Assembly: GCA_965287045.1 (NCBI GenBank)
Contig: OZ336871.1
Span: 18,476,001 to 18,540,000, forward strand
Direction: 5' to 3'
Source: Carcharhinus amblyrhynchos
Taxonomy: Eukaryota
Length of the DNA stretch: 64,000 bases
How positions within the stretch are numbered: position 1 is the first letter of the stretch; every line of letters starts with the position of its first letter. Below, in pieces: positions 1 through 64,000 of this stretch. The notes beneath the pieces were generated by a model. The model did not search any database and was not told where the DNA came from. It saw only the letters and a program-made list of their open reading frames with translations. The translations under genes and the position numbers were made by a program.

Positions 1-254
1 GAAACAGAAACAGAATTTTCAAAAAATACTCAATGGCTCCAGTGAAGGGGAGAAAAACAGAGTTAATAGGCTGAATTTCATCAGGGATCCTGACCCTAGA
101 GTGTAAGGCAGGTCCTGAGTCTGCACATGTGGGCAATAGGACCTGCTCAGCAATTTTACCACAGGTGCTCCCCTAGTTGGCAAACTGTGGTTCATTGTCC
201 AATTAAGGATAGTGTGTAGCCTCTAAGTGCTGTTCAAATACAGGGCCAGCAGTA

Positions 255-556
255 GGGCCACAGCGGCACAGTGGTTAGCACTGCTGTCTCACAGCACCAG
301 GGACCTGGGTTCAAATCCAGCCCTGGGTCATTGCCTGTGCAGAGTTTGCATGTTCTCCCCATGTCTGCATGAGTTTCCTCTGGGTCTCCAGTTTCCTTCC
401 ACTGTCCAAAAGATGTGCCGGTTAGGTGCATTGGCCATGCTAAATTCTCCTTCAGTGTACCTCAACAGGCACTGGAGTGTGGCAACTGGGGGATTTTCAC
501 AGTAACTTCATTGCAGTGTTGATGTAAGCCTATTTGTGACACTAAATAAACTTTAG
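255..556 (+). mobile_element. V-SINE (HE1-like head and body) with 'tail B' (...ggggattttcacagtaacttcattgcagtg...taaataaacttt)
   Basis: tRNA-like head ggcacagtggttagcactgctg...gggttcaaatcc and central gagtttgcatgttctcccc block; related copies at ~16950-17218(-), 21555-21840(+), 27485-27925(+), 38262-38556(+), 60232-60495(+). Confidence 0.85.
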
Positions 557-1300
557 CTCTAAAGGCCCAGTAGCAGAAATGGGCAAGGGGGTCACTGCTG
601 AGGAATGTGGGAGAATGACAGTCTCCCAAAGCTACATTCAAGAAAAACTGAGATGCTCATGGGGGCTGGAGGCCGGGGAGGGGTCAGAGGGGAATCCCCC
701 CTGAATGGTCGACGGAGCCATAGTGCTATTGCCCTTGCCCAAAGACCCACCTTTGGACCATGAAGCTTTCTTGGCTGTGTTGAGGGTAGAATGGTGATTT
801 GGACTGACAGCAGCAACTGAACAACAGGTTGGGCAAGCTGTTTCCTATGCAGTGGCTACGCAAGTGGTATTTTCCACTAACAGCATGTTGCCATCTGCCC
901 AGAAAGTCCACCGAATACAGTACCGCAGCTAATCTGGGAATTTCATTGCACAACTGCAGGAATGCATGGCGTCAAAAATGTTTAAACTGAGATCTGTTCT
1001 ATCTCTTCCACAGGACTGGGCAAACATAACAGACCCCTTGCTATTTTTCAGAGAGCAGCACTCTCTGAAATTGAGCAAGAAAAATGTTCCACCCTCCTAG
1101 TTGGTTAATGATCTCAACCAGTGTCATCATTTCTTTATTTCACGTTTCTTACATTATGACATTGACATTTCAAAAGTACCTTGTTAGCTGTAAAGGACTT
1201 TGGAACGCTCTGCTGCAATGAAAGGCACAAGAAAAAGTCTCTTGTTCTTTCTGTTTCTAAGACCTCAATGCAAATAGATTGGCTACCTTATTTGCCTACG

Positions 1301-1603
1301 TAGAATCATAGAAACCCTACAGTGCAGAAAGAGGCCATTCGGCCCATCAAGCCTGCACCGACAACAATCCCACCCAGCCCCATCTCCATAACCCCGTATA
1401 TTTACCCTGCTAATCTCCCTGACGGTAAGGGACAATTTAGCACATCTTTGGACTGTGGGAGGAAACCATAGCACCTGGAGGAAACCCACACAGACACAGG
1501 GAGAATGTGCGAATTCCACACAGACAGTGACCCAACGCCAGAATTGAACTCAGGTCCCTGGCATTGTGAGGCAGCAGTGCTAACCACTGTGCCAGCATGC
1601 CGC
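1301..1603 (-). mobile_element. V-SINE (HE1-like) with CR1-type tail (...ctgcactgtagggtttctatgattcta)
   Basis: Same head and body as other copies, 3' tail shared with CR1 3' ends. Confidence 0.85.
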
Positions 1604-2149
1604 CTGTAATGAGGGGCCCCACCAAAAGTATTTGAGTGTTTGGAAGCACTTTAGGATTCAATGATAAGTTGAAGCTTTCTTCCCCCTGCTAAACAATTTT
1701 CAAGGATCATCTGGTGAAAACAATTGTATCTAGATTTGTGTAAAAGGTGAAAAATGTACCTCAGAATTGTAATTTGTGGATCAGTATCTTGATAAGGAAA
1801 GGCTAATGTCATACTTCTAATAAAATCAGTATTATGGTGCTTTGTCAATGGTTATCACTAGAGGGCACCAGGCTTCTGCATTTCAGACAGTGAGGTTTGG
1901 ACTTGTAGAAGCCACAACCATTTCATTGAAATATGAACCTGGATTATATTCTGAAGTCTTTGAACCGTTTTATTAAGAGGCAAGAGTGTTAAAGACACTG
2001 CTAATGCCCAACCTACGGAAGGCGTAGTTTCACATACTCCATCAGCGTTTGACCCCACAGAAATCATGGGCCATCTCTCCATTGCTGTTACAGCTATAAT
2101 TAACCTTCATCAACATTGGCATAGCAGCAGCACTCGTGCCACACCATCC

Positions 2150-2420
2150 AGGAGGAGGAAAACTTCCTTGTGAACTTGGTCCTGGGCCTGGCCTAACTTG
2201 CCATCAACAGGTCCAGGCAGCGGGTAACCAAGGGAGTCGTCTGGCCCGATTGCCTCTCTATTGCGGCTATATTCAGAGTTGGGCGTCTCTAGAGAGAGAG
2301 CACAGGGTCTCTGCCAGCACTGTCTCAGTCTTCCGTACCCAATAGGCACCGCAGGGACAGGGTTATATGTCAACCTCATTAATCACAATTCGATTTGATG
2401 TTTTAAGTTTCCTTTGCGAT
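2150..2420 (+). mobile_element. Tx1-clade LINE ORF2 C-terminal remnant
   Basis: Decayed frames read FLVNLVLGLA*LAINRSRQR..GVVWPDC / GYIQSWASLEREH.VS, resembling fish/shark Tx1 ORF2 ends. Confidence 0.6.
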
Positions 2421-2429
2421 TTGTTTATG

Positions 2430-3170
2430 TTGGATTAAATAAAGTTGACTCAGTTGACTCAGGAGGACATGGTTTCAAGTCCAACTCCAAAGACTGGAGC
2501 ACGATGCAGGCTGACATTCCAGTGCAGTACTGAAGGAACGCTGCACTGCCGATAGCACCATCTTTCAGATGAGATAGAATCATAGAACCCCTACAGTAGA
2601 GAGAGAGGCCACTCGGCCCATCGAGTCTGCACCAACCACAACCCCACCCAGGCCCTACCCCCATATCCTGACATATTTACCCACTAATCCCTCTAACCGA
2701 TGCAACTTAGGACACTAAGGGCAATTTTAGCATGGTCAATCAACCTAACCTGCACATCTTTGGAGGAAACCGGAGCACCCGGAGGAAACCCACGCAGATG
2801 CGAGGACACGAACGGACAGTGACCCAAGCCGGGAATCGAACCCAGGTCCCTGGAGCTGTGAAGCTGCAGTGCTAACCACTGTGCTACCGTGCCACCCCAG
2901 ACGTTAAAACCAAGATCCAATCTGCCTTTTCAGGGACCTCAACAACTATTCAGAGAAGAGCAGTGATGTAGTTCCAGTGTCCTGGTGATTACTTATCCCT
3001 TAGCCAACATCATTAAGCTAAGTTATCTGGTTGGTCACCTCATTGTTGTACTCCAGTTGGTTGCTGAATCTCCCTTCAGTAGTGACTAAGCTTCAAACGT
3101 GCTTCATTGGGAAGCAGTCCAGGATGGCCTGAGGCAGGGAAAGGCAATATCGGAATGTGAGTTCCTTATT
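2430..3170 (+). mobile_element. DeuSINE/SacSINE1-like SINE interrupted by a V-SINE
   Basis: Head ...gttgactcaggaggacatggtttcaagtccaactcc and Deu-like block agtgtcctgg...atccct...ccaacatcatt; split by the insertion at 2575-2897. Confidence 0.6.
2575..2897 (-). mobile_element. V-SINE (HE1-like), CR1 tail, nested in older SINE
   Basis: Plus strand begins tagaatcatagaaccctacag and ends gtgctaaccactgtgctaccgtgccaccc. Confidence 0.85.
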
Positions 3171-3959
3171 TGGTGCCTGTACTGAGAGTGAGCTGGAAAA
3201 CTTGAAAATCCCAGAGTCAGGAACATAGGAGACCAAGTACAGGATTTTATGGTCCCTTGTGCTGGTGGGATCCTCCTGTCCTGCCGAAGACAGTAGATTT
3301 TTGAATGGCTTGCTGCAATTCCTGGTCCTGCTCCCACCATGAGAGAGCTGTAAAATTCCACCCAGAGTGCGTCAGCAGGCGGGAAAGGTGGCACAGATCC
3401 CACTGGTTGGCGTGGTGGATTTCCACATTAGATTGCCTGCTTTTCACCTTATTATACATGGCACGGGACTTGAACAGACTGCACCATGTCGAAATTTCTT
3501 TGCAACACGTGCTGGTGGAGTTCCTAGCCCATGACAGAATGGCCACATGCTCCAGAGACTGCCATCCTTCCAAGAGTGAGGCCTTCATCACGCAAAATTG
3601 TGGCTAGTCACTCTGAGGTCAATGTCCTTCATTGGGATAATGAGTGTAGCCGAGAAGTTGTTCATGCTGAGGCTGCCTGGAGGCAGTGTGATGCCAGGTA
3701 CTGGTGAAAGAGGCCCCTATGAACCAGTCTTCATCATCCTAGAACTTTGTAAGTCTACGGATAGAGGATGTGTTGCTCACGTCACTGCTATGGACACCAA
3801 GGCGGCTCACTGAACTGAGATGATGTGAGACACCATAGATCTGAGGCACACTATGGGAGATAAGTGAAGGGGTGGGGTCACCTGTTACACTCGCATGACA
3901 TCAGAACATGGCATCAGGTAAAAAAGCCATTAACCAGTTGGGAATTTCTGATCAGCTGC

Positions 3960-4402
3960 ATCTGATCCATGCTATGGCCTCTTCCTCTGGGGCCTCAATA
4001 TCCTGTTCTTCATTGAGCTTATCCCTCTCAACATCCCCTTATTGGAGGAGTTGTGTAGCTTCTCCATCTGGATACTCAACCCTGCTTCGGAACACCAGGC
4101 TATGTAGAGTGCAGCAACCACAATGTCACAGGACATCTTTAGAGTGGGCATTAGAGAGTCCCATCCAACCATTACAGACATCTGAAATGCATCTTCAGGT
4201 TGCCAATGTTCTACTCAATCAAGGACCCTGTCATGGGATAAGCCTAAAGAACCCTAGGCATGCAAATGGGCATCATTAGCCATACGTTTTGGGGAAAGTC
4301 TTTGATGAGCTGACCCTGGATGTGCTGAGGGTCCCTAAAGTGCCATCTGTAAATGGCTCAAGGTTTGAGAATCATGCGAGCTAACAGGGCAACTCACACA
4401 GT
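3960..4402 (-). pseudogene. PIF/Harbinger transposase C-terminal relic
   Basis: Minus frames give CPVSSHDSQTL..., WLMMP..., LIE*NIGNLKMHFRCL, matching Harbinger PGSxHD / WLMTP / IExxIGxLKxRFRCL motifs; stops and frameshifts present. Confidence 0.7.
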
Positions 4403-4404
4403 AC

Positions 4405-5095
4405 TGCAAATTGTATTCGCTGCTCCCAATGTGGTTTCGTCTTCTCTGGAGTGACTAAACACAGACTAGGTGACCACTTTGCAGAACACCTCTCAGCCTG
4501 CAAGCATGACCCCAACCTTACTGTGGTTTGCCATTTCAACTCACCACCTTGCACTCATGCCCACATGTCCATCCTTAGCCTGCTGTAATATTCCAGGAAC
4601 CCCAACACAAACTGGAAGAACAACACCAAAACTTCCGATTCAGCACCTTCCAGCCTTTTGGATGCAGCATTGAGTTCAACAACTTTTGACTGTGAGCTCT
4701 CTGTTCCAACTTGACCCCTTTTTTTGTTTTTGATGTCTTAGTTCTTTGTAACCTCTCTCTCCCCAGTCTCCCTTCCACTGCCAGCACCACAAGGCCAGCT
4801 GTCACTTATTCTCCAGCTTTGCTTTCACCGAGCACTGATCTTTGTTCCCCAGCTAACTCACTTTGCTACCTTACTTTTATGCCATTACAGCACCTTCTTT
4901 TGTCCTTAATACTACATCAACACTCGCATTGTCTTGTGTCATGATACCTTTGTCTATCTCTTGTTAGCTCCAAACTATCATTGAACTTCCATTCTGCTCC
5001 ACCTTCTCCAACTACGTAATCATCACATTGTGATCCATCTTCCACTCTGTGGAAAAGTCACACGGACTTGCAGTGTTAACTCTGTTTCTCTCCTG
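4405..5095 (+). mobile_element. Penelope-like element 3' fragment (GIY-YIG endonuclease end plus UTR)
   Basis: CIRCSQCGFVFSGVTKHRLGDHFAEHL resembles the YIGET..RLGDRFAEH motif; pyrimidine-rich UTR ending gttaactctgtttctctc. Confidence 0.7.
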
Positions 5096-5287
5096 CACTA
5101 ATATCAAATGTAGAATGAAGGATGTTCTGTGCATATCTTCTGTATTGTAAATTATATTTAAATCGCAGGTTTGATTATTAAATCCATCGGTGCAATTGCT
5201 ATTGACGGGTGATTTGAGTCACTTCAGTTTGTACATTCAAACTGGGAACATGGCACTGTGCAACTACGGTACAAGGCCTGATCCCTC

Positions 5288-5520
5288 ATTGGTTGGCCAG
5301 CACATTGCTACGTCTCGTTGGTTACCATGGTAACAGAGTGAGTTCCAGATTCCTGAGATAAATCGCTGGTTTGGCTCCATCTCGCATGTCTTGTGCTGCT
5401 CCTGCAGGCTCCCCAAAGATAGCAAATAAGGCTATTTATAGTTCCACAAGTCCTGAATTTTGTCGGCAAGGATAAATGAGCCCGCCTACGACACCCAGAG
5501 CACATCAGCGTGCAGGTAAA
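5288..5520. promoter_or_regulatory. Candidate regulatory module: RFX X-box, MEF2 site, CCAAT
   Basis: Perfect palindrome GTTACCATGGTAAC at 5321-5334; CTATTTATAG at 5432-5441; ATTGG at 5288-5292; locally CpG-retaining, apparently non-repeat sequence. Confidence 0.4.
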
Positions 5521-6009
5521 ACACTTGTTCAGTCAGCTTTGTGCCTGCATTGCAAAGATCATCCTGGAGTCTCCAAGAATGACGGATTCTGACTGCAGGG
5601 TTTAAAGGTCACGGGGCGTGTACAAACATGGTCTTCTACCAGCCCATTTTGTCTGGACATCTTCGTTTATTAGGTTTAAAAATGGTGGAGATGGAAAAAC
5701 AAATAAAGGTTGCCTGACTGACGTTTAAGAGTAATCCAGTCAGATGCAGGCCCGTTTTCTGATTGGCCACAAGAAGGCAGTGTGCCATGTCAATGACTTG
5801 TTGGGCAGCCAATGATAGAAGAGTGGGGGTGGGACAGGTGGAACCTGGAGATCACGTGGTGATCATGTGGAGCTCATGTGTGTACAGAGATGTCAACACT
5901 GCCAGCTTGTCAGTGAAGCTTACAGAAAGATGACCAAGCCTTCCTTCATCTTTTTCTAAATAGATCCAGTGAGACTCATGCACATGACCCATTTGGGATG
6001 TGACATGTG

Positions 6010-6343
6010 TGATGGTGAGGCAATGGCATTGTCACTAGACCAGAGACCCAGGGTAATATTCTGGGACCCGTGTTCGAATCCCACCACAGCAGATGGTGAA
6101 ATCTGAATTTAATAAAAATCTGCAATTAAAATGATGACCATGAAACCATTGTTGTCCATCATAAAAAAATCCATCTGGTTCACTAATGTCCTTGAGGGAA
6201 GGAAATCTGCCAGCCTCACCTGGTCTGGCCTACATGTGACTCCAGACTCACAGCAAATTGGTTGACTCTTAAATATCCTCAGGGATGGGCAATAAATGCT
6301 GGACCAGCCAGCGACACACACATCCCTTGAACAAATAAAAAAA
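6010..6343 (+). mobile_element. tRNA-derived SINE (family C) sharing its 3' tail with an old CR1-like LINE
   Basis: gttcgaatcccacc box B, core ccatctggttcactaatgtcc...ggcctacatgtgactccag, tail gggatgggcaataaatgctgg...aaaaaa; other copies at ~8755-9515 (interrupted), 23080-23470(-), 26490-26830(+), 52955-53297(+). Confidence 0.75.
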
Positions 6344-6509
6344 GATGTAGTACGTTTGGGAATAACAGAGAACTTTGATTCTATGGTTTCCAGAGCTTTA
6401 GAGGATTTTATGCTTCACATTTCAGTCTGTCGTCGATTAACTGATGCTGATTGATGGCTAGAATCGCATTATCATTGCAAATTGTGGCTACCATGTTGGC
6501 AAAAGGCAA

Positions 6510-7192
6510 ACTAAATGGAGACAATGACTCAATCTGGAGTTTTTGGCTCCTGTTTTCTTTGGCTGAGTTTGGCAACGGGAGTGGAAAATCTCATGAAAGG
6601 CCCATGCTGATGTATAAACGTGACGCAATTGTCCCCGTCTGCGACGTAGCGGGATTCCCAACATTAATATAATTTCCATACATTAACTTCTCATTATCTG
6701 GCCTTCTATGCCTGAATCATCCTTTCTTACCCGTAAGAAAGCCCATTCACATCAGCATGAGGGCAGATTGCATGAATCACCACTGGCCTCCCGAGACGTG
6801 CACCTGGCAAGCAGACCTCCCAGAGGAGCTCAAGTGAACCATTCGGCGGGGGGAGAAGGTCATGCCCCCTGGCAGTGCCCCTTGGCTTTGCCCAGGCACT
6901 ACCAACCCCTCCCCCCCGCACTGCCAGGTGGGTTGCATGGAAGATGGGTGCGTGACAGAGTGGAGGGGTGTTCCTGGTTAACCTTCCTGCACTGGCCTCT
7001 AGAAATACCGTCCCATCTCCAAATAGCTAAGTTGATGGTGGGGCAGTGCCCGCCTCGCCAGTGTGATGTCATGGGACTGACCTTTGTCTTTTTTTCACTA
7101 ATGGGAAAAATGCAGCAGAGGAATCTGCTATTTGTGCCGATGGTGTCTTCCCACCTGCTTTTGGCCTTTGCCAAAATTCAGGAAAATTCCTC
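6510..7192. mobile_element. Harbinger-type non-autonomous element
   Basis: CpG-richer body ending ggaaaattcctctc, the TIR motif shared by the MITE family in this window. Confidence 0.45.
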
Positions 7193-7480
7193 TCTCTGTT
7201 ATTATGAATTGTGTTATAATAATTTCCCTGACACAAAACTGCCCACAATTTAATACAATCCAATTAAAATCTCATTTAGTGATCACAAGGAGTCATTGCT
7301 GGATATTCCCAAGGATAAATTTAACACAAGGTTCTGGCCAGTACAAGGAACCTTTATTTAGTGATTGGTGTTGTTCCATCATCTTCAGAACACTGTGTGA
7401 ACAATCTAGAGTATTCTGTTCCAAAGAATCGATGTTTTTCAGTTTGATGGGAAAAGAATTCCAGCCTCCCGGACTGCCTG

Positions 7481-8681
7481 GATTTTCCTACATCGCAACA
7501 GGTCCACAGCAGACAACATCTCCCTGGCCCTGCACTTAACCCTGGAACATCTAGGTAACAAAGGCACCTATTTATTGGCTACAGCTCAGCCTTCAACACC
7601 ATTAGTCCGACGAAACTCATCTCCAAACTCCGTGGCCTAGGCCTCGCCACCTCCCCATGGGGCTGGATCCTGAACTTCCGTACTCACAGACCACAATCAG
7701 TAAGGATAGGCAATCACACTTCCTCCACGATAATCCTCAACACCGGTGTCTCACAAGGCTGTGTTCTCAGCCCCCTACTATACTCCTTTTACACCTATGA
7801 CCATGTGGCCAAATTCCCCTCCAACTCGATTTTCAAGTTTGCTGATGACACTACCGTAGTGGGATGCATCTCAAACAATGATGAGACAGAGGACAGGAAT
7901 GAGATGGAGAATCTGGTGAACTGGGGCAGCAACAATAATCTCTCCCTCAATGGCAACAAAACGAGGGAGATTGTCTTCAATTTCAGGAAGCATAGAGGAG
8001 AACATGCCTCTGTCTATATCAATGGGGATGAAGTGGAAAGGGTCAAGAGCTTCAAGATTTTAGGTGCCCAGATCACTAACAACCTGTCCTGGTCCCCCCC
8101 ATCCTGGCACGATTGTTAAGAAAGCCCGCCAAAGCCTCTACTTTCTCAGAAGACTAAGGAACTTTGGTATCTCAACCACATCTCTCAGCAACTTTTACAG
8201 ATGCACCATAGAAAGCATTCTTTCTGGCTGTATTACAGCTTGGTATGGTTCCTGCTCTGCCCAAGACCGCAAGAAACTACAAAAGGTTGTGAATGCAGCC
8301 CAATCCATTATGCAAACCAGCCTCCCATCCATTGACTCTGTCTACACTTCTGGCTGCCTCGGAAAGCAGACAGTGTATTTAAGGACCCTACGTACCACGG
8401 ACATTCTTTCTTCTGCCTTCTTCCGTTGGGAAAAAGAAAAAGTCTGAGGTAACGTACCAACTAACTCAAGAACGGCTTCTTCCCTACTGCCGTCAGACTT
8501 TTGGATGGACCTACCTTGCATGAAGTTGATCTTTCTCTACACCCTAGCTATAACTGTAACACTATATTCTGCACTCTCTTGTTTCCTTCTCTATGAATGT
8601 CATGCTCTGTCTGTATAGAATGCAAGAAAGAATACTTTTGACTGTATGCCAATACACATGACAATAATAAATCAAATCAAA
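7481..8681 (+). mobile_element. Rex1/Babar-clade LINE, 5'-truncated (RT domain plus 3' UTR), frameshifted
   Basis: [61 protein letters not shown] motifs; ends caataataaatcaaatcaaa. Other tail pieces at ~8887-9280 and 27636-27795(-). Confidence 0.85.
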
Positions 8682-9641
8682 GAACACCCACAATTAATGG
8701 GAAAAGTAGGTCTTGTGAAATTTATCACAAAAAAAATTAAGAAGTTTAATCCCAGATATGGCAATGTAGTGGGTTCTGTTACTGGACTTGTAATTCAGAG
8801 GACGAAAGTTCAAATCAGTTTAAATTCATTTTTAAAATTTCCTGGGAATTAAATCGGTATTATCTATAAAATCACCATAATATTGTCAACAGACTTAGGA
8901 ACAGCTTCTTCCCTGCTGCCATCAGACTGTTGAATGGTCCTATCATACATTAAGCTGATCTTTCTCTTTACCCTATTGATAACTATAATACTATATTCTG
9001 CACCCTCTCCTTTCCTTCTCTCCTTTGTACTCTATGAATGGTATGTTTTGTCTGCAACAGCTTACAATATATTTCACTGTATTCTAATAGTGAAAAGTAT
9101 TTAATTTTCTTTGTTCTTTTGGTCCTTGGAAGGATATGAGGTTTTAGTTCAGTCGAGCAGCATGGTCGGTGCAGGCTTGGAGGGCCAAAGGGCCTGTTCC
9201 TGTTCTGCAATTTTCTTTTTTCTCTTTGCTCTTAATACATGTGACAATAATAAGTCAGTTCAATTCAATTCAATTCAAATGTCTAAATCATCAGGATGTC
9301 ACTTAGAGAGCAAAGCTTGCTCGGGTATGTCACGCATGTGACTCCAGTCTGACACCAATTTGGCTAACACTAAGATGGCCTGGTACCAAGCCATCCAGTA
9401 ATAATGCCATACCAACAGCAACAGATCAAAAAGGCCATCACTTTCTAGGCAACATCAAGAGATGGACAGTCAATGTCTGCTTTACAAGGGATGGCCAGGA
9501 ATGAATGAAAATGAGTTGACTTTTCCTGTAGCTAAAAATTTATGGGGCAATATCTCAACTTTCATACTGAAAAAAAATCCAAACTTTTTCCTTTGTTAAT
9601 CAGGATAAACAATCAAGGAGTTAAAATGCCGCTAAACTTAC

Positions 9642-9802
9642 CACCGTGACTCCATTGTTGAGCAGAGATTCTCCAAAAACAACGATGAACAATGCTTCAT
9701 TCACATGGACCTCTTCAAACACGGTCAACACAGCGACTGTGTCCACTGCGGCTATCACACTCCCAAACAGGAGGAATTCCAGGAGGCCGGCATTGAGATT
9801 CC
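9642..9802 (-). CDS. SLC9A3: NHE3-like coding exon 3 (transport core), carrying P>T and D>N motif substitutions
   Basis: Read by hand: acceptor ctcctcAG at 9804-9803, then (G)[53 protein letters not shown], donor GTAAGT at 9641-9636. 161 bp, phase 1/0, in frame with exon 2. Confidence 0.95.
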
Positions 9803-11279
9803 CTGAGGAGTCATTTTAAACCATAAACAAGGTTAGCTTCAGTTGCAAACTAGAATACCAACGACTCGCATTTATATAGTGCCTGGAATAAAACATCCAA
9901 GGCACATCTCAAGAGGGTCAGTTGACACCAAGCCATGTGTGTAAATATGGTTGTTCTAAAGGCTAGGTTTTAAGCATTGGCTTAAAAAGGGGAGGGAGTG
10001 AGGTGGAGAGGTCTACAGAGGGGATTCCAGAGAGTGGGGTCCAGGCAGCTGACGACATGATCAACTGCAGTGCAGCAAAGGAAATCAGAAATGCACAAGA
10101 GACCTGAATGAGAGGAATGGCGAACTCACGGAGAGTGGAAGAGCTTGAGGAATTTACAGAGATAGGGATGGGTAAGATCATGGAGGGACTAGAACAGCAG
10201 GATAAGAAATTTAAAATGAAGGAAAAGTGATCTCATACAAAGTGGTAACCTGTCACAAGTCCCTGACTGATCCCAGGGGTCCCTGTGTTCACACCTCACA
10301 GTGCAATTTCTATCTAAAGGGCCCAGGATGGCGGAAGAGACCATTTTAATTTTAATCTGGGACACAAGTGGTATGTGTGTGTCTGTCTGTATATGTCTGT
10401 ATGCACTTGTATATGTATGTGTGTCATTGACTCAGAGATATACAGCATAGAAATAAGTCCTTTGGCCTAACTTGTCCATGCCGACCAGGTTTCATAGCCG
10501 TGTGAATGAAGGACCCCAACTGTGCTGGCATCAAGCCCTGCAATGTCCTGTTACGATGAAAGGTGCTATATATTTATTTTTCTATCAGATGAGATGCAAA
10601 TTCCCCCCTTCCCCAAGTGGACGTAATAGATTTTGGGAATAGTTCTGCTTTTTCACATTTACACTGCTCTTGACACATACTTTATTTCCACATCTGTCCC
10701 ACTTTTTGCCTCGCACCATCATCTCTTTTGTCATTAATCTCTGCTGTCTTCCACCAGATCACAGATCTTCCCTTTTGTCCTTCCCCCCACACCCCACCCT
10801 CCCCCCTCCCCCCTCCCCAGAACCCCACCACCACTCTTGCCTCTGTGCTTGCTTCAAATCTGATATATTCCTAACTTCCTCCAGTCCTGGCGAGAGGTCA
10901 TTGACTGAAACCCTGGCTCCACACCTGCCATTCGGGCACTTGATGCGGCAACTCACTGGGGATGCTGGGAAAGGAAGCTCAGGGATTGGGAAGACATCTC
11001 AAAATGGAGGCATCTTCACTGGCCACCTCAGAATATGAAAATTGAAGACTGCCAAGCCAAAAGGGCCTATGGGATGAAGGGGATTTGATGCTGGCACATT
11101 TGGGATCCTTCACCCACACAGCTAATGATGGAACTCTGTTGGGTCATTGATGAAAAATCAAGTTTGCAAGATAGCAAATTAAGACTCCTCTGTGTCCCAG
11201 ATAGCCTCAGTTATGTATTTTACTCTGGTCTCACTTTTGTTGGATAGGATAAAGCTATGGCTTGGAGCTGTGCCCTTAC

Positions 11280-11582
11280 CCATAATACCCGTCCGGAAGA
11301 CACCATAGAGGCTCAGACCGGTTGTTACAGTATTCCAAATTGTTCCAATGATGGCGTACATGAGAATCGATCCCAGGTTCCTGAAGAACTGCTGGTTGGG
11401 CATGAAGTACCCGGCATCCAATACGATGGGTGGCAGGAGATAGAAGAAGAAGACGGTCGGCGTTAAGGTGAAGGAGGCAGTGTGATCAGCAGCCCAGACA
11501 ATTCCTCCCAGGATGAGGCCCAGCACGATCAACAGGACACTCTCTGGTACCACGGAGGTGACCTTTCCAGACAGGTGGAACA
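11280..11582 (-). CDS. SLC9A3: Na+/H+ exchanger 3 (NHE3)-like, internal coding exon 2
   Basis: Translates (V)[100 protein letters not shown](G), closely matching vertebrate NHE3. Acceptor ttttttAG at 11584-11583, donor G|GTAAG at 11279; 303 bp, phase 1/1. Confidence 0.95.
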
Positions 11583-12974
11583 CTAAAAAAAGGGGTAAAT
11601 CAGGTTAAGAATGAGTCCAGGTGCGAATAAATAAAATGAGTCACCCCATTTATCCAACAACACTATGGTGAATGGAGTTTTCCACTTCTGTAATCCCTCA
11701 ATTAGTGTTAATATACAGTAAGCTTCCAAAGTGACAATGGAAATGTAAGTCAAGCTATATGGGTGGCACAGTGGTTAACACTGATGCCTCACAGTCCATG
11801 ACCAGGCTTCAATTCCGGCCTAGGATGACTGACTGTCTGTGTGGAGTTTGCACATTCTCCCTGTGTCTGTGTGGGTTTCCTCCAGGTGCCCCGGTGTCCT
11901 CCCACACTCCAAAGAGGTGGCCATATAACAATGCCCATGTTTCTTTGGAAGGAACTCTTCAAATGCAGACAATAAAAATATAACAGAGCTAACTTCAACT
12001 TATAAATCAAAGAAAGGGTTTTATAAAGAGATTTCATTACTCCAAGCTTTGGGCCTCACTCTGAACCAATCCACATTCCCCCACAATTCCCAACAGATTC
12101 TTATTTATAGTGAGTCGACTGACCATCACATCATTCTGTGATTGGATCCATGGTTTACGGGATCAGCTGACACTTACACCTTCTTACCATTGGTCACATT
12201 ACATCCAATACAATGTTGTCACATTCTAACAGTCTATAAAATTCAAAACTGTGCATGTGCTTTGAATTTTTTTTTTGAAGTGTTAATATTGTTTATTTCC
12301 TATACAGATGCTAGAATTAAATTCCAGAATTAAAGCGCAGAGGATGAAAGATAGTTCACCCATTGCGTGACTATTATTGCAATTATTATCTCCTCATAGC
12401 TGTAATAAATTCAAACACAAGATGTACACCATATGTTCTAAAACTGCTCTGTCTTCTGTAAAGCCATTTAATTTATTTGATTAATTAAGTCAAAGCAATC
12501 CACATCAAACTAGTGTGACCAGCGTAATTGTACTTCTAAAACAAGAGACTCATCCTTGAAGGGAAAAAAATTGCAGAGCCACAGGGAAATGTGGGATTTG
12601 TGACCAAATGGCCTTCTTCTGTGCTGTAACCATTCTATGTTAGTCATATTTTCCTCTCCAATTTTGAGGAATGGATTAAGACACAAATTCCAAAACTGGG
12701 TTCCACAGAACGCTGGGGTTCTGTAGGAAAACAAAACCGTCTCTCAAGTTTGTTCAGTCAGAGGCAGTTTTCACACAGCGTTAGATAGGTTGAACTAGTG
12801 TGCCTATCAGCAGTCAATGAGCTGAGAAGCTGGCCTCTGATTGGATCAAAGTAACCATTCAAAATTCCAGGCAAGGGTGAAAGCAAAGATGGCGGAGCAA
12901 ATGTCATAGCAACGGTGAGTGAATGCTGGAGTGAGGTAGGCAGAAGCCACGGGCAGGGGGACTTGGACATGGAG

Positions 12975-13635
12975 CAAGGGAGAGAAAGGTGAGAGCGTGT
13001 GCATGTGATAGAGGTGAGTGGGTGGGAGAAAGGAGAGAGTGTGCACGCGCGTGTGTGTGTATGAGACAGGTGAGAGTGTGTGTGTCTGTAAGTGAGTGAG
13101 AGAGAGGTAAGTGTATGTGTGTGAGAGAGAGGTACAGAGGGGAGAGATAAAAAAGGGTTCAGAGGGGCAATTTTTTCTCAGAGGGTGGTGAGTGTCTGGA
13201 ACAAGCTGCCAGGGGTAGTAGCAGAGGTGGGTGCAATTTTGTCTTTTAAAAAGCATTTAGGCAGCATACGTTTAGGCTATCGAAGGATATGGGCCAAATG
13301 CGGGCAATTAGAATTAACTTAGTCATTAAAAAAAGGACGGCTGAAGGTCCTGTTTCCATGCTGTAAACCTCTGTGATTCTATAAGGTGTGCATATCAGAG
13401 AAAGAGAGAGAGAGAGTGTGAGTGTTTGTGTGTGACAGTGTGTAAGAGAGAGAGATGAGAATGTCTATATCCATGTGTGTGAGATTATAAAAGAGAGGAG
13501 AGTGTGAAAGAGAGGTGAGAGTGTGTGTGTGTGTGAGTGTGTGCGCGCACGCGTGTGTGTGTGTGTGATTAAGGGAGAGCTGTGTGTGTGCGCGTGTGAT
13601 TGAGAGAGAGTGAGAGAGTGTTTGTGTGAAGAGAA
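12975..13635. repeat. Degenerate (GT)n/(GA)n microsatellite split by a CR1 3' fragment (~13140-13382)
   Basis: Visible gtgtgt/gagaga runs on both sides of a CR1 tail. Confidence 0.85.
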
Positions 13636-13910
13636 GCAGTGTCACTCCTCCCATTAAAAATTACTAAAAGATAAGACTTAAATAATTTGTTAAGAAGATA
13701 ACTTTCTAATTATAATAAATGCATACATATAAGAAATAGAAAGTACTTTTAAAAATGTGTTTTGTATGTTTGTATTTATTCCACAAAAACGATCAATTTT
13801 TTTGTGGTTTAACTCTTCAATCGAATAAGAATATTTCTTGGAGGCTCTGTCAGTACTCTTGAGAGATCCATGGCTGGAAACATTTGGGAAATCCTGGACT
13901 AAGACTTCCT

Positions 13911-14036
13911 GGGTGGGATTTTCCGGCTACACTCATCTCAAAAATGGAAAATCCCACCTGAAATCAACGGATTTTTGCAAGGACCCCCCCTCACTATGAT
14001 TCCCGTGGCGGGCGAGATGGGAAAATTCCAGGCACC
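13911..14036. mobile_element. Harbinger-type MITE (~125 bp)
   Basis: Ends gggtgggattttcc...ggaaaattccaggc; related MITEs at ~3240-3364, 15956-16092, 16147-16283, 25101-25220, 35681-35816, 35879-36004, 45902-46026, 47234-47443, 62373-62480. Confidence 0.7.
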
Positions 14037-15586
14037 AAGTCTTGCATGAAACCCTGGGCAGGATCTACCATTTAATATGGGGACCCCTGTCAACATCAGG
14101 TGTTGATCCCAACACCACAGTATCAGGAGCAGCAAGCAGTGGGAGCAGCCAATTGTTAGATAGAGGATGCACTCGGTGTCCAATTAAGGAAGGTGGATAG
14201 GCAGGGCCTCAAAGCTGGAGAGCTAATAAGAGGCTCTGCCCTCGAAGGCTGAAGGAACTAAAGCTGTCATTGCAGGTAAGAGATAAAGAGGGATCACCAT
14301 CCAGAAGCTCTCTCTCGGCATCCATAACTGAAATTAAAAATGGTCACAGCTACTGGACCACTATTACGGAGGGGACACCCCTCCACAGGGAGACCAGTGG
14401 CTTTGGCTGTGTCCAGGTAAGCATGATGGATGGCAGGAGGTGCTCACAATAATAATCCCCTCAGTCTGACACCAGGAGGCTGCCTCCAGGTATCTGGCCT
14501 ACCCATGATGTTACCAGGGATCCAGTCGGCCAACTGAATAGTTCAGGTCTGTCCCTAATCAATGGCCATAATTGGTCTTTTAATTGAGTAAACAAGCTGG
14601 CCACCATCTGGGGTAGTTAGCTGTTCCTCACCCAATTCAGCTTCCAAGAAATTGAACAGGAGTCCAGACCGTGATTGAGAACTGGCATGGTGGCCAGGGT
14701 TAGGAAATTCTGCACCTACCTGCCTCTGTTCCCATCTCTTAATGGAGCCACAGCCTTGCCTTGTGTCTCCATTTCCATTCTCCAATTCTCTTCTTCATCT
14801 GGTGATGCACGAAAACAGAATCTCGTCTATTTCAGTAGCTTGTAATTCCTGGAGCAAGTGACTAGTCTGTCACCAAGGCCTTACAGCTTGAGGGGCACCA
14901 CTCTATATCAAGCATGGCTCACTCTTATTGCCAACAATTAGTGTGTTTGGTAGGATTTGCAAGTTGACACACTCAACCTTACTGACCACATTATGAAAGA
15001 ATGTTCCTTGGCCATCAAAGTTGGGAGTCAAAACTGAAGCCTCTGGCTCAGAGGCAGGGACCTACCCACTACGCCACAAGACCTCCATTCTGTCTCCGTT
15101 AGACCTTTCTGCTTGGAACAAACAAGCTGCTAGACTAATGTCTCTCATCTGTCACGAAAGAACAATTCAAGTGGAATTAAAAGTTTTCTGTCCTCCGTAG
15201 AAATCGCTGCTGGAAGTTTTCACATTCTAATGCCAGGAAGTACTCAAATTCTATCTTGAGTATTCTTATTTGTAACCCAGTGCCCAAACTTCCATGAAGA
15301 ACTGTACAGAGCAACAAATTTCTGCCAACACTCAGGCTAATGCTCAGTTTTGTGGAGTTAGCTCAGGCCTGCACTCCTGCAGGGAAGATAATGATAATAG
15401 CTGATTGACTACATTGCACAGAAAGGAGGAAATGGAAGCTGGTGAAAGGTTGGCAGAAAATATGAGCAGTATACATCATCCCAACAAAGCAACACCACGT
15501 CCTGAGCGAATCTCCAACAATCGTATCCAAAAGGAGTCAAGCAATGTGAGTCTTCTTGAAGTGCCAATCAATGCTTGCACTTTTGT

Positions 15587-15896
15587 GGGTGGCATGGTGG
15601 CACAGTGGTTAGCACCGCTGCCTCACAGCGCCAGGAATCTAGGTTCAATTCTAGCCTTGGGTCACTGTCTGTGTGGAGTTTGCACATTCTCCCTGTGTCT
15701 GCTTGGGTTTCCTCCGGGTGTTCTGGTTTCCTCCCACAGTCCAAAGACTGTGGGTTAGATTGATTGGCCATGCTAAATTGATCCTGGTGTCAGGAGGTAA
15801 ATATGTGGGGTTACGGGAATAGGACCTGGATGGGATTGTGGTCGGTATAGGCTTGATGGACCGAATGGCTTCCTTCTGCACTGAAGCGATTCTATG
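15587..15896 (+). mobile_element. V-SINE (HE1-like), CR1 tail
   Basis: Full head, body and tail; similar copies at ~17404-17682(+), 25496-25817(-), 30003-30433(-), 32810-33108(+), 46788-47090(+), 48132-48409(+), 56263-56570(+). Confidence 0.85.
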
Positions 15897-18099
15897 TTTT
15901 ATAAAAGCCAAGTGAAAATTGATCAAATAAAAATGTGACTCATTTGTAAAAGCAAGGGGGTAAATTTTCCAGTCCCGCCGCTATTGGAATCACCACGGGC
16001 AGACTGGAAAATTTGACGGGTGATTGAAAGATCCAACAACCTCGGGCAGGAATTTCCACTCTCGGGTGCAGCGGGAACGGAAAATCCTGCAGTCGGGTGT
16101 CACTTAGGGTGGGTCTTTATAGTCAGTTGAGTACTTTTGAAATAGAGGGTGTGGTTTTCCAGCCGTGTGCAGCCGGAGACTGGAAATTCCCATCTGAGGT
16201 CAACAGACCTTTGAACGGTCCGGCAAATTTTCTGTCCTGCCCGTGATGATTCCCACGGCAGGCGGAACTGGAAATTTCCAGCCATGGTCTCTAACATTGT
16301 CTACAAACAAATCACCAAACTATTCCACATTCGTGACCATACCGCAAAAGGAATAAGCTCCCAGATTGATAAACTAATTATTCTGGATCATGATTTCATA
16401 AATATCCACAATTTACAACTATTCAAGAAAAGAAAACAGAAAATACCATGAACTTGTGTATTATGATCCAAGAGTGGAGCTAATGCAAAATCATTTGTAC
16501 TCATTGTCCTTGCGAGAGAGCAGTGCCTACACCTCAAGAGCACTTCATCAGCTACAAAGCTGTTTGGGATGCCCTGATTTTGTATATACCAGCAGAAACT
16601 TGGTCATAATAGAGAACAAACATTCCATTTTTATTCTCCACGATATATTTTTTGACATTAACATCATCCTGAATTACACTCAGCTGATATTTTTCTATGA
16701 ATGATCGGATAAAAGCTTTAAAAATGAAATTGTTTACCAAATTGCAAGGACATTGCCAATGCATTTTCATCAGATGAGAAAGTGCTTTACTCAACTGCAC
16801 TGTTTCAACTCATTGAGAGGATCCCCCTCCCCCCCGCTTTACTGGAGGCTTCATTTCACCCTCACTACTTTTCTTACAACAATTCAATGCCAGCACTTGT
16901 CCAACTATCTGTCCTAAAAGATGGAAAATCATCCACTGGTCAAAAAACCAATTTATTAGTATTAAAAGAAGACATTAACACTGCAATGAAACCATGGTGA
17001 AAATTCCCTAGTTGTCAAACTCCAGCGCCTGTTCAGACACACAGAGAAAATTTAGCATGGCCAAAACGCCTAACCAGCACATCTTTCAGAGTGTGAGATA
17101 AATGCATGCAGACACGGGGAGAATGTGCAGACTCCGCACAGTGACCCAAGCTGGGTATCGAACTGGGTCCCTGGCGCTGTACGGCAGCAGTGCTAACCAT
17201 TGTGCCACCATGCTGCCCAATTAACAAGCACGAGTGTGAGCCCGAGATAGGTGGACAATATTTCCTTGCATTATGATGATAAGAATTAGGAGAGGCAAGT
17301 GACTCACCACTCTCCTGCCCACAGATAGGATCAAACAGAATAATGGGTCCTCCAGGTGGAGATAAGATGTTTCAGCTTCTTGCCTCCCTGAAGTTCAGCT
17401 GCAGGATGGCATGGTGCTACAGTGGTCAGCACTACTATCTCACAGCACCAGGGACCCAAGTTCGATTCTGGCCTTGGGTGATTGACTGCATGGGTTTCCT
17501 GTAAGTGCTCTGGTTTCCTCTCAAACTCCAAAGATGTGTGGTTAGGTTGATTGGCCATGCTAAATTGACCTTCAGTGACAGAGAGATTAGCATTAAATAT
17601 ATGGCCCTACAGGGACACGGCCTGGGTGGGATTGTTGTTGGTGCAGGCTCGACGGGCCTTCTTCTGCACGGTAAGGTTCTTTACATTAAGCATTGAGCCC
17701 TGGATGTACAAACGTTTGCTTTTACACATGGTCTCAAAGTGTCTGCCAGCACCAACCAACCCAAGCTTCAGTGTTGTCTTATTAGTTTTTGGATGGACGT
17801 ATAAAGCATGGTCACTTCCTTTGTTCAGGACTGTAAACTCCTCCAACCTTGAGATCTCCATGGCTACCAACACCCCTACTACGCAGACCCACTCCACCCT
17901 CCAATTCTAACTTTTTGCATATCCCCAGTTTTGCATGATTTCACCACTGGGAGTCATGCCTTTTACTGTCTAAGTCTTGTAGGTAAGAACAGCTGCCAAT
18001 CTTACCCAATCTGACATATACAATTCCAGGTCAATGATAACGCAGTTGACTATTAACTAAACTCAACCAGTTGGTTTTAACCCAGACATGGGATTCAGA

Positions 18100-19512
18100 T
18101 GTACGGCTATAACATTGGCACCCAACAAAATGGAAAATTTGCCTTGATTTATCCCATTCACAAAAAGCAGGTAAAGTCCAACCTGGCTGATTACTATCTC
18201 ATTGGTCTACTCTGAATCATCAGCAAAGAGATGGAAGGTGTCATCAAACACAGCTATCAAATGGAACCTACTCAAGAATATCCTGTAATCCAATGCTCAG
18301 TTCGGGTCTGCCAGGGCCACTCAGCTCCAGAACATATTACAGCCTTGGTAAAAAAAACTGGGCAAAATAACTGAATTCCAAGGCTGAGGCAAGAGTGAGT
18401 GCCCTTGACATCAAGGCAGTGCTTGACCAAGTGTGGAATCAAGATATCCTGGTAAAACTGCAATAAATGAAAATCAGGGGGAAAGCTCGCCACTGGCCAG
18501 AGTCATATCTGACACAAGGGAAGATAGTTGTGGTTGTTTAAATGCCAATTATCTCAGCCCCAGGATATCATTGCAGAGGTTCCTCGTGGTCTTCAACTCT
18601 TTCATCAATGACCATCTCTCCGTCAGAAGGTCTAAAATAGGGATTTTTCTGAAGATTGCATGCTATTGAATTCCATTAGCAATTAAACAGATAATGAAAA
18701 GTCTCTGCCTGCACACAACAAGATTGGGCATCACTAAGGCTTGGGCTCAATGTTGACAAGTTGCCAATCATACGGTGAAAGTGGCTGGTTTGTAAAAACC
18801 ATATTTAACAACAAGGAAACTAACCACTTCCCTTGGTACTCAATGGCAAGAGTGTTGCTGAATTCTCTCACCATCAAAATCCAGGGGTCACCACTGATCA
18901 GAAACTGAACTGGACCACACACAGGTACTGTGGTTCAAGAACAAGTCAGAGTCTGGATATTTTGTAGTGGGTCACTCAGTTCTTGACTCCTCAGAGTCTT
19001 TCTGTATGCTGCGAGACGTAAGTCAGGGGTGTGATGAAATATTTTCCACTTGCTTCAATATTTGCAACACTTAACAAGTCCAAGCAAGCCAAAGCAGCGC
19101 ACTTAATCAGCAGTCCACGCATCACTTTCAATGTTAATTTCATCCACCACTGTACATCGTTTGTCTGCAGTGTTAACCATCAACAAGACATACTGCAGCC
19201 ACTTGCCAAGACTTCTTCAACAGCACCTCCCAAATCCATGGCCTCTCCATTTAGAGGGAGAAGGGCAGCAGGCAAATGGGAACACCACCATCTACAAGTT
19301 CCCCTCCGAGATGCATACCACACTGACTTGGATATATATAGCCATTCCTTTATTGTAGTTGTGTCTAAATTCTGGATATCTCTCCCTAACAGCATTGTGG
19401 AAGAGTCTTTGCCACAGGGTTAGAGGTCTAGATGGTTGTCCACAATTATTCTTTCAAGGGCATTCCAAGGTGGGCAATAAATACAGGCATTGCTATCTAT
19501 GCCAACATTCAA
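18100..19512 (+). mobile_element. Old CR1-like LINE ORF2 relic with 3' end
   Basis: Decayed PIHKKQ.KSN.A.Y / IISK.MEGVI motifs; tail gggcaataaata...; same family at ~37430-37725(-), 46510-46660(-), 57866-58556(-). Confidence 0.7.
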
Positions 19513-19725
19513 AAATTGTTTGTTTTTTTTTGAAAGAAGCTCTGAAATTCTCTCCTGAAACCTCAGTGCCTAATTTTTCTGTCTAAAATACTTCTTAAAC
19601 CCAAAGGCAGGATATTTCAGACGGTGGACATTTCTGCCCTGCCACCCAAAGAATACATTTCCACTAGCCCAATAGACCTTTAATGCTCATGAAGTGTTCA
19701 TTGGCTGCAGATGGAGTCCATTAGG

Positions 19726-19824
19726 TCATCTGATGAAGGAGCAATGCTCTGAAAGCTACTGGCTTTTACTACCAAATAAACCTGTTGGAGTTTAACCTGG
19801 TGCTGCGAGACTTCTTACTGTGCC
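19726..19824 (+). mobile_element. Penelope-like terminal repeat fragment with minimal hammerhead-like core
   Basis: CTGATGA-aggagcaatgctct-GAAAGCTA followed by aataaacctgttggagtttaacctggtg...gagacttcttactgtgc, the same end as the element at 30919-31856. Confidence 0.7.
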
Positions 19825-21989
19825 TGCAAACTTACCAGTAGGGGGAAGTAAAATTCTGTCCTTACCCCTGTGTGAAATCTGTCCTTATATTATGTTTGAT
19901 AATGCTCCTGTGAAGCAATTTGGGATGGCTTACTATGTCAAGGACATTACAGTTATGCATGTTTCTTGATTTGAAAAGGGTTCTGGCCCAGTTTCCAATT
20001 TAATGCTACAGTACACGCTACGTGAATATAGTCCATGGCAAACTTTAGAACACAGAAGCCAAATTTTCCCATCCACAATTGTCCGGGAAGGGAGACGGAC
20101 CAGTAAAGAAAATGGTCACAATGTCACGAGACTGAAAGTCTCAGTTCCATTTCCAAATTCCACCACATTCCCAAACAGCAGAGGGAGCAGGCCTCGGAAC
20201 AGGCCCCAACCCTTCCAAACATCAACTGAAATCATTGTGGGCTTGATAAGAGCCCATTTCCTGTAAATGTTGGAAATTTCAGAGCCGGGTCAGAGCTGCC
20301 TGGTATCTTTCCAGTTGTAAGGGGCCAAGGAGCAGATGGGGCCTTGATTCAGCATCTCGGTCAAAAGACAGCACCTTCAGACAGTACAGAATTCCCTCAG
20401 TGCTCCACTGGAAATGTCACCCCGATTATGTCCTCAATCTCCGAACTAGGACTTAGAGGCACAACTGCCATGACTGACAAATATAAAAAACATAAATCGA
20501 GAGGAGAATTTGAAAATATTGAAGTTTCTCCTTTGCCTTCTTGGATGTGAAGTGCAAATTGAGAAGTATGAACATGTCCAGAATTTTCTCTGTAGGGACA
20601 TTAACTGATGTTGGAATCATATCTTAGAATCATAGATCCCTAAAGTGCAGAAGAGGCTATCGGCCCAACTCTGTCAGAGTGTATCTTATCTAGGCCCTAA
20701 ACCCTGCCCTATTCCTATAACCCCACACATTTACCATGGTTATCCCATCTAACTTACACATTCTGGGACACTGAGGGTCAAGTTAGCATCGCCTTGCCAC
20801 CTAACCTGTACTTCTAAATTGACATAATTATTGCGCACACTTCCTGTCACATCACACTTACTTCCTGTCACACTTTGTTGATAACATCACAGTTGAAATG
20901 AAATCCCATTTCTTCATAGCAAGTGTCAGGGTCCTGTTGCATCAAGCGTTCTGTAGACATACTTTGAGAATGCAACTGGTCTTGAGATGCTCTTGCAGAG
21001 AGGAAGGCAACTCATTTCTCTGCCAAGGCTAAGCAGGTAGGCCCTGGCATTTGGAGAGGTAACCCCTCCAGCCGCAGAGTCAGGATCATGGCTCACTCTT
21101 TGAGGCTTATTGAGTTTCCAGTTTTTCCCTCTGGGAGTCCACAATTTCATCTTGGGTTCAGATCTCAAAGGGTCATTAGTCTTTGGAATTCTCTACCCTA
21201 GAGGACAATGGAGGCTTGGTCATTGACTATATTCAAGGTAGAATGAGACAGATTTTTGATCTACAAAGGAGATGCAGACAGAGAATTGGCAGTATGGCCA
21301 CGATCAGATCAGCCATGATGTCACGGAATGGCAGAATAGACTTGATGGACTGAATGACCTTCTTCTGCTCCTTTTTCTAATGTTCTTATGCAAATGAGTC
21401 AACTGGGACCCTTTCAGAATAAAGTTGACTCAACTAACCTGATAGCACATCATTATTTGCAACAAAAATCTATCAAATTCATACCTACTTATTGGGTGAA
21501 GAATCAGCCTGTTGATATCTAATTAGAAAAGTCTCCTTGAACCCCTAAGGGTTAGGATGGCACAGTCGTTAGCATTGCTGCCTCATAGCGCCAGGGACCC
21601 AGGTTCAATTCCCGGCTTGGGTCACTGTCTGTGTGGAGTTTGCACATTCTCCCCGTATCTGCGTGGGTTTCCTCTGGGTGGTCCTGTTTCCTCCCACAGT
21701 CTGAAAGACATGCTGATTAGGTGCATTGGCCATGCTAAATTCCCCTTTAGTGTGCCCGAACAGGCACCAGGGTGTGGCAACTAGGGGATTTTCACAGTAA
21801 CTTGACTACGGTGACACTTGTGACACTAATAAATAAAAAACTGAAAGATATTGACCAACTACAAATACCAGGGCTGAGAGCGTCAGATGCTTAGTTTGTC
21901 TGAAATTTATCTTGATATTGGATCACAGTCAGTGGAGGACATTTTAAGAAGTAAAATGAGTCTAAGTTGGCGTAAACACTGTTTTGGGG

Positions 21990-22283
21990 ATTATAGTTTG
22001 AGGATAAAGGGAAAATCTTTTAGAACTGAGGTGAGGAGAAATTTCTTCATCCAGAGAATGTGTGGAATTCACTACCACAGAAAGTAGTTGAGGCCAAAAC
22101 ATTGTCTGATTTCAAGACAAAACTAGATATAGCTCTTGGGGCTAAAGGGTCAAGGGATTTGGGGTAAGGAAAGAATCAGGATATTGAATTTGATGGTCAC
22201 CCATGATCAAGATGAATAGCAGAGCAGGCTCAAAGGGTTGAATGCTTCTAGTTATACTAGAATACTCCTGCTTCTAGTTTCTA
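21990..22283 (+). mobile_element. CR1 LINE 3' fragment
   Basis: YSLRIKGKSFRTEVRRNFF plus 3' UTR ending tactcctgcttctagtttcta; another fragment at ~21165-21390. Confidence 0.75.
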
Positions 22284-23872
22284 AAAGCACTAATGCCAAG
22301 GACTTCCATCAAAACAATAAACTTAAATATCAGCATATAAAAGAGAAACAAAAAAACTGACAATGCTCTGGTTCTCTTTTATGTTCATTGAGATTGAACA
22401 GCATAGCTAAATCCAAAATAGAACCAAGATCATTCCCTCCAAGAATGAATATCTGCTTTGTATGCAAGACCAAGTGGAGGGCTGTGCAAAACTCAAAAAA
22501 AATCATTCAGGCAGTGATTTCTTCACTTAATTCCTGGTTACAGATATCAGAAAGCCTCAGAATACCTGGAACATCGCCAACACTAATGTCCAAATATCTC
22601 AAAGCTGTGAAATGGTTCCACACTTGTTGCTTCCACCACAAAATTAGATAATTGGGAAATAATAAGTAGGTACAAAGAAAGCAAGCACAATTGTGCTAGA
22701 TTTCACAACATTGTCCAAAGATACGCCCAGCTTTCGGCTTCAATGTGTCTTTTCCATGCTGGCTTCAGCAATGGTGGCATGGACTAGGAATGCTATTAGC
22801 ATACCTCTTAACTCTCTGCCTATGATCAGGATCCCACTGAAGTAGCACATGTGATTCCCATGATAGGAAGTCAGGCAATTTGCCTGGTCTACAGAAAGCC
22901 ATGTCTTCATCCAAATTCTACCCATTCAACACATTGAATAATGACACCTCCCACATACAATGAGAAGGGGGGACTCATCTCCTCCCATGGCTCGATTCAG
23001 ATGCCCTCCCTGCCTCAGGAGAAAAAGAGAACTAGCGTTTCATTTGCATCTTCTGTAGTTCAAAGATTTTTTAAAATGTATTCATTTATGAGACAGGCAT
23101 CTCTGGCTGGCCAGCATTTATTATTCATCCCTAATTGCCCGTGGTGGTGATAACCGAGGGACTTGCTAGATTATTTGGGAGGGTAATTAAGAGTCAACCA
23201 CCACACTGCTGTGGCCTTGGAATCATATGTCAACAAGACCAGGTAATGACAGCAGATTTCCTTCACTAAAGGACATAAGTGAACCAGATGGGTTTTTCCA
23301 ACAATCAATAATAATTTCATTGTCCTTAGATTCTTAATTCCAAACTTTTTTTAATTGAATTCAAATTCCACTATCTGCCGTGGTGGGATTCGATCCCAGG
23401 TCCACAGAACATTAGTTATGTTTCTGGATGAATAGTCTAGCAATAACACCACCAGGCCATCGCCTTCCCAGAGTGCTTCATAACCAATGGATCCTTTTCA
23501 ATCTGTAATTATCGTTGTGATGCAGGGAGAGATGGTGGTCAGTCTGCACACTAAGGTTATACAGAAAGTCTATTGTCGTATAAAGTTCTGGTACGCATTG
23601 GGCAGAATTTTCCTATTTTAAGATTAAACGCAGTGGTGGGCAACTCCAGTGACACCTTTCCTGCTGGCCAGAATGGTGGGATTCTGCACTCGGAATCTCA
23701 TCAATTATGCACCGGCGAATTGCCCTCTGAGTTTCAGCTAGCAGCTGACTTGGCTGTTCGCCATTAGCTGGTGGGTTCCAAGGTCCTGGTGCCACATTTA
23801 AATATCAGTCCATCACACTCTTATCACTCTCTTTAATCCATTGTCTTCACCGGGACTTGCAGGATGTTAACA

Positions 23873-24640
23873 TGTTAAGACCTAACCCAGAAACTCCAAG
23901 GTGTTTTATGAAGTTAGCCTAAACCCTAAGTTTTACATTTGATTTTGGCATTAGGGCGAGCACAAGGTGTTTCACTGCAGGTATGATTCAATGACCCACC
24001 AGGGAGATTTTATCAAACAAAGTTTATTTAAGAACACAGTTAAGACATAAGAAAAAGAATGAGCATTACTTTTACCAATTATGTGAATGAAACGTGACAC
24101 AGTATAACTCCTAACAGCTAGCTAGCTCTGTTGTTCCAACTTAAACACCATCCCACAGGCATACAGCCCTCTCTAGACTTGGGACCAAAACAAGTATGCT
24201 CATGTGATGCTGGATTTTCAGCTTTTTTTACATCAACTATGAAATAATCCTTTGAACGTTGGGTCAATTCTCTGAGCCTTCCCAATCCTGGAACTTTCAG
24301 CAAGCCTCTGGAGAGAAAGAGAGAAACAGAGACACTGCTTTCTTCCACAAGCTTCCAGCAGCAATTGAGAAATGAAACTAGAGTTTTTGGACTCTTCTGT
24401 GGGAAAAAACTGTCCCCAGGCTTATCACCTGTCTTGTCAATCATCTCCAAATCATACTCCAGTCAGCAATACACAAAGGACCATAAAAACCAAGGACACT
24501 GAACTGGTCCAGATTAAAATCAGCGTGATATCCATTATATTGCTTCAGTAACAATTAGAGCACACAACACCAATAAAATGCTAGGAACTGCTTGGAAAAC
24601 ATGATTAAAATACATTATTTAAAGGCACAGTAACGTCACA
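23873..24640 (-). mobile_element. Solo LTR (TG...CA, ~770 bp)
   Basis: Starts tgttaagacc, ends gtcaca; AATAAA on the minus strand near 24025; homologous to the copy at 42095-44773. Flanks aaca/agca are an imperfect TSD. Confidence 0.65.
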
Positions 24641-25913
24641 AGCAACTCAGAGGAAAAAGGCTAGCAAAATAAGAGAGCTAAAAAAAGACTTGCATTTTAC
24701 AGCCAATGAAATATTTCAGAAGTATAGTCACTGCTGTTAAACAAGCGTATAAAATTGATGGACAGAGAAAGAGCAGCTTGTCTATCAAAGCTTCCCAATA
24801 TTCATGATGACTAAAAGATCATAACTATGCACTTTTTCCCTCTCATTAAGTATGGAACTTGTCTGAGCTTGATAGTCAGATACTCTTGAGTAGCGCTTTC
24901 AGTTCCATCATTAGTATGAAGTAGCTACTGCTGGTGAATGCTGACTAAAGGAGACTGTAATGTTAACCTGGCCTTCTTCTCACTTACAAAAGAAAATGTG
25001 TCTGATTTCAAGCTCCAGTTTTAAATTGTGGCTATTCATCAAGATATTAAGGATCTGGACAAACTCCATGAATGGTTGAAGTGCCAATGATTAGATAATG
25101 GTCGGAATTTTACCGGCACAACTGCCCGAGGTTCATACAATCCTGCCCGAGGCCAACGGAGAATGCCATTCTCTGAGCTTCACCCAGAATGGGGGCAGGC
25201 ATGCCAGTAAAATTCCAGCCAGAGAGTGGGAACACTGAGCTGAAATGGATTTCCTCGAGCGTCAACCCACCATTTATGAACAGAAACACATTTAACTGAG
25301 ATACACTTGGACCTCTGAATTGGAATTTCCTCTTGAAGAATAACTGAGCCACAGCTCTCTCCAATTTAGCAGTTATTGATTAGATTTATTGCTGGCTGAT
25401 ACTATAGTTTTGCATCAATAGGAGCTGGCTTGAGACATACTGTTGTTGCTGTACTCCTGCCAGGAAATGTGCAGCCATCAGATCTCACTCATCAGTCATA
25501 GAATCCCTACAGTGCAGAAGAGGCCATTCAGCCCATCAAATCAGCACTGACTCTCTGACAGAGTATCTTGCACTCCCCTGCCCTTTCCCTATAATCCCAC
25601 ACATTTACTATGGCTAATCCATTTAATATACACAGGGACCATTTAGCATGTCCAATCCATGTAACCTGCACGTCTTTGGGCTGTGGGAGGAAACAGGAGC
25701 ACTCAGAGGAAATCCACGCAGACACAGGAAGAATGTGCAAATTCTACAGTCACCCAAGGTTGGAATTGAACCCGGATCCCTGGCACTGTGAGGCAGCAGT
25801 ACTAACCGCTGTGCCATCGGATATCCACTATAGCTTATTTGTAATCACTCTATGAAGTTCATCATCCAGCATTGGCAAGGTCGGCCCCTCTCTCTGCTGC
25901 CTGACTTTTCCCT

Positions 25914-26372
25914 CTAGAAGACATCTCTGTAGCTTTTACCTCTGTTTAAATGCCTAAAACACTGGCATTCAATTTTCTGGATGTCATTTTTAAAAAAAAG
26001 AGTTATTTTTACACTTGCAATTTCAAGCACCTCTTCATTTCTCTTATGATCTGTAAGTGCACATTTTAACAGCCACATTTCAAATACCTCTATATTATCT
26101 TTCACAGATCTTTGCATATGGTTCAGGTTTTTGAGGCATACACAAAAGTAAATATAGAAGTAAGTAGTATTGTATGAATCCTTTTTCTCTGTTAGAAGCT
26201 TGAATTTTCTTCGTGTTAGTACATTCTTCATCTTCACAAAAGTACCTTTGGCTATCATTATCCTTCATTTGATTTTGGCATTGAATCGAGTATCTCTGAT
26301 TATCATTTGCCCTAAATAGATAAAGTTATCTACTTGCTGCATTGTGACAACATCCACTTCAATCTTGATTGA
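25914..26372 (-). mobile_element. RTE-clade LINE ORF fragment
   Basis: QVDNFIYLGQ..RIMIAKGTFVKMKNVLT..IEVFEMWL..TDHKRNEEVL matches RTE C-terminal motifs. Confidence 0.7.
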
Positions 26373-26376
26373 GAGT

Positions 26377-27450
26377 TAAGAATATAAGAAATAGGAGCAG
26401 AAGTACGATCTACAGCCCCTTGTTCCTGCTTCACCATTCAAGAGAATCGTGCTTGATTGTTGACCTTAATTCCACTTTCTTGCTTGGCCTTGTGGTATTA
26501 TCACTGGACTATTAATCTGGAAGCTCAGCTAATGCTCCGGGGACCTGGGTTCGAATCCCACTACAGCAGCTGGTGGAATTTGAATTCAGTAAATAAAAAT
26601 CTGGAATCAAGAATCTACTGATGACTATAAAGCCATTGTCAATTGTCAGAGAAACCTATTTGGGTCACTAATGTCCTTTAGGGAAGGAAATCTGCTGCCC
26701 TTACCTAGTCTGGCTTACATATGATTCCAGAGCAACAGCAACTGTCAACTGCCCTCCAAGGGCAATAAGGGATGGGCAAATAAATGCGGGCCAGCCAGCG
26801 GCACCCTCGTCCCACAAATGAATAAAAAGAATCCCAATATTCCTTGATGTTCCCAGAGCCCAAAATTCTATTCCAGCCTTGAATATGGTTACTTAAGGAC
26901 CAACCAGCCCTCTGGGATACACAATTCCAAAGCTTGATAACACCTTGAGTGAAAAAATTCATTCCTCATTTCAGTTTGAATGATTGCCTCCTTTACTGAA
27001 GACCATCAATGGGTTTTTGATAAGAGAAGGGATTAAGGGTTATGGGGAGAGGGCGGGAATGTGGAACTGAGCCACGACAGATCAGCCATGATCTTATTGA
27101 ATGGCGGGGCAGGCTCGAAGGGCTAGATGGCCTACTCCTGCTCCTATTTCTTATGTTCTTATGATTCTCCTATCAAGAAGAATAACCTCTCATTACTCAC
27201 TCATACACTCAGTGAGATCCTCTCCCATTCTTCTAACTCCATCAAGTGTGAGTTCAGTCTACTCAGATGTTTCATCATAGATTAATCCTCTCTTCGGAGG
27301 AATCAATCTAATGAACATTCACTGCACTCCCTCTAAGGCAACAATATCCTTTCTTAAATAAGGAGATCAAAACAGTGAACAGTAATCTAGGTGTAGATTT
27401 ACCAGAGTATTGGACAACTGTAGCATTGTGAGGCTCATACTGACTCACTT
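26377..27450 (-). mobile_element. Old CR1 3' fragment hosting a family C SINE (26490-26830) and a young CR1 tail (27009-27163)
   Basis: taagaatataagaaataggagcag tail, NFFTQGVIKLWN motif; the CR1 sequence resumes after each insert. Confidence 0.65.
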
Positions 27451-28087
27451 TAGATAAACCTTTACAACAATCACGATTGCTATAGCAGCACGGTGGAATA
27501 GTGGTTAGCACAGCTGCCTCACAGCTCCAGGAACCCAGGTTTGATTCCTGGCTTGGGTTGCTGTCTATGCGGAGTCTGCACATTTTCCCCATGTCTGCAT
27601 GGGTTTCCTCCCACAGTGCAAAAGACATTCAGGTGATTTGAATTGATTTGATTTATTATTGTCACATGTATTAGTATACAATGACAAGTATTGTTTCTTG
27701 CATGCTATACAGATAGAGCATACCATTCATAGAGAAGGAAACAAGAGAGTGTAGAATTAGTGTTACAGTTATAGCTAGGATGTAGAGAAAGATCACATTG
27801 GCCATGCTAAATTCTCTCTATCTGCCTGAACAGGCGCCAGAATGTGGTGACTATGGGATTTTCTCAGTAACTTCATTGCAGTGTTAATATAAGCCTACTT
27901 GTGACACTAATAGATAAACATAAACGATAAGTAGACAGTAGACAGTCTTTGGGTCTAGATGGCTTCAAGAACAGTTGCCAAGCATCGTGCACCTCATTCC
28001 CAACAGCCACACCAGGCGAGGCTGAAATGGCGAGGGGACATCTAGACAAACATTTCAAATGAAATGAAATTGGGGAAATCCCTTTCA

Positions 28088-29104
28088 TGGAGTGCCCCAG
28101 GGGTCGGTGCTGGGGCCTCAGCTATTTACCATTTATATAGATGATCTGGAGGAGGGAACCGAGTGTATGGTATCGAAATTTGCTGATGACACCAAGATTG
28201 GTGGAACGGCAAATTGCGCGGAGGGTGTGGAGAGTCTGCAGAAGGATCTAGATAGGCTGGGCGAATGGGCCAGGAACTGGCAAATGGAATTTAATGTTGG
28301 CAAGTGCGAGGTGGTCCACTTTGGTAGGAATAATGGTAGGAAGGACTATTACTTACGTGGCGAAAAACTGCAGCAGGTGACGGTGCAGAGGGACCTCGGG
28401 GTCCTTGTGCATGAGTCGCAAAAACCCAGCCTGCAGGTGCAGCAGGTGGTCAGGAAGGCGAATGGGATGCTGGCCTTCATAGTGAGGGGGATTGAATATA
28501 AAAGTAGGGAGGTCTTGCTGCAGCTGTATAGGGCATTGGTGAGGCCGCAGCTGGAGCACTGTGTGCAGTTTTGGTCGCCGCACTTACGCAAGGATATTTT
28601 GGCCTTGGAGGGAGTGCAGAGGAGGTTTACTAGGCTGATACCAGAGTTGAGGGGATTGAGCTATGAGGAGAGGCTGAATAAACTAGGCTTGTACTCGTTA
28701 GAGTTTAGAAGAATGAGGGGAGATCTCATTGAGACGTATAAGATGATGAATGGGATGGGTAGGATAGAGGTGGAGAGACTCCTCCCGCTCAGAAAGGACT
28801 AAGGGGCACAGCCTCAAGATAAAGGGGAGGCGGTTTAGAACGGAGTTGAGGAGGAACTTCTTCACTCAAAGGGTGGTGAATCTCTGGAATTCTCTGCCCG
28901 TTTAGGTGGTGGAGGCTGCCTCGCTAAATATTTTTAAGACGCAGGTTGATGGGTTTTTGATAAGCGAGGGGATTAAGGGTTATGGGGAGAGGGCGGGAAT
29001 GTGGAACTGAGACACGACAGATCAGCCATGATCTTATTGAATGGCGGGGCAGGCTCGAAGGGCTAGATGGCCTACTCCTGCTCCTATTTCTTATGTTATG
29101 TTCT
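28088..29104 (+). mobile_element. Young 5'-truncated CR1 LINE (RT domain C-terminal half plus 3' UTR)
   Basis: 236-aa open frame with PQGSVLGP, KFADDTK, YRALVRPQLE, ERL..LGLYSLEFRRMRGDLIE; tail cctatttcttatgttatgttct; GC/CpG-rich. Confidence 0.92.
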
Positions 29105-30918
29105 AATGTTGTCAGACTTAGACAACTTTGCTGGGACTGAGTTCCCGGCTAAATATGAAGCAATGTCTTAAAAGCAATACAAAGAGACTAATGCTCAACT
29201 CCATTCAAAAATTCATACAAAGGCAAAATATTGCAGACCCTGGAACTTTGAAGTAAAATTAGAAAATGCTGGAAAGGTTCAGCAGGACAGGCAGCATCTG
29301 TGGGGGAAGAATCAGAGGTAACAGATTGGACTTAGGAGGGCACCAGGTTACTGCCTCCACCTCGGGTGCCTACCCAGAGAAAGAACAGCTACTCCAAAGC
29401 CACTTAATTGCAGTTTGGCCATTAATAGACTGGAGGTGGGCCTCCTTCGCCTCGGCAACAGGAAGTCCCTCCACAGCAAGGTTCGAGCCAATTCGAGGTA
29501 GGAGCGGAGGTCATTGCCAGTATTACACTGGGGCCTTCACCAGGTGTTGTTACTGGATCCCTGAAGAGAGGGGAGGGAGGAAGGAATGGGGAAGCAAGGG
29601 TATCAGTGAGGAGGAGGGGAGTGGGTGGTAGCTCACCAGGGGGCCTCTTAAAGAGAGAAACCCCTCTTGCCTGCCACCAGACCACAAAGGGAAACCTGCC
29701 AGGCCTCTCCAATCACTGGTTAACTCTTGGCAACGATGGGAGAGACACTCAAGGATCTCTTAATTACCCATTTAAGGGTCTCAGTACGGTTCAATGAAAA
29801 GAGTTTGAAATGTAAAAGAGTTTGAACATGGGAAAAGGGGGCACAAAGAAGAACAAAAAGGAAGATCTGTGGTAGCGGCAAAAGCTGGAGATATTAAATG
29901 ACAAAACATTTCATGGTATAAAGCCAAAATGAGTGGTAATGGGGCAAGATGCACTTTTTGGGCCTTACAGACTGATGAAATGAAATACTAAACAGTTTAG
30001 AAGAATCATAGAATCCCTACAGATCAGGCCATTCAGCCCATCAATGGGATTGTGTTCAGTGCAGACTCGATGGGCCGAAGGGCCTCTTTCTGCACCGTAG
30101 GGTTCTATGATTCTATGATCAAGTCTCCATCTCTCTGACAGAAAATTTTACCCAGGTCTTCTCCCCTGCCCAATCCCCAGAACCCAACACATTTCCCAGA
30201 GTTAATCCATTTTACCTACACATCTTGGGACACTAAGGGACAATTTAGCATGGCCAATCCATCTAGCCTACACATCTTTGGACCGTGGGAGGAAACCAGA
30301 GCACCTGGAGCAAACCCACGCAGACACGAGGAGAACAAGCAAACTCCAGGCAGACAGTGACCTGAGTCCGGAACTGAATCCAAGTCCCTGGGGCCGTGAG
30401 ACAACAGTGCTAACCACTATGCCACCGTGCCGCTCATAAGATATTATTCCTGCATGCAACTTCTGATGCATATCCAATTTGCTTCAATCTAGAAAATAAA
30501 ATCGAACTCTTAACATTTAAAAACCTGTTAGAACTCATTAGGGTTACTAATCTTGTCAAGAAACAAGCCAAGCGCAAGGAACATCATTCAAAATACAATT
30601 ACAATACATTCCATTTTGATAGTGTCAGGTCAACAAATGGCAATTCTATTTGCAGTAGCAGCATTACAGCAGCTCTTTAGAGAGAAACACCTCGAGGCAA
30701 GAATCACTGCTGATCAGAAATCACGATTAGGAACACTTTCTCGTTAATAGTAAGTCCTATGTTTTTTCTACGTGGTGCTGAAGTAGACCAGCCTTTTAAA
30801 ATCCATCAACACAAGGTTGTAGCATTTGCGGCTCCCAATATTTAGTTTAAAAATGTCCCTAGTTAGACGATTCACTGGCACACTGGTCCCCGCATGGTTA
30901 GGGTGAATGCTGTCCCAA

Positions 30919-31856
30919 TAAGAAGTCTCACAACACCAGGTTAAAGTTCTGATGTAGAGATGCCAGCATTGGATTGGGGTAAGCACAGTAAGAAGTCTCA
31001 CAACACCCCAGGTTAAAGTCCAACAGGTTTATTTGGTAGCATGAACTTTCAGAGTGTTGCTCCTTCTTCAGACGAGTGAAGAGTTGGGTTCACAAACAGG
31101 GCATATATAGACACAGACTCAATTTACAAGATAATGGTTGGAATGCGAGTCCTTACAGGTAATCAAGTCTCAAAGGTACAGACAATGTGAGTGGAGAGAG
31201 GGCCAAGCACAGGTTAAAAGAGATGTGTATTGTCTCCAGCCAGGACAGTTAGTGAGATTTTGCAAGCCCAGTCAAGTCGTGGGGGTTACAGATAGTGCGA
31301 CATGAATGCAAGATCCTGGTTGAGGCCGTCCTCATGTGTGTGGAACTTGGGTATCAGTTTCTGCTCAGTGATTCTGCATTGCCGTGTGTCATGGAGGCCG
31401 CCTTGGAGAACACTTACCCGAAAATCAGAGGCTGAATGTCCTTGACTGCTGAAATGTTCCCCAACTGGAAGGGAACACTGTTGCCTGGTGATTGTCGAGG
31501 GGTGTCCATTCATCTACTGTTGTAGCATCTGCAAGGTCTCGCCAATGTACCACGCCTTAGGATATCCTTTTTTGCAGCGTATCAGGTAGATAATGTTGGC
31601 CGAGTCACAGAGTATGTACCATGTACCTGGTGGATGGTGTTCTCATGTGAGATGATAGCATCTGTGTCGATGATCTGGCACATATTGCAGAGGCTGCTGT
31701 GGCAGGGCTGTGTGATGTCGTGGTCACTGTTCTCCTGAAGGCTGGGTGGTTTGCTGCGGACAATGGTCTGTTTGAGGTTGTGCGGTTGTTTGAAGACAAG
31801 AAGTGTGAGGATAGTCTTGGCAAGTCCAACAGATTTATTTGGTATGACAAGCTTTT
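30919..31856 (-). mobile_element. Penelope-like element (GIY-YIG C-terminus, partial tandem terminal repeats)
   Basis: WYIGETLQ...MNGH...PVGEHFS..GHS.SD.RVSVLQGGL...EQKLI..F.T..DGLN; terminal-repeat pieces at ~30919-30948, 30989-31075 and 31823-31856. Confidence 0.85.
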
Positions 31857-32579
31857 GATCGGGTGAGTGGCTGTCCCTATAGCACAGTTCAGTCTTTCTC
31901 CAGTCCTGGTGCCTTGGAACTCACACTCTCAGCTGCAGAGAACTGTGTCTATCCCCATAACTATACTGTCCCCTATAAAATAACATTCCTTTTTACTCTC
32001 TGCACCACAGCCAATATGCTCATCTTCCCTGCTTGGTTCATACAAGTTGCAAGAATTTCAAAACTATTGGACAATTGCAAAGGCTAAGACTCCTCCATTG
32101 CTGTCTTCTAGATCCCCATGCCCGCTTCACACGTAGTTGCGCCACTTGTCTCCAACCACAGACCAAATCTGAAGGGATGTGGCTGTCTCTCGGGAAAAAT
32201 AAATTCCATGTAAGATTCCCCCTTCCTGATGCATTATAGTGTCAGAAGCTCGAAGCAACAGCTCATCAACCCAGAACTAAAATTCTTTGAGCTACAGATG
32301 CTTATTGCAGATTTGGTTGCCATGAACCACATGGTGTGTCCATCAGCTCCCACATAATACAACTGCAATATATCTCATGTCCTGGTATCTTTATTGTGTT
32401 GAAGTTATCTCCTGTCTTGGTATCTTTATTGTGTTTAAGTCAACTAGTTAGTCTCAAGTTTAAAAATGTCACTGTTGCTGTATGTTGTCATACCACATAA
32501 TTTAACTAGTTAAGGTTCAAATTTTATGCAATAGCTAGATGCCCCCAGAGGGGTAGGTGGTGACATAGTAGTAATGTAG

Positions 32580-34169
32580 GGGCCAATTCTCCCATAAAAA
32601 GCTCTAAGTACTCAATTTATTGGAAAACTGGCGTAAAGCACAATTTTATTTTAGTGTTTACACTAGAATCTCCAACACTCTACGAAGGTCACAATTGTGA
32701 AGTTCGGAGGACAGGGCCATTCACACTGGAGTCTGACAGTTCCAGACCTCAGCATGTGCGCAGTGTCTCCGAACTGTCAGCCTGTAGTTTGCTGGCCAGC
32801 TCGATTACTGGCCAGCGAGTCAACCCGGGTTCAATTCCAAACTTTGGTCTGCATGGAGTTTGCATGTTCTCCCCATGTCAACGCATGCTTTCTCCATGTG
32901 CTCCGGGTTCCTCCCACAGTGTGGATATTAGGTGGATTGACCATGACAAATTCTCCTTTAGTATCCCAAGATGTGTAGGTTAGGGGAATTAGTGGAGTAA
33001 GTGTTCAAGGTTGTCGGATGAGATGAGGGGAGGACCTGGGTAAGATGTTGTGTCGGTGCAGACTCAAAAGGCCAGATAGCCTCATTTAGCACTGTAGGGA
33101 TACTATATGATGATTCAAATCTCCCAGTGTTCCCTCACTGCACTCACACTTCGTTCATGCACTGCTCAAAATGTTTCCTCCAAGCCCCAGCATGATCCCA
33201 GACTTACTTGGGTTCCAGGCATCCACATTTACTCTTCCTCCTTGGTCTCCTGCAGTACCATCAGTGTGACTTCCTCATGGGCAAAACAGGATAAGCCAAA
33301 TGAATGTGGGTTCACAGCTGACATTTACCCTGGGCTGTGGGTAGCTTAGCCTGAACGTATCATTTGGAGCTGTTAATCCAGCCCAATATTGCTATGTTCT
33401 GTAGAGTGGAGTTTGACTTGAAAAGGCCCAAGGAAAGGTCCAGTTTGGGGTCCCTACCTTCCGCAAGGTAAGTGATACCAACACCAAGCTACAAAATGCA
33501 CACAATCATGAAAAAGCATTTGCAAACCGTAATATAAAAAATACTTGAACAATTAGAATCACAGAGGTTTCTTTCACTTAATCAGCTCAGGAATCCTGAC
33601 TGCATCTGGAATTCCACGTCATTGCAAAGGATTACCACTGCCCTGATATTCCGGAACAAATCAGAGAAAAACTAATTCAGGCAGCACAATGGCACAGTGG
33701 TTAGCACTGCTGCCTCGCAGTGCCAGGGACCCGGACCCCTGACATGTCCCCCATCATGACTCCCATCATACTCCATCCAAGCATGACACACCTGAATAGA
33801 CCCCTCCCCTTTATGGTCTTCCCCTTTCATAGCACCCCCATCAAGATCCCCCCCCCCCCGCCCCTCCCCCACTCCCCACACCCATCCCACTTCATGATCT
33901 CCACTCAGGCCTCGCCAGTCGTGATCGCGCTGGCACGGCTGCTTCACGGAGAGTAGGGAACATTCCAGGAGGCGGGAACAATCATGGGCCGAACTCGCTA
34001 ATGAGACTGATATCCAGTCAATCTCATGCAAATTGGTTCGCACCAATAGAGAGGGGCCAGGACGATTACAAACTGACAAAACGGGTGTAAAACAGATATT
34101 TAGACCCACACATTATTTTCTGGGATCAGTGCAATCGGCAGCAGGCACGGCAAGGTCAGAATATCGCCC
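32580..34169. mobile_element. Harbinger-type non-autonomous element or composite with nested SINEs
   Basis: Left end ggggccaattctccc, right end agaatatcgccc; V-SINE at 32810-33108 and SINE head at 33680-33735 lie inside. Confidence 0.45.
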
Positions 34170-34569
34170 TTTCTGTTTCTATTGCTCAATTCCAGTTACT
34201 TAACAAATGTCTGGACAAAGTAAAAATCACATTGTAGTACAATGAAAAATCAACGAGAACTTAAAACAGGTCAAAAACATTGTATTTGATAAGAAAGACA
34301 TTGGGTTTGTCTGCAATTAAGTATTTAACCCAGTAACCAAAATAGAACACATTATGCAACTGAAGAACACCATAATTGGTCCAAGTTTTAAGCAGAGATA
34401 CTCTAGTCAGGTTTGCCAGCCCTCACTCAAATCTGCATCGCATCTTATGCTCCACTGCCTGCATCATAACTTGCACCAAATCTGACACACACATGATCTG
34501 GCACTCACTGACCTCAATTGATCCCTGGACCAGCAGTGCCTCAATATTAAAATTCTTATCCTTGTGTCC

Positions 34570-35215
34570 CTGGGTGGCACAGTGGTTGGCACTGCTGCCT
34601 TATAGCACCAGGGTCCTGAGTTCAATTCTGTGCGAGACTTCTTATTGCATTCAATTGTGGCCTCAAGTGACTGTCTGTGTGGGGTTTGCATATTCTCCCC
34701 ATGTTTGCATGGTTTTCCTTCGGGTGCTCCAGTTTCCTTCCACAGTCCGAAAGACATAGTGGTTAGGTGGCACAGTGGCTAGCACTGCTGCCTCACAAAG
34801 CAAGGGACCCAGGTTCGATTCCTGGCTTGGGTCACTGTTTGTGTGGAGTCTGCACGCTCTCCCCATGTCCGTGTGGATTTCCACCGGGTGCTCCGGTTTC
34901 CTCCCACACTCCAAAGATGTGCAGGTTAAGTTGATTGGCCATGTTAAATTGACCCTAGTGTCAGGAGTTTAGTGGGGTAAATGGGTAGGCTGGGGGAATG
35001 GGGCCTGGGTGGGATTGTGTTGGTGCAGACTTGATGGACTGAATGGCCTCCTTCTGCACTGTAGGGATTCTATAAAGGTGCATTGGTCATGCTAAATTCT
35101 CCCTCAGTGTACCCGAACAGGCGCTAGAGTTTGTCAACTAGGGGATTTTCACTGTAACTTCATTGCCGTGTTAATGTAAGCCTACTTGTGACACAAATAA
35201 ATAAACTTTAAATAA
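34570..35215 (+). mobile_element. Tail-B V-SINE with a CR1-tail V-SINE nested at 34770-35075
   Basis: Host breaks at ttAGGTG (34765-34769) and resumes AGGTGcattggtcatgctaaattct at 35076. Confidence 0.85.
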
Positions 35216-36559
35216 ACCTCTCCATGACCTCATCCCTCCCTATCTTTGTCAGTTCCTCCAGTCCTACAATTCTCAGGGATCACTGCCTTCTACAACTCTG
35301 GCCTCTTGCGCATTTACCTCTGCAATTGGCAGCCATGCCTTCATTTGCCTAGACCTTACACACTGGAATTCTCTCATCTTCTACCTCTCTCTCTCTCTCT
35401 CTCTCCCCCTTCTGCTAAGGCTCTCCTTAAAACCTACCATTAAGGCCAAGCTGCTGATGTCTTTTTAAGCAGGTTAATGTCAAATTTTGTCCAAAAAAGC
35501 TGCAGTGTAGCATGTCAAAACATTATACTACGCCAAATTAGTGTTATATAAATATCAGCCAATGTTCTAGAAGTTCTTCCCAAAACATCTCCAACTCTCT
35601 ATATACTGCCCCTTTTATGAGGCACTCCTAAAAACCCACCACTTTGACCCAAGTTTCTCCTTCTGTGACCCTGAGCCAAAGGGCGGAATTTTACGGCTGT
35701 TCACGCCAGCAGGATTTTCTGGTCCTGCTGCAGCGAACGGATATTTATCTGGGCACCAAAGTCTCTGCCCTTGCTTCAGCGGCAGTGGGGCATGAAGGGA
35801 TGGTAAGATGGCGCCCAAAATTTAATTAATAACACGCCAGGGAGGTGCCTTGGGATGTTTTCCTTTGCAAAAGTCATTAGGCAGGATTTTCCAACCGCGC
35901 TCACCCCAATGCCAGAAATTCCTGCCCGAGGACAACAGACCTTTGCATGGTCCGCCCCAGCTTGCTACAATTCCCGTGGCATGTGGGATGAGAAAATTCC
36001 ACCCAAAGTTTTAACGTCAGTGAGTATTCTCTGAAGAAATCTCTTACAAACAGAAAAAAAAATTGAAGAAATTCAACAAGGGAATTCCAGACCTTAGAAC
36101 CAAGAATAATGGTTTGATTAAACTCGATGACACGATGTTGGCCAGAATCAAGGGGGTTAAAGATCTTGTGGTGTTGTCAGACTGGAACAGGTTACAGACT
36201 CAAGGATGGGGACGTGTGGCTATGGAGAGATTTGAAAACAAGAATGAGGACTTCAAAATTGAGGCAGTGTCAAACCCTCACAGTTCAAGTTACACCCAGA
36301 GTGAAAACCACATTCTCCCTTTCCCACTACATCAATTTGGTCATAAGAACATATGGTCTCAATCGCCGGTTGCTGAGAACAGAGAGGAAATGAAGGCAGT
36401 GAAGTGAAACATTGCAAGTCATTGCAGGAACTACCCAGAGAGCCAAAAACAGGCCAGACACAAAACTAAAAATAGATCTGAAGCAAAAAAAGGAAGACTT
36501 GCAGTTATATAGCACTTCTTATGCCCTCAGGTCATCTCAGCACATTAGAGCCAAATGTA

Positions 36560-37022
36560 GTCCCTCCGAAAAGGATGTTACTGGGAATGGAAGGTCTGAA
36601 TTATAAGGAGAGGCTGGGACTTTCTTTCCCTGGAGCACAGGAGAATGAGGGGTGACCTTATAGAGGTTTGTAAATCCAAGAGGGACATAGATAAGGTGAA
36701 TAGCCAAGGTCTCTTCCCCAGGATAGGGGAGTCAAATACTAGAGGTCATAGGTTTAAGTTGAGAGGGGAAAGATTTGAAACAAACCTGAGGGGCAGTTTT
36801 TTCACACAGAGGGTGGTGCATATATGGAATGAGCTTCCAGAGGAGGTAGAGATGGGTACAATTACAACATTTAAAGGACATTTGGACAGATACATGGACT
36901 GGAAAGATTTAGAAGGATATGGGCCAAATACAGGCAAATGGGACTAGTTCATTTTAGGAAACCTGGTCGGCATGGACCTGTTGGGCCAAAGGGCCTTTTT
37001 CTATGCTGTATATCTCTATGAA
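36560..37022 (+). mobile_element. CR1 LINE 3' fragment
   Basis: MRGDLIEV..TRGHRFKLRGERF..FFTQRVVHIWNELPEE plus tail. Confidence 0.85.
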
Positions 37023-38963
37023 TCCTGTAATGTAGGGACACATGGCAGCCAATATGCACACAACAAAATCCAACATTATTGCATTAACTGGCATGTAAAC
37101 TGTGATGGTGATGTTTGACGAGGTATAAATGTTGACCAGGATGAAAGGAAAATGCCCCTGCTCAATTTTTTTGGCATATACCCAATGGAATTGCTGGAGA
37201 GTACTTTGGTTTTTCATTTTATTCAGAAAAGCACATCACTGGCTGTGTAGCAGTCCTTCGATACTGCAGTAGATTATGGGCTGAAATCTCTGTTGTGGGA
37301 CTTGAACCTGTAATCTTCTTGCTCAAAGGCAAGAGAACTACCACAAAGCCAAGACAATCGATTAAAAAATTTGATGGTTAGTGCCAGATGTCACATGATT
37401 ATAGTATCAGAGGTGAAGAATCAAGAGTTTTTCTTATTCATTTATGGGACATGGGCATCACTGGCTGGCCAGTATTTATTGCCCATGCCTAGTTGCCCTT
37501 GAGAAGGTGGTGATGAGCTACCAGCTTGAAACATTGCAGTCCACCTGCTGTGGGTTGATCCACAATGCCGTTAGGGAGGGAATTCCAGGATCTTGACCCA
37601 GTGACTGCGAAGGAACAGCGATATATTTCCAAGTCAGGATGGTGAGTAGCTTGGCGGAGAACTTTCAGGTGATGGTGCTCCCATATATCTGCAGCCCTTG
37701 TCCTTTTAGATGAAAGTGGTTGCAGAGAAGTAGGAAAAGTGTTTAATTTCCTGATCCAACCACCATATGTTAGATAGGGAACCAGGATATGACAGTTCAA
37801 AGAAGGACCTATCATCCCCAAGTGAAAAGATAAGACTGACCTCCCCATCTTAACCAGAAACACATCAGGACTCACCAAGAGCCCAAATACAATAACCTCT
37901 AACCCAGAAAGGATTAGATCCTTGGGCAGGGAACTAGTCATGTGCACAGTTGCAACATACCCTAATGCGATGTATTGTCCCTGTTATGTATGCAAACAAG
38001 CATCATTGAAAAAGCAATCATAAACTGGTTTAATGTTCTGCAGTGGTACCATAAACTTTAAAGACTAAAGATTAAACTCTTTTTTTAATTTTACAAACAC
38101 TGCTCATTTACTTTCTTGGCCACACAATGTTTATGTTCTTTGTGCAATAAAGTAATCTTTATAGGAGTCACGGGATGCTTGGACTAAGTGTACTCAAAAA
38201 CCCATTGAAAAAAAATGTCAATTTAACCAGTGATATTCCAAGCATGGTCAACTCGAATAAATGGGTGGTTAGCACTGCTGTATCACAGCACCAGCGACTC
38301 AGGTTTGAGTCCCAGCCTGGGTCACTGTATATGCAGAATCTGCACATTCTCCCCATGTCTGCGTGAGTTTCCTCCAGGTGCTCTGGTTTCCTCCCACAGT
38401 TCGAAAGACGTGCTGGTTAGGCACATTGGCCATGCTAAAATTCTCCTTTAGTGAACCGGAACAGGCACCAAAATGTGGCAACTGGGGGATTTTCACAGTA
38501 ACTTCATTGCAGTGTTAATGTAAACCTACTTGTGACACTAATAAACAAACTTTAAATCTTTTACCCTTCCCAATCCTCAATTGCATGGCAGGGCTGTGAT
38601 TTGGGATTCCTGCACTGGGATGCACCAAAGGGTTACATTCAAAGTTTGGGCAAGATTAGAGTATGATAAGCTCTCTTCCTTATGGCAACATTAGAGCTTT
38701 CATACCAACTGTATGACCTAATATTATCATTTAATCTCATTAAATTAACTTGTACTTCAAAATTAAATGCAAAACCTCAACATTTATCTCAATACTGTTA
38801 TGAAAACATGCTTTATAAGAAAATGATTTATGAATTTACAAGCTTGAAACAACTAAGTTTATTTTTCAAGAAGGCTGAAGCCACATTCCATTGACTTGAT
38901 AATCACAATCAAAAATGGCCGAACATTTGCACAACATTTTAATGCCATTGGAATGGTGACAAC

Positions 38964-40259
38964 GGCCTGGATTTTCATCCCCGTGCCAAGCAGAAGGAGT
39001 GGGGATGGATGAAGCTGCAGCTGGGACAGGCGACCCAGGGAAAATTTGAAGGCAGCCACAGGGGTCATCAGGTGTGGAGGAGTGCTGTTTAAAAGGCCTG
39101 GCTCAGTGTAGTGGAACTTTGTCCCAATTAAAATGACAAGACAAAGACCCTCCAGCCAAAACTCCTCACCCGCCAAACTTGGTTCATGCCCCATCTATGC
39201 CACCTCATGCTCCCCCCCACCCCATTCTATATGGCCCTTCATGCCTCCAATTCCAAGCTCTAAACTTCCACCCATCCCCAAGGCCCCTCATGTCATCTAT
39301 GTCAAGATCTGCTCTTCCATCTATTTCCCCCACAACCCCTCTTGTCCCCTATGCCAAGTTCAGTCCTTAGACTCACACATATGAATCGTCCTGTCCGTTT
39401 GTCAAGCAATGGCACATCCCTACCCTCTAACTCACCACATGCTATATCGAACTAATGAACTCTGTAGTGGTAATAGAATGTAAAGCAAAGCTCTAAAAAG
39501 TAATTCATTCATAACTTCCGCTATGTTAAAAAATAATTTCATTTAGAAAGCAACAAACAAAAGTGTCAATCATGCGGACCCTTTAAAGAATCAATAACAA
39601 AACAACAAACTCTTGGAACCACTGAGTGTTGTATAAATAGACATGGTGAAATTGACAGCAGAGATCAGAGAGCTAGAGCTGTCAATCAAGTAATGTTTTC
39701 CATGGGGCACAGGTATTTCAACAAGTGTAATGGACCTCTAGGCTCTCAGCCAAGCTTACCTTATGAGAATTGTAATTAATATTGGTTCCATGGAGATTAT
39801 ACTGGGTCAATGATCATGAAAGTACCACAGCTTGATATTTCAGGGGCCATAGGGGTGAGCGCAAGTGTAGAGCTTGGCATTGAAGATATGAGGGGACTTG
39901 GAGGTATGAGGGACCATACGATTAGGAAGGGAAAGCCCAGCATAGGAGGCATCAGAACCATTAGGGGGTGGGTGAAAGGACAGAGCTTGGCACGAGAATC
40001 ATCTTTTGAGTTAAAAAAGACCCCTCTGGAAGCTACGACTTTTTTCAAACTTGCCCTGACTGTGAAAGTTGCTGAGGAATAGGACATGCCCATCTATGCA
40101 ATGGAGCCAGCCCATTTGGGATTTTGACAGGAACCAAATCCTTTAGAGGTACTTCCATAAATCAAACAGCCCAGGAATGACGTTGAATTCCAGGATTAGG
40201 ATTCGCCCACCATTTTTAAAGAGTTTGCGAGTCATCCTATTTCAATGAAGGTCCAGACC
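38964..40259. mobile_element. TIR-bounded non-autonomous DNA element (Harbinger-like)
   Basis: ggcctggattttcat ... atgaaggtccagacc inverted ends; C-rich left and G-rich right subterminal arms. Confidence 0.45.
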
Positions 40260-42094
40260 GACCCATCTGCAAACTCTCACCCGCAATAATTATCTTGAAG
40301 GAATATGAATGGAAGCCGTCTTCTATCCCATTAGTAAAACATCCAATCACCCTGGTACACAACTGGACGGAGACAAAGCATTAGGCCTAATCAGTTGGTC
40401 AATGGGACTGTGGTGATTATTGGAATGCGTCCAGACACAATCCAGTTACATAGACAGACAACTGGCCATGACTATATTTGGGTAACAGGTCAGTTGGTCG
40501 TGTGACATGTCAGCTAGCCCCTTTGTGTGTTTATGCACCTTTCTTCCCTATCAATTGGCACAAGCAAATGAGATGCTGAAGATTCAAGATCGTGAATGAA
40601 ACCCTCCCCTCTACCTCCCCCATCTCCCTCCCCACCACCTCTCTCCGCGTTCAACTTGCAAGTTTTGAACTCTGTCTGCCTGATTTTGACTATCCATATG
40701 CTGGAGACAGTGACCCTTTTTAAAGAATTCAACACAACTGACTCCAGCCAAACCCAGATAGACCACTGAGGGCGTGAGAGTGTGTGCACACATGTACGAG
40801 TTGGGGTGTTTTTAATCATTCTTCTTTGACCGGGTTAAGTATAATAAATATTTCATTTCTATAAAGTAAAACTCAACGAAACCACTCTGTGTGCCTTTTG
40901 CACCACACATAAACAATTATTAAATTGTTGATTATGTCCTTCAAAAGAATCTGTGCAGCCCAACCAGGAATGGGGGAAAAGGGAAGGCAATTCCACCCCC
41001 CCACCCCCTTGCTTTGAGATTGGGGTGCCCTTTAAAAACAGCACCCCAGGCCGGCTCTGTCAGGCCCTTTCCCACCAGAGTATAAGACATGCCCTCCTGC
41101 TTTGTTTTTTGACAAGGTGTCAGAAGATAAGGAGAGCAAACTCAGCTGTGTTTTTGGGAAGGAACACATTGGTTTTTCAGCCAGAACCTGCCTTTTTCTT
41201 TGGTAAATTCCACCCTGAATGTAAAATTCTGGCCAATGGCCAGATAGCAATTCTCAGAACCTTGGTTTTGTAGTAAAGCGAGTTATCTGACAAGCCTCAA
41301 GACAAACTTTCAAAGTCCAAGACTGACATTTAATCTTATATGATATTATCTAAAATGCTCTTATCCTGGTAATTGTTGATTATTACTGCAAAATCGGTAG
41401 TTTGGAGATAAAAGAAAAAATAATTTAGGAGCACGTTACACATTCTGGATAAACATTTTTACAATATGGTAAACATCTTAAAAAATGTCATTAAATGAAC
41501 CGCTTGTGAAAGGATGACAAAGCACTCACATTGATATGGGAGCTAGATCCATGGGTAGCGTGGTTTAATTTTGTCCAGTACTCCTGAGCTAGTATAGGGA
41601 ATAACCCCCACTGTCTAATTCTTTGGAGCACCCTTAATGTAGAAAGATGTTTAACACAATCCAGAACAAAGCAATCCACTTCACCCATTCACCTCATACA
41701 TTCATTTACTGCACTACTGGCACTCTGTGGCTGCAGTATATTGTCTATAGGATTCACTGCAACAAATCACAAAGATGTCTTAGGATACATCTCCAAAACA
41801 TGTGACCTAGATGCTGGAGTGGAGTTTGAACTTTCGATATTCAGCCCCAGAGGTACACATGCTTCTAACTATATCAACAAGATCATGAAAAGATAATTTT
41901 CATACATCTTGCGGATGCAATGTTGAATTAAGGACTGTTTCGGGTGGATATAAAAGATCCCATGGATCTAACTCAAGGAAGAGAATGGGAACCATCCTGA
42001 CCAAAGTTAACTCCCAACTGATATCACAAGAAACAAATTTTCTGGCCGTTACCATTTGTGGAAGTTTGCCATGTTGGTTGCCTACATTAGGTAC

Positions 42095-44773
42095 TGTTAA
42101 GACCAGGCCAGGAACTCCAAGGTGTTTTATGAAGGTAGCCTAGAACCTAAGTTTTACCATTTGATTTTGGCACTGATGCACATGTGGTGTTTCACTTCAG
42201 ATATGATTCAAGTGACTCACAGGCCACAAGGAAATTTTTTAATCAAACAAAATTTATGTAAGAACACTGTTAAAATATAATGAAAAGAATTAGCATAACT
42301 TTTACCAATTACAAGACTTAAACATGGCACACTATAATTCTTAACAGCTGACTATCTCTGTTGTTCCAACTTAAAAACAATACCCTATAGACATACACTC
42401 ATCTTTAGAATTATTTAGCATTAAGACAGGATGTAATCATGTGACACTATAGAACAAACAAAGAAAATTACAGCACAGGCATAGGCCCTTCAGCCCTCCA
42501 AGCCTGCACCGACCATGCTGCCCATCTTAACTAAAACCTTCTACCCTTCTGGGGACCATATCCCTCTATTCCTATCCTATTCATGTATTTGTCAAGACGC
42601 CCCTTAAAAATCACTACTGTATTGACTTCCACTAGCCACCAAGCCCCCCCGCCCCACTGCCAACCACCCCCCCACCCTCCCCATTCCCAGCAACGAGTTC
42701 CAGGCACTCACTACTCTCTGTGAACATCTGCCTAGTACATCTCCTTTAAACCTTGCGCCTTGCCCCTTAAACCTGTGCCCACCAGTAACTGAATCTTCCA
42801 CCCTGGGAAAAAAAGCTTCTGATATGCGCTCTGTCTATGCCTCGCATAATCTTGTAGGCTTCTATCAGGTCTCCCCTCAACTTCCGTTGTTCCAGTGAGA
42901 ACAAAAGTTTCTCCAACCTCTCCTCAAAGCAAATGCCCTCCATACCAGGCAACATCCTGGTAAATCTTTTCTGTACCCTCTCCAAAGTCTCCACAGCCTT
43001 CCGGTAGTGTGGCGACCAGAATTGAACACTATATTCCAAGTGCGGCCTAACTAAGGTTCTATAAAGCTATAACATGACTTGCCAATTTTTAAACTCAATG
43101 CCCTGGCTGACGAAGGCAAGCATGCCGTATGCCTTCTTGACTATCTTCTCCACTTGCATTGCCACTTTCAGTGACCTGTGTACCTGTACACCCAGATCCC
43201 TTTGCCTATCAATACTCTTAACGGTTCTGCCATTTACTGTATATTTCCTATCTGTATTAGACCTTCCAAAATGCATTACCTCATGTCCGGATTAAACTCC
43301 AAATGCCAGCTCTCTGCCCAAATCTCCAACCGATCCATGTCCTGCTGTATCCTCCGATGGTCCTCATCACTATCTGCAAATCCACCAACCTTTGTGTCAT
43401 CCACAAACTTACTAATCAAACCAGTTACATTTTCCTCCAAATCATTTATATATATTACAAACAACAGCACTGATCCCTGAGGAATGCCAGTTGTCACAGC
43501 CCTCTATTCAGAAACGCACCCTTCTACTGCTACCCTCTGTCTTCTTTTGTACCCATTTTGCCAGCTCACCTCTGATCCCATGTAACTTCACCTTCTGCAC
43601 CAGTCTGCTACAAGGGACCTTGTCAAAGGCCTTACTGAAGTCCATGTAGACAACATCCACTGCCCTAACCTCAATCATCTTTGTCACTGCCTCACTATGT
43701 CACATGATACAAGATTTCCAATTTTTAACACTAATAAACACGGATCCAAACAGCCGTTTTTGAAAAAGAATATATCCTCAAGACAGCAAAACTGAGAAGT
43801 AAACCTAATCTCTAGCAGCTTCCAATCTTCAGACTTCAGAGACAGGAATGATACCTCTCTCTCTGAAGCTTCGAAACAACATCACTCAGATAGCAGAATC
43901 TTTAACTCCTGAGAGGGGAGCTTCAGAAACACTGCTCTCTCTCTCAAGTCCAAACAGCATCTGAAAAGCAGCAACTAAGCTGGAAGTCTCTGTGAAAGCA
44001 TAACTGTCCCCAGTCATATGACCTGACTTGTCAATTATCCCAATCAAACTCTACTTTACAATCCCAGGGGAACACTGAAACAACAGAACACTGCATTACT
44101 TCAGATTAAGACATGATGTCAATTGTACTGCTTCAGTGACAGTAGAGGAAACTGACTTGCCTCCTCCTTCCCCCTCCCGAAAATGGTTGGGTCTTCCTTC
44201 TCCCACCACCCACCCACCCCTCCCCCACCCCCGCCACCCGAGGTACATCTGACCCACCTCCTCCACCCCTCAACCCCTCCAGAGAATGATCGGGCCTCTC
44301 CCCCTACCCCGCCAGAGATGCATCTGACCCGCCTCCTCCTCCCTCTACCCCCTACCCCTCCCCAGAGAATGATCTGACCTGCCTCCCCCTCCTCCTCCTG
44401 ATCTGAGTCAGAGAGCCATTGGAAGCTCTGAACTTACCTCTGCAGAAGGTGGAGCACCCGAAACAGACCTCTTCCCGAGCATATCTGTTTCGTGCCGAAT
44501 CTGGGCGGGCAAACATGATGATGAAGGGGGAAATGCTGATAAAGTTGGGCGGGCAACCCATTAATTCAATTTAAATGCATGCAAATACATGCCATTGCGC
44601 CTGTTTCGGGCACAAATTGGATCATAGCTATTTTCGGGCCTTGGTAAAGTGGGCATCTGCGCCGACGTGGGTGTAGATCGCATTAATGGCCTCACATCCA
44701 ACTTCACCATGTTGCAATGGTAAAATCGGGCCCATAGTTAAAATACATTACTTAAAGGCACAATATCAATACA
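42095..44773 (-). mobile_element. Solo LTR (same family as 23873-24640) carrying two nested insertions
   Basis: tgttaagacc start and aaaggcacaatatcaataca end align with the first copy; interrupted by a CR1 (42451-43692) and a Harbinger-type fragment (~44160-44733). Confidence 0.7.
42451..43692 (-). mobile_element. CR1 LINE, 5'-truncated, frameshifted RT
   Basis: TGIPQGSVL, KFVDDTK, MHFGRSN, YSVQFWSPHYRK motifs; flanked by CACTAT at 42445-42450 and 43693-43698. Confidence 0.9.
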
Positions 44774-47529
44774 ATATGCAACACCCTTAAAATAAAAGTT
44801 TATTCTGTGCATTGATCACTGCAGAACTTAGTGACAACTTGCCATTTTACCTCTGTTCCCTTGTTGCCCCCTGCAAATTTAGTTAATATTATTTTCTGGA
44901 TTTTTTTCCCATGCTGTCAACTATCTCTGCCTCAATAAACTCAAGTTGCAAAATTAAACTGACAATCTCCCTGACGCGAGGTAGCAAGTAGCAAAAAAAT
45001 AAATTGAGAAAGTTAACAGGATGCAGAAATAACCATGACTATCAGTTAGAGATGGTTATTCTGACGAGTGATCTGGTCAGTGTCTGGTGTTGGTCACTAG
45101 ATTACAAGAGGGGCATTCAGAGCAAAACAGAACAATCAGGTTGATCTACCCCCCCCCCCCCCCCCCACCCCCGCATTCTCCCCCACCCTGCTGTGTTGAG
45201 GTCAGGTCATGAGAAGTGGATAGATTTGGGCATTCCAGCCTAGAGGTAATATTATTGAGGTAGAGATAGTCATGTTTATTTCAGCATCCTGTTAACTTTC
45301 TCAATTTATTGTTTGCTACTTGCTACCCAGACAAAGCCTACGCAAACAGGGGGAGAATGTGCCAACTCCACACAGAAAGTGACCCAAGCTGGGAATGGAA
45401 CCCAGGTCCTTGGAGTTGTGAGGTAGCAGTGCTGTGCCACTGTGCCGCCCAACGTCATGCCAACGTGAGTCACTACTTGAAAACCAGTCGTGCTCGCCAC
45501 ACCGGGGGAATGACGTGGGATAATGCCAAGGGCGCACATCCAAAGGAGCACATGCGGGGAGTTACCCTCCTCCATTGAGGGGAGGTTCCCCTTCTGCATG
45601 AGGAGGTAGGGCGGTGTTCCCCTTCACCACCATGGAGTCCCGATGTCCATGAAGGAAGTGTCCCAGTGTCCACTGGGCAGGGGGGAGATGGAAAGGCAAG
45701 GGGATGGGTGGGCTTGCATTTAACTTTTGGCGTTGATGGCATGGGTAGGCCTCATCCCCCTGCTGGCTGCGTGATCCACGCCAGCACTCTAAAATTGTAT
45801 AGAGCGCCGTAAAAGGTGGCTGGGACATCTGTAAGTTTTACACAACTTTTCTTGCCTGACCCAACACTTGGGAATATTGTACCCTAATTGTCTCTCTTCA
45901 TGGCCGAAATTTTACCACCTCATCCGCCCCAGAATCGGGGTGGGCAAAGCTCGCAGTGTGGCATTTTGCGTTGGCCTCAGATGGGATCTTATAAGCCTCG
46001 GGCAGGCAAGGCAGTAAAATTCCAGCAAATGTGTCCAAGTCAAACGCGAATTAATGATCTCCACATGATTAATCACAAATGATAAATGACTAACAAGAAT
46101 GGTTTGGCAGTGAAGGCAGAAGCAAAATAGTGTGCATTAATTCTTGATGAATGAAAGAGGGGCCAAATGATCTTTTTTAACTGGTAACTATTCTGTCATG
46201 CTTGTATATGGGTCATTATTCAGTGAGCAATACATTTTCCATTGATTGGCAGTTCCATTCTTCATTACATCCTTCATTCTAAAATCTAAGTGCTAAATGA
46301 AATGGCAACAGTGAGTGACTTTAATTATACAGTAACGGACCAGGGAGGCAGATGGTACATATTATGTCGTGATGTGGCACAAGGCTAATTCAAATATAGA
46401 AACAGTGATTTGGATTTTAAAATGTGAAACTCAGCCTTTGGGCTTATTTCATAATGACTTTCTGTTATATTATTAAAATTAATCGATAAGCATTTGTCAG
46501 GGAGTTGAGTTTTTTCATTCTGTCACAGTGTGTGGGTGTCACTAGCTAGGCCAGCATTTATTGTCCATCCCTAATTGCCTGCAAGTAGGTGGTGGTGAGC
46601 TGTCTTTGCGAACTGCTGCAGTCCATTTGGTGAACACACAGACACGGTGCTGCTCGGAGTTCAGGTTTGCAAGACGATGTTCAGGGATCAACGTAAAACT
46701 TTGGAGAAAGACGGGAGGGGATGCATGGAGATGAAATGTTACAAATAGCTTCTACGGTTTGCAAAAGGCCAAGTGGTGTATTATTCCAGCAGGGTGGCAC
46801 AGTGGCTAGCTCTGCTGCCTCACAGCACCAGGGTTCAACTCTGGCCTCAGGTCACTATCTGGCAGAGTTTGCATGCTCACCCCGTGTCTGTGTGGGTTTC
46901 CTCTGGGTGCTCTGATTTGCTCCCACAGTTCAAAATGAGGTTAGTTTGATTGACAATGCTAAATTGACCCTTGTGTCAGGGGGATAAGCAGGGCAAATAT
47001 GTGGGGTTACAAGAATAGGGCTTGGGTGGGATTGTGGTCCGTGCAGATCCAGTGGGCCGAATAGCCTCCGAAAGGATTCTATGATTCTGTAATCTCTGAC
47101 AGGTCAAATCAATGCTTTTGATTTAAATTAAGTCAATCAATCTCCAAATGCTTTCAAACACTCTTACTACGCAACAATTCAAACAGGTGGTTTGCAGGAG
47201 TTTCTTCTTCAATTGGTGATTTATTTTAACCTTGGGCCTGATTTTCCTTCCTGCCGGTGACATCTGCAAGTCCTGCCCAAGACAACGCCCCCCACCCCCG
47301 TGTTGGTTTTCTGGCAATTGAATGGACAAACCACACAAAATGCCATGGACATCGGTGGGACTGGAAGGTCCCACCAGTGGCCACTGGGGGCTGCCTCTGC
47401 TGCTGGGATAAAAGTTATGGGGTAGGAGCTGGAAAATGCCGCCACTGGATTCGATCTTCAACTCCCTGCATGAAACAGAGAGCCTATTAAAAAGAAATCT
47501 GCAAATTTTCTTTCCTTTCCTGAATGAGG

Positions 47530-48730
47530 CATAGAGTAGAATAGAGTGGGGAGGTAAGGCTAGAAATGTATAAAAAGTAGTCAGGGACCATCTCGAGGAC
47601 CATGTACTGTTCTGACCACACTACAGGAAAGATGTGATCGTACTCAAGAAGATACGGAGCAGACTTACAAAGATGCTGCCAGGACTGGAGAAGTTAAGTT
47701 CAAGGAAAGATCAGATCAGGTAGGGTTGTTTTCTTTGGAAGACAAGAGACAGAGTAGAGATTTAATTGGAGTGTACAAAATTATGTGAGCCTGGATAGAA
47801 ATGACTCATCTCCCTTAGTAGAGAACTCAATCAGGGAGAAAGATTAAAAGTAATTGATGGTAGGATTGGAATATAGGAACATAGTACTGAGGAGCAGGAC
47901 TAGGCCATTTGGCCTTTCAAGCCTGTTCTGCCATTCAGTAAGGTCATAATTCATCTGGTTGTGGTCTCAACTTCTTTCCCCCATAACCTCTGATCCCTTG
48001 TCTGTCAAAAATCTACCAAACTCAGGACTGAGTAAATTCAACCGCCCAGCTTCCATTGCTTTCTGGGGAGGAGAATTTCACAAAATAATGACCCACTGAG
48101 AGACAACATGTCTCCTACGTTGGTCCTGAAAGGGCAGCATGGTGGCACAGTGGTTAACACTGCTGCCTCACAGCACCAGGATCATGTATTCAATTCTGGC
48201 CTTGGGGGTGACTGTCTGTGTGAAGTTTGCACATTCTCCCCATGTCTGCTTGGGTTTCCTCCAGATGCTTGTTAGGTGGATTGGCTGTGCTAAATAGCCC
48301 CTTAGTGTCCCAGGATATGTAGGTTTATGGGGTTACAAGGGCTCTGTTGGACGGTTGGTGCAGACCCAATGGATCAAATGCTCTCCTTCTGCACTGTAGA
48401 GATTCTATGAACATAAACTTTGTCTCCTGGTTCTAGTTTCCCCCACATTAAGTAACATCCCTCCAATATCCATCCAAGAAATCTGCCCAGAATCTGTGCA
48501 ATTTAATAAAATTATCCCTAATTCTTCTAAACTCCAACTGGTACAGACCCAATCTGTCCAGTCTTTCTTTTCCCATACGGAAGATGAGAGTAAATCATTG
48601 TCTAAAAGAGCAGTAGAGGCTGAAACCTTCATCGCATTTGAGCAGCACTTGTGCATTTTAACTGCCATAGCAAACAGGAAAATAGACCACACAAGTTAAA
48701 ATGATGGAATAGACTTGATAGCTCTTTTTC
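47530..48730. mobile_element. Cluster of old CR1 fragments in both orientations with a nested V-SINE
   Basis: Plus-strand CR1 ORF2 remnant at ~47530-47870, minus-strand CR1 tail from ~47872, SINE at 48132-48409. Confidence 0.6.
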
Positions 48731-50329
48731 AACCATTTGTTATGATCTCAGTTGAGACCAGTAATTTGTTTTTAAAAGTAGAAGAGATCTGGCATCTCAA
48801 CTATTTATGAAAAGAATGAAGCCCCAAACTTCCATGGTTTAAAACAAAATTATTTTATTTTACAAGTGTCAAGCAAAGTCAATAGTAAATATTTGGTAAT
48901 CACTTATAATCCAAAACACATAAGTCAACATTAGTTAAACATGAATTAGCAGGCAAATTTCAGTTGATTAGAAGCTATAAATTACATATTAAATGACAGA
49001 TACAACTAAGATCTTACAAATTGGCTCAGCAGTCTATTTAGCTTAAAAGGTCAAATCCAGTCACAAAGGCCTTGAAAACTCTATCTTCCTTTTGAAGAAC
49101 TTCAGTTCCTCCTCTTCCAGGGTGTAGCTTGATCCCCAGTCTATAGCAGTGCCCAACCAACCCATCAAAAATGGCACATTTGCAGAATATCATCAACTTA
49201 GTCTGGATGATGTAGATCCACCAATGCGATCTTAAAAGTAATAGAAGCGTTTGTAGCAATTGTGTATTTGATATTCTCAGAGTCTGCATCCAGCCTCTCT
49301 CTTCTTCAGCCTGCCTGAACTGCACCACTGGACTCATCGGCCACTATTGTGTGCTTTGAGTGCTCCCTGTGTCTCTGCATAATTTCAACCAGGTTAAGTC
49401 TCTCCAGAAGTTCTGCTTTCTGATCTCAGTTTCCTTTGAAACTAGAAGGGTCCATTTCTTTTCTCAACTGCCCTTTGAGTTTCCCTTTCCAATTAGGGTC
49501 AGTCTTAAAAATATAAGATTTGGTCACAGATTCCATCACACAGCACAGGCACAAGGCCAAATGATCTCCTTCTGCTCCGTAGATTTTCTACATTATGTTC
49601 AAATGCTTGTTGTTAAAACGAGGCTGATAGTAAATGCTGAGCTGTTCAAACCCCAAAGAAAACTTGAAGCAGCTGCCAAAATGTTTTTTGCAATTTGTAC
49701 ATTGTGAGGAAGTATTCTAAAATCAGCAAATGATGTTTCCAACTAACTGTGATAATTTCATATAAAAATGAATGTTTATTAAAAAAAAGAGAAGTTTAAG
49801 CATAAGAATGGCTTCGCACAGTTAACAATACTTTAAAACAGCTGTAAAAGATCTTACATACACTCAGAGCTAAACTTCCCTTTTCAAATCTATAAAATGT
49901 CAGCAATTACACCACACTGCTCTTTTGCTCTTGAAGTATCCTCTGAAGCTGACAGAAAATGGTTCTCCAGGTCAGGCCTTATCTATACTGTCCTCGGAGA
50001 GATCTGACCAGCTACCCCACTGCCTCCTGAGAGATTTAGGCAGCTATTCCTCACACTGCCTTCCATTATTTTCTTAAAAGCATTCCTTCCCTTTGATCTC
50101 TCTAGCCTCTATTATTTCACCCTGAATCTCAGAAGTGCCCTTTTACTGGAACTGATTGAATTTCTCTCCTTACTTTAGCTCCTATATTTTAAAAAGTAAA
50201 CTTACTCTATCTTTGCCTTAACCTACTTACATTTTGTTACATCTTGTATATGTCCCCATTTGAACTGAGACAGCCTACTTCAAAACTGTGGTGGTGTATT
50301 CAGATTTGATTCCAAGCAGATTCACTACA

Positions 50330-51500
50330 AGTCGCACCATTTCCATCTCACGCTGGACTTGGCACTGTGAATCGATTAGCACTTCCACAATTTGGGCATG
50401 TTTTTAAAGGTACCTGACATGATGGAACATGTGTTGATGAGATTGCAAAAGTCTCTTTGTCCATCACCCTTGCCCTGCACTGGGTGGGCCAGATGAGTCT
50501 GTAACCCAGAGTCTTTCTGAACCCTGCAAATCAAATTTGATTTGGACTGCCAAGGTCTTGGTTTTTTTCAAGGTCAAATCATCTTCCTACATGGGCAGTC
50601 ACTCTCTAATTTGTGGAATTGGAATCCTTTCAATTAATTAGCCACAAATCTATTTATTTGTTAGAGTCCTAAATTTACAGTAGAAACCAATTGCCACAAT
50701 GATGTTATAGAACATAGAACATAGAACATTACAGCGCAGAACAGGCCCTTCGGCCCACGATGTTGCGCCGACCAGCTTTTAAAAAAACACTAACCCACTA
50801 ATCTAAACCAATCCCATTTCGTCCATAAACCTATCCACAGATCTCTTAAACGCCCCCAAACTAGGCGCATTTACAACTGCAGCTGGCAGGGCATTCCAGT
50901 CCCTCACCACCCTCTGGGTAAAGAACCTACCCCTGACATCAGTCCTATAACTACCCCCCCTTAATTTAAAGCCGTGCCCCCTCGTGCTAGCTTTCTCCAT
51001 CCTAGGAAAAAGGCTATCACTATCCACCCTGTCTAAACCTCTAATCATCTTATATGTTTCAATAAGGTCCCCTCTTAGCCGCCTTCTTTCCAGCGAAAAC
51101 AACCCCAAATCTCTCAGTCTCTCCTCATAGGATCTCCCCTCCATACCAGGCAACATCCTGGTAAACCTCCTCTGCACCCTCTCCAAAGCCTCTACATCCT
51201 TCCTGTAATGTGGGGACCAGAACTGCACACAATACTCCAAGTGCGGCCGCACTTGTTTTAAGAGCTCACTATTTCTGTGGCATCTCCGATGGAATGAATT
51301 TCATTCAACCATCACACTTTTCTTTGACAAAGTATTTTTCAACAGTGCTTACTGCCGTAACAAATGTAGATATGTCTTCTGTGAACTACTCGAGTATTCG
51401 CTTACCTCCCACTCTGAGACAATGCATGAGTGTGGCTTTCTTGCAAATCACTGTTACATCTGGACTGTCTTACAGCTCTTTTCTTCAGCTAATTCTCCAA
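50330..51500 (-). pseudogene. Ty3/Gypsy gag relic split by a young CR1
   Basis: Minus frames KATLMHCLRVGGKRIL...KSVMVE*NSFHRR...ELLKQ, then after the CR1 CKFRTLT...LIERIP.PQIRE*L..EDDLTLKK..TLAVQI; resembles Gypsy gag LHCLGxEGQRIF / IRDQLIE..IRERLL motifs. Confidence 0.6.
50707..51252 (-). mobile_element. Young 5'-truncated CR1 LINE
   Basis: 149-aa stop-free frame RPHLEYCVQFWSPHYRKD...FFTQRVVRDWNALP; clean (atagaac)n tail repeat; CpGs retained. Confidence 0.92.
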
Positions 51501-51689
51501 CTTACTTTTTTCAGAGACTACACCCAGGCTTAACAAATTGAGCACAGCGAGCATCGCTAGTAAGTAGGCTCATGTAATCAAACACAGAACAATTGATACT
51601 ACAATATCCATGTCACCCATTTCATGGGACATCCAATACATGTAGCTGGGGCTTAGCAGAAATTGAAATCTTTAAGAATGGAGTGGAGA

Positions 51690-52330
51690 TAGAGTCAAGG
51701 GTCTACAGCATAGAAACAGGTCCTTTGGCCCAACTTGTCTATGCCACCCAGTTTTTACCCCAAAGCTGGTCTCAGTTGCCCGCATTTGGCCCAAACCCCT
51801 CTATACCTATCTTGCCCATCTAATTGTCTAAATGCTTTTTAAAAGACAAAATTGTACCCGCCTCTACTACTGCATCTGGTAGCTCATTCCAGACATTCAC
51901 TACCCTCTGTGAAAAATTGCCCCTCTGGACCCTTTCAAATCTCTCCCCTCACCTTAAACCTATGCCCTCTAGTTTTAGAGTCCCCTATCTTTGGGAAAAG
52001 ATGTAGACTAGCTACCTTATCTATGCCCCTCATTATTTTATAGACCTCAAAAAGATCACCCCCAAGACTCCTGCACTCCAGAGAAAAAAAGCCCCAGTCT
52101 ATCCAGCCTCTCCTTATAACTCAAACCATCAAGTCTCGGTAGCATCCTAGTAAATCTTTTCTGCACTCTTTCCAGTTTAATAATATTCTTTCTATAGTAG
52201 GATGATCAGATTAGTTCACAGTATTCTAAGTAATGTCTTGTTCAACTTCAACATGATGTCCCAACTCCTGTGTTCAGTGTTCTGACCAGTGGAACCAAGC
52301 ATGCAAAATGCTTTCTTCACCACCTTCTTG
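51690..52330 (-). mobile_element. CR1 LINE 3' fragment
   Basis: Tail atagagtcaagggtctacagcatagaaacagg and decayed ORF2 end. Confidence 0.8.
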
Positions 52331-53344
52331 ATATCACACAAAGTTTTGGCCTCAACAACTTTCTGTGGGAGTGAATTCTACACATTCACCCTCTCTGGGA
52401 GAAGAAACTTCTCCTCACTTCAATTCTAAAAGGTTTACCCTCTTACCCTCAAAGAAATGGTATCCTAAAGGCGGCATCAACAACAGTTCAGCATTCCCTC
52501 GGCACAGTTCTGAACCACCGGTGTGGCATTCTGCGCATAACTCTTGGTGTAGAATGGCAGTAGACGGGAGTGTTTGCACTGAGTTGGGCTGATTCTACAT
52601 CAGCCTGTAATGTAACAGTGTAATCTTTATAAAGTTTTGCCACATTCCTGGATTGTGAAAATATTCTTCCCCAGTGGATGTTCCAAAGTGATCTCTAAAA
52701 TAGCATAATGGGACCTTTCACAGCCAAATAAGTGGGCATCCATTTTAGTTCTCATCTGACTGAGCAAAAATCCCTCAATACTGCACTGGAGTGTCAGATA
52801 TTGTGTCCAGCGGCAATTATAAAAAGCATACCCATAGGGATCCTTTTGGAAAATTAAAGAACAGTCAGAACTTCCAACAACAAAGTAAAACCCAGCTTGT
52901 TTTTCATTTAACAAAAGGCCCATGAGCTTAAACAAACAGCAGACATATTGGGGGTAGGGTTAATATCATTGGACTAGTAATCCACAGGGTCAGCTAAATG
53001 CTACGGGGACCTGGGCCCAAATCCCACCACGGCAGCTGGTGGAATTTGAATCCAGTCTCAGAAATGATGATAATGAAACTATTTACGACTGTCATAAAAA
53101 ATCCTCTCCTTCCTGAATGTCCTTTAGGAAAGGAAATCCACCATCCTTACCAGGTCTGGCCTACATGTGACACCAGATCCAAAGCAATGCATTTGATTCT
53201 TATATGCCCTCTGAAATGACCTAATAAACTATTCAGTTCAAGGGATGGGCAACAAATGTTGGCCTTGCCAATGATGCCCAGATCCCATGAAAGAAAGTTG
53301 CAGGTTGGTACTGAATTGGTGAAGCTTAATTACAGTGCTAAAAG

Positions 53345-54003
53345 TGGACTTAGCAATCAACTGTGCCTCAGTTGCAATCATCCTTGACTCAGAGCCTAGA
53401 ATCTCATTTGGTTTATTGCCGCTGACCTCACCATCAGCACAAGAGCGATCAACATTCTCCCTGGTGAGCTGGATGGCTCTGTCCTCAAAGAGGATGAGGA
53501 CCTTGAGTTCTAGCATCCCTCTGCCCATTTGGGATCTCTCCATCTTATTGCATGCCAGCTTCTTCTACAAGAAAACAGATGGAGAGCGTGTAAGCAGGAT
53601 GCGTGGCAGGGCGGATGATAAAGGATGCCTGACATGTGTGGATGGTGAGTGGGAGCAGCGAGGTGATGAGGTGTGTGGGAGAATGAGTGAAGGGGGTGGT
53701 GCCCTTTGAGCTGGCAGTGAGTGAGATCCCTGTGGATGTACGAGAAGAGTGACTTGCCCTGGCAGGACGGAGGAGATCATTCATCCTCTTCCTGCACTGG
53801 TTGCAATCACAACTGCTGCCGCCATGCTGGGTTTGTGACCATTGCTGCAAGGTTTTCATCCTGAGCATGGGTAGCATCGATGAGTCTCTCCGGGGAGGCA
53901 TCTGCAGAATTTCTGGGCTGATTTCCTGGTAGTCATCACTTTCCAGCTCACCTGCTGAGTGTGGCTGCTGGACACTGGGGCGGCCTTTAAAACGTGGCGA
54001 CAC
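53345..54003 (-). pseudogene. Harbinger-associated Myb/SANT-like gene relic, two exons
   Basis: SPRF...QCRKRMNDLLRPAR | intron 53757-53565 (GCAAGT...ttcttgtAG) | KKLACNKMERSQMGRG...VL..FEDRA; the first exon is degenerate. Confidence 0.65.
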
Positions 54004-54234
54004 AATGATTGCACTGCTGAGGTGATGGCTGGCAGGTGATCAAAGGCTACATGTGCACTCTCAGTTCATCTGTTTGTTTTGAATAAATTGTGCATTCAGG
54101 TAAGTTTAATCATTTTATTATTTTTATAACATCTAGTCCCACCAGTTGATTTAGTTTTAGATTTGCACTCGCTGTCCCTTCCTGTCCACCTGTTTCTCAT
54201 TCCCTGTAATAATCTTTTTTTCTTTTGCACTATC

Positions 54235-55370
54235 CCTACTCTGTAATGTCCTACACATTTCCAAATGTGACCCACTACTTAGTTGGAAACCCTTACCACT
54301 AGTTACGTGGTTCACAGGAACACTGGTCCCAGCACCGTTCAGGAGTAGGCCATCCCAATGGTACAGATCCTAATTCTCCCAATATTGGTACCAGTGCATC
54401 ATAAACCAGAATCCATTTCTCCCACACCAGCGTTTGAACCACACATTCATCTCCCAAATCTGATTTGGCCGAAGCCAATTTGCACGTGGCTCATGTAATA
54501 ACCCAGAACTGTTGAGGTTCTGCTTCCTGATTTGGTGCTGAGCTCCTCATACTGACTATGCAGAACCTCCTTCTTCGTCCGCCTATGTCAATAGTACCTA
54601 CATGGACCATAACAAATGGGTCTTTCCCCCTTCCACTGCATGTTCCTCTCCAGCCCCGAGCTGATGTCCTGAACCCTGGGACCAGGCAGGCAACACGGCC
54701 ATCTGGATAAGTGTAAATCCTTCTGACTATACAGTCTCCTGCTACCCTTTTATTCTTTGCTGCTCGCCCTGGTTAAATGGCTTCCTGTACCACGGTGCCA
54801 TGGTGAGTCAGCTCATCCGCCCTCCAGCTCGCATTCTCATCCAAACTGAAAAAAACTCAATCCTGTTGGACAATTGCAAGGACTGAAACTCCTACACTCC
54901 TGCTCTCTCAGTGTCCTTGCAGTCAAAGCCTCCTGTCCTTGACTGAATCAGAAGACCCTATCCTAAGGAGTGTTAACAACTCTTGGAATAAAGTATCCAG
55001 ATAACCTAATGCACACTCCTAAGATGTGTAGGTTAGGTTGGTTGGCCATGCAAAATTGCTTCTTTGTGTCCTGGGATATGTAGATTAGAGGGATTAGTGG
55101 GGTAAAATGTGTGGGGTTGTGGAGATAGGGCTGGGGGTAGGATAGTTGTGGGTGTAGACTCAATGGGCTGAATGGTCCTCTTCTGCACTGTCAGGTTTCT
55201 ATAACATTCCCCCTCCCTGATATGCCGCAGTTCTGCAGCCCGGCATCCAGCTCAGTAACTCGGAGTTCCTGCAGCCGCAACACTTGCTGTAGATGTGTTT
55301 GCCATGTATCCAGATGCTCCCACATCCTGCAATTGCAGCACATAACCTGCCCTGCAATCTCTGATAAGTG
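54235..55370 (-). mobile_element. CR1 ORF1 (SGNH/esterase-like) relic with a V-SINE tail at ~55010-55202
   Basis: CLPGPRVQDISSGLERN....DP.VMVHVGTIDIG; a similar relic flanks the Penelope at ~30850-30918 and 31860-32400. Confidence 0.65.
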
Positions 55371-56949
55371 TTAATTAACTAATAATTGCCAATTAGATAT
55401 AGGCACTGCCTGTAAACTTTACAATGCTGATAAAACGATACAATACTCACAATACTGATAAAACGTACAGTTTCTAATAATAGCAGTTGCTTTTTCACCC
55501 ACTCCTCCTGCTGTGCCAACGTGGAAATCTGACTCCCTCATTGTAGCAACTTTCCACTACACCATTGTGAACAATTTCATGCAACGTCATTGAATATCTA
55601 CTGCTTCTTGCCCTCCTTCTCTCCTTTCCTGCCACTCTAAACCAACCAAAATACTTATTTTCCCTTGCTCCAAAACAAATAAAGAGTTATAACTAATCCA
55701 CTAACATGTTTGCAATTCCCCTTTGCTGACTGATCATATTTAGTTTGAGTTTTCTTGCAGAAAGTACTTGCCTGATGTGCAATGAGGCCCAGAGGGGTCA
55801 AAGGCCATTAATCCAAAAATCAGAAAGACTGCTTCTGCTTCATGTGCTCAGCGCAAGAGCAGACGGCTGAATCAGTCACAGGGCAGCGATGCGATATTGG
55901 ATTCTTCACACAAACTTACCAATCACACACTGATGAGGAGTAACAAATACTTGAAGTAATTTTGCGATTGAAGTCCCACCATATTATGTACAAGTGAAGA
56001 GAGATTGCAGAAATCAGAGGGATTTGGGTGCTTTGTAACGTGATTCATGGTAAGTTAATATAAGGTTCAACAAATGATTAGGCAGGCAAATGGAACATTA
56101 TTGTTTATTGCAAAGAGAATGGAATAAAAGCAGGGCTATTTTGCTACAGTTGTACAGGACACCGCTGAGGCCACATCTGGAGTACCATGTACCATTTTTG
56201 TCTCAGTTAAGAAAGGATATAAATGTATTATAAACAGTTTGGAGAACTGCAGTAAGGTAGCAAGGTGGCACAGTAGTGCTGCTGTCTCACAGTGCCAGGG
56301 ACCCAGGTTCAATTCCAGCCTCAGGTGACTGTCTGTGTAGAGTTTGCACATTCTCCCCACATCTGCAACGGTTTCCTCTGGGCGCTCTGGTTTCCTCCCA
56401 CAATCCAAAGATGTGAGTGTTAGGCTGATTGATCATGCTAAATTGAGCCTGAGTGGCAGGGGGATTAGCAGGGTAAATGTGTGGGGTTACGTAGATAGGG
56501 TGGGATTGATGTTGGTGCAGATTCAATGGGCCGAATGGTCTCCTTCTACGCTGTAGGGACTCTATGATTCACTCGACTGATACCTGGGGTGGAGGTGGGG
56601 CCCTTATCTTATGAGGAAGGGCTGGATAGGTTAGGCCTCTATCCATTGGTATTTAAGAGATGAGTCTATTGAAACACAAATCCTGCGGGATTTGAAAGGG
56701 TGGTTACTGAAAGGATGTTTCCCAACCTGGGATAGGCTAGTACAAAGGGACACAAAGAATCTCCTTAAGGGGGAGCATAATAATTCTGTGTGCTCATTTG
56801 GCATGCCCCATACTTCCTCATGGCTCTCTCGATATGGATGTCAATCCAAGGACAGTGTACAGTTTCTTTTGCCATGCATCTTGCTTGTTCAGAGTCCATG
56901 TGGCCCTGTTGCAATTGCAGTAATATTTTGTTAAGTGCACGGTAAATGT

Positions 56950-57771
56950 TTGTTTATTCCAAATCCCAGGATGGAATGTTGAAACAACCGCCCTCAGCTG
57001 TAATTTTACAATTGTATATAATGTGAGGAAAGATTTGAAAACCAAAGAATTATGTCCCAGATGTATTGTGATTATTTTAATTAAACAATAAAATAAACAA
57101 CAAGTCAACTGAAAGTACACTTAACTTAATGGCTATACACAATATCCCTAACTTTACCCAGTTTCAAACACCTTTGTTTCAGAGCTAATTCTCCCCAAAC
57201 TTCCACAACATCTTATAGCTCTTTACAAACTATAAAACAAAATCTGGTAACAGTAACCACACTGGGCGGTTATATATTTTTGTGATTGCTTCTCAAGTGA
57301 GGCAAAGCAACTGGTTGTTCAAGATAGGCTTTCTTCACAGACACAGTTTATTGGGAGTTAATCCTCGCATAGTTTGATGTACAGTTTTTTTCATTCTTTT
57401 GATCTTCCCATATCCGCACTAACATCTTTAGAAGTTAAACTTAATTACCTTCATTTCATGTGTCTACCTTGTAAAATTTAAAGTAAAACTCACACCTGAC
57501 CTGCTCCTTTGAACCTCTGCCACCTTATCCAAACCCTTTTCTGTCCCAATCTTCATCGTTACCTACTTGCCTTAGGTAAATACCTGCATGCAGTGTTGTT
57601 AGGCTCATCAACATATCAAAAGCACTAGCTCCATTTCTCTAACCAAGCTGTTCCTGCCTTTAAACAGTTTCTATTTTAAATAGGTTTTTAAATAAATACA
57701 TAACCAGCAGAAAACACTACAATTAATTAGATTCCCCTGATATTTTCATATCATCATGATATTTCTTGACA
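56950..57771 (-). mobile_element. Probable LTR of the adjacent Gypsy relic
   Basis: AT-rich TG...CA-bounded block (ends ttcttgaca) lying 3' of the minus-strand gag/protease relic. Confidence 0.35.
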
Positions 57772-58559
57772 ATATCCTGATGAAGGTATTCCAGAATCAA
57801 CACCTCTCTTTTAAATCTTAATCTTTTTGGGATACCAAATTCATCCCTATATGGCCAAAAGGACCTTTTTTTTAATTTATTCATGGACATTCCTGGCTGG
57901 CCAGCATTTATTGCCCATCCCTAGTTGCTCTTGAGAAGGCAGTAGAGAGCTGCCTTTTTGAATCGCTGCAGTCCTTATCCTGTGGGATGACCCCCCAATG
58001 CCACTAGGGACGGAATTCCAGAATTATGAGTCAGTGACTGTGAAGGAGTGGCGATATCTGTCCAAGTCAGTTTGGTGATTGACTTGGAGGAGAACATGTA
58101 GGTGATAGTGCTCCCCTATATCTGCTGCCCTTGTCCTTTGAGATGGAAGTGATCATGGCTTTGGAAGGTGCTGTCTAAGGATCTTTGGTGAATTGTTGCA
58201 GTGCACCTTGTAGATGGTACTCACTGCCATTACTGAGGGTCGGTGTTGGGGAGGGAGTGGATGTGGTGCCATTCAAGCAGTGCAGCTTTGTCTTGGATGG
58301 TGTAAGCTTCTTGAGTGTTGTTGAAGCTGCACCCTCCAGGCAAGGAGGAGTGTTCCATCACATTCCTGGCTTGTGCTTTGATAGGCTTTGAGGATTCAGG
58401 CGGTGAGTTACTCGTCGCAGTATTCCCAGCCTCTGACCTGCTCTTGTAGCCACTGTGTTTATGTGATGAGTCCAGTTGAGTTTCTGGTCAATGGTAACCC
58501 CAATGATGTTGACAGTGGGGGAATTCAGTGATGGCAATACCGCTAAATGTCAAGGTGCT

Positions 58560-59547
58560 GTCAAGAAACATCTTCTGATTTGTATCTGGCCAACTAATAA
58601 CACACCATTATGGCTTCAGCGGCATAGCTTTTGGTATCCCTTCTCTAAGCTGCAAGGTATGTACTCAATATGGTCATTTTAACATTTTCTTCCACCAAAG
58701 GTACATTGTTAATTTCTAGTATGATCACAACTTTGAGCCCCCAGTAATCCAGTTACCAAATAGAAAACTTGCGATGACCATGCAAACTTACTGCATTTTA
58801 ATGAACCACTCTGACCCCTTGTAAGCAGAGAACCTGGTTGTTATCAGCTGTACCATTTACTCCCATGGGTCATTATTTTAATATTCTTAATGGCAGAATG
58901 TTGGCACTAGCTTTGATGACCATCTCGAGTTTGAGCATGTTTTTGCCATTCCTGTTCGGATATATGTTGATTGTACAGAAGCCTCCAGCTTTGTGATTGC
59001 ACACACACATTGTGTCATACTTACACTGTTGAAAGCCTAATAATATTCAGGTCTACCTGGTCTGTCCCCTTACTAACCTCATGCGTATGGACTTGCTGTA
59101 ACTTCTGTCACACTCTGTTGATGCTACCAGTACAACGCTAGCACCTTTAGTTTGACTTAGTTTATTGTAGTCTCTGACCTTAATGCCATAGCTAGATCTT
59201 CTGCACATGCCCAAAGCCCTTTCAAGATATACCCCTTGCTGTGGTCTTGAAACACCAGACAATTCACAACTGGTGCAGCAGACAATGGCACCCATAGTAG
59301 TTAGACTGTCTTGGCACATTGGCCAATGGTTGTAGCCACACCCAACATGAGTTGCTTTCCTGTCACAGTGGTTTTATACTTCCTAAGGATTTGAACAAGG
59401 TGTCAATATCACACCCTATTTTTTCTAATAGGGTCCCTCTAGAAGGTTGCAATTGGCATTGAAACAATCACAAGTTCCACGATTCTCTCCAATAACCCAG
59501 CTTCAGAGAAATCAGACACTGCCCTCATCAGGACTTTCACTTTCAAT
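58560..59547 (-). pseudogene. Ty3/Gypsy gag-protease relic, internally deleted
   Basis: SDFSEAGLLERIVELVIVSMPI.TF (gag-like) and KNMLKLEMVIKASANILPLRILK / TTRFSAYKGS (decayed DTGASANILP aspartic protease). Confidence 0.6.
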
Positions 59548-61167
59548 CAGATCATAGAATCCCTACAGTGCAGGAGGCCATTCAGCCCATTGGGACTGCA
59601 CCGACTTTCATAGAATAAAATTTCTACAGTGCAGAGCAGCCATTCAGCCCATCGAGTCTGCACTGACTCTCTAACAGAGCATCTTACCCAGGCCATATCC
59701 CCATAATCCCATGTATTTAACCCCCACTAATTCCTTATTATTCCCCCCAAAACTTGAATATTTTAAATTCTTTATCTTCTTGAACTAACTGGTGATGCAA
59801 TAGTTTGCTTTTTTTTTGCTGCACTCCTGAGAAACCATGATGCCAGTGACACTGCCTCCCACCAACTCAACCCAGAACCCCACTTCCACCTCCCCCCTCT
59901 CACTTTCCTGATCACTTGCTCCCAACTAGATGGAATAATGAAAATCTTTTGAATGAAAATGAAATCTTTTCCTATTACAATCAAAACACGTCAAGGTTTT
60001 ATAAAAAGAACCTCCTCCCAACGTCAAGTATATTGTGCCATATTCATAAACTAGAATTCTTTAATTGCATTTTTTAATTTGAGCTTGATTCCCTGCAGAG
60101 CTTGCTTCCTATAAATCAGGTTGGCTTCTGGGTTTTCCCCACCCCTGGTTCACTCACACAGAGATAACACGACAGGAGAGGGACGGTTGGATTCCCTTCT
60201 CTCAACAATCAAAAGTTGGACATTCCACAGCCGGCACAGTGGTTAGCACTGCTGCCTCACAACACCAGGGACCTGGGTTTGATTCCTGGCTTGGATCACT
60301 GACTGTGTGGAGTTTGCACATTCTCCCCATGTCTGCGCGGGTTTGCTCCAGTTGACTCCTGCAGTCTGAAAGATGTGCTGGTTAGGTGTATTGACCCGAA
60401 CAGGCACCGGAGTGTGACGACTAGGGAAATTTCACAGTAACTTCATTGCAGTGTTAATGTAAGACTTACTTGTTGCTAATAAATAAATAAACTTTTACTT
60501 TATTCAGTTTCTGCAGTTCGTTATAATAGTCATACCACTGTAAAACTGATGAAATAAAAACTCGGAAACAATCTGACCAAAAATATATTAGCAAGGCCAA
60601 TGCACAACACACTCATTTCTTACTTTGCTTCTTTTTTTAAGAAAAGCAGACAGAAATTATATTTCAATATAGTTGGATTGCAGAATCTCAGAGGTGGTAA
60701 CAGCCATCATTACTCCTATACTAGTATTTTGGAGTTGACCATATATTTTATTTTCATAAGGCAATTAAACTAATCGTGAAGGATGACAGAAAAAATATAA
60801 ATACTCCTGTTAGTAGATTTGAGAGTCCTTTCATGTTTTTGGCATATTGATTATGTAAACTAATGTCCCCCAAAAAAATTATCTGACACATTAATTGTAA
60901 ACTGGACAATCAATGCCGGTATATAAGGACTTGACAGAACTCCAGCCAGAACCTCTATTAGGATACACAATGATTACCAGTCGCCGAACAGAGGGAAAGA
61001 GGGGAAGTCGACATCTTTGAGAGAATTTGGAAACATATTCCTTGTATGGTGATTAAAAACAGAAAGTTCTGGAAATACCCAGCAGTATCGCGGGAGAAAG
61101 AAATGGGGTTAATGTTCAGTTAACAGAGTTTAAGGTTGAAAATACTTTGCACATTGACCTGAAACAC

Positions 61168-61745
61168 AAGTTCATAAGATATAGGAGCAGAATTAGGCCA
61201 TTCGGCCCATTGAGTCTGCTCCATCATTCGATCATGGCTGATATACTCCTCTTCATCCCCATTTTCCTGCCTTCTCCCCATAACCCTTCAACCAATTAAA
61301 AATCTGTCTAACTCCTCCTTAAATTTACTCACTGTCCCAGCATCCACTGCACTTCAGGATAGCAAATGCCATAGATTCACAATCCTTTGTGAGAAGTAGT
61401 TTCTCCTCAACTCTGTTTTAAATTTGCTACCCTTTATCCTAAGATTATGACCCCTTGAGCTAGAAATGTCCCACAAGAGGAACCATCTGCTCCACGTCTA
61501 CTTTATCCATACCTTTCATCCTCTTGTATACCTCAATCTGATCTCCCCTCATTCTTCTAAATTCCAGAGAACGTAGGCCTAAACTGTTCAATTTCTCTTC
61601 ATACGACAAACCCTCATCCCTGGAATCAATCTAGTGAACCTCCTCTGAACTGCCTCCAATGCCACTACATCTTTCCTCAAATAAAGGGACCAAAACTGTG
61701 TATAATATTCCAGGTGCGGCCTCACCAATGCCTTGTACAGATGCA
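61168..61745 (-). mobile_element. CR1 LINE 3' fragment
   Basis: Tail cataagatataggagcagaattaggccattcggccc and ORF2 end. Confidence 0.85.
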
Positions 61746-63021
61746 GTAGTCATAATTTCCAAGCTCCCAGATGAAAGATGTACTAGGGAATCCCTCTCGG
61801 AACTTCCCAGATAAGTATTCACATTCCCCTAAGGGCAATTGCCCTGCGCTGTGAATCAGCCAGAAAACTTTGATGGTTTTGACAGGATTACACTAACAGT
61901 TATTCGGAAAATATTAGAAGTTTTAAAACCTCTTTGAACTTCTGGGTAACCATTGCTAAGACCCAGGCCCAGCCATCCCACATGACCCACCCCCCCAAAA
62001 AAACCCCGTCCCCTCATCCCCAAAGTCCAAGGCCCCCAAGCCCTCTCCAAACCATCTCAGACCTCCAACATCTCCCACTGACCACCCCCCCCACCCCCCG
62101 AAATCCTCTCCACTTACCTTAGACGCTTACTTTCTCCCTAGCCTGTCAAATTCAATGAGAACCTTAAAATAAAAAAGGAGGCATGTCAATCTCACAGAGC
62201 TGGACTTCAAAGATTGGCCTCCAGGACCGTCCAGATCTCGCCCGGCCCGTGTCAGGAGGTTGTGTGAGCCAGGCATGCAAGGAAGAATTTTATCCCAAGG
62301 AAAGGTTCTTGCGTCAGTAATCCAATGCTGACTGCCACTCTGAGGAAGTTACGGTCCATTAATTAACTCTGTGGGTGGGATTTTCCAATCCTCCCCACTC
62401 CGGGAAAGCAAGTTCCAAACTGAGATCAATGGACCTTTCGCTTGTCTGTCAAATTCTCCATCTCACAGTAGCTGGGCCGGATGACATTGGCTTATTTCTT
62501 TCAGGTCAGGTGCTTGACTTGCTGAATGTTTCCAGAATTTTCTGTTTTTACTTCAGATTTCCAATATCTGCCATATTTTTAAGCGCAATTGGCTGAAGCT
62601 AGAAGGTTTAACCTTCTCAACAGAACTGGTATACAAAATCTTGGTTTAGTGCAATATTGAAGGAGTGCAGCAATATCAAAAATGCAAAGGAGATGCTGGT
62701 CTACATTATAAAGTGACAAGATTTCTAAAGTAGGTTATTGGCTGTAAAGCCCTTTGCCATATCCGGAGGTCATTAGAGATGTTATATAAATGCAGGTTCC
62801 TTCTCAACTCGTGTATTAAGAGCTATTTGAAGCACATCACAGTGGGTAAGTTTGACAATAAAGGAGCACTTCTCATTCTACGCCTAAATGTTTCTCAGAT
62901 GATTCCAGTGTTTTATTTTTAAACCTCTGCTAGATGTGGAAAACCACCTGCTAATATTAGGTTCAAAGTTACCCTCGCTGATTTGAGCCCATGGCCTCGA
63001 TTCCATTCCCAATTTTTAGGT

Positions 63022-63281
63022 AAAAAATAAAAGCAAATTACAGCGGATGCTGGAATCCAAAACAAAAACAGAAAGTGCTGGAAAATCTCAGCAGGTCTGA
63101 CAGTATCTGCGGGCAGAGAATAGAGCCAATGTTTCGAGTCTAGATGACCTTACATCAGAGATAGTCTGGCTGATTCCTTGTCAGCGCTGATAAAGGGTCT
63201 TCTAGACTCAAAACTTTGGCTCTATTCTCTCCCCACAGACGCTGTCAGACTTGCTGTGATTTTCCAGCATTTTCCAATTTT
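63022..63281. repeat. Inverted pair of Penelope-type terminal repeats
   Basis: 63071-63160 is the reverse complement of ~63185-63273 with scattered mismatches; ~24-nt spacer; each arm has a decayed CTGAnnn...GAAAC core. Confidence 0.8.
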
Positions 63282-64000
63282 GAAGTATTGGCCCAGATCT
63301 TCCAGCCTCCGGATTATCAGAAACTGGGTGCACTATCCAAGATGTGTGTCGGAATCTCACAGAAATCCAAACACATTGATGTCTACTGGGAAATGCCAGG
63401 AACCTTAAGTTTAAAAGGGCAACTCCCCTCCAGGAGCTCAGATTCTGAGTTAGAGACAGAAAGTTCAGACAGTTCTGACATATTAGCTGCATCGTTACTG
63501 AGGAAATGTTTAGACAGAGACATCCTAGTAAAACTCCTGGAAATCTGTACAACTAAGCCCCATGCTCCCATCCCCACTCATTTCTCACACTGCACCCCCA
63601 ATTCGTCCCATCCCCTCTCGCCAAAATCTTGCTGCTGTTCACGCCAGCGGGATCTTATGATGCAGCCCTGTCACCAGATTCCCAGAGGTGAGGGATGGAT
63701 TCAACGGAAAATTCCATTGACAATGCAGGTTACCGATAGCGAGTGGCATGCCGCCTCCTGCCACTCCCAAACACACCACTGAGTGGAGAAATAGCATGTC
63801 CTCTGAATACCCCAACTACTTGCCTGACCCCCCTTAACTACCTCCCCAGACCCACCTTGACTCCCCATCCCCCTCACACCCAGCCTGGCAAACTCTCTCA
63901 ACAAGACAAACCCCTCCCAACTCTCCCATTTACCACCTACCAGCCTCACCCACCTGCCAATCTATCACCAATTTGTCATCACCCAACCACATGTCACCTA

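What the first reader, a model, noticed from the sequence alone, without database searches (positions are those of the whole stretch)
9654..9656. NHE3-like exon lacks the ion-binding aspartate: ESLLND reads ESLLNN
Seen: the minus-strand codons read GGA GAA TCT CTG CTC AAC AAT GGA GTC ACG GTG|GTAAGT, so the Asp of the ND motif is Asn (AAT). The exon keeps its length, phase, splice sites and many CpGs. Known: this Asp (NHE1 D267; NHE3 D221 by my count) is essentially invariant in SLC9A exchangers and D>N abolishes exchange in NHE1. Inference: this is either a transport-dead or repurposed NHE3 copy (for example a regulatory or dominant-negative dimer partner, or altered substrate), a young pseudogene, or a rare allele or assembly error. 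The change is a single CpG-type transition (AAC GAT>AAC AAT), so the mundane explanations are real.
Basis: partly seen in the sequence, partly recalled or inferred. Interest (0 to 1): 0.8.

Follow-up and report, generated by a model that had tools for sequence, protein, structure and literature searches.

The report
Shark NHE3 duplicate shedding catalytic aspartate
This shark carries a second, intact copy of the gene for the sodium/proton exchanger NHE3, shared with at least eleven other shark species; the aspartate that binds the ions is missing here and in two of those species, so the copy is likely kept for a job other than ion exchange, probably as a regulatory partner of the normal exchanger.

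Summary
In detail: window 9656-9654 reads AAT (ESLLNN); the residue is human NHE3 D221/NHE1 D267. It does not look like an error or a young pseudogene. The exon belongs to an intact 16-exon, 948-aa tandem duplicate of slc9a3; a canonical ND-bearing copy lies 150 kb upstream. The duplicate forms one clade (100/99) in 12 galeomorph sharks and is under purifying selection (dN/dS about 0.28). D221 was lost three times independently (N here, N in Carcharodon, A in Heterodontus; 3 of 12 versus 0 of 115 canonical NHE3), while the fold-critical charged residues stay fixed. The copy kept the gill-type first exon and promoter and an ancient long C-terminal exon that the canonical copy has lost. Best reading (0.5): a non-exchanging NHE3 paralogue kept as a scaffold or regulatory partner. 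Rivals: a transporter re-tuned to K+/NH4+ or uncoupled (0.25), or a weakly constrained spare exchanger dying lineage by lineage (0.2). No expression or activity data were found. The scan had not noted this gene before.

The parts
9654..9656 (-). AAT (Asn) at the ion-binding Asp position, human NHE3 D221 / NHE1 D267; residue 232 of the 948-aa protein
9738..9740 (-). ACA (Thr) replacing the proline of AVDP (human P193, unwound TM5; position 4 of the CPA motif); Thr in 12 of 12 duplicates, Pro in 115 of 115 canonical rows
9651..9653 (-). GGA (Gly) after the ND position (human A222); Gly in 12 of 12 duplicates, in 0 of 24 canonical cartilaginous-fish rows and 3 of 91 other vertebrate rows
9642..9802 (-). 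Coding exon 3 of the duplicate (TM5-TM6, ion-binding site), 161 nt, AG/GT; 79.5% identical to the canonical copy's exon 3
11280..11582 (-). Coding exon 2 of the duplicate (TM2-TM4), 303 nt, AG/GT; Pfam Na_H_Exchanger E 3e-19
11583..64000 (-). Most of intron 1 (62,365 nt); exon 1 (gill-type) lies outside the window at G000:C2:18550191-18549948
1..9641 (-). Intron 3; exons 4-16 follow outside the window, G000:C2:18475895 down to 18444227. The canonical slc9a3 lies at G000:C2:18722739-18602248, same strand

Best explanation
The exon belongs to an intact tandem duplicate of slc9a3 that is shared across galeomorph sharks and whose product is likely a folded but non-exchanging NHE3, probably kept as a scaffold or regulatory partner of the canonical exchanger. 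Shown: intact 16-exon frame; a canonical copy next door; one clade in 12 sharks; purifying selection; substitutions fixed at its origin around the TM5/TM12 crossover; three independent losses of D221; retention of the gill-type exon 1, its core promoter and a long, very conserved C-terminal exon. From published mutagenesis: D-to-N at this site abolishes exchange in NHE1, so this genome's copy is inferred to be exchange-dead. Inferred: the stem changes (P193T, A417S/V418M, K69Q) had already removed or reduced coupling, which freed D221 to drift while the fold stayed selected; the protein would be made in gill ionocytes, would pair with canonical NHE3 through the largely unchanged dimer domain or anchor partners through its ETQF tail, and would thereby tune surface amount or activity of NHE3.
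For: Frame: 2847 nt, 948 aa, 15 of 15 introns GT-AG, no stop. Canonical copy with ND, AVDP, GLRGAV 150,273 nt away. Tree of 39 rows: the 12 duplicates are one clade, 100/99. D221 is N, N, A in 3 of 12 duplicates and D in 115 of 115 canonical NHE3; without this genome, which was picked for the change, 2 of 11 versus 0 of 115, p 0.007. D221 is the only one of 227 near-invariant membrane columns with 3 parsimony steps (mean 0.22); two further steps have P 0.02; 3 steps match the rough neutral expectation of 1.7-4.3. D126, E84, D192, E216, S217, N220, K340, E347, R382, R397, R415 show no change. Paralogue dN/dS 0.28 over 666 codons. The membrane domain differs from Mustelus at 8 of 386 sites, against 18 of 386 for the canonical pair with Triakis. 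A dying gene would be hit at this codon before any frame lesion with chance 0.7-3% per lineage. The last about 60 residues are almost identical in the 6 long-tailed duplicates aligned. D267N abolishes NHE1 activity (PMC8190280, passages); D221 is the NHE3 ligand (PMC9132474, passages); transport-dead NHE1/NHE5 mutants act dominant-negatively (PMC3128527, passages).
Against: 9 of 12 duplicates keep the Asp, including the sister rows Mustelus and Cetorhinus, so most may still transport. Two of the three losses are D-to-N, which a CpG hot spot makes easily; as a blind scan 0.35 columns with 3 steps are expected among 227. The Carcharodon and Heterodontus residues rest on one annotated assembly each. 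The excess of fixed changes in the core over the dimer domain (10 of 117 versus 3 of 111) is not significant, p 0.085. One of the three, K69Q, is in TM1, which helps form the dimer interface. The cytoplasmic region 456-680 evolves faster than in canonical NHE3 (180 versus 73 steps). Three annotated duplicates end in a diverged short tail, not the long one. No effect of P193T or A417S/V418M on activity was found in any paper I could read.
Confidence: 0.5

Rival explanations
1. The duplicate is a re-tuned transporter: the stem changes altered selectivity (K+ or NH4+ instead of Na+) or uncoupled it from protons, so that D221 became optional and the protein still moves a solute.
For: P193T puts a threonine at position 4 of the CPA motif; Ser/Thr at position 1 or 4 marks K+-selective clades (PMC6181914, passages). 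All other site residues, the E216-R382 pair and the autoinhibitory plug YSRH are kept. The fixed changes lie mostly in the translocating core (10 of 13). Mammalian SLC9C1 has TS for ND and was proposed to have acquired other functions (PMC6052114, passages).
Against: In that paper Thr at position 4 describes Kef-like CPA2s; K+-selective CPA1s have Ser1/Ala4 and still keep the Asp, which is conserved in 94% of 6537 sequences. A cation/H+ exchanger of any selectivity should still need D221; three losses, one to Ala, fit only an uncoupled or non-transporting protein.
Confidence: 0.25
2. The duplicate is a spare, weakly constrained Na+/H+ exchanger that works in most sharks; the three Asp losses are independent recent knock-outs (two at a CpG), and this copy is a very young pseudogene.
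For: Asp kept in 9 of 12. Near-invariant membrane columns change ten times more often than in the canonical copy (53 versus 5 steps). The canonical codon context here is AAC GAT, a CpG. The Carcharodon duplicate has the most departures (25 of 237).
Against: No frame lesion in this genome and full-length protein models in the other two species; hitting this codon first in two further lineages has chance 5e-5 to 1e-3. This genome's copy has among the fewest departures (16 of 237) and is closer to Mustelus than the canonical pair is. AAT appears shared with another organism.
Confidence: 0.2
3. The AAT is an assembly error or a private allele of an otherwise ND-bearing paralogue.
For: Mustelus, the closest named orthologue (98% over the exon), has D. 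Only contigs, not raw reads, were seen, and contigs drop rare variants.
Against: Contigs X4 (second sample) and X6 (organism B) span the codon without a listed difference (with 80 rows hidden). The same position is lost in two other sharks.
Confidence: 0.05

Closest known systems
Vertebrate NHE3 (SLC9A3); human structure 7x2u; canonical shark NHE3 such as Triakis scyllium M5A7P9
   Same: Same exon sizes and phases for exons 2-14, 331 of 386 membrane-domain residues identical to the neighbouring canonical copy, same gill-type exon 1 and core promoter, CHP-binding helix, lipid arginine R397 and plug YSRH kept.
   Different: D221N here; P193T, A222G, A417S/V418M, K69Q and R553Q fixed in the clade; ends in the long ETQF exon and lacks the short PESSM exon of the canonical copy.
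RefSeq 'sodium/hydrogen exchanger 3-like' models of Mustelus, Scyliorhinus (2), Carcharodon, Cetorhinus, Chiloscyllium (2), Hemiscyllium, Stegostoma, Rhincodon, Heterodontus
   Same: These are its orthologues; all share AVDT, G222 and GLRGSM.
   Different: Automatically named only; nine keep D221, Carcharodon has N, Heterodontus has A.
Mammalian SLC9C1 (sNHE/NHE10)
   Same: A natural SLC9 protein without the ND aspartate (TS), with a suspected non-exchange role in cAMP signalling (PMC6052114 and PMC10573352, passages).
   Different: A distant subfamily with voltage-sensor and nucleotide-binding domains; here the case is a recent SLC9A paralogue beside its working parent, with the loss caught recurring.
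Engineered transport-dead NHE1 D267N and NHE5 E209I
   Same: Same site or site network; loss of exchange, and for E209I stable trafficking with a dominant-negative effect.
   Different: Laboratory mutants; nothing shows that the shark protein behaves so.

Membership tests
NHE3/SLC9A3 lineage (by descent) | Sequence, exon structure and tree position within NHE3 | tested here: met
   Best PDB hit NHE3; exon-for-exon match to the canonical copy; nests inside cartilaginous-fish NHE3
Electroneutral Na+/H+ exchanger (CPA1/NHE) | ND motif aspartate (NHE3 D221, CPA motif position 7) | tested here: not met
   Asn in this genome
Electroneutral Na+/H+ exchanger (CPA1/NHE) | Non-polar unwound TM5 segment ending in DP (CPA motif positions 1-4) | tested here: not met
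   AVDT in 12 of 12 duplicates
Electroneutral Na+/H+ exchanger (CPA1/NHE) | Glu5-Arg8 pair, Asp3, Asn6 and S217 | tested here: met
   E216, R382, D192, N220, S217 in 12 of 12
Electroneutral Na+/H+ exchanger (CPA1/NHE) | Na+-dependent proton extrusion | not testable with these tools
   Needs expression and assay
NHE3 (physiological) | Apical expression in gill, kidney or gut | tested here: inconclusive
   Gill-type exon 1 and about 210 nt of upstream sequence with TATA and GC-rich boxes conserved at 82%; no transcript seen
NHE3 (physiological) | CHP-binding helix and autoinhibitory plug | tested here: met
   Region 466-506 nearly unchanged; Y635 S636 R637 H638 in 12 of 12; helix bounds recalled
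Pseudogene | Stops, frameshifts, broken splice sites or dN/dS near 1 | tested here: not met
   None in 16 exons; dN/dS 0.24-0.30 by domain
K+-selective CPA | Ser/Thr at CPA motif position 1 or 4 with the Asp retained | tested here: inconclusive
   Thr at 4 (a CPA2 Kef-like trait) but no Ser at 1, and Asp lost here

The most novel reading that the evidence does not exclude
Galeomorph sharks have carried, since their common ancestor, a natural pseudo-exchanger of the SLC9A family: a gill-promoter NHE3 paralogue that gave up ion exchange, took over an ancient long C-terminal tail, and works as a regulatory subunit that pairs with and throttles or anchors canonical NHE3, with the catalytic aspartate now dropping out lineage by lineage.
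Probability: 0.3. Interest if true: 0.78.

Novelty: new variant of a known kind. Interest (0 to 1): 0.6.

Why it matters
NHE3 is the main candidate for acid excretion and Na+ uptake in shark gill ionocytes (PMC11291541, passages), and is treated as one gene. A second, conserved copy with a remodelled ion site would change how shark qPCR and RNA-seq data are read (exon identity 75-98% between copies), and it is invisible here to the usual antibody, whose epitope lies in the short terminal exon. If it is a non-exchanging partner it would be a natural case of NHE regulation by a dead subunit, so far known from engineered mutants; if it is re-tuned it is a natural test of the CPA selectivity motif. 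Orthologues with D, N and A at one site give a ready-made series to assay.

Tried and rejected
No RNA holder was listed for the stretch, and a search of shorter proteins returned no fragment of the duplicate among the 120 rows listed (best identity 82%): neither is evidence on expression. A likeness of the long tail to the NHE5 tail, seen by eye, was not significant (E 0.30) and is dropped. The tail's spread across taxa was not surveyed. No kidney/intestine-type exon 1 remnant was found in the duplicate's intron 1. Enrichment of fixed changes in the core domain: p 0.085, not claimed. The 'novel NHE isoform' of PMC9105869 is NHE1, not this gene (passages). 150 reading frames of the window (148 of the 153 of 78 aa or more, plus 2 shorter) against Pfam showed no nested gene, only the two NHE exons and retroelement pieces. 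No structure or complex prediction was run: at 86% identity to NHE3 a pass would follow from likeness to solved dimers. dN/dS across species could not be computed, as only proteins of the other sharks were held. Rows dropped before counting duplicates: P0132, P0135, P0139 (second models of species already counted; all D). Two papers I recall (NHE1 TM VI cysteine scan; Triakis NHE3 isoforms) were not held, so I saw nothing of them and rest no claim on the first. Literature searches found no description of a second shark NHE3 gene; most subscription physiology journals are outside that library, and no supplements were read. Earlier scan notes: none by sequence; the word search met neither nhe3 nor slc9a3.

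Full report
Observation. The minus strand at 9680-9642 reads ...GGA GAA TCT CTG CTC AAC AAT GGA GTC ACG GTG, then gtaagt. The translated exon matches human NHE3 best among solved structures (7x2u, E 2e-19), and alignment to human NHE3 puts the Asn at D221. Passages of PMC9132474 name S217, D221, the V191 carbonyl and a D192-held water as the Na+ site; passages of PMC8190280 state that NHE1 D267N abolishes transport while D267E keeps it.

Is the letter real? Contigs from a second sample (X4, one piece over 9400-11522) and from organism B (X6, one piece over 9400-10706) cover the codon, and no difference is listed at 9654-9656, though differences at 9631, 9735, 9771, 9789, 9790 and 9800 are. Eighty rows were hidden and contigs drop rare variants, so this is good but not final. 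For X5 and X8 the table cannot decide.

The gene. A search of the genome found 7 NHE exons of this kind; the other 6 read ND, and the closest lies 150 kb away on the same contig and strand. With flanking stretches both genes were traced. The window's gene has 16 exons from G000:C2:18550191 to 18444227, 2847 nt, 948 aa, all introns GT-AG, no stop; only exons 2 and 3 are in the window. The upstream gene is a canonical NHE3 of 833 aa with two alternative first exons. One matches the Triakis form that its source names 'renal and intestinal variant'; the other matches Triakis isoform 1, which I take as the gill form (partly recalled). The duplicate has only the latter type, with about 210 nt of upstream sequence, including TATA and GC-rich boxes, conserved at 82%. 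The two copies have split two terminal exons: the canonical copy keeps the short one and has a frameshifted relic of a long one (68% identity, 61 gap positions); the duplicate keeps the long one intact and has no trace of the short one. The long exon is old: it also ends NHE3 models of Callorhinchus, platypus, Dromiciops and a gull.

Orthologues. Protein searches returned 'NHE3-like' models from 11 named sharks of four galeomorph orders, several with accession numbers adjacent to the canonical gene. In a tree of 39 rows (12 duplicates, 24 canonical cartilaginous-fish rows, 3 outgroups; the other 88 vertebrate rows left out) the duplicates are one clade, 100/99, inside a galeomorph group at 95/92. 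None was found among squalomorph, ray or chimaera proteins, which is weak evidence of absence. All 12 share V148I, A156V, P193T, A198T, A222G, L373F, A417S, V418M and R553Q; K69Q is in 11 of 11 that cover it. P193 and A417/V418 sit at the TM5/TM12 crossover; PMC8190280 places P239 (the NHE1 equivalent) at the start of TM5b and D238 against the N-cap of TM12b. The TM12 placement of 417-418 is from recall.

The aspartate. It is D in 9 duplicates, N here and in Carcharodon, A in Heterodontus, against D in 115 of 115 canonical rows. Because Mustelus and both Scyliorhinus (sisters of this genome's copy) and Cetorhinus (sister of Carcharodon) keep D, these are three separate events (species tree recalled, pairings confirmed). 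Of 227 membrane columns near-invariant in 103 non-galeomorph rows, 183 have no step in the duplicate clade, 36 one, 7 two, and only D221 three. This genome was chosen for the change; without it the figures are 2 of 11 versus 0 of 115 (p 0.007) and P 0.02 for two steps at the mean rate. As a blind scan one such column is not unusual (0.35 expected); the weight comes from its being the known catalytic residue. A rough neutral expectation for an Asp codon on this tree is 1.7-4.3 changes. Other invariant acidic residues show no change or only D/E swaps.

Selection. Between the two copies dN/dS is 0.28 (666 codons), 0.24 in the membrane domain, 0.12 in exon 3; this averages both branches, and uneven exon identity (75-98%) suggests gene conversion that lowers dS. 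The duplicate differs from Mustelus at 8 of 386 membrane sites, the canonical copy from Triakis at 18 of 386. Constraint is relaxed relative to canonical NHE3 at near-invariant columns (53 versus 5 steps) and in the cytoplasmic region (180 versus 73), but total membrane-domain steps are alike (152 versus 138). A gene that had lost all function would be hit at this codon before any stop, frameshift or splice lesion with chance 0.7-3%; this assumes the other two annotated models are truly intact.

Mechanism. The pattern is that of a pseudo-enzyme: the one purely catalytic residue drifts, the fold residues and a protein-interaction tail are held. I therefore favour a non-exchanging protein kept for its scaffold (0.5). 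NHE3 is a dimer formed by TMs 1, 3, 8 and 10, the dimer domain has few fixed changes (3 of 111), the promoter predicts co-expression, and dead NHE1/NHE5 mutants act dominant-negatively; pairing, co-expression and any effect are inferred, not shown. That ETQF is a PDZ-type end and R553 part of a PKA site is recalled. The main rival (0.25) is a re-tuned transporter: passages of PMC6181914 link Ser/Thr at motif position 1 or 4 to K+ selectivity, and P193T is position 4, but such proteins keep the Asp. A spare exchanger dying repeatedly (0.2) fits the 9 of 12 that keep D and the CpG context, but not the intact frames. Error or private allele gets 0.05.

Known and new. By descent it is an NHE3; it fails two defining sequence features of an electroneutral exchanger and activity is untested. 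A natural ND loss is known in mammalian SLC9C1 (passages of PMC6052114). The paralogue is in RefSeq under an automatic name; searches found no paper describing it, within a library that lacks most subscription journals. Of PMC9105869, PMC9581171, PMC9396271, PMC11291541, PMC10620092, PMC11266974 and PMC10573352 I saw passages only; none of those passages mentions a second shark NHE3. No expression evidence was obtained. Verdict: real, old, selected, probably exchange-dead in this species; new variant of a known kind; interest 0.6.

Noticed in passing
G000:C2:18444822-18444227 (duplicate) and 18598500-18597820 (canonical relic): An ancient alternative long terminal exon of NHE3 (ending EETQF/L, also in chimaera, platypus, a marsupial and a gull) is intact in the duplicate and frameshifted in the canonical copy; the short exon shows the reverse.
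   Followed up: partly
G000:C2:18602492-18602248: The epitope of the usual anti-elasmobranch NHE3 antibody (PMC11291541) lies in the short terminal exon, which the duplicate lacks in this genome.
   Followed up: no
duplicate exons 1, 6, 8 (G000:C2:18550191, 18471909, 18464650) versus canonical: Very low divergence in exons 1 (dS 0.11), 6 (94%) and 8 (98%) against 80% in exon 3 hints at gene conversion that spares the ion-site exon; N-termini also look species-matched between copies.
   Followed up: partly
G000:C2:18460753-18460647: R553Q in 12 of 12 duplicates removes a basic residue before the serine equal to human S555 (a PKA site, recalled).
   Followed up: no
window 7559-8444 and 28068-28799, + strand: Fragments of non-LTR retroelement reverse transcriptase in the introns (Pfam RVT_1; an ALKBH8_N hit follows the first).
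   Followed up: no
protein P0033: An unnamed 163-aa NHE5-like fragment from a Logan contig also lacks both the DP proline (VDL) and the ND aspartate (NN); organism and validity unknown.
   Followed up: no
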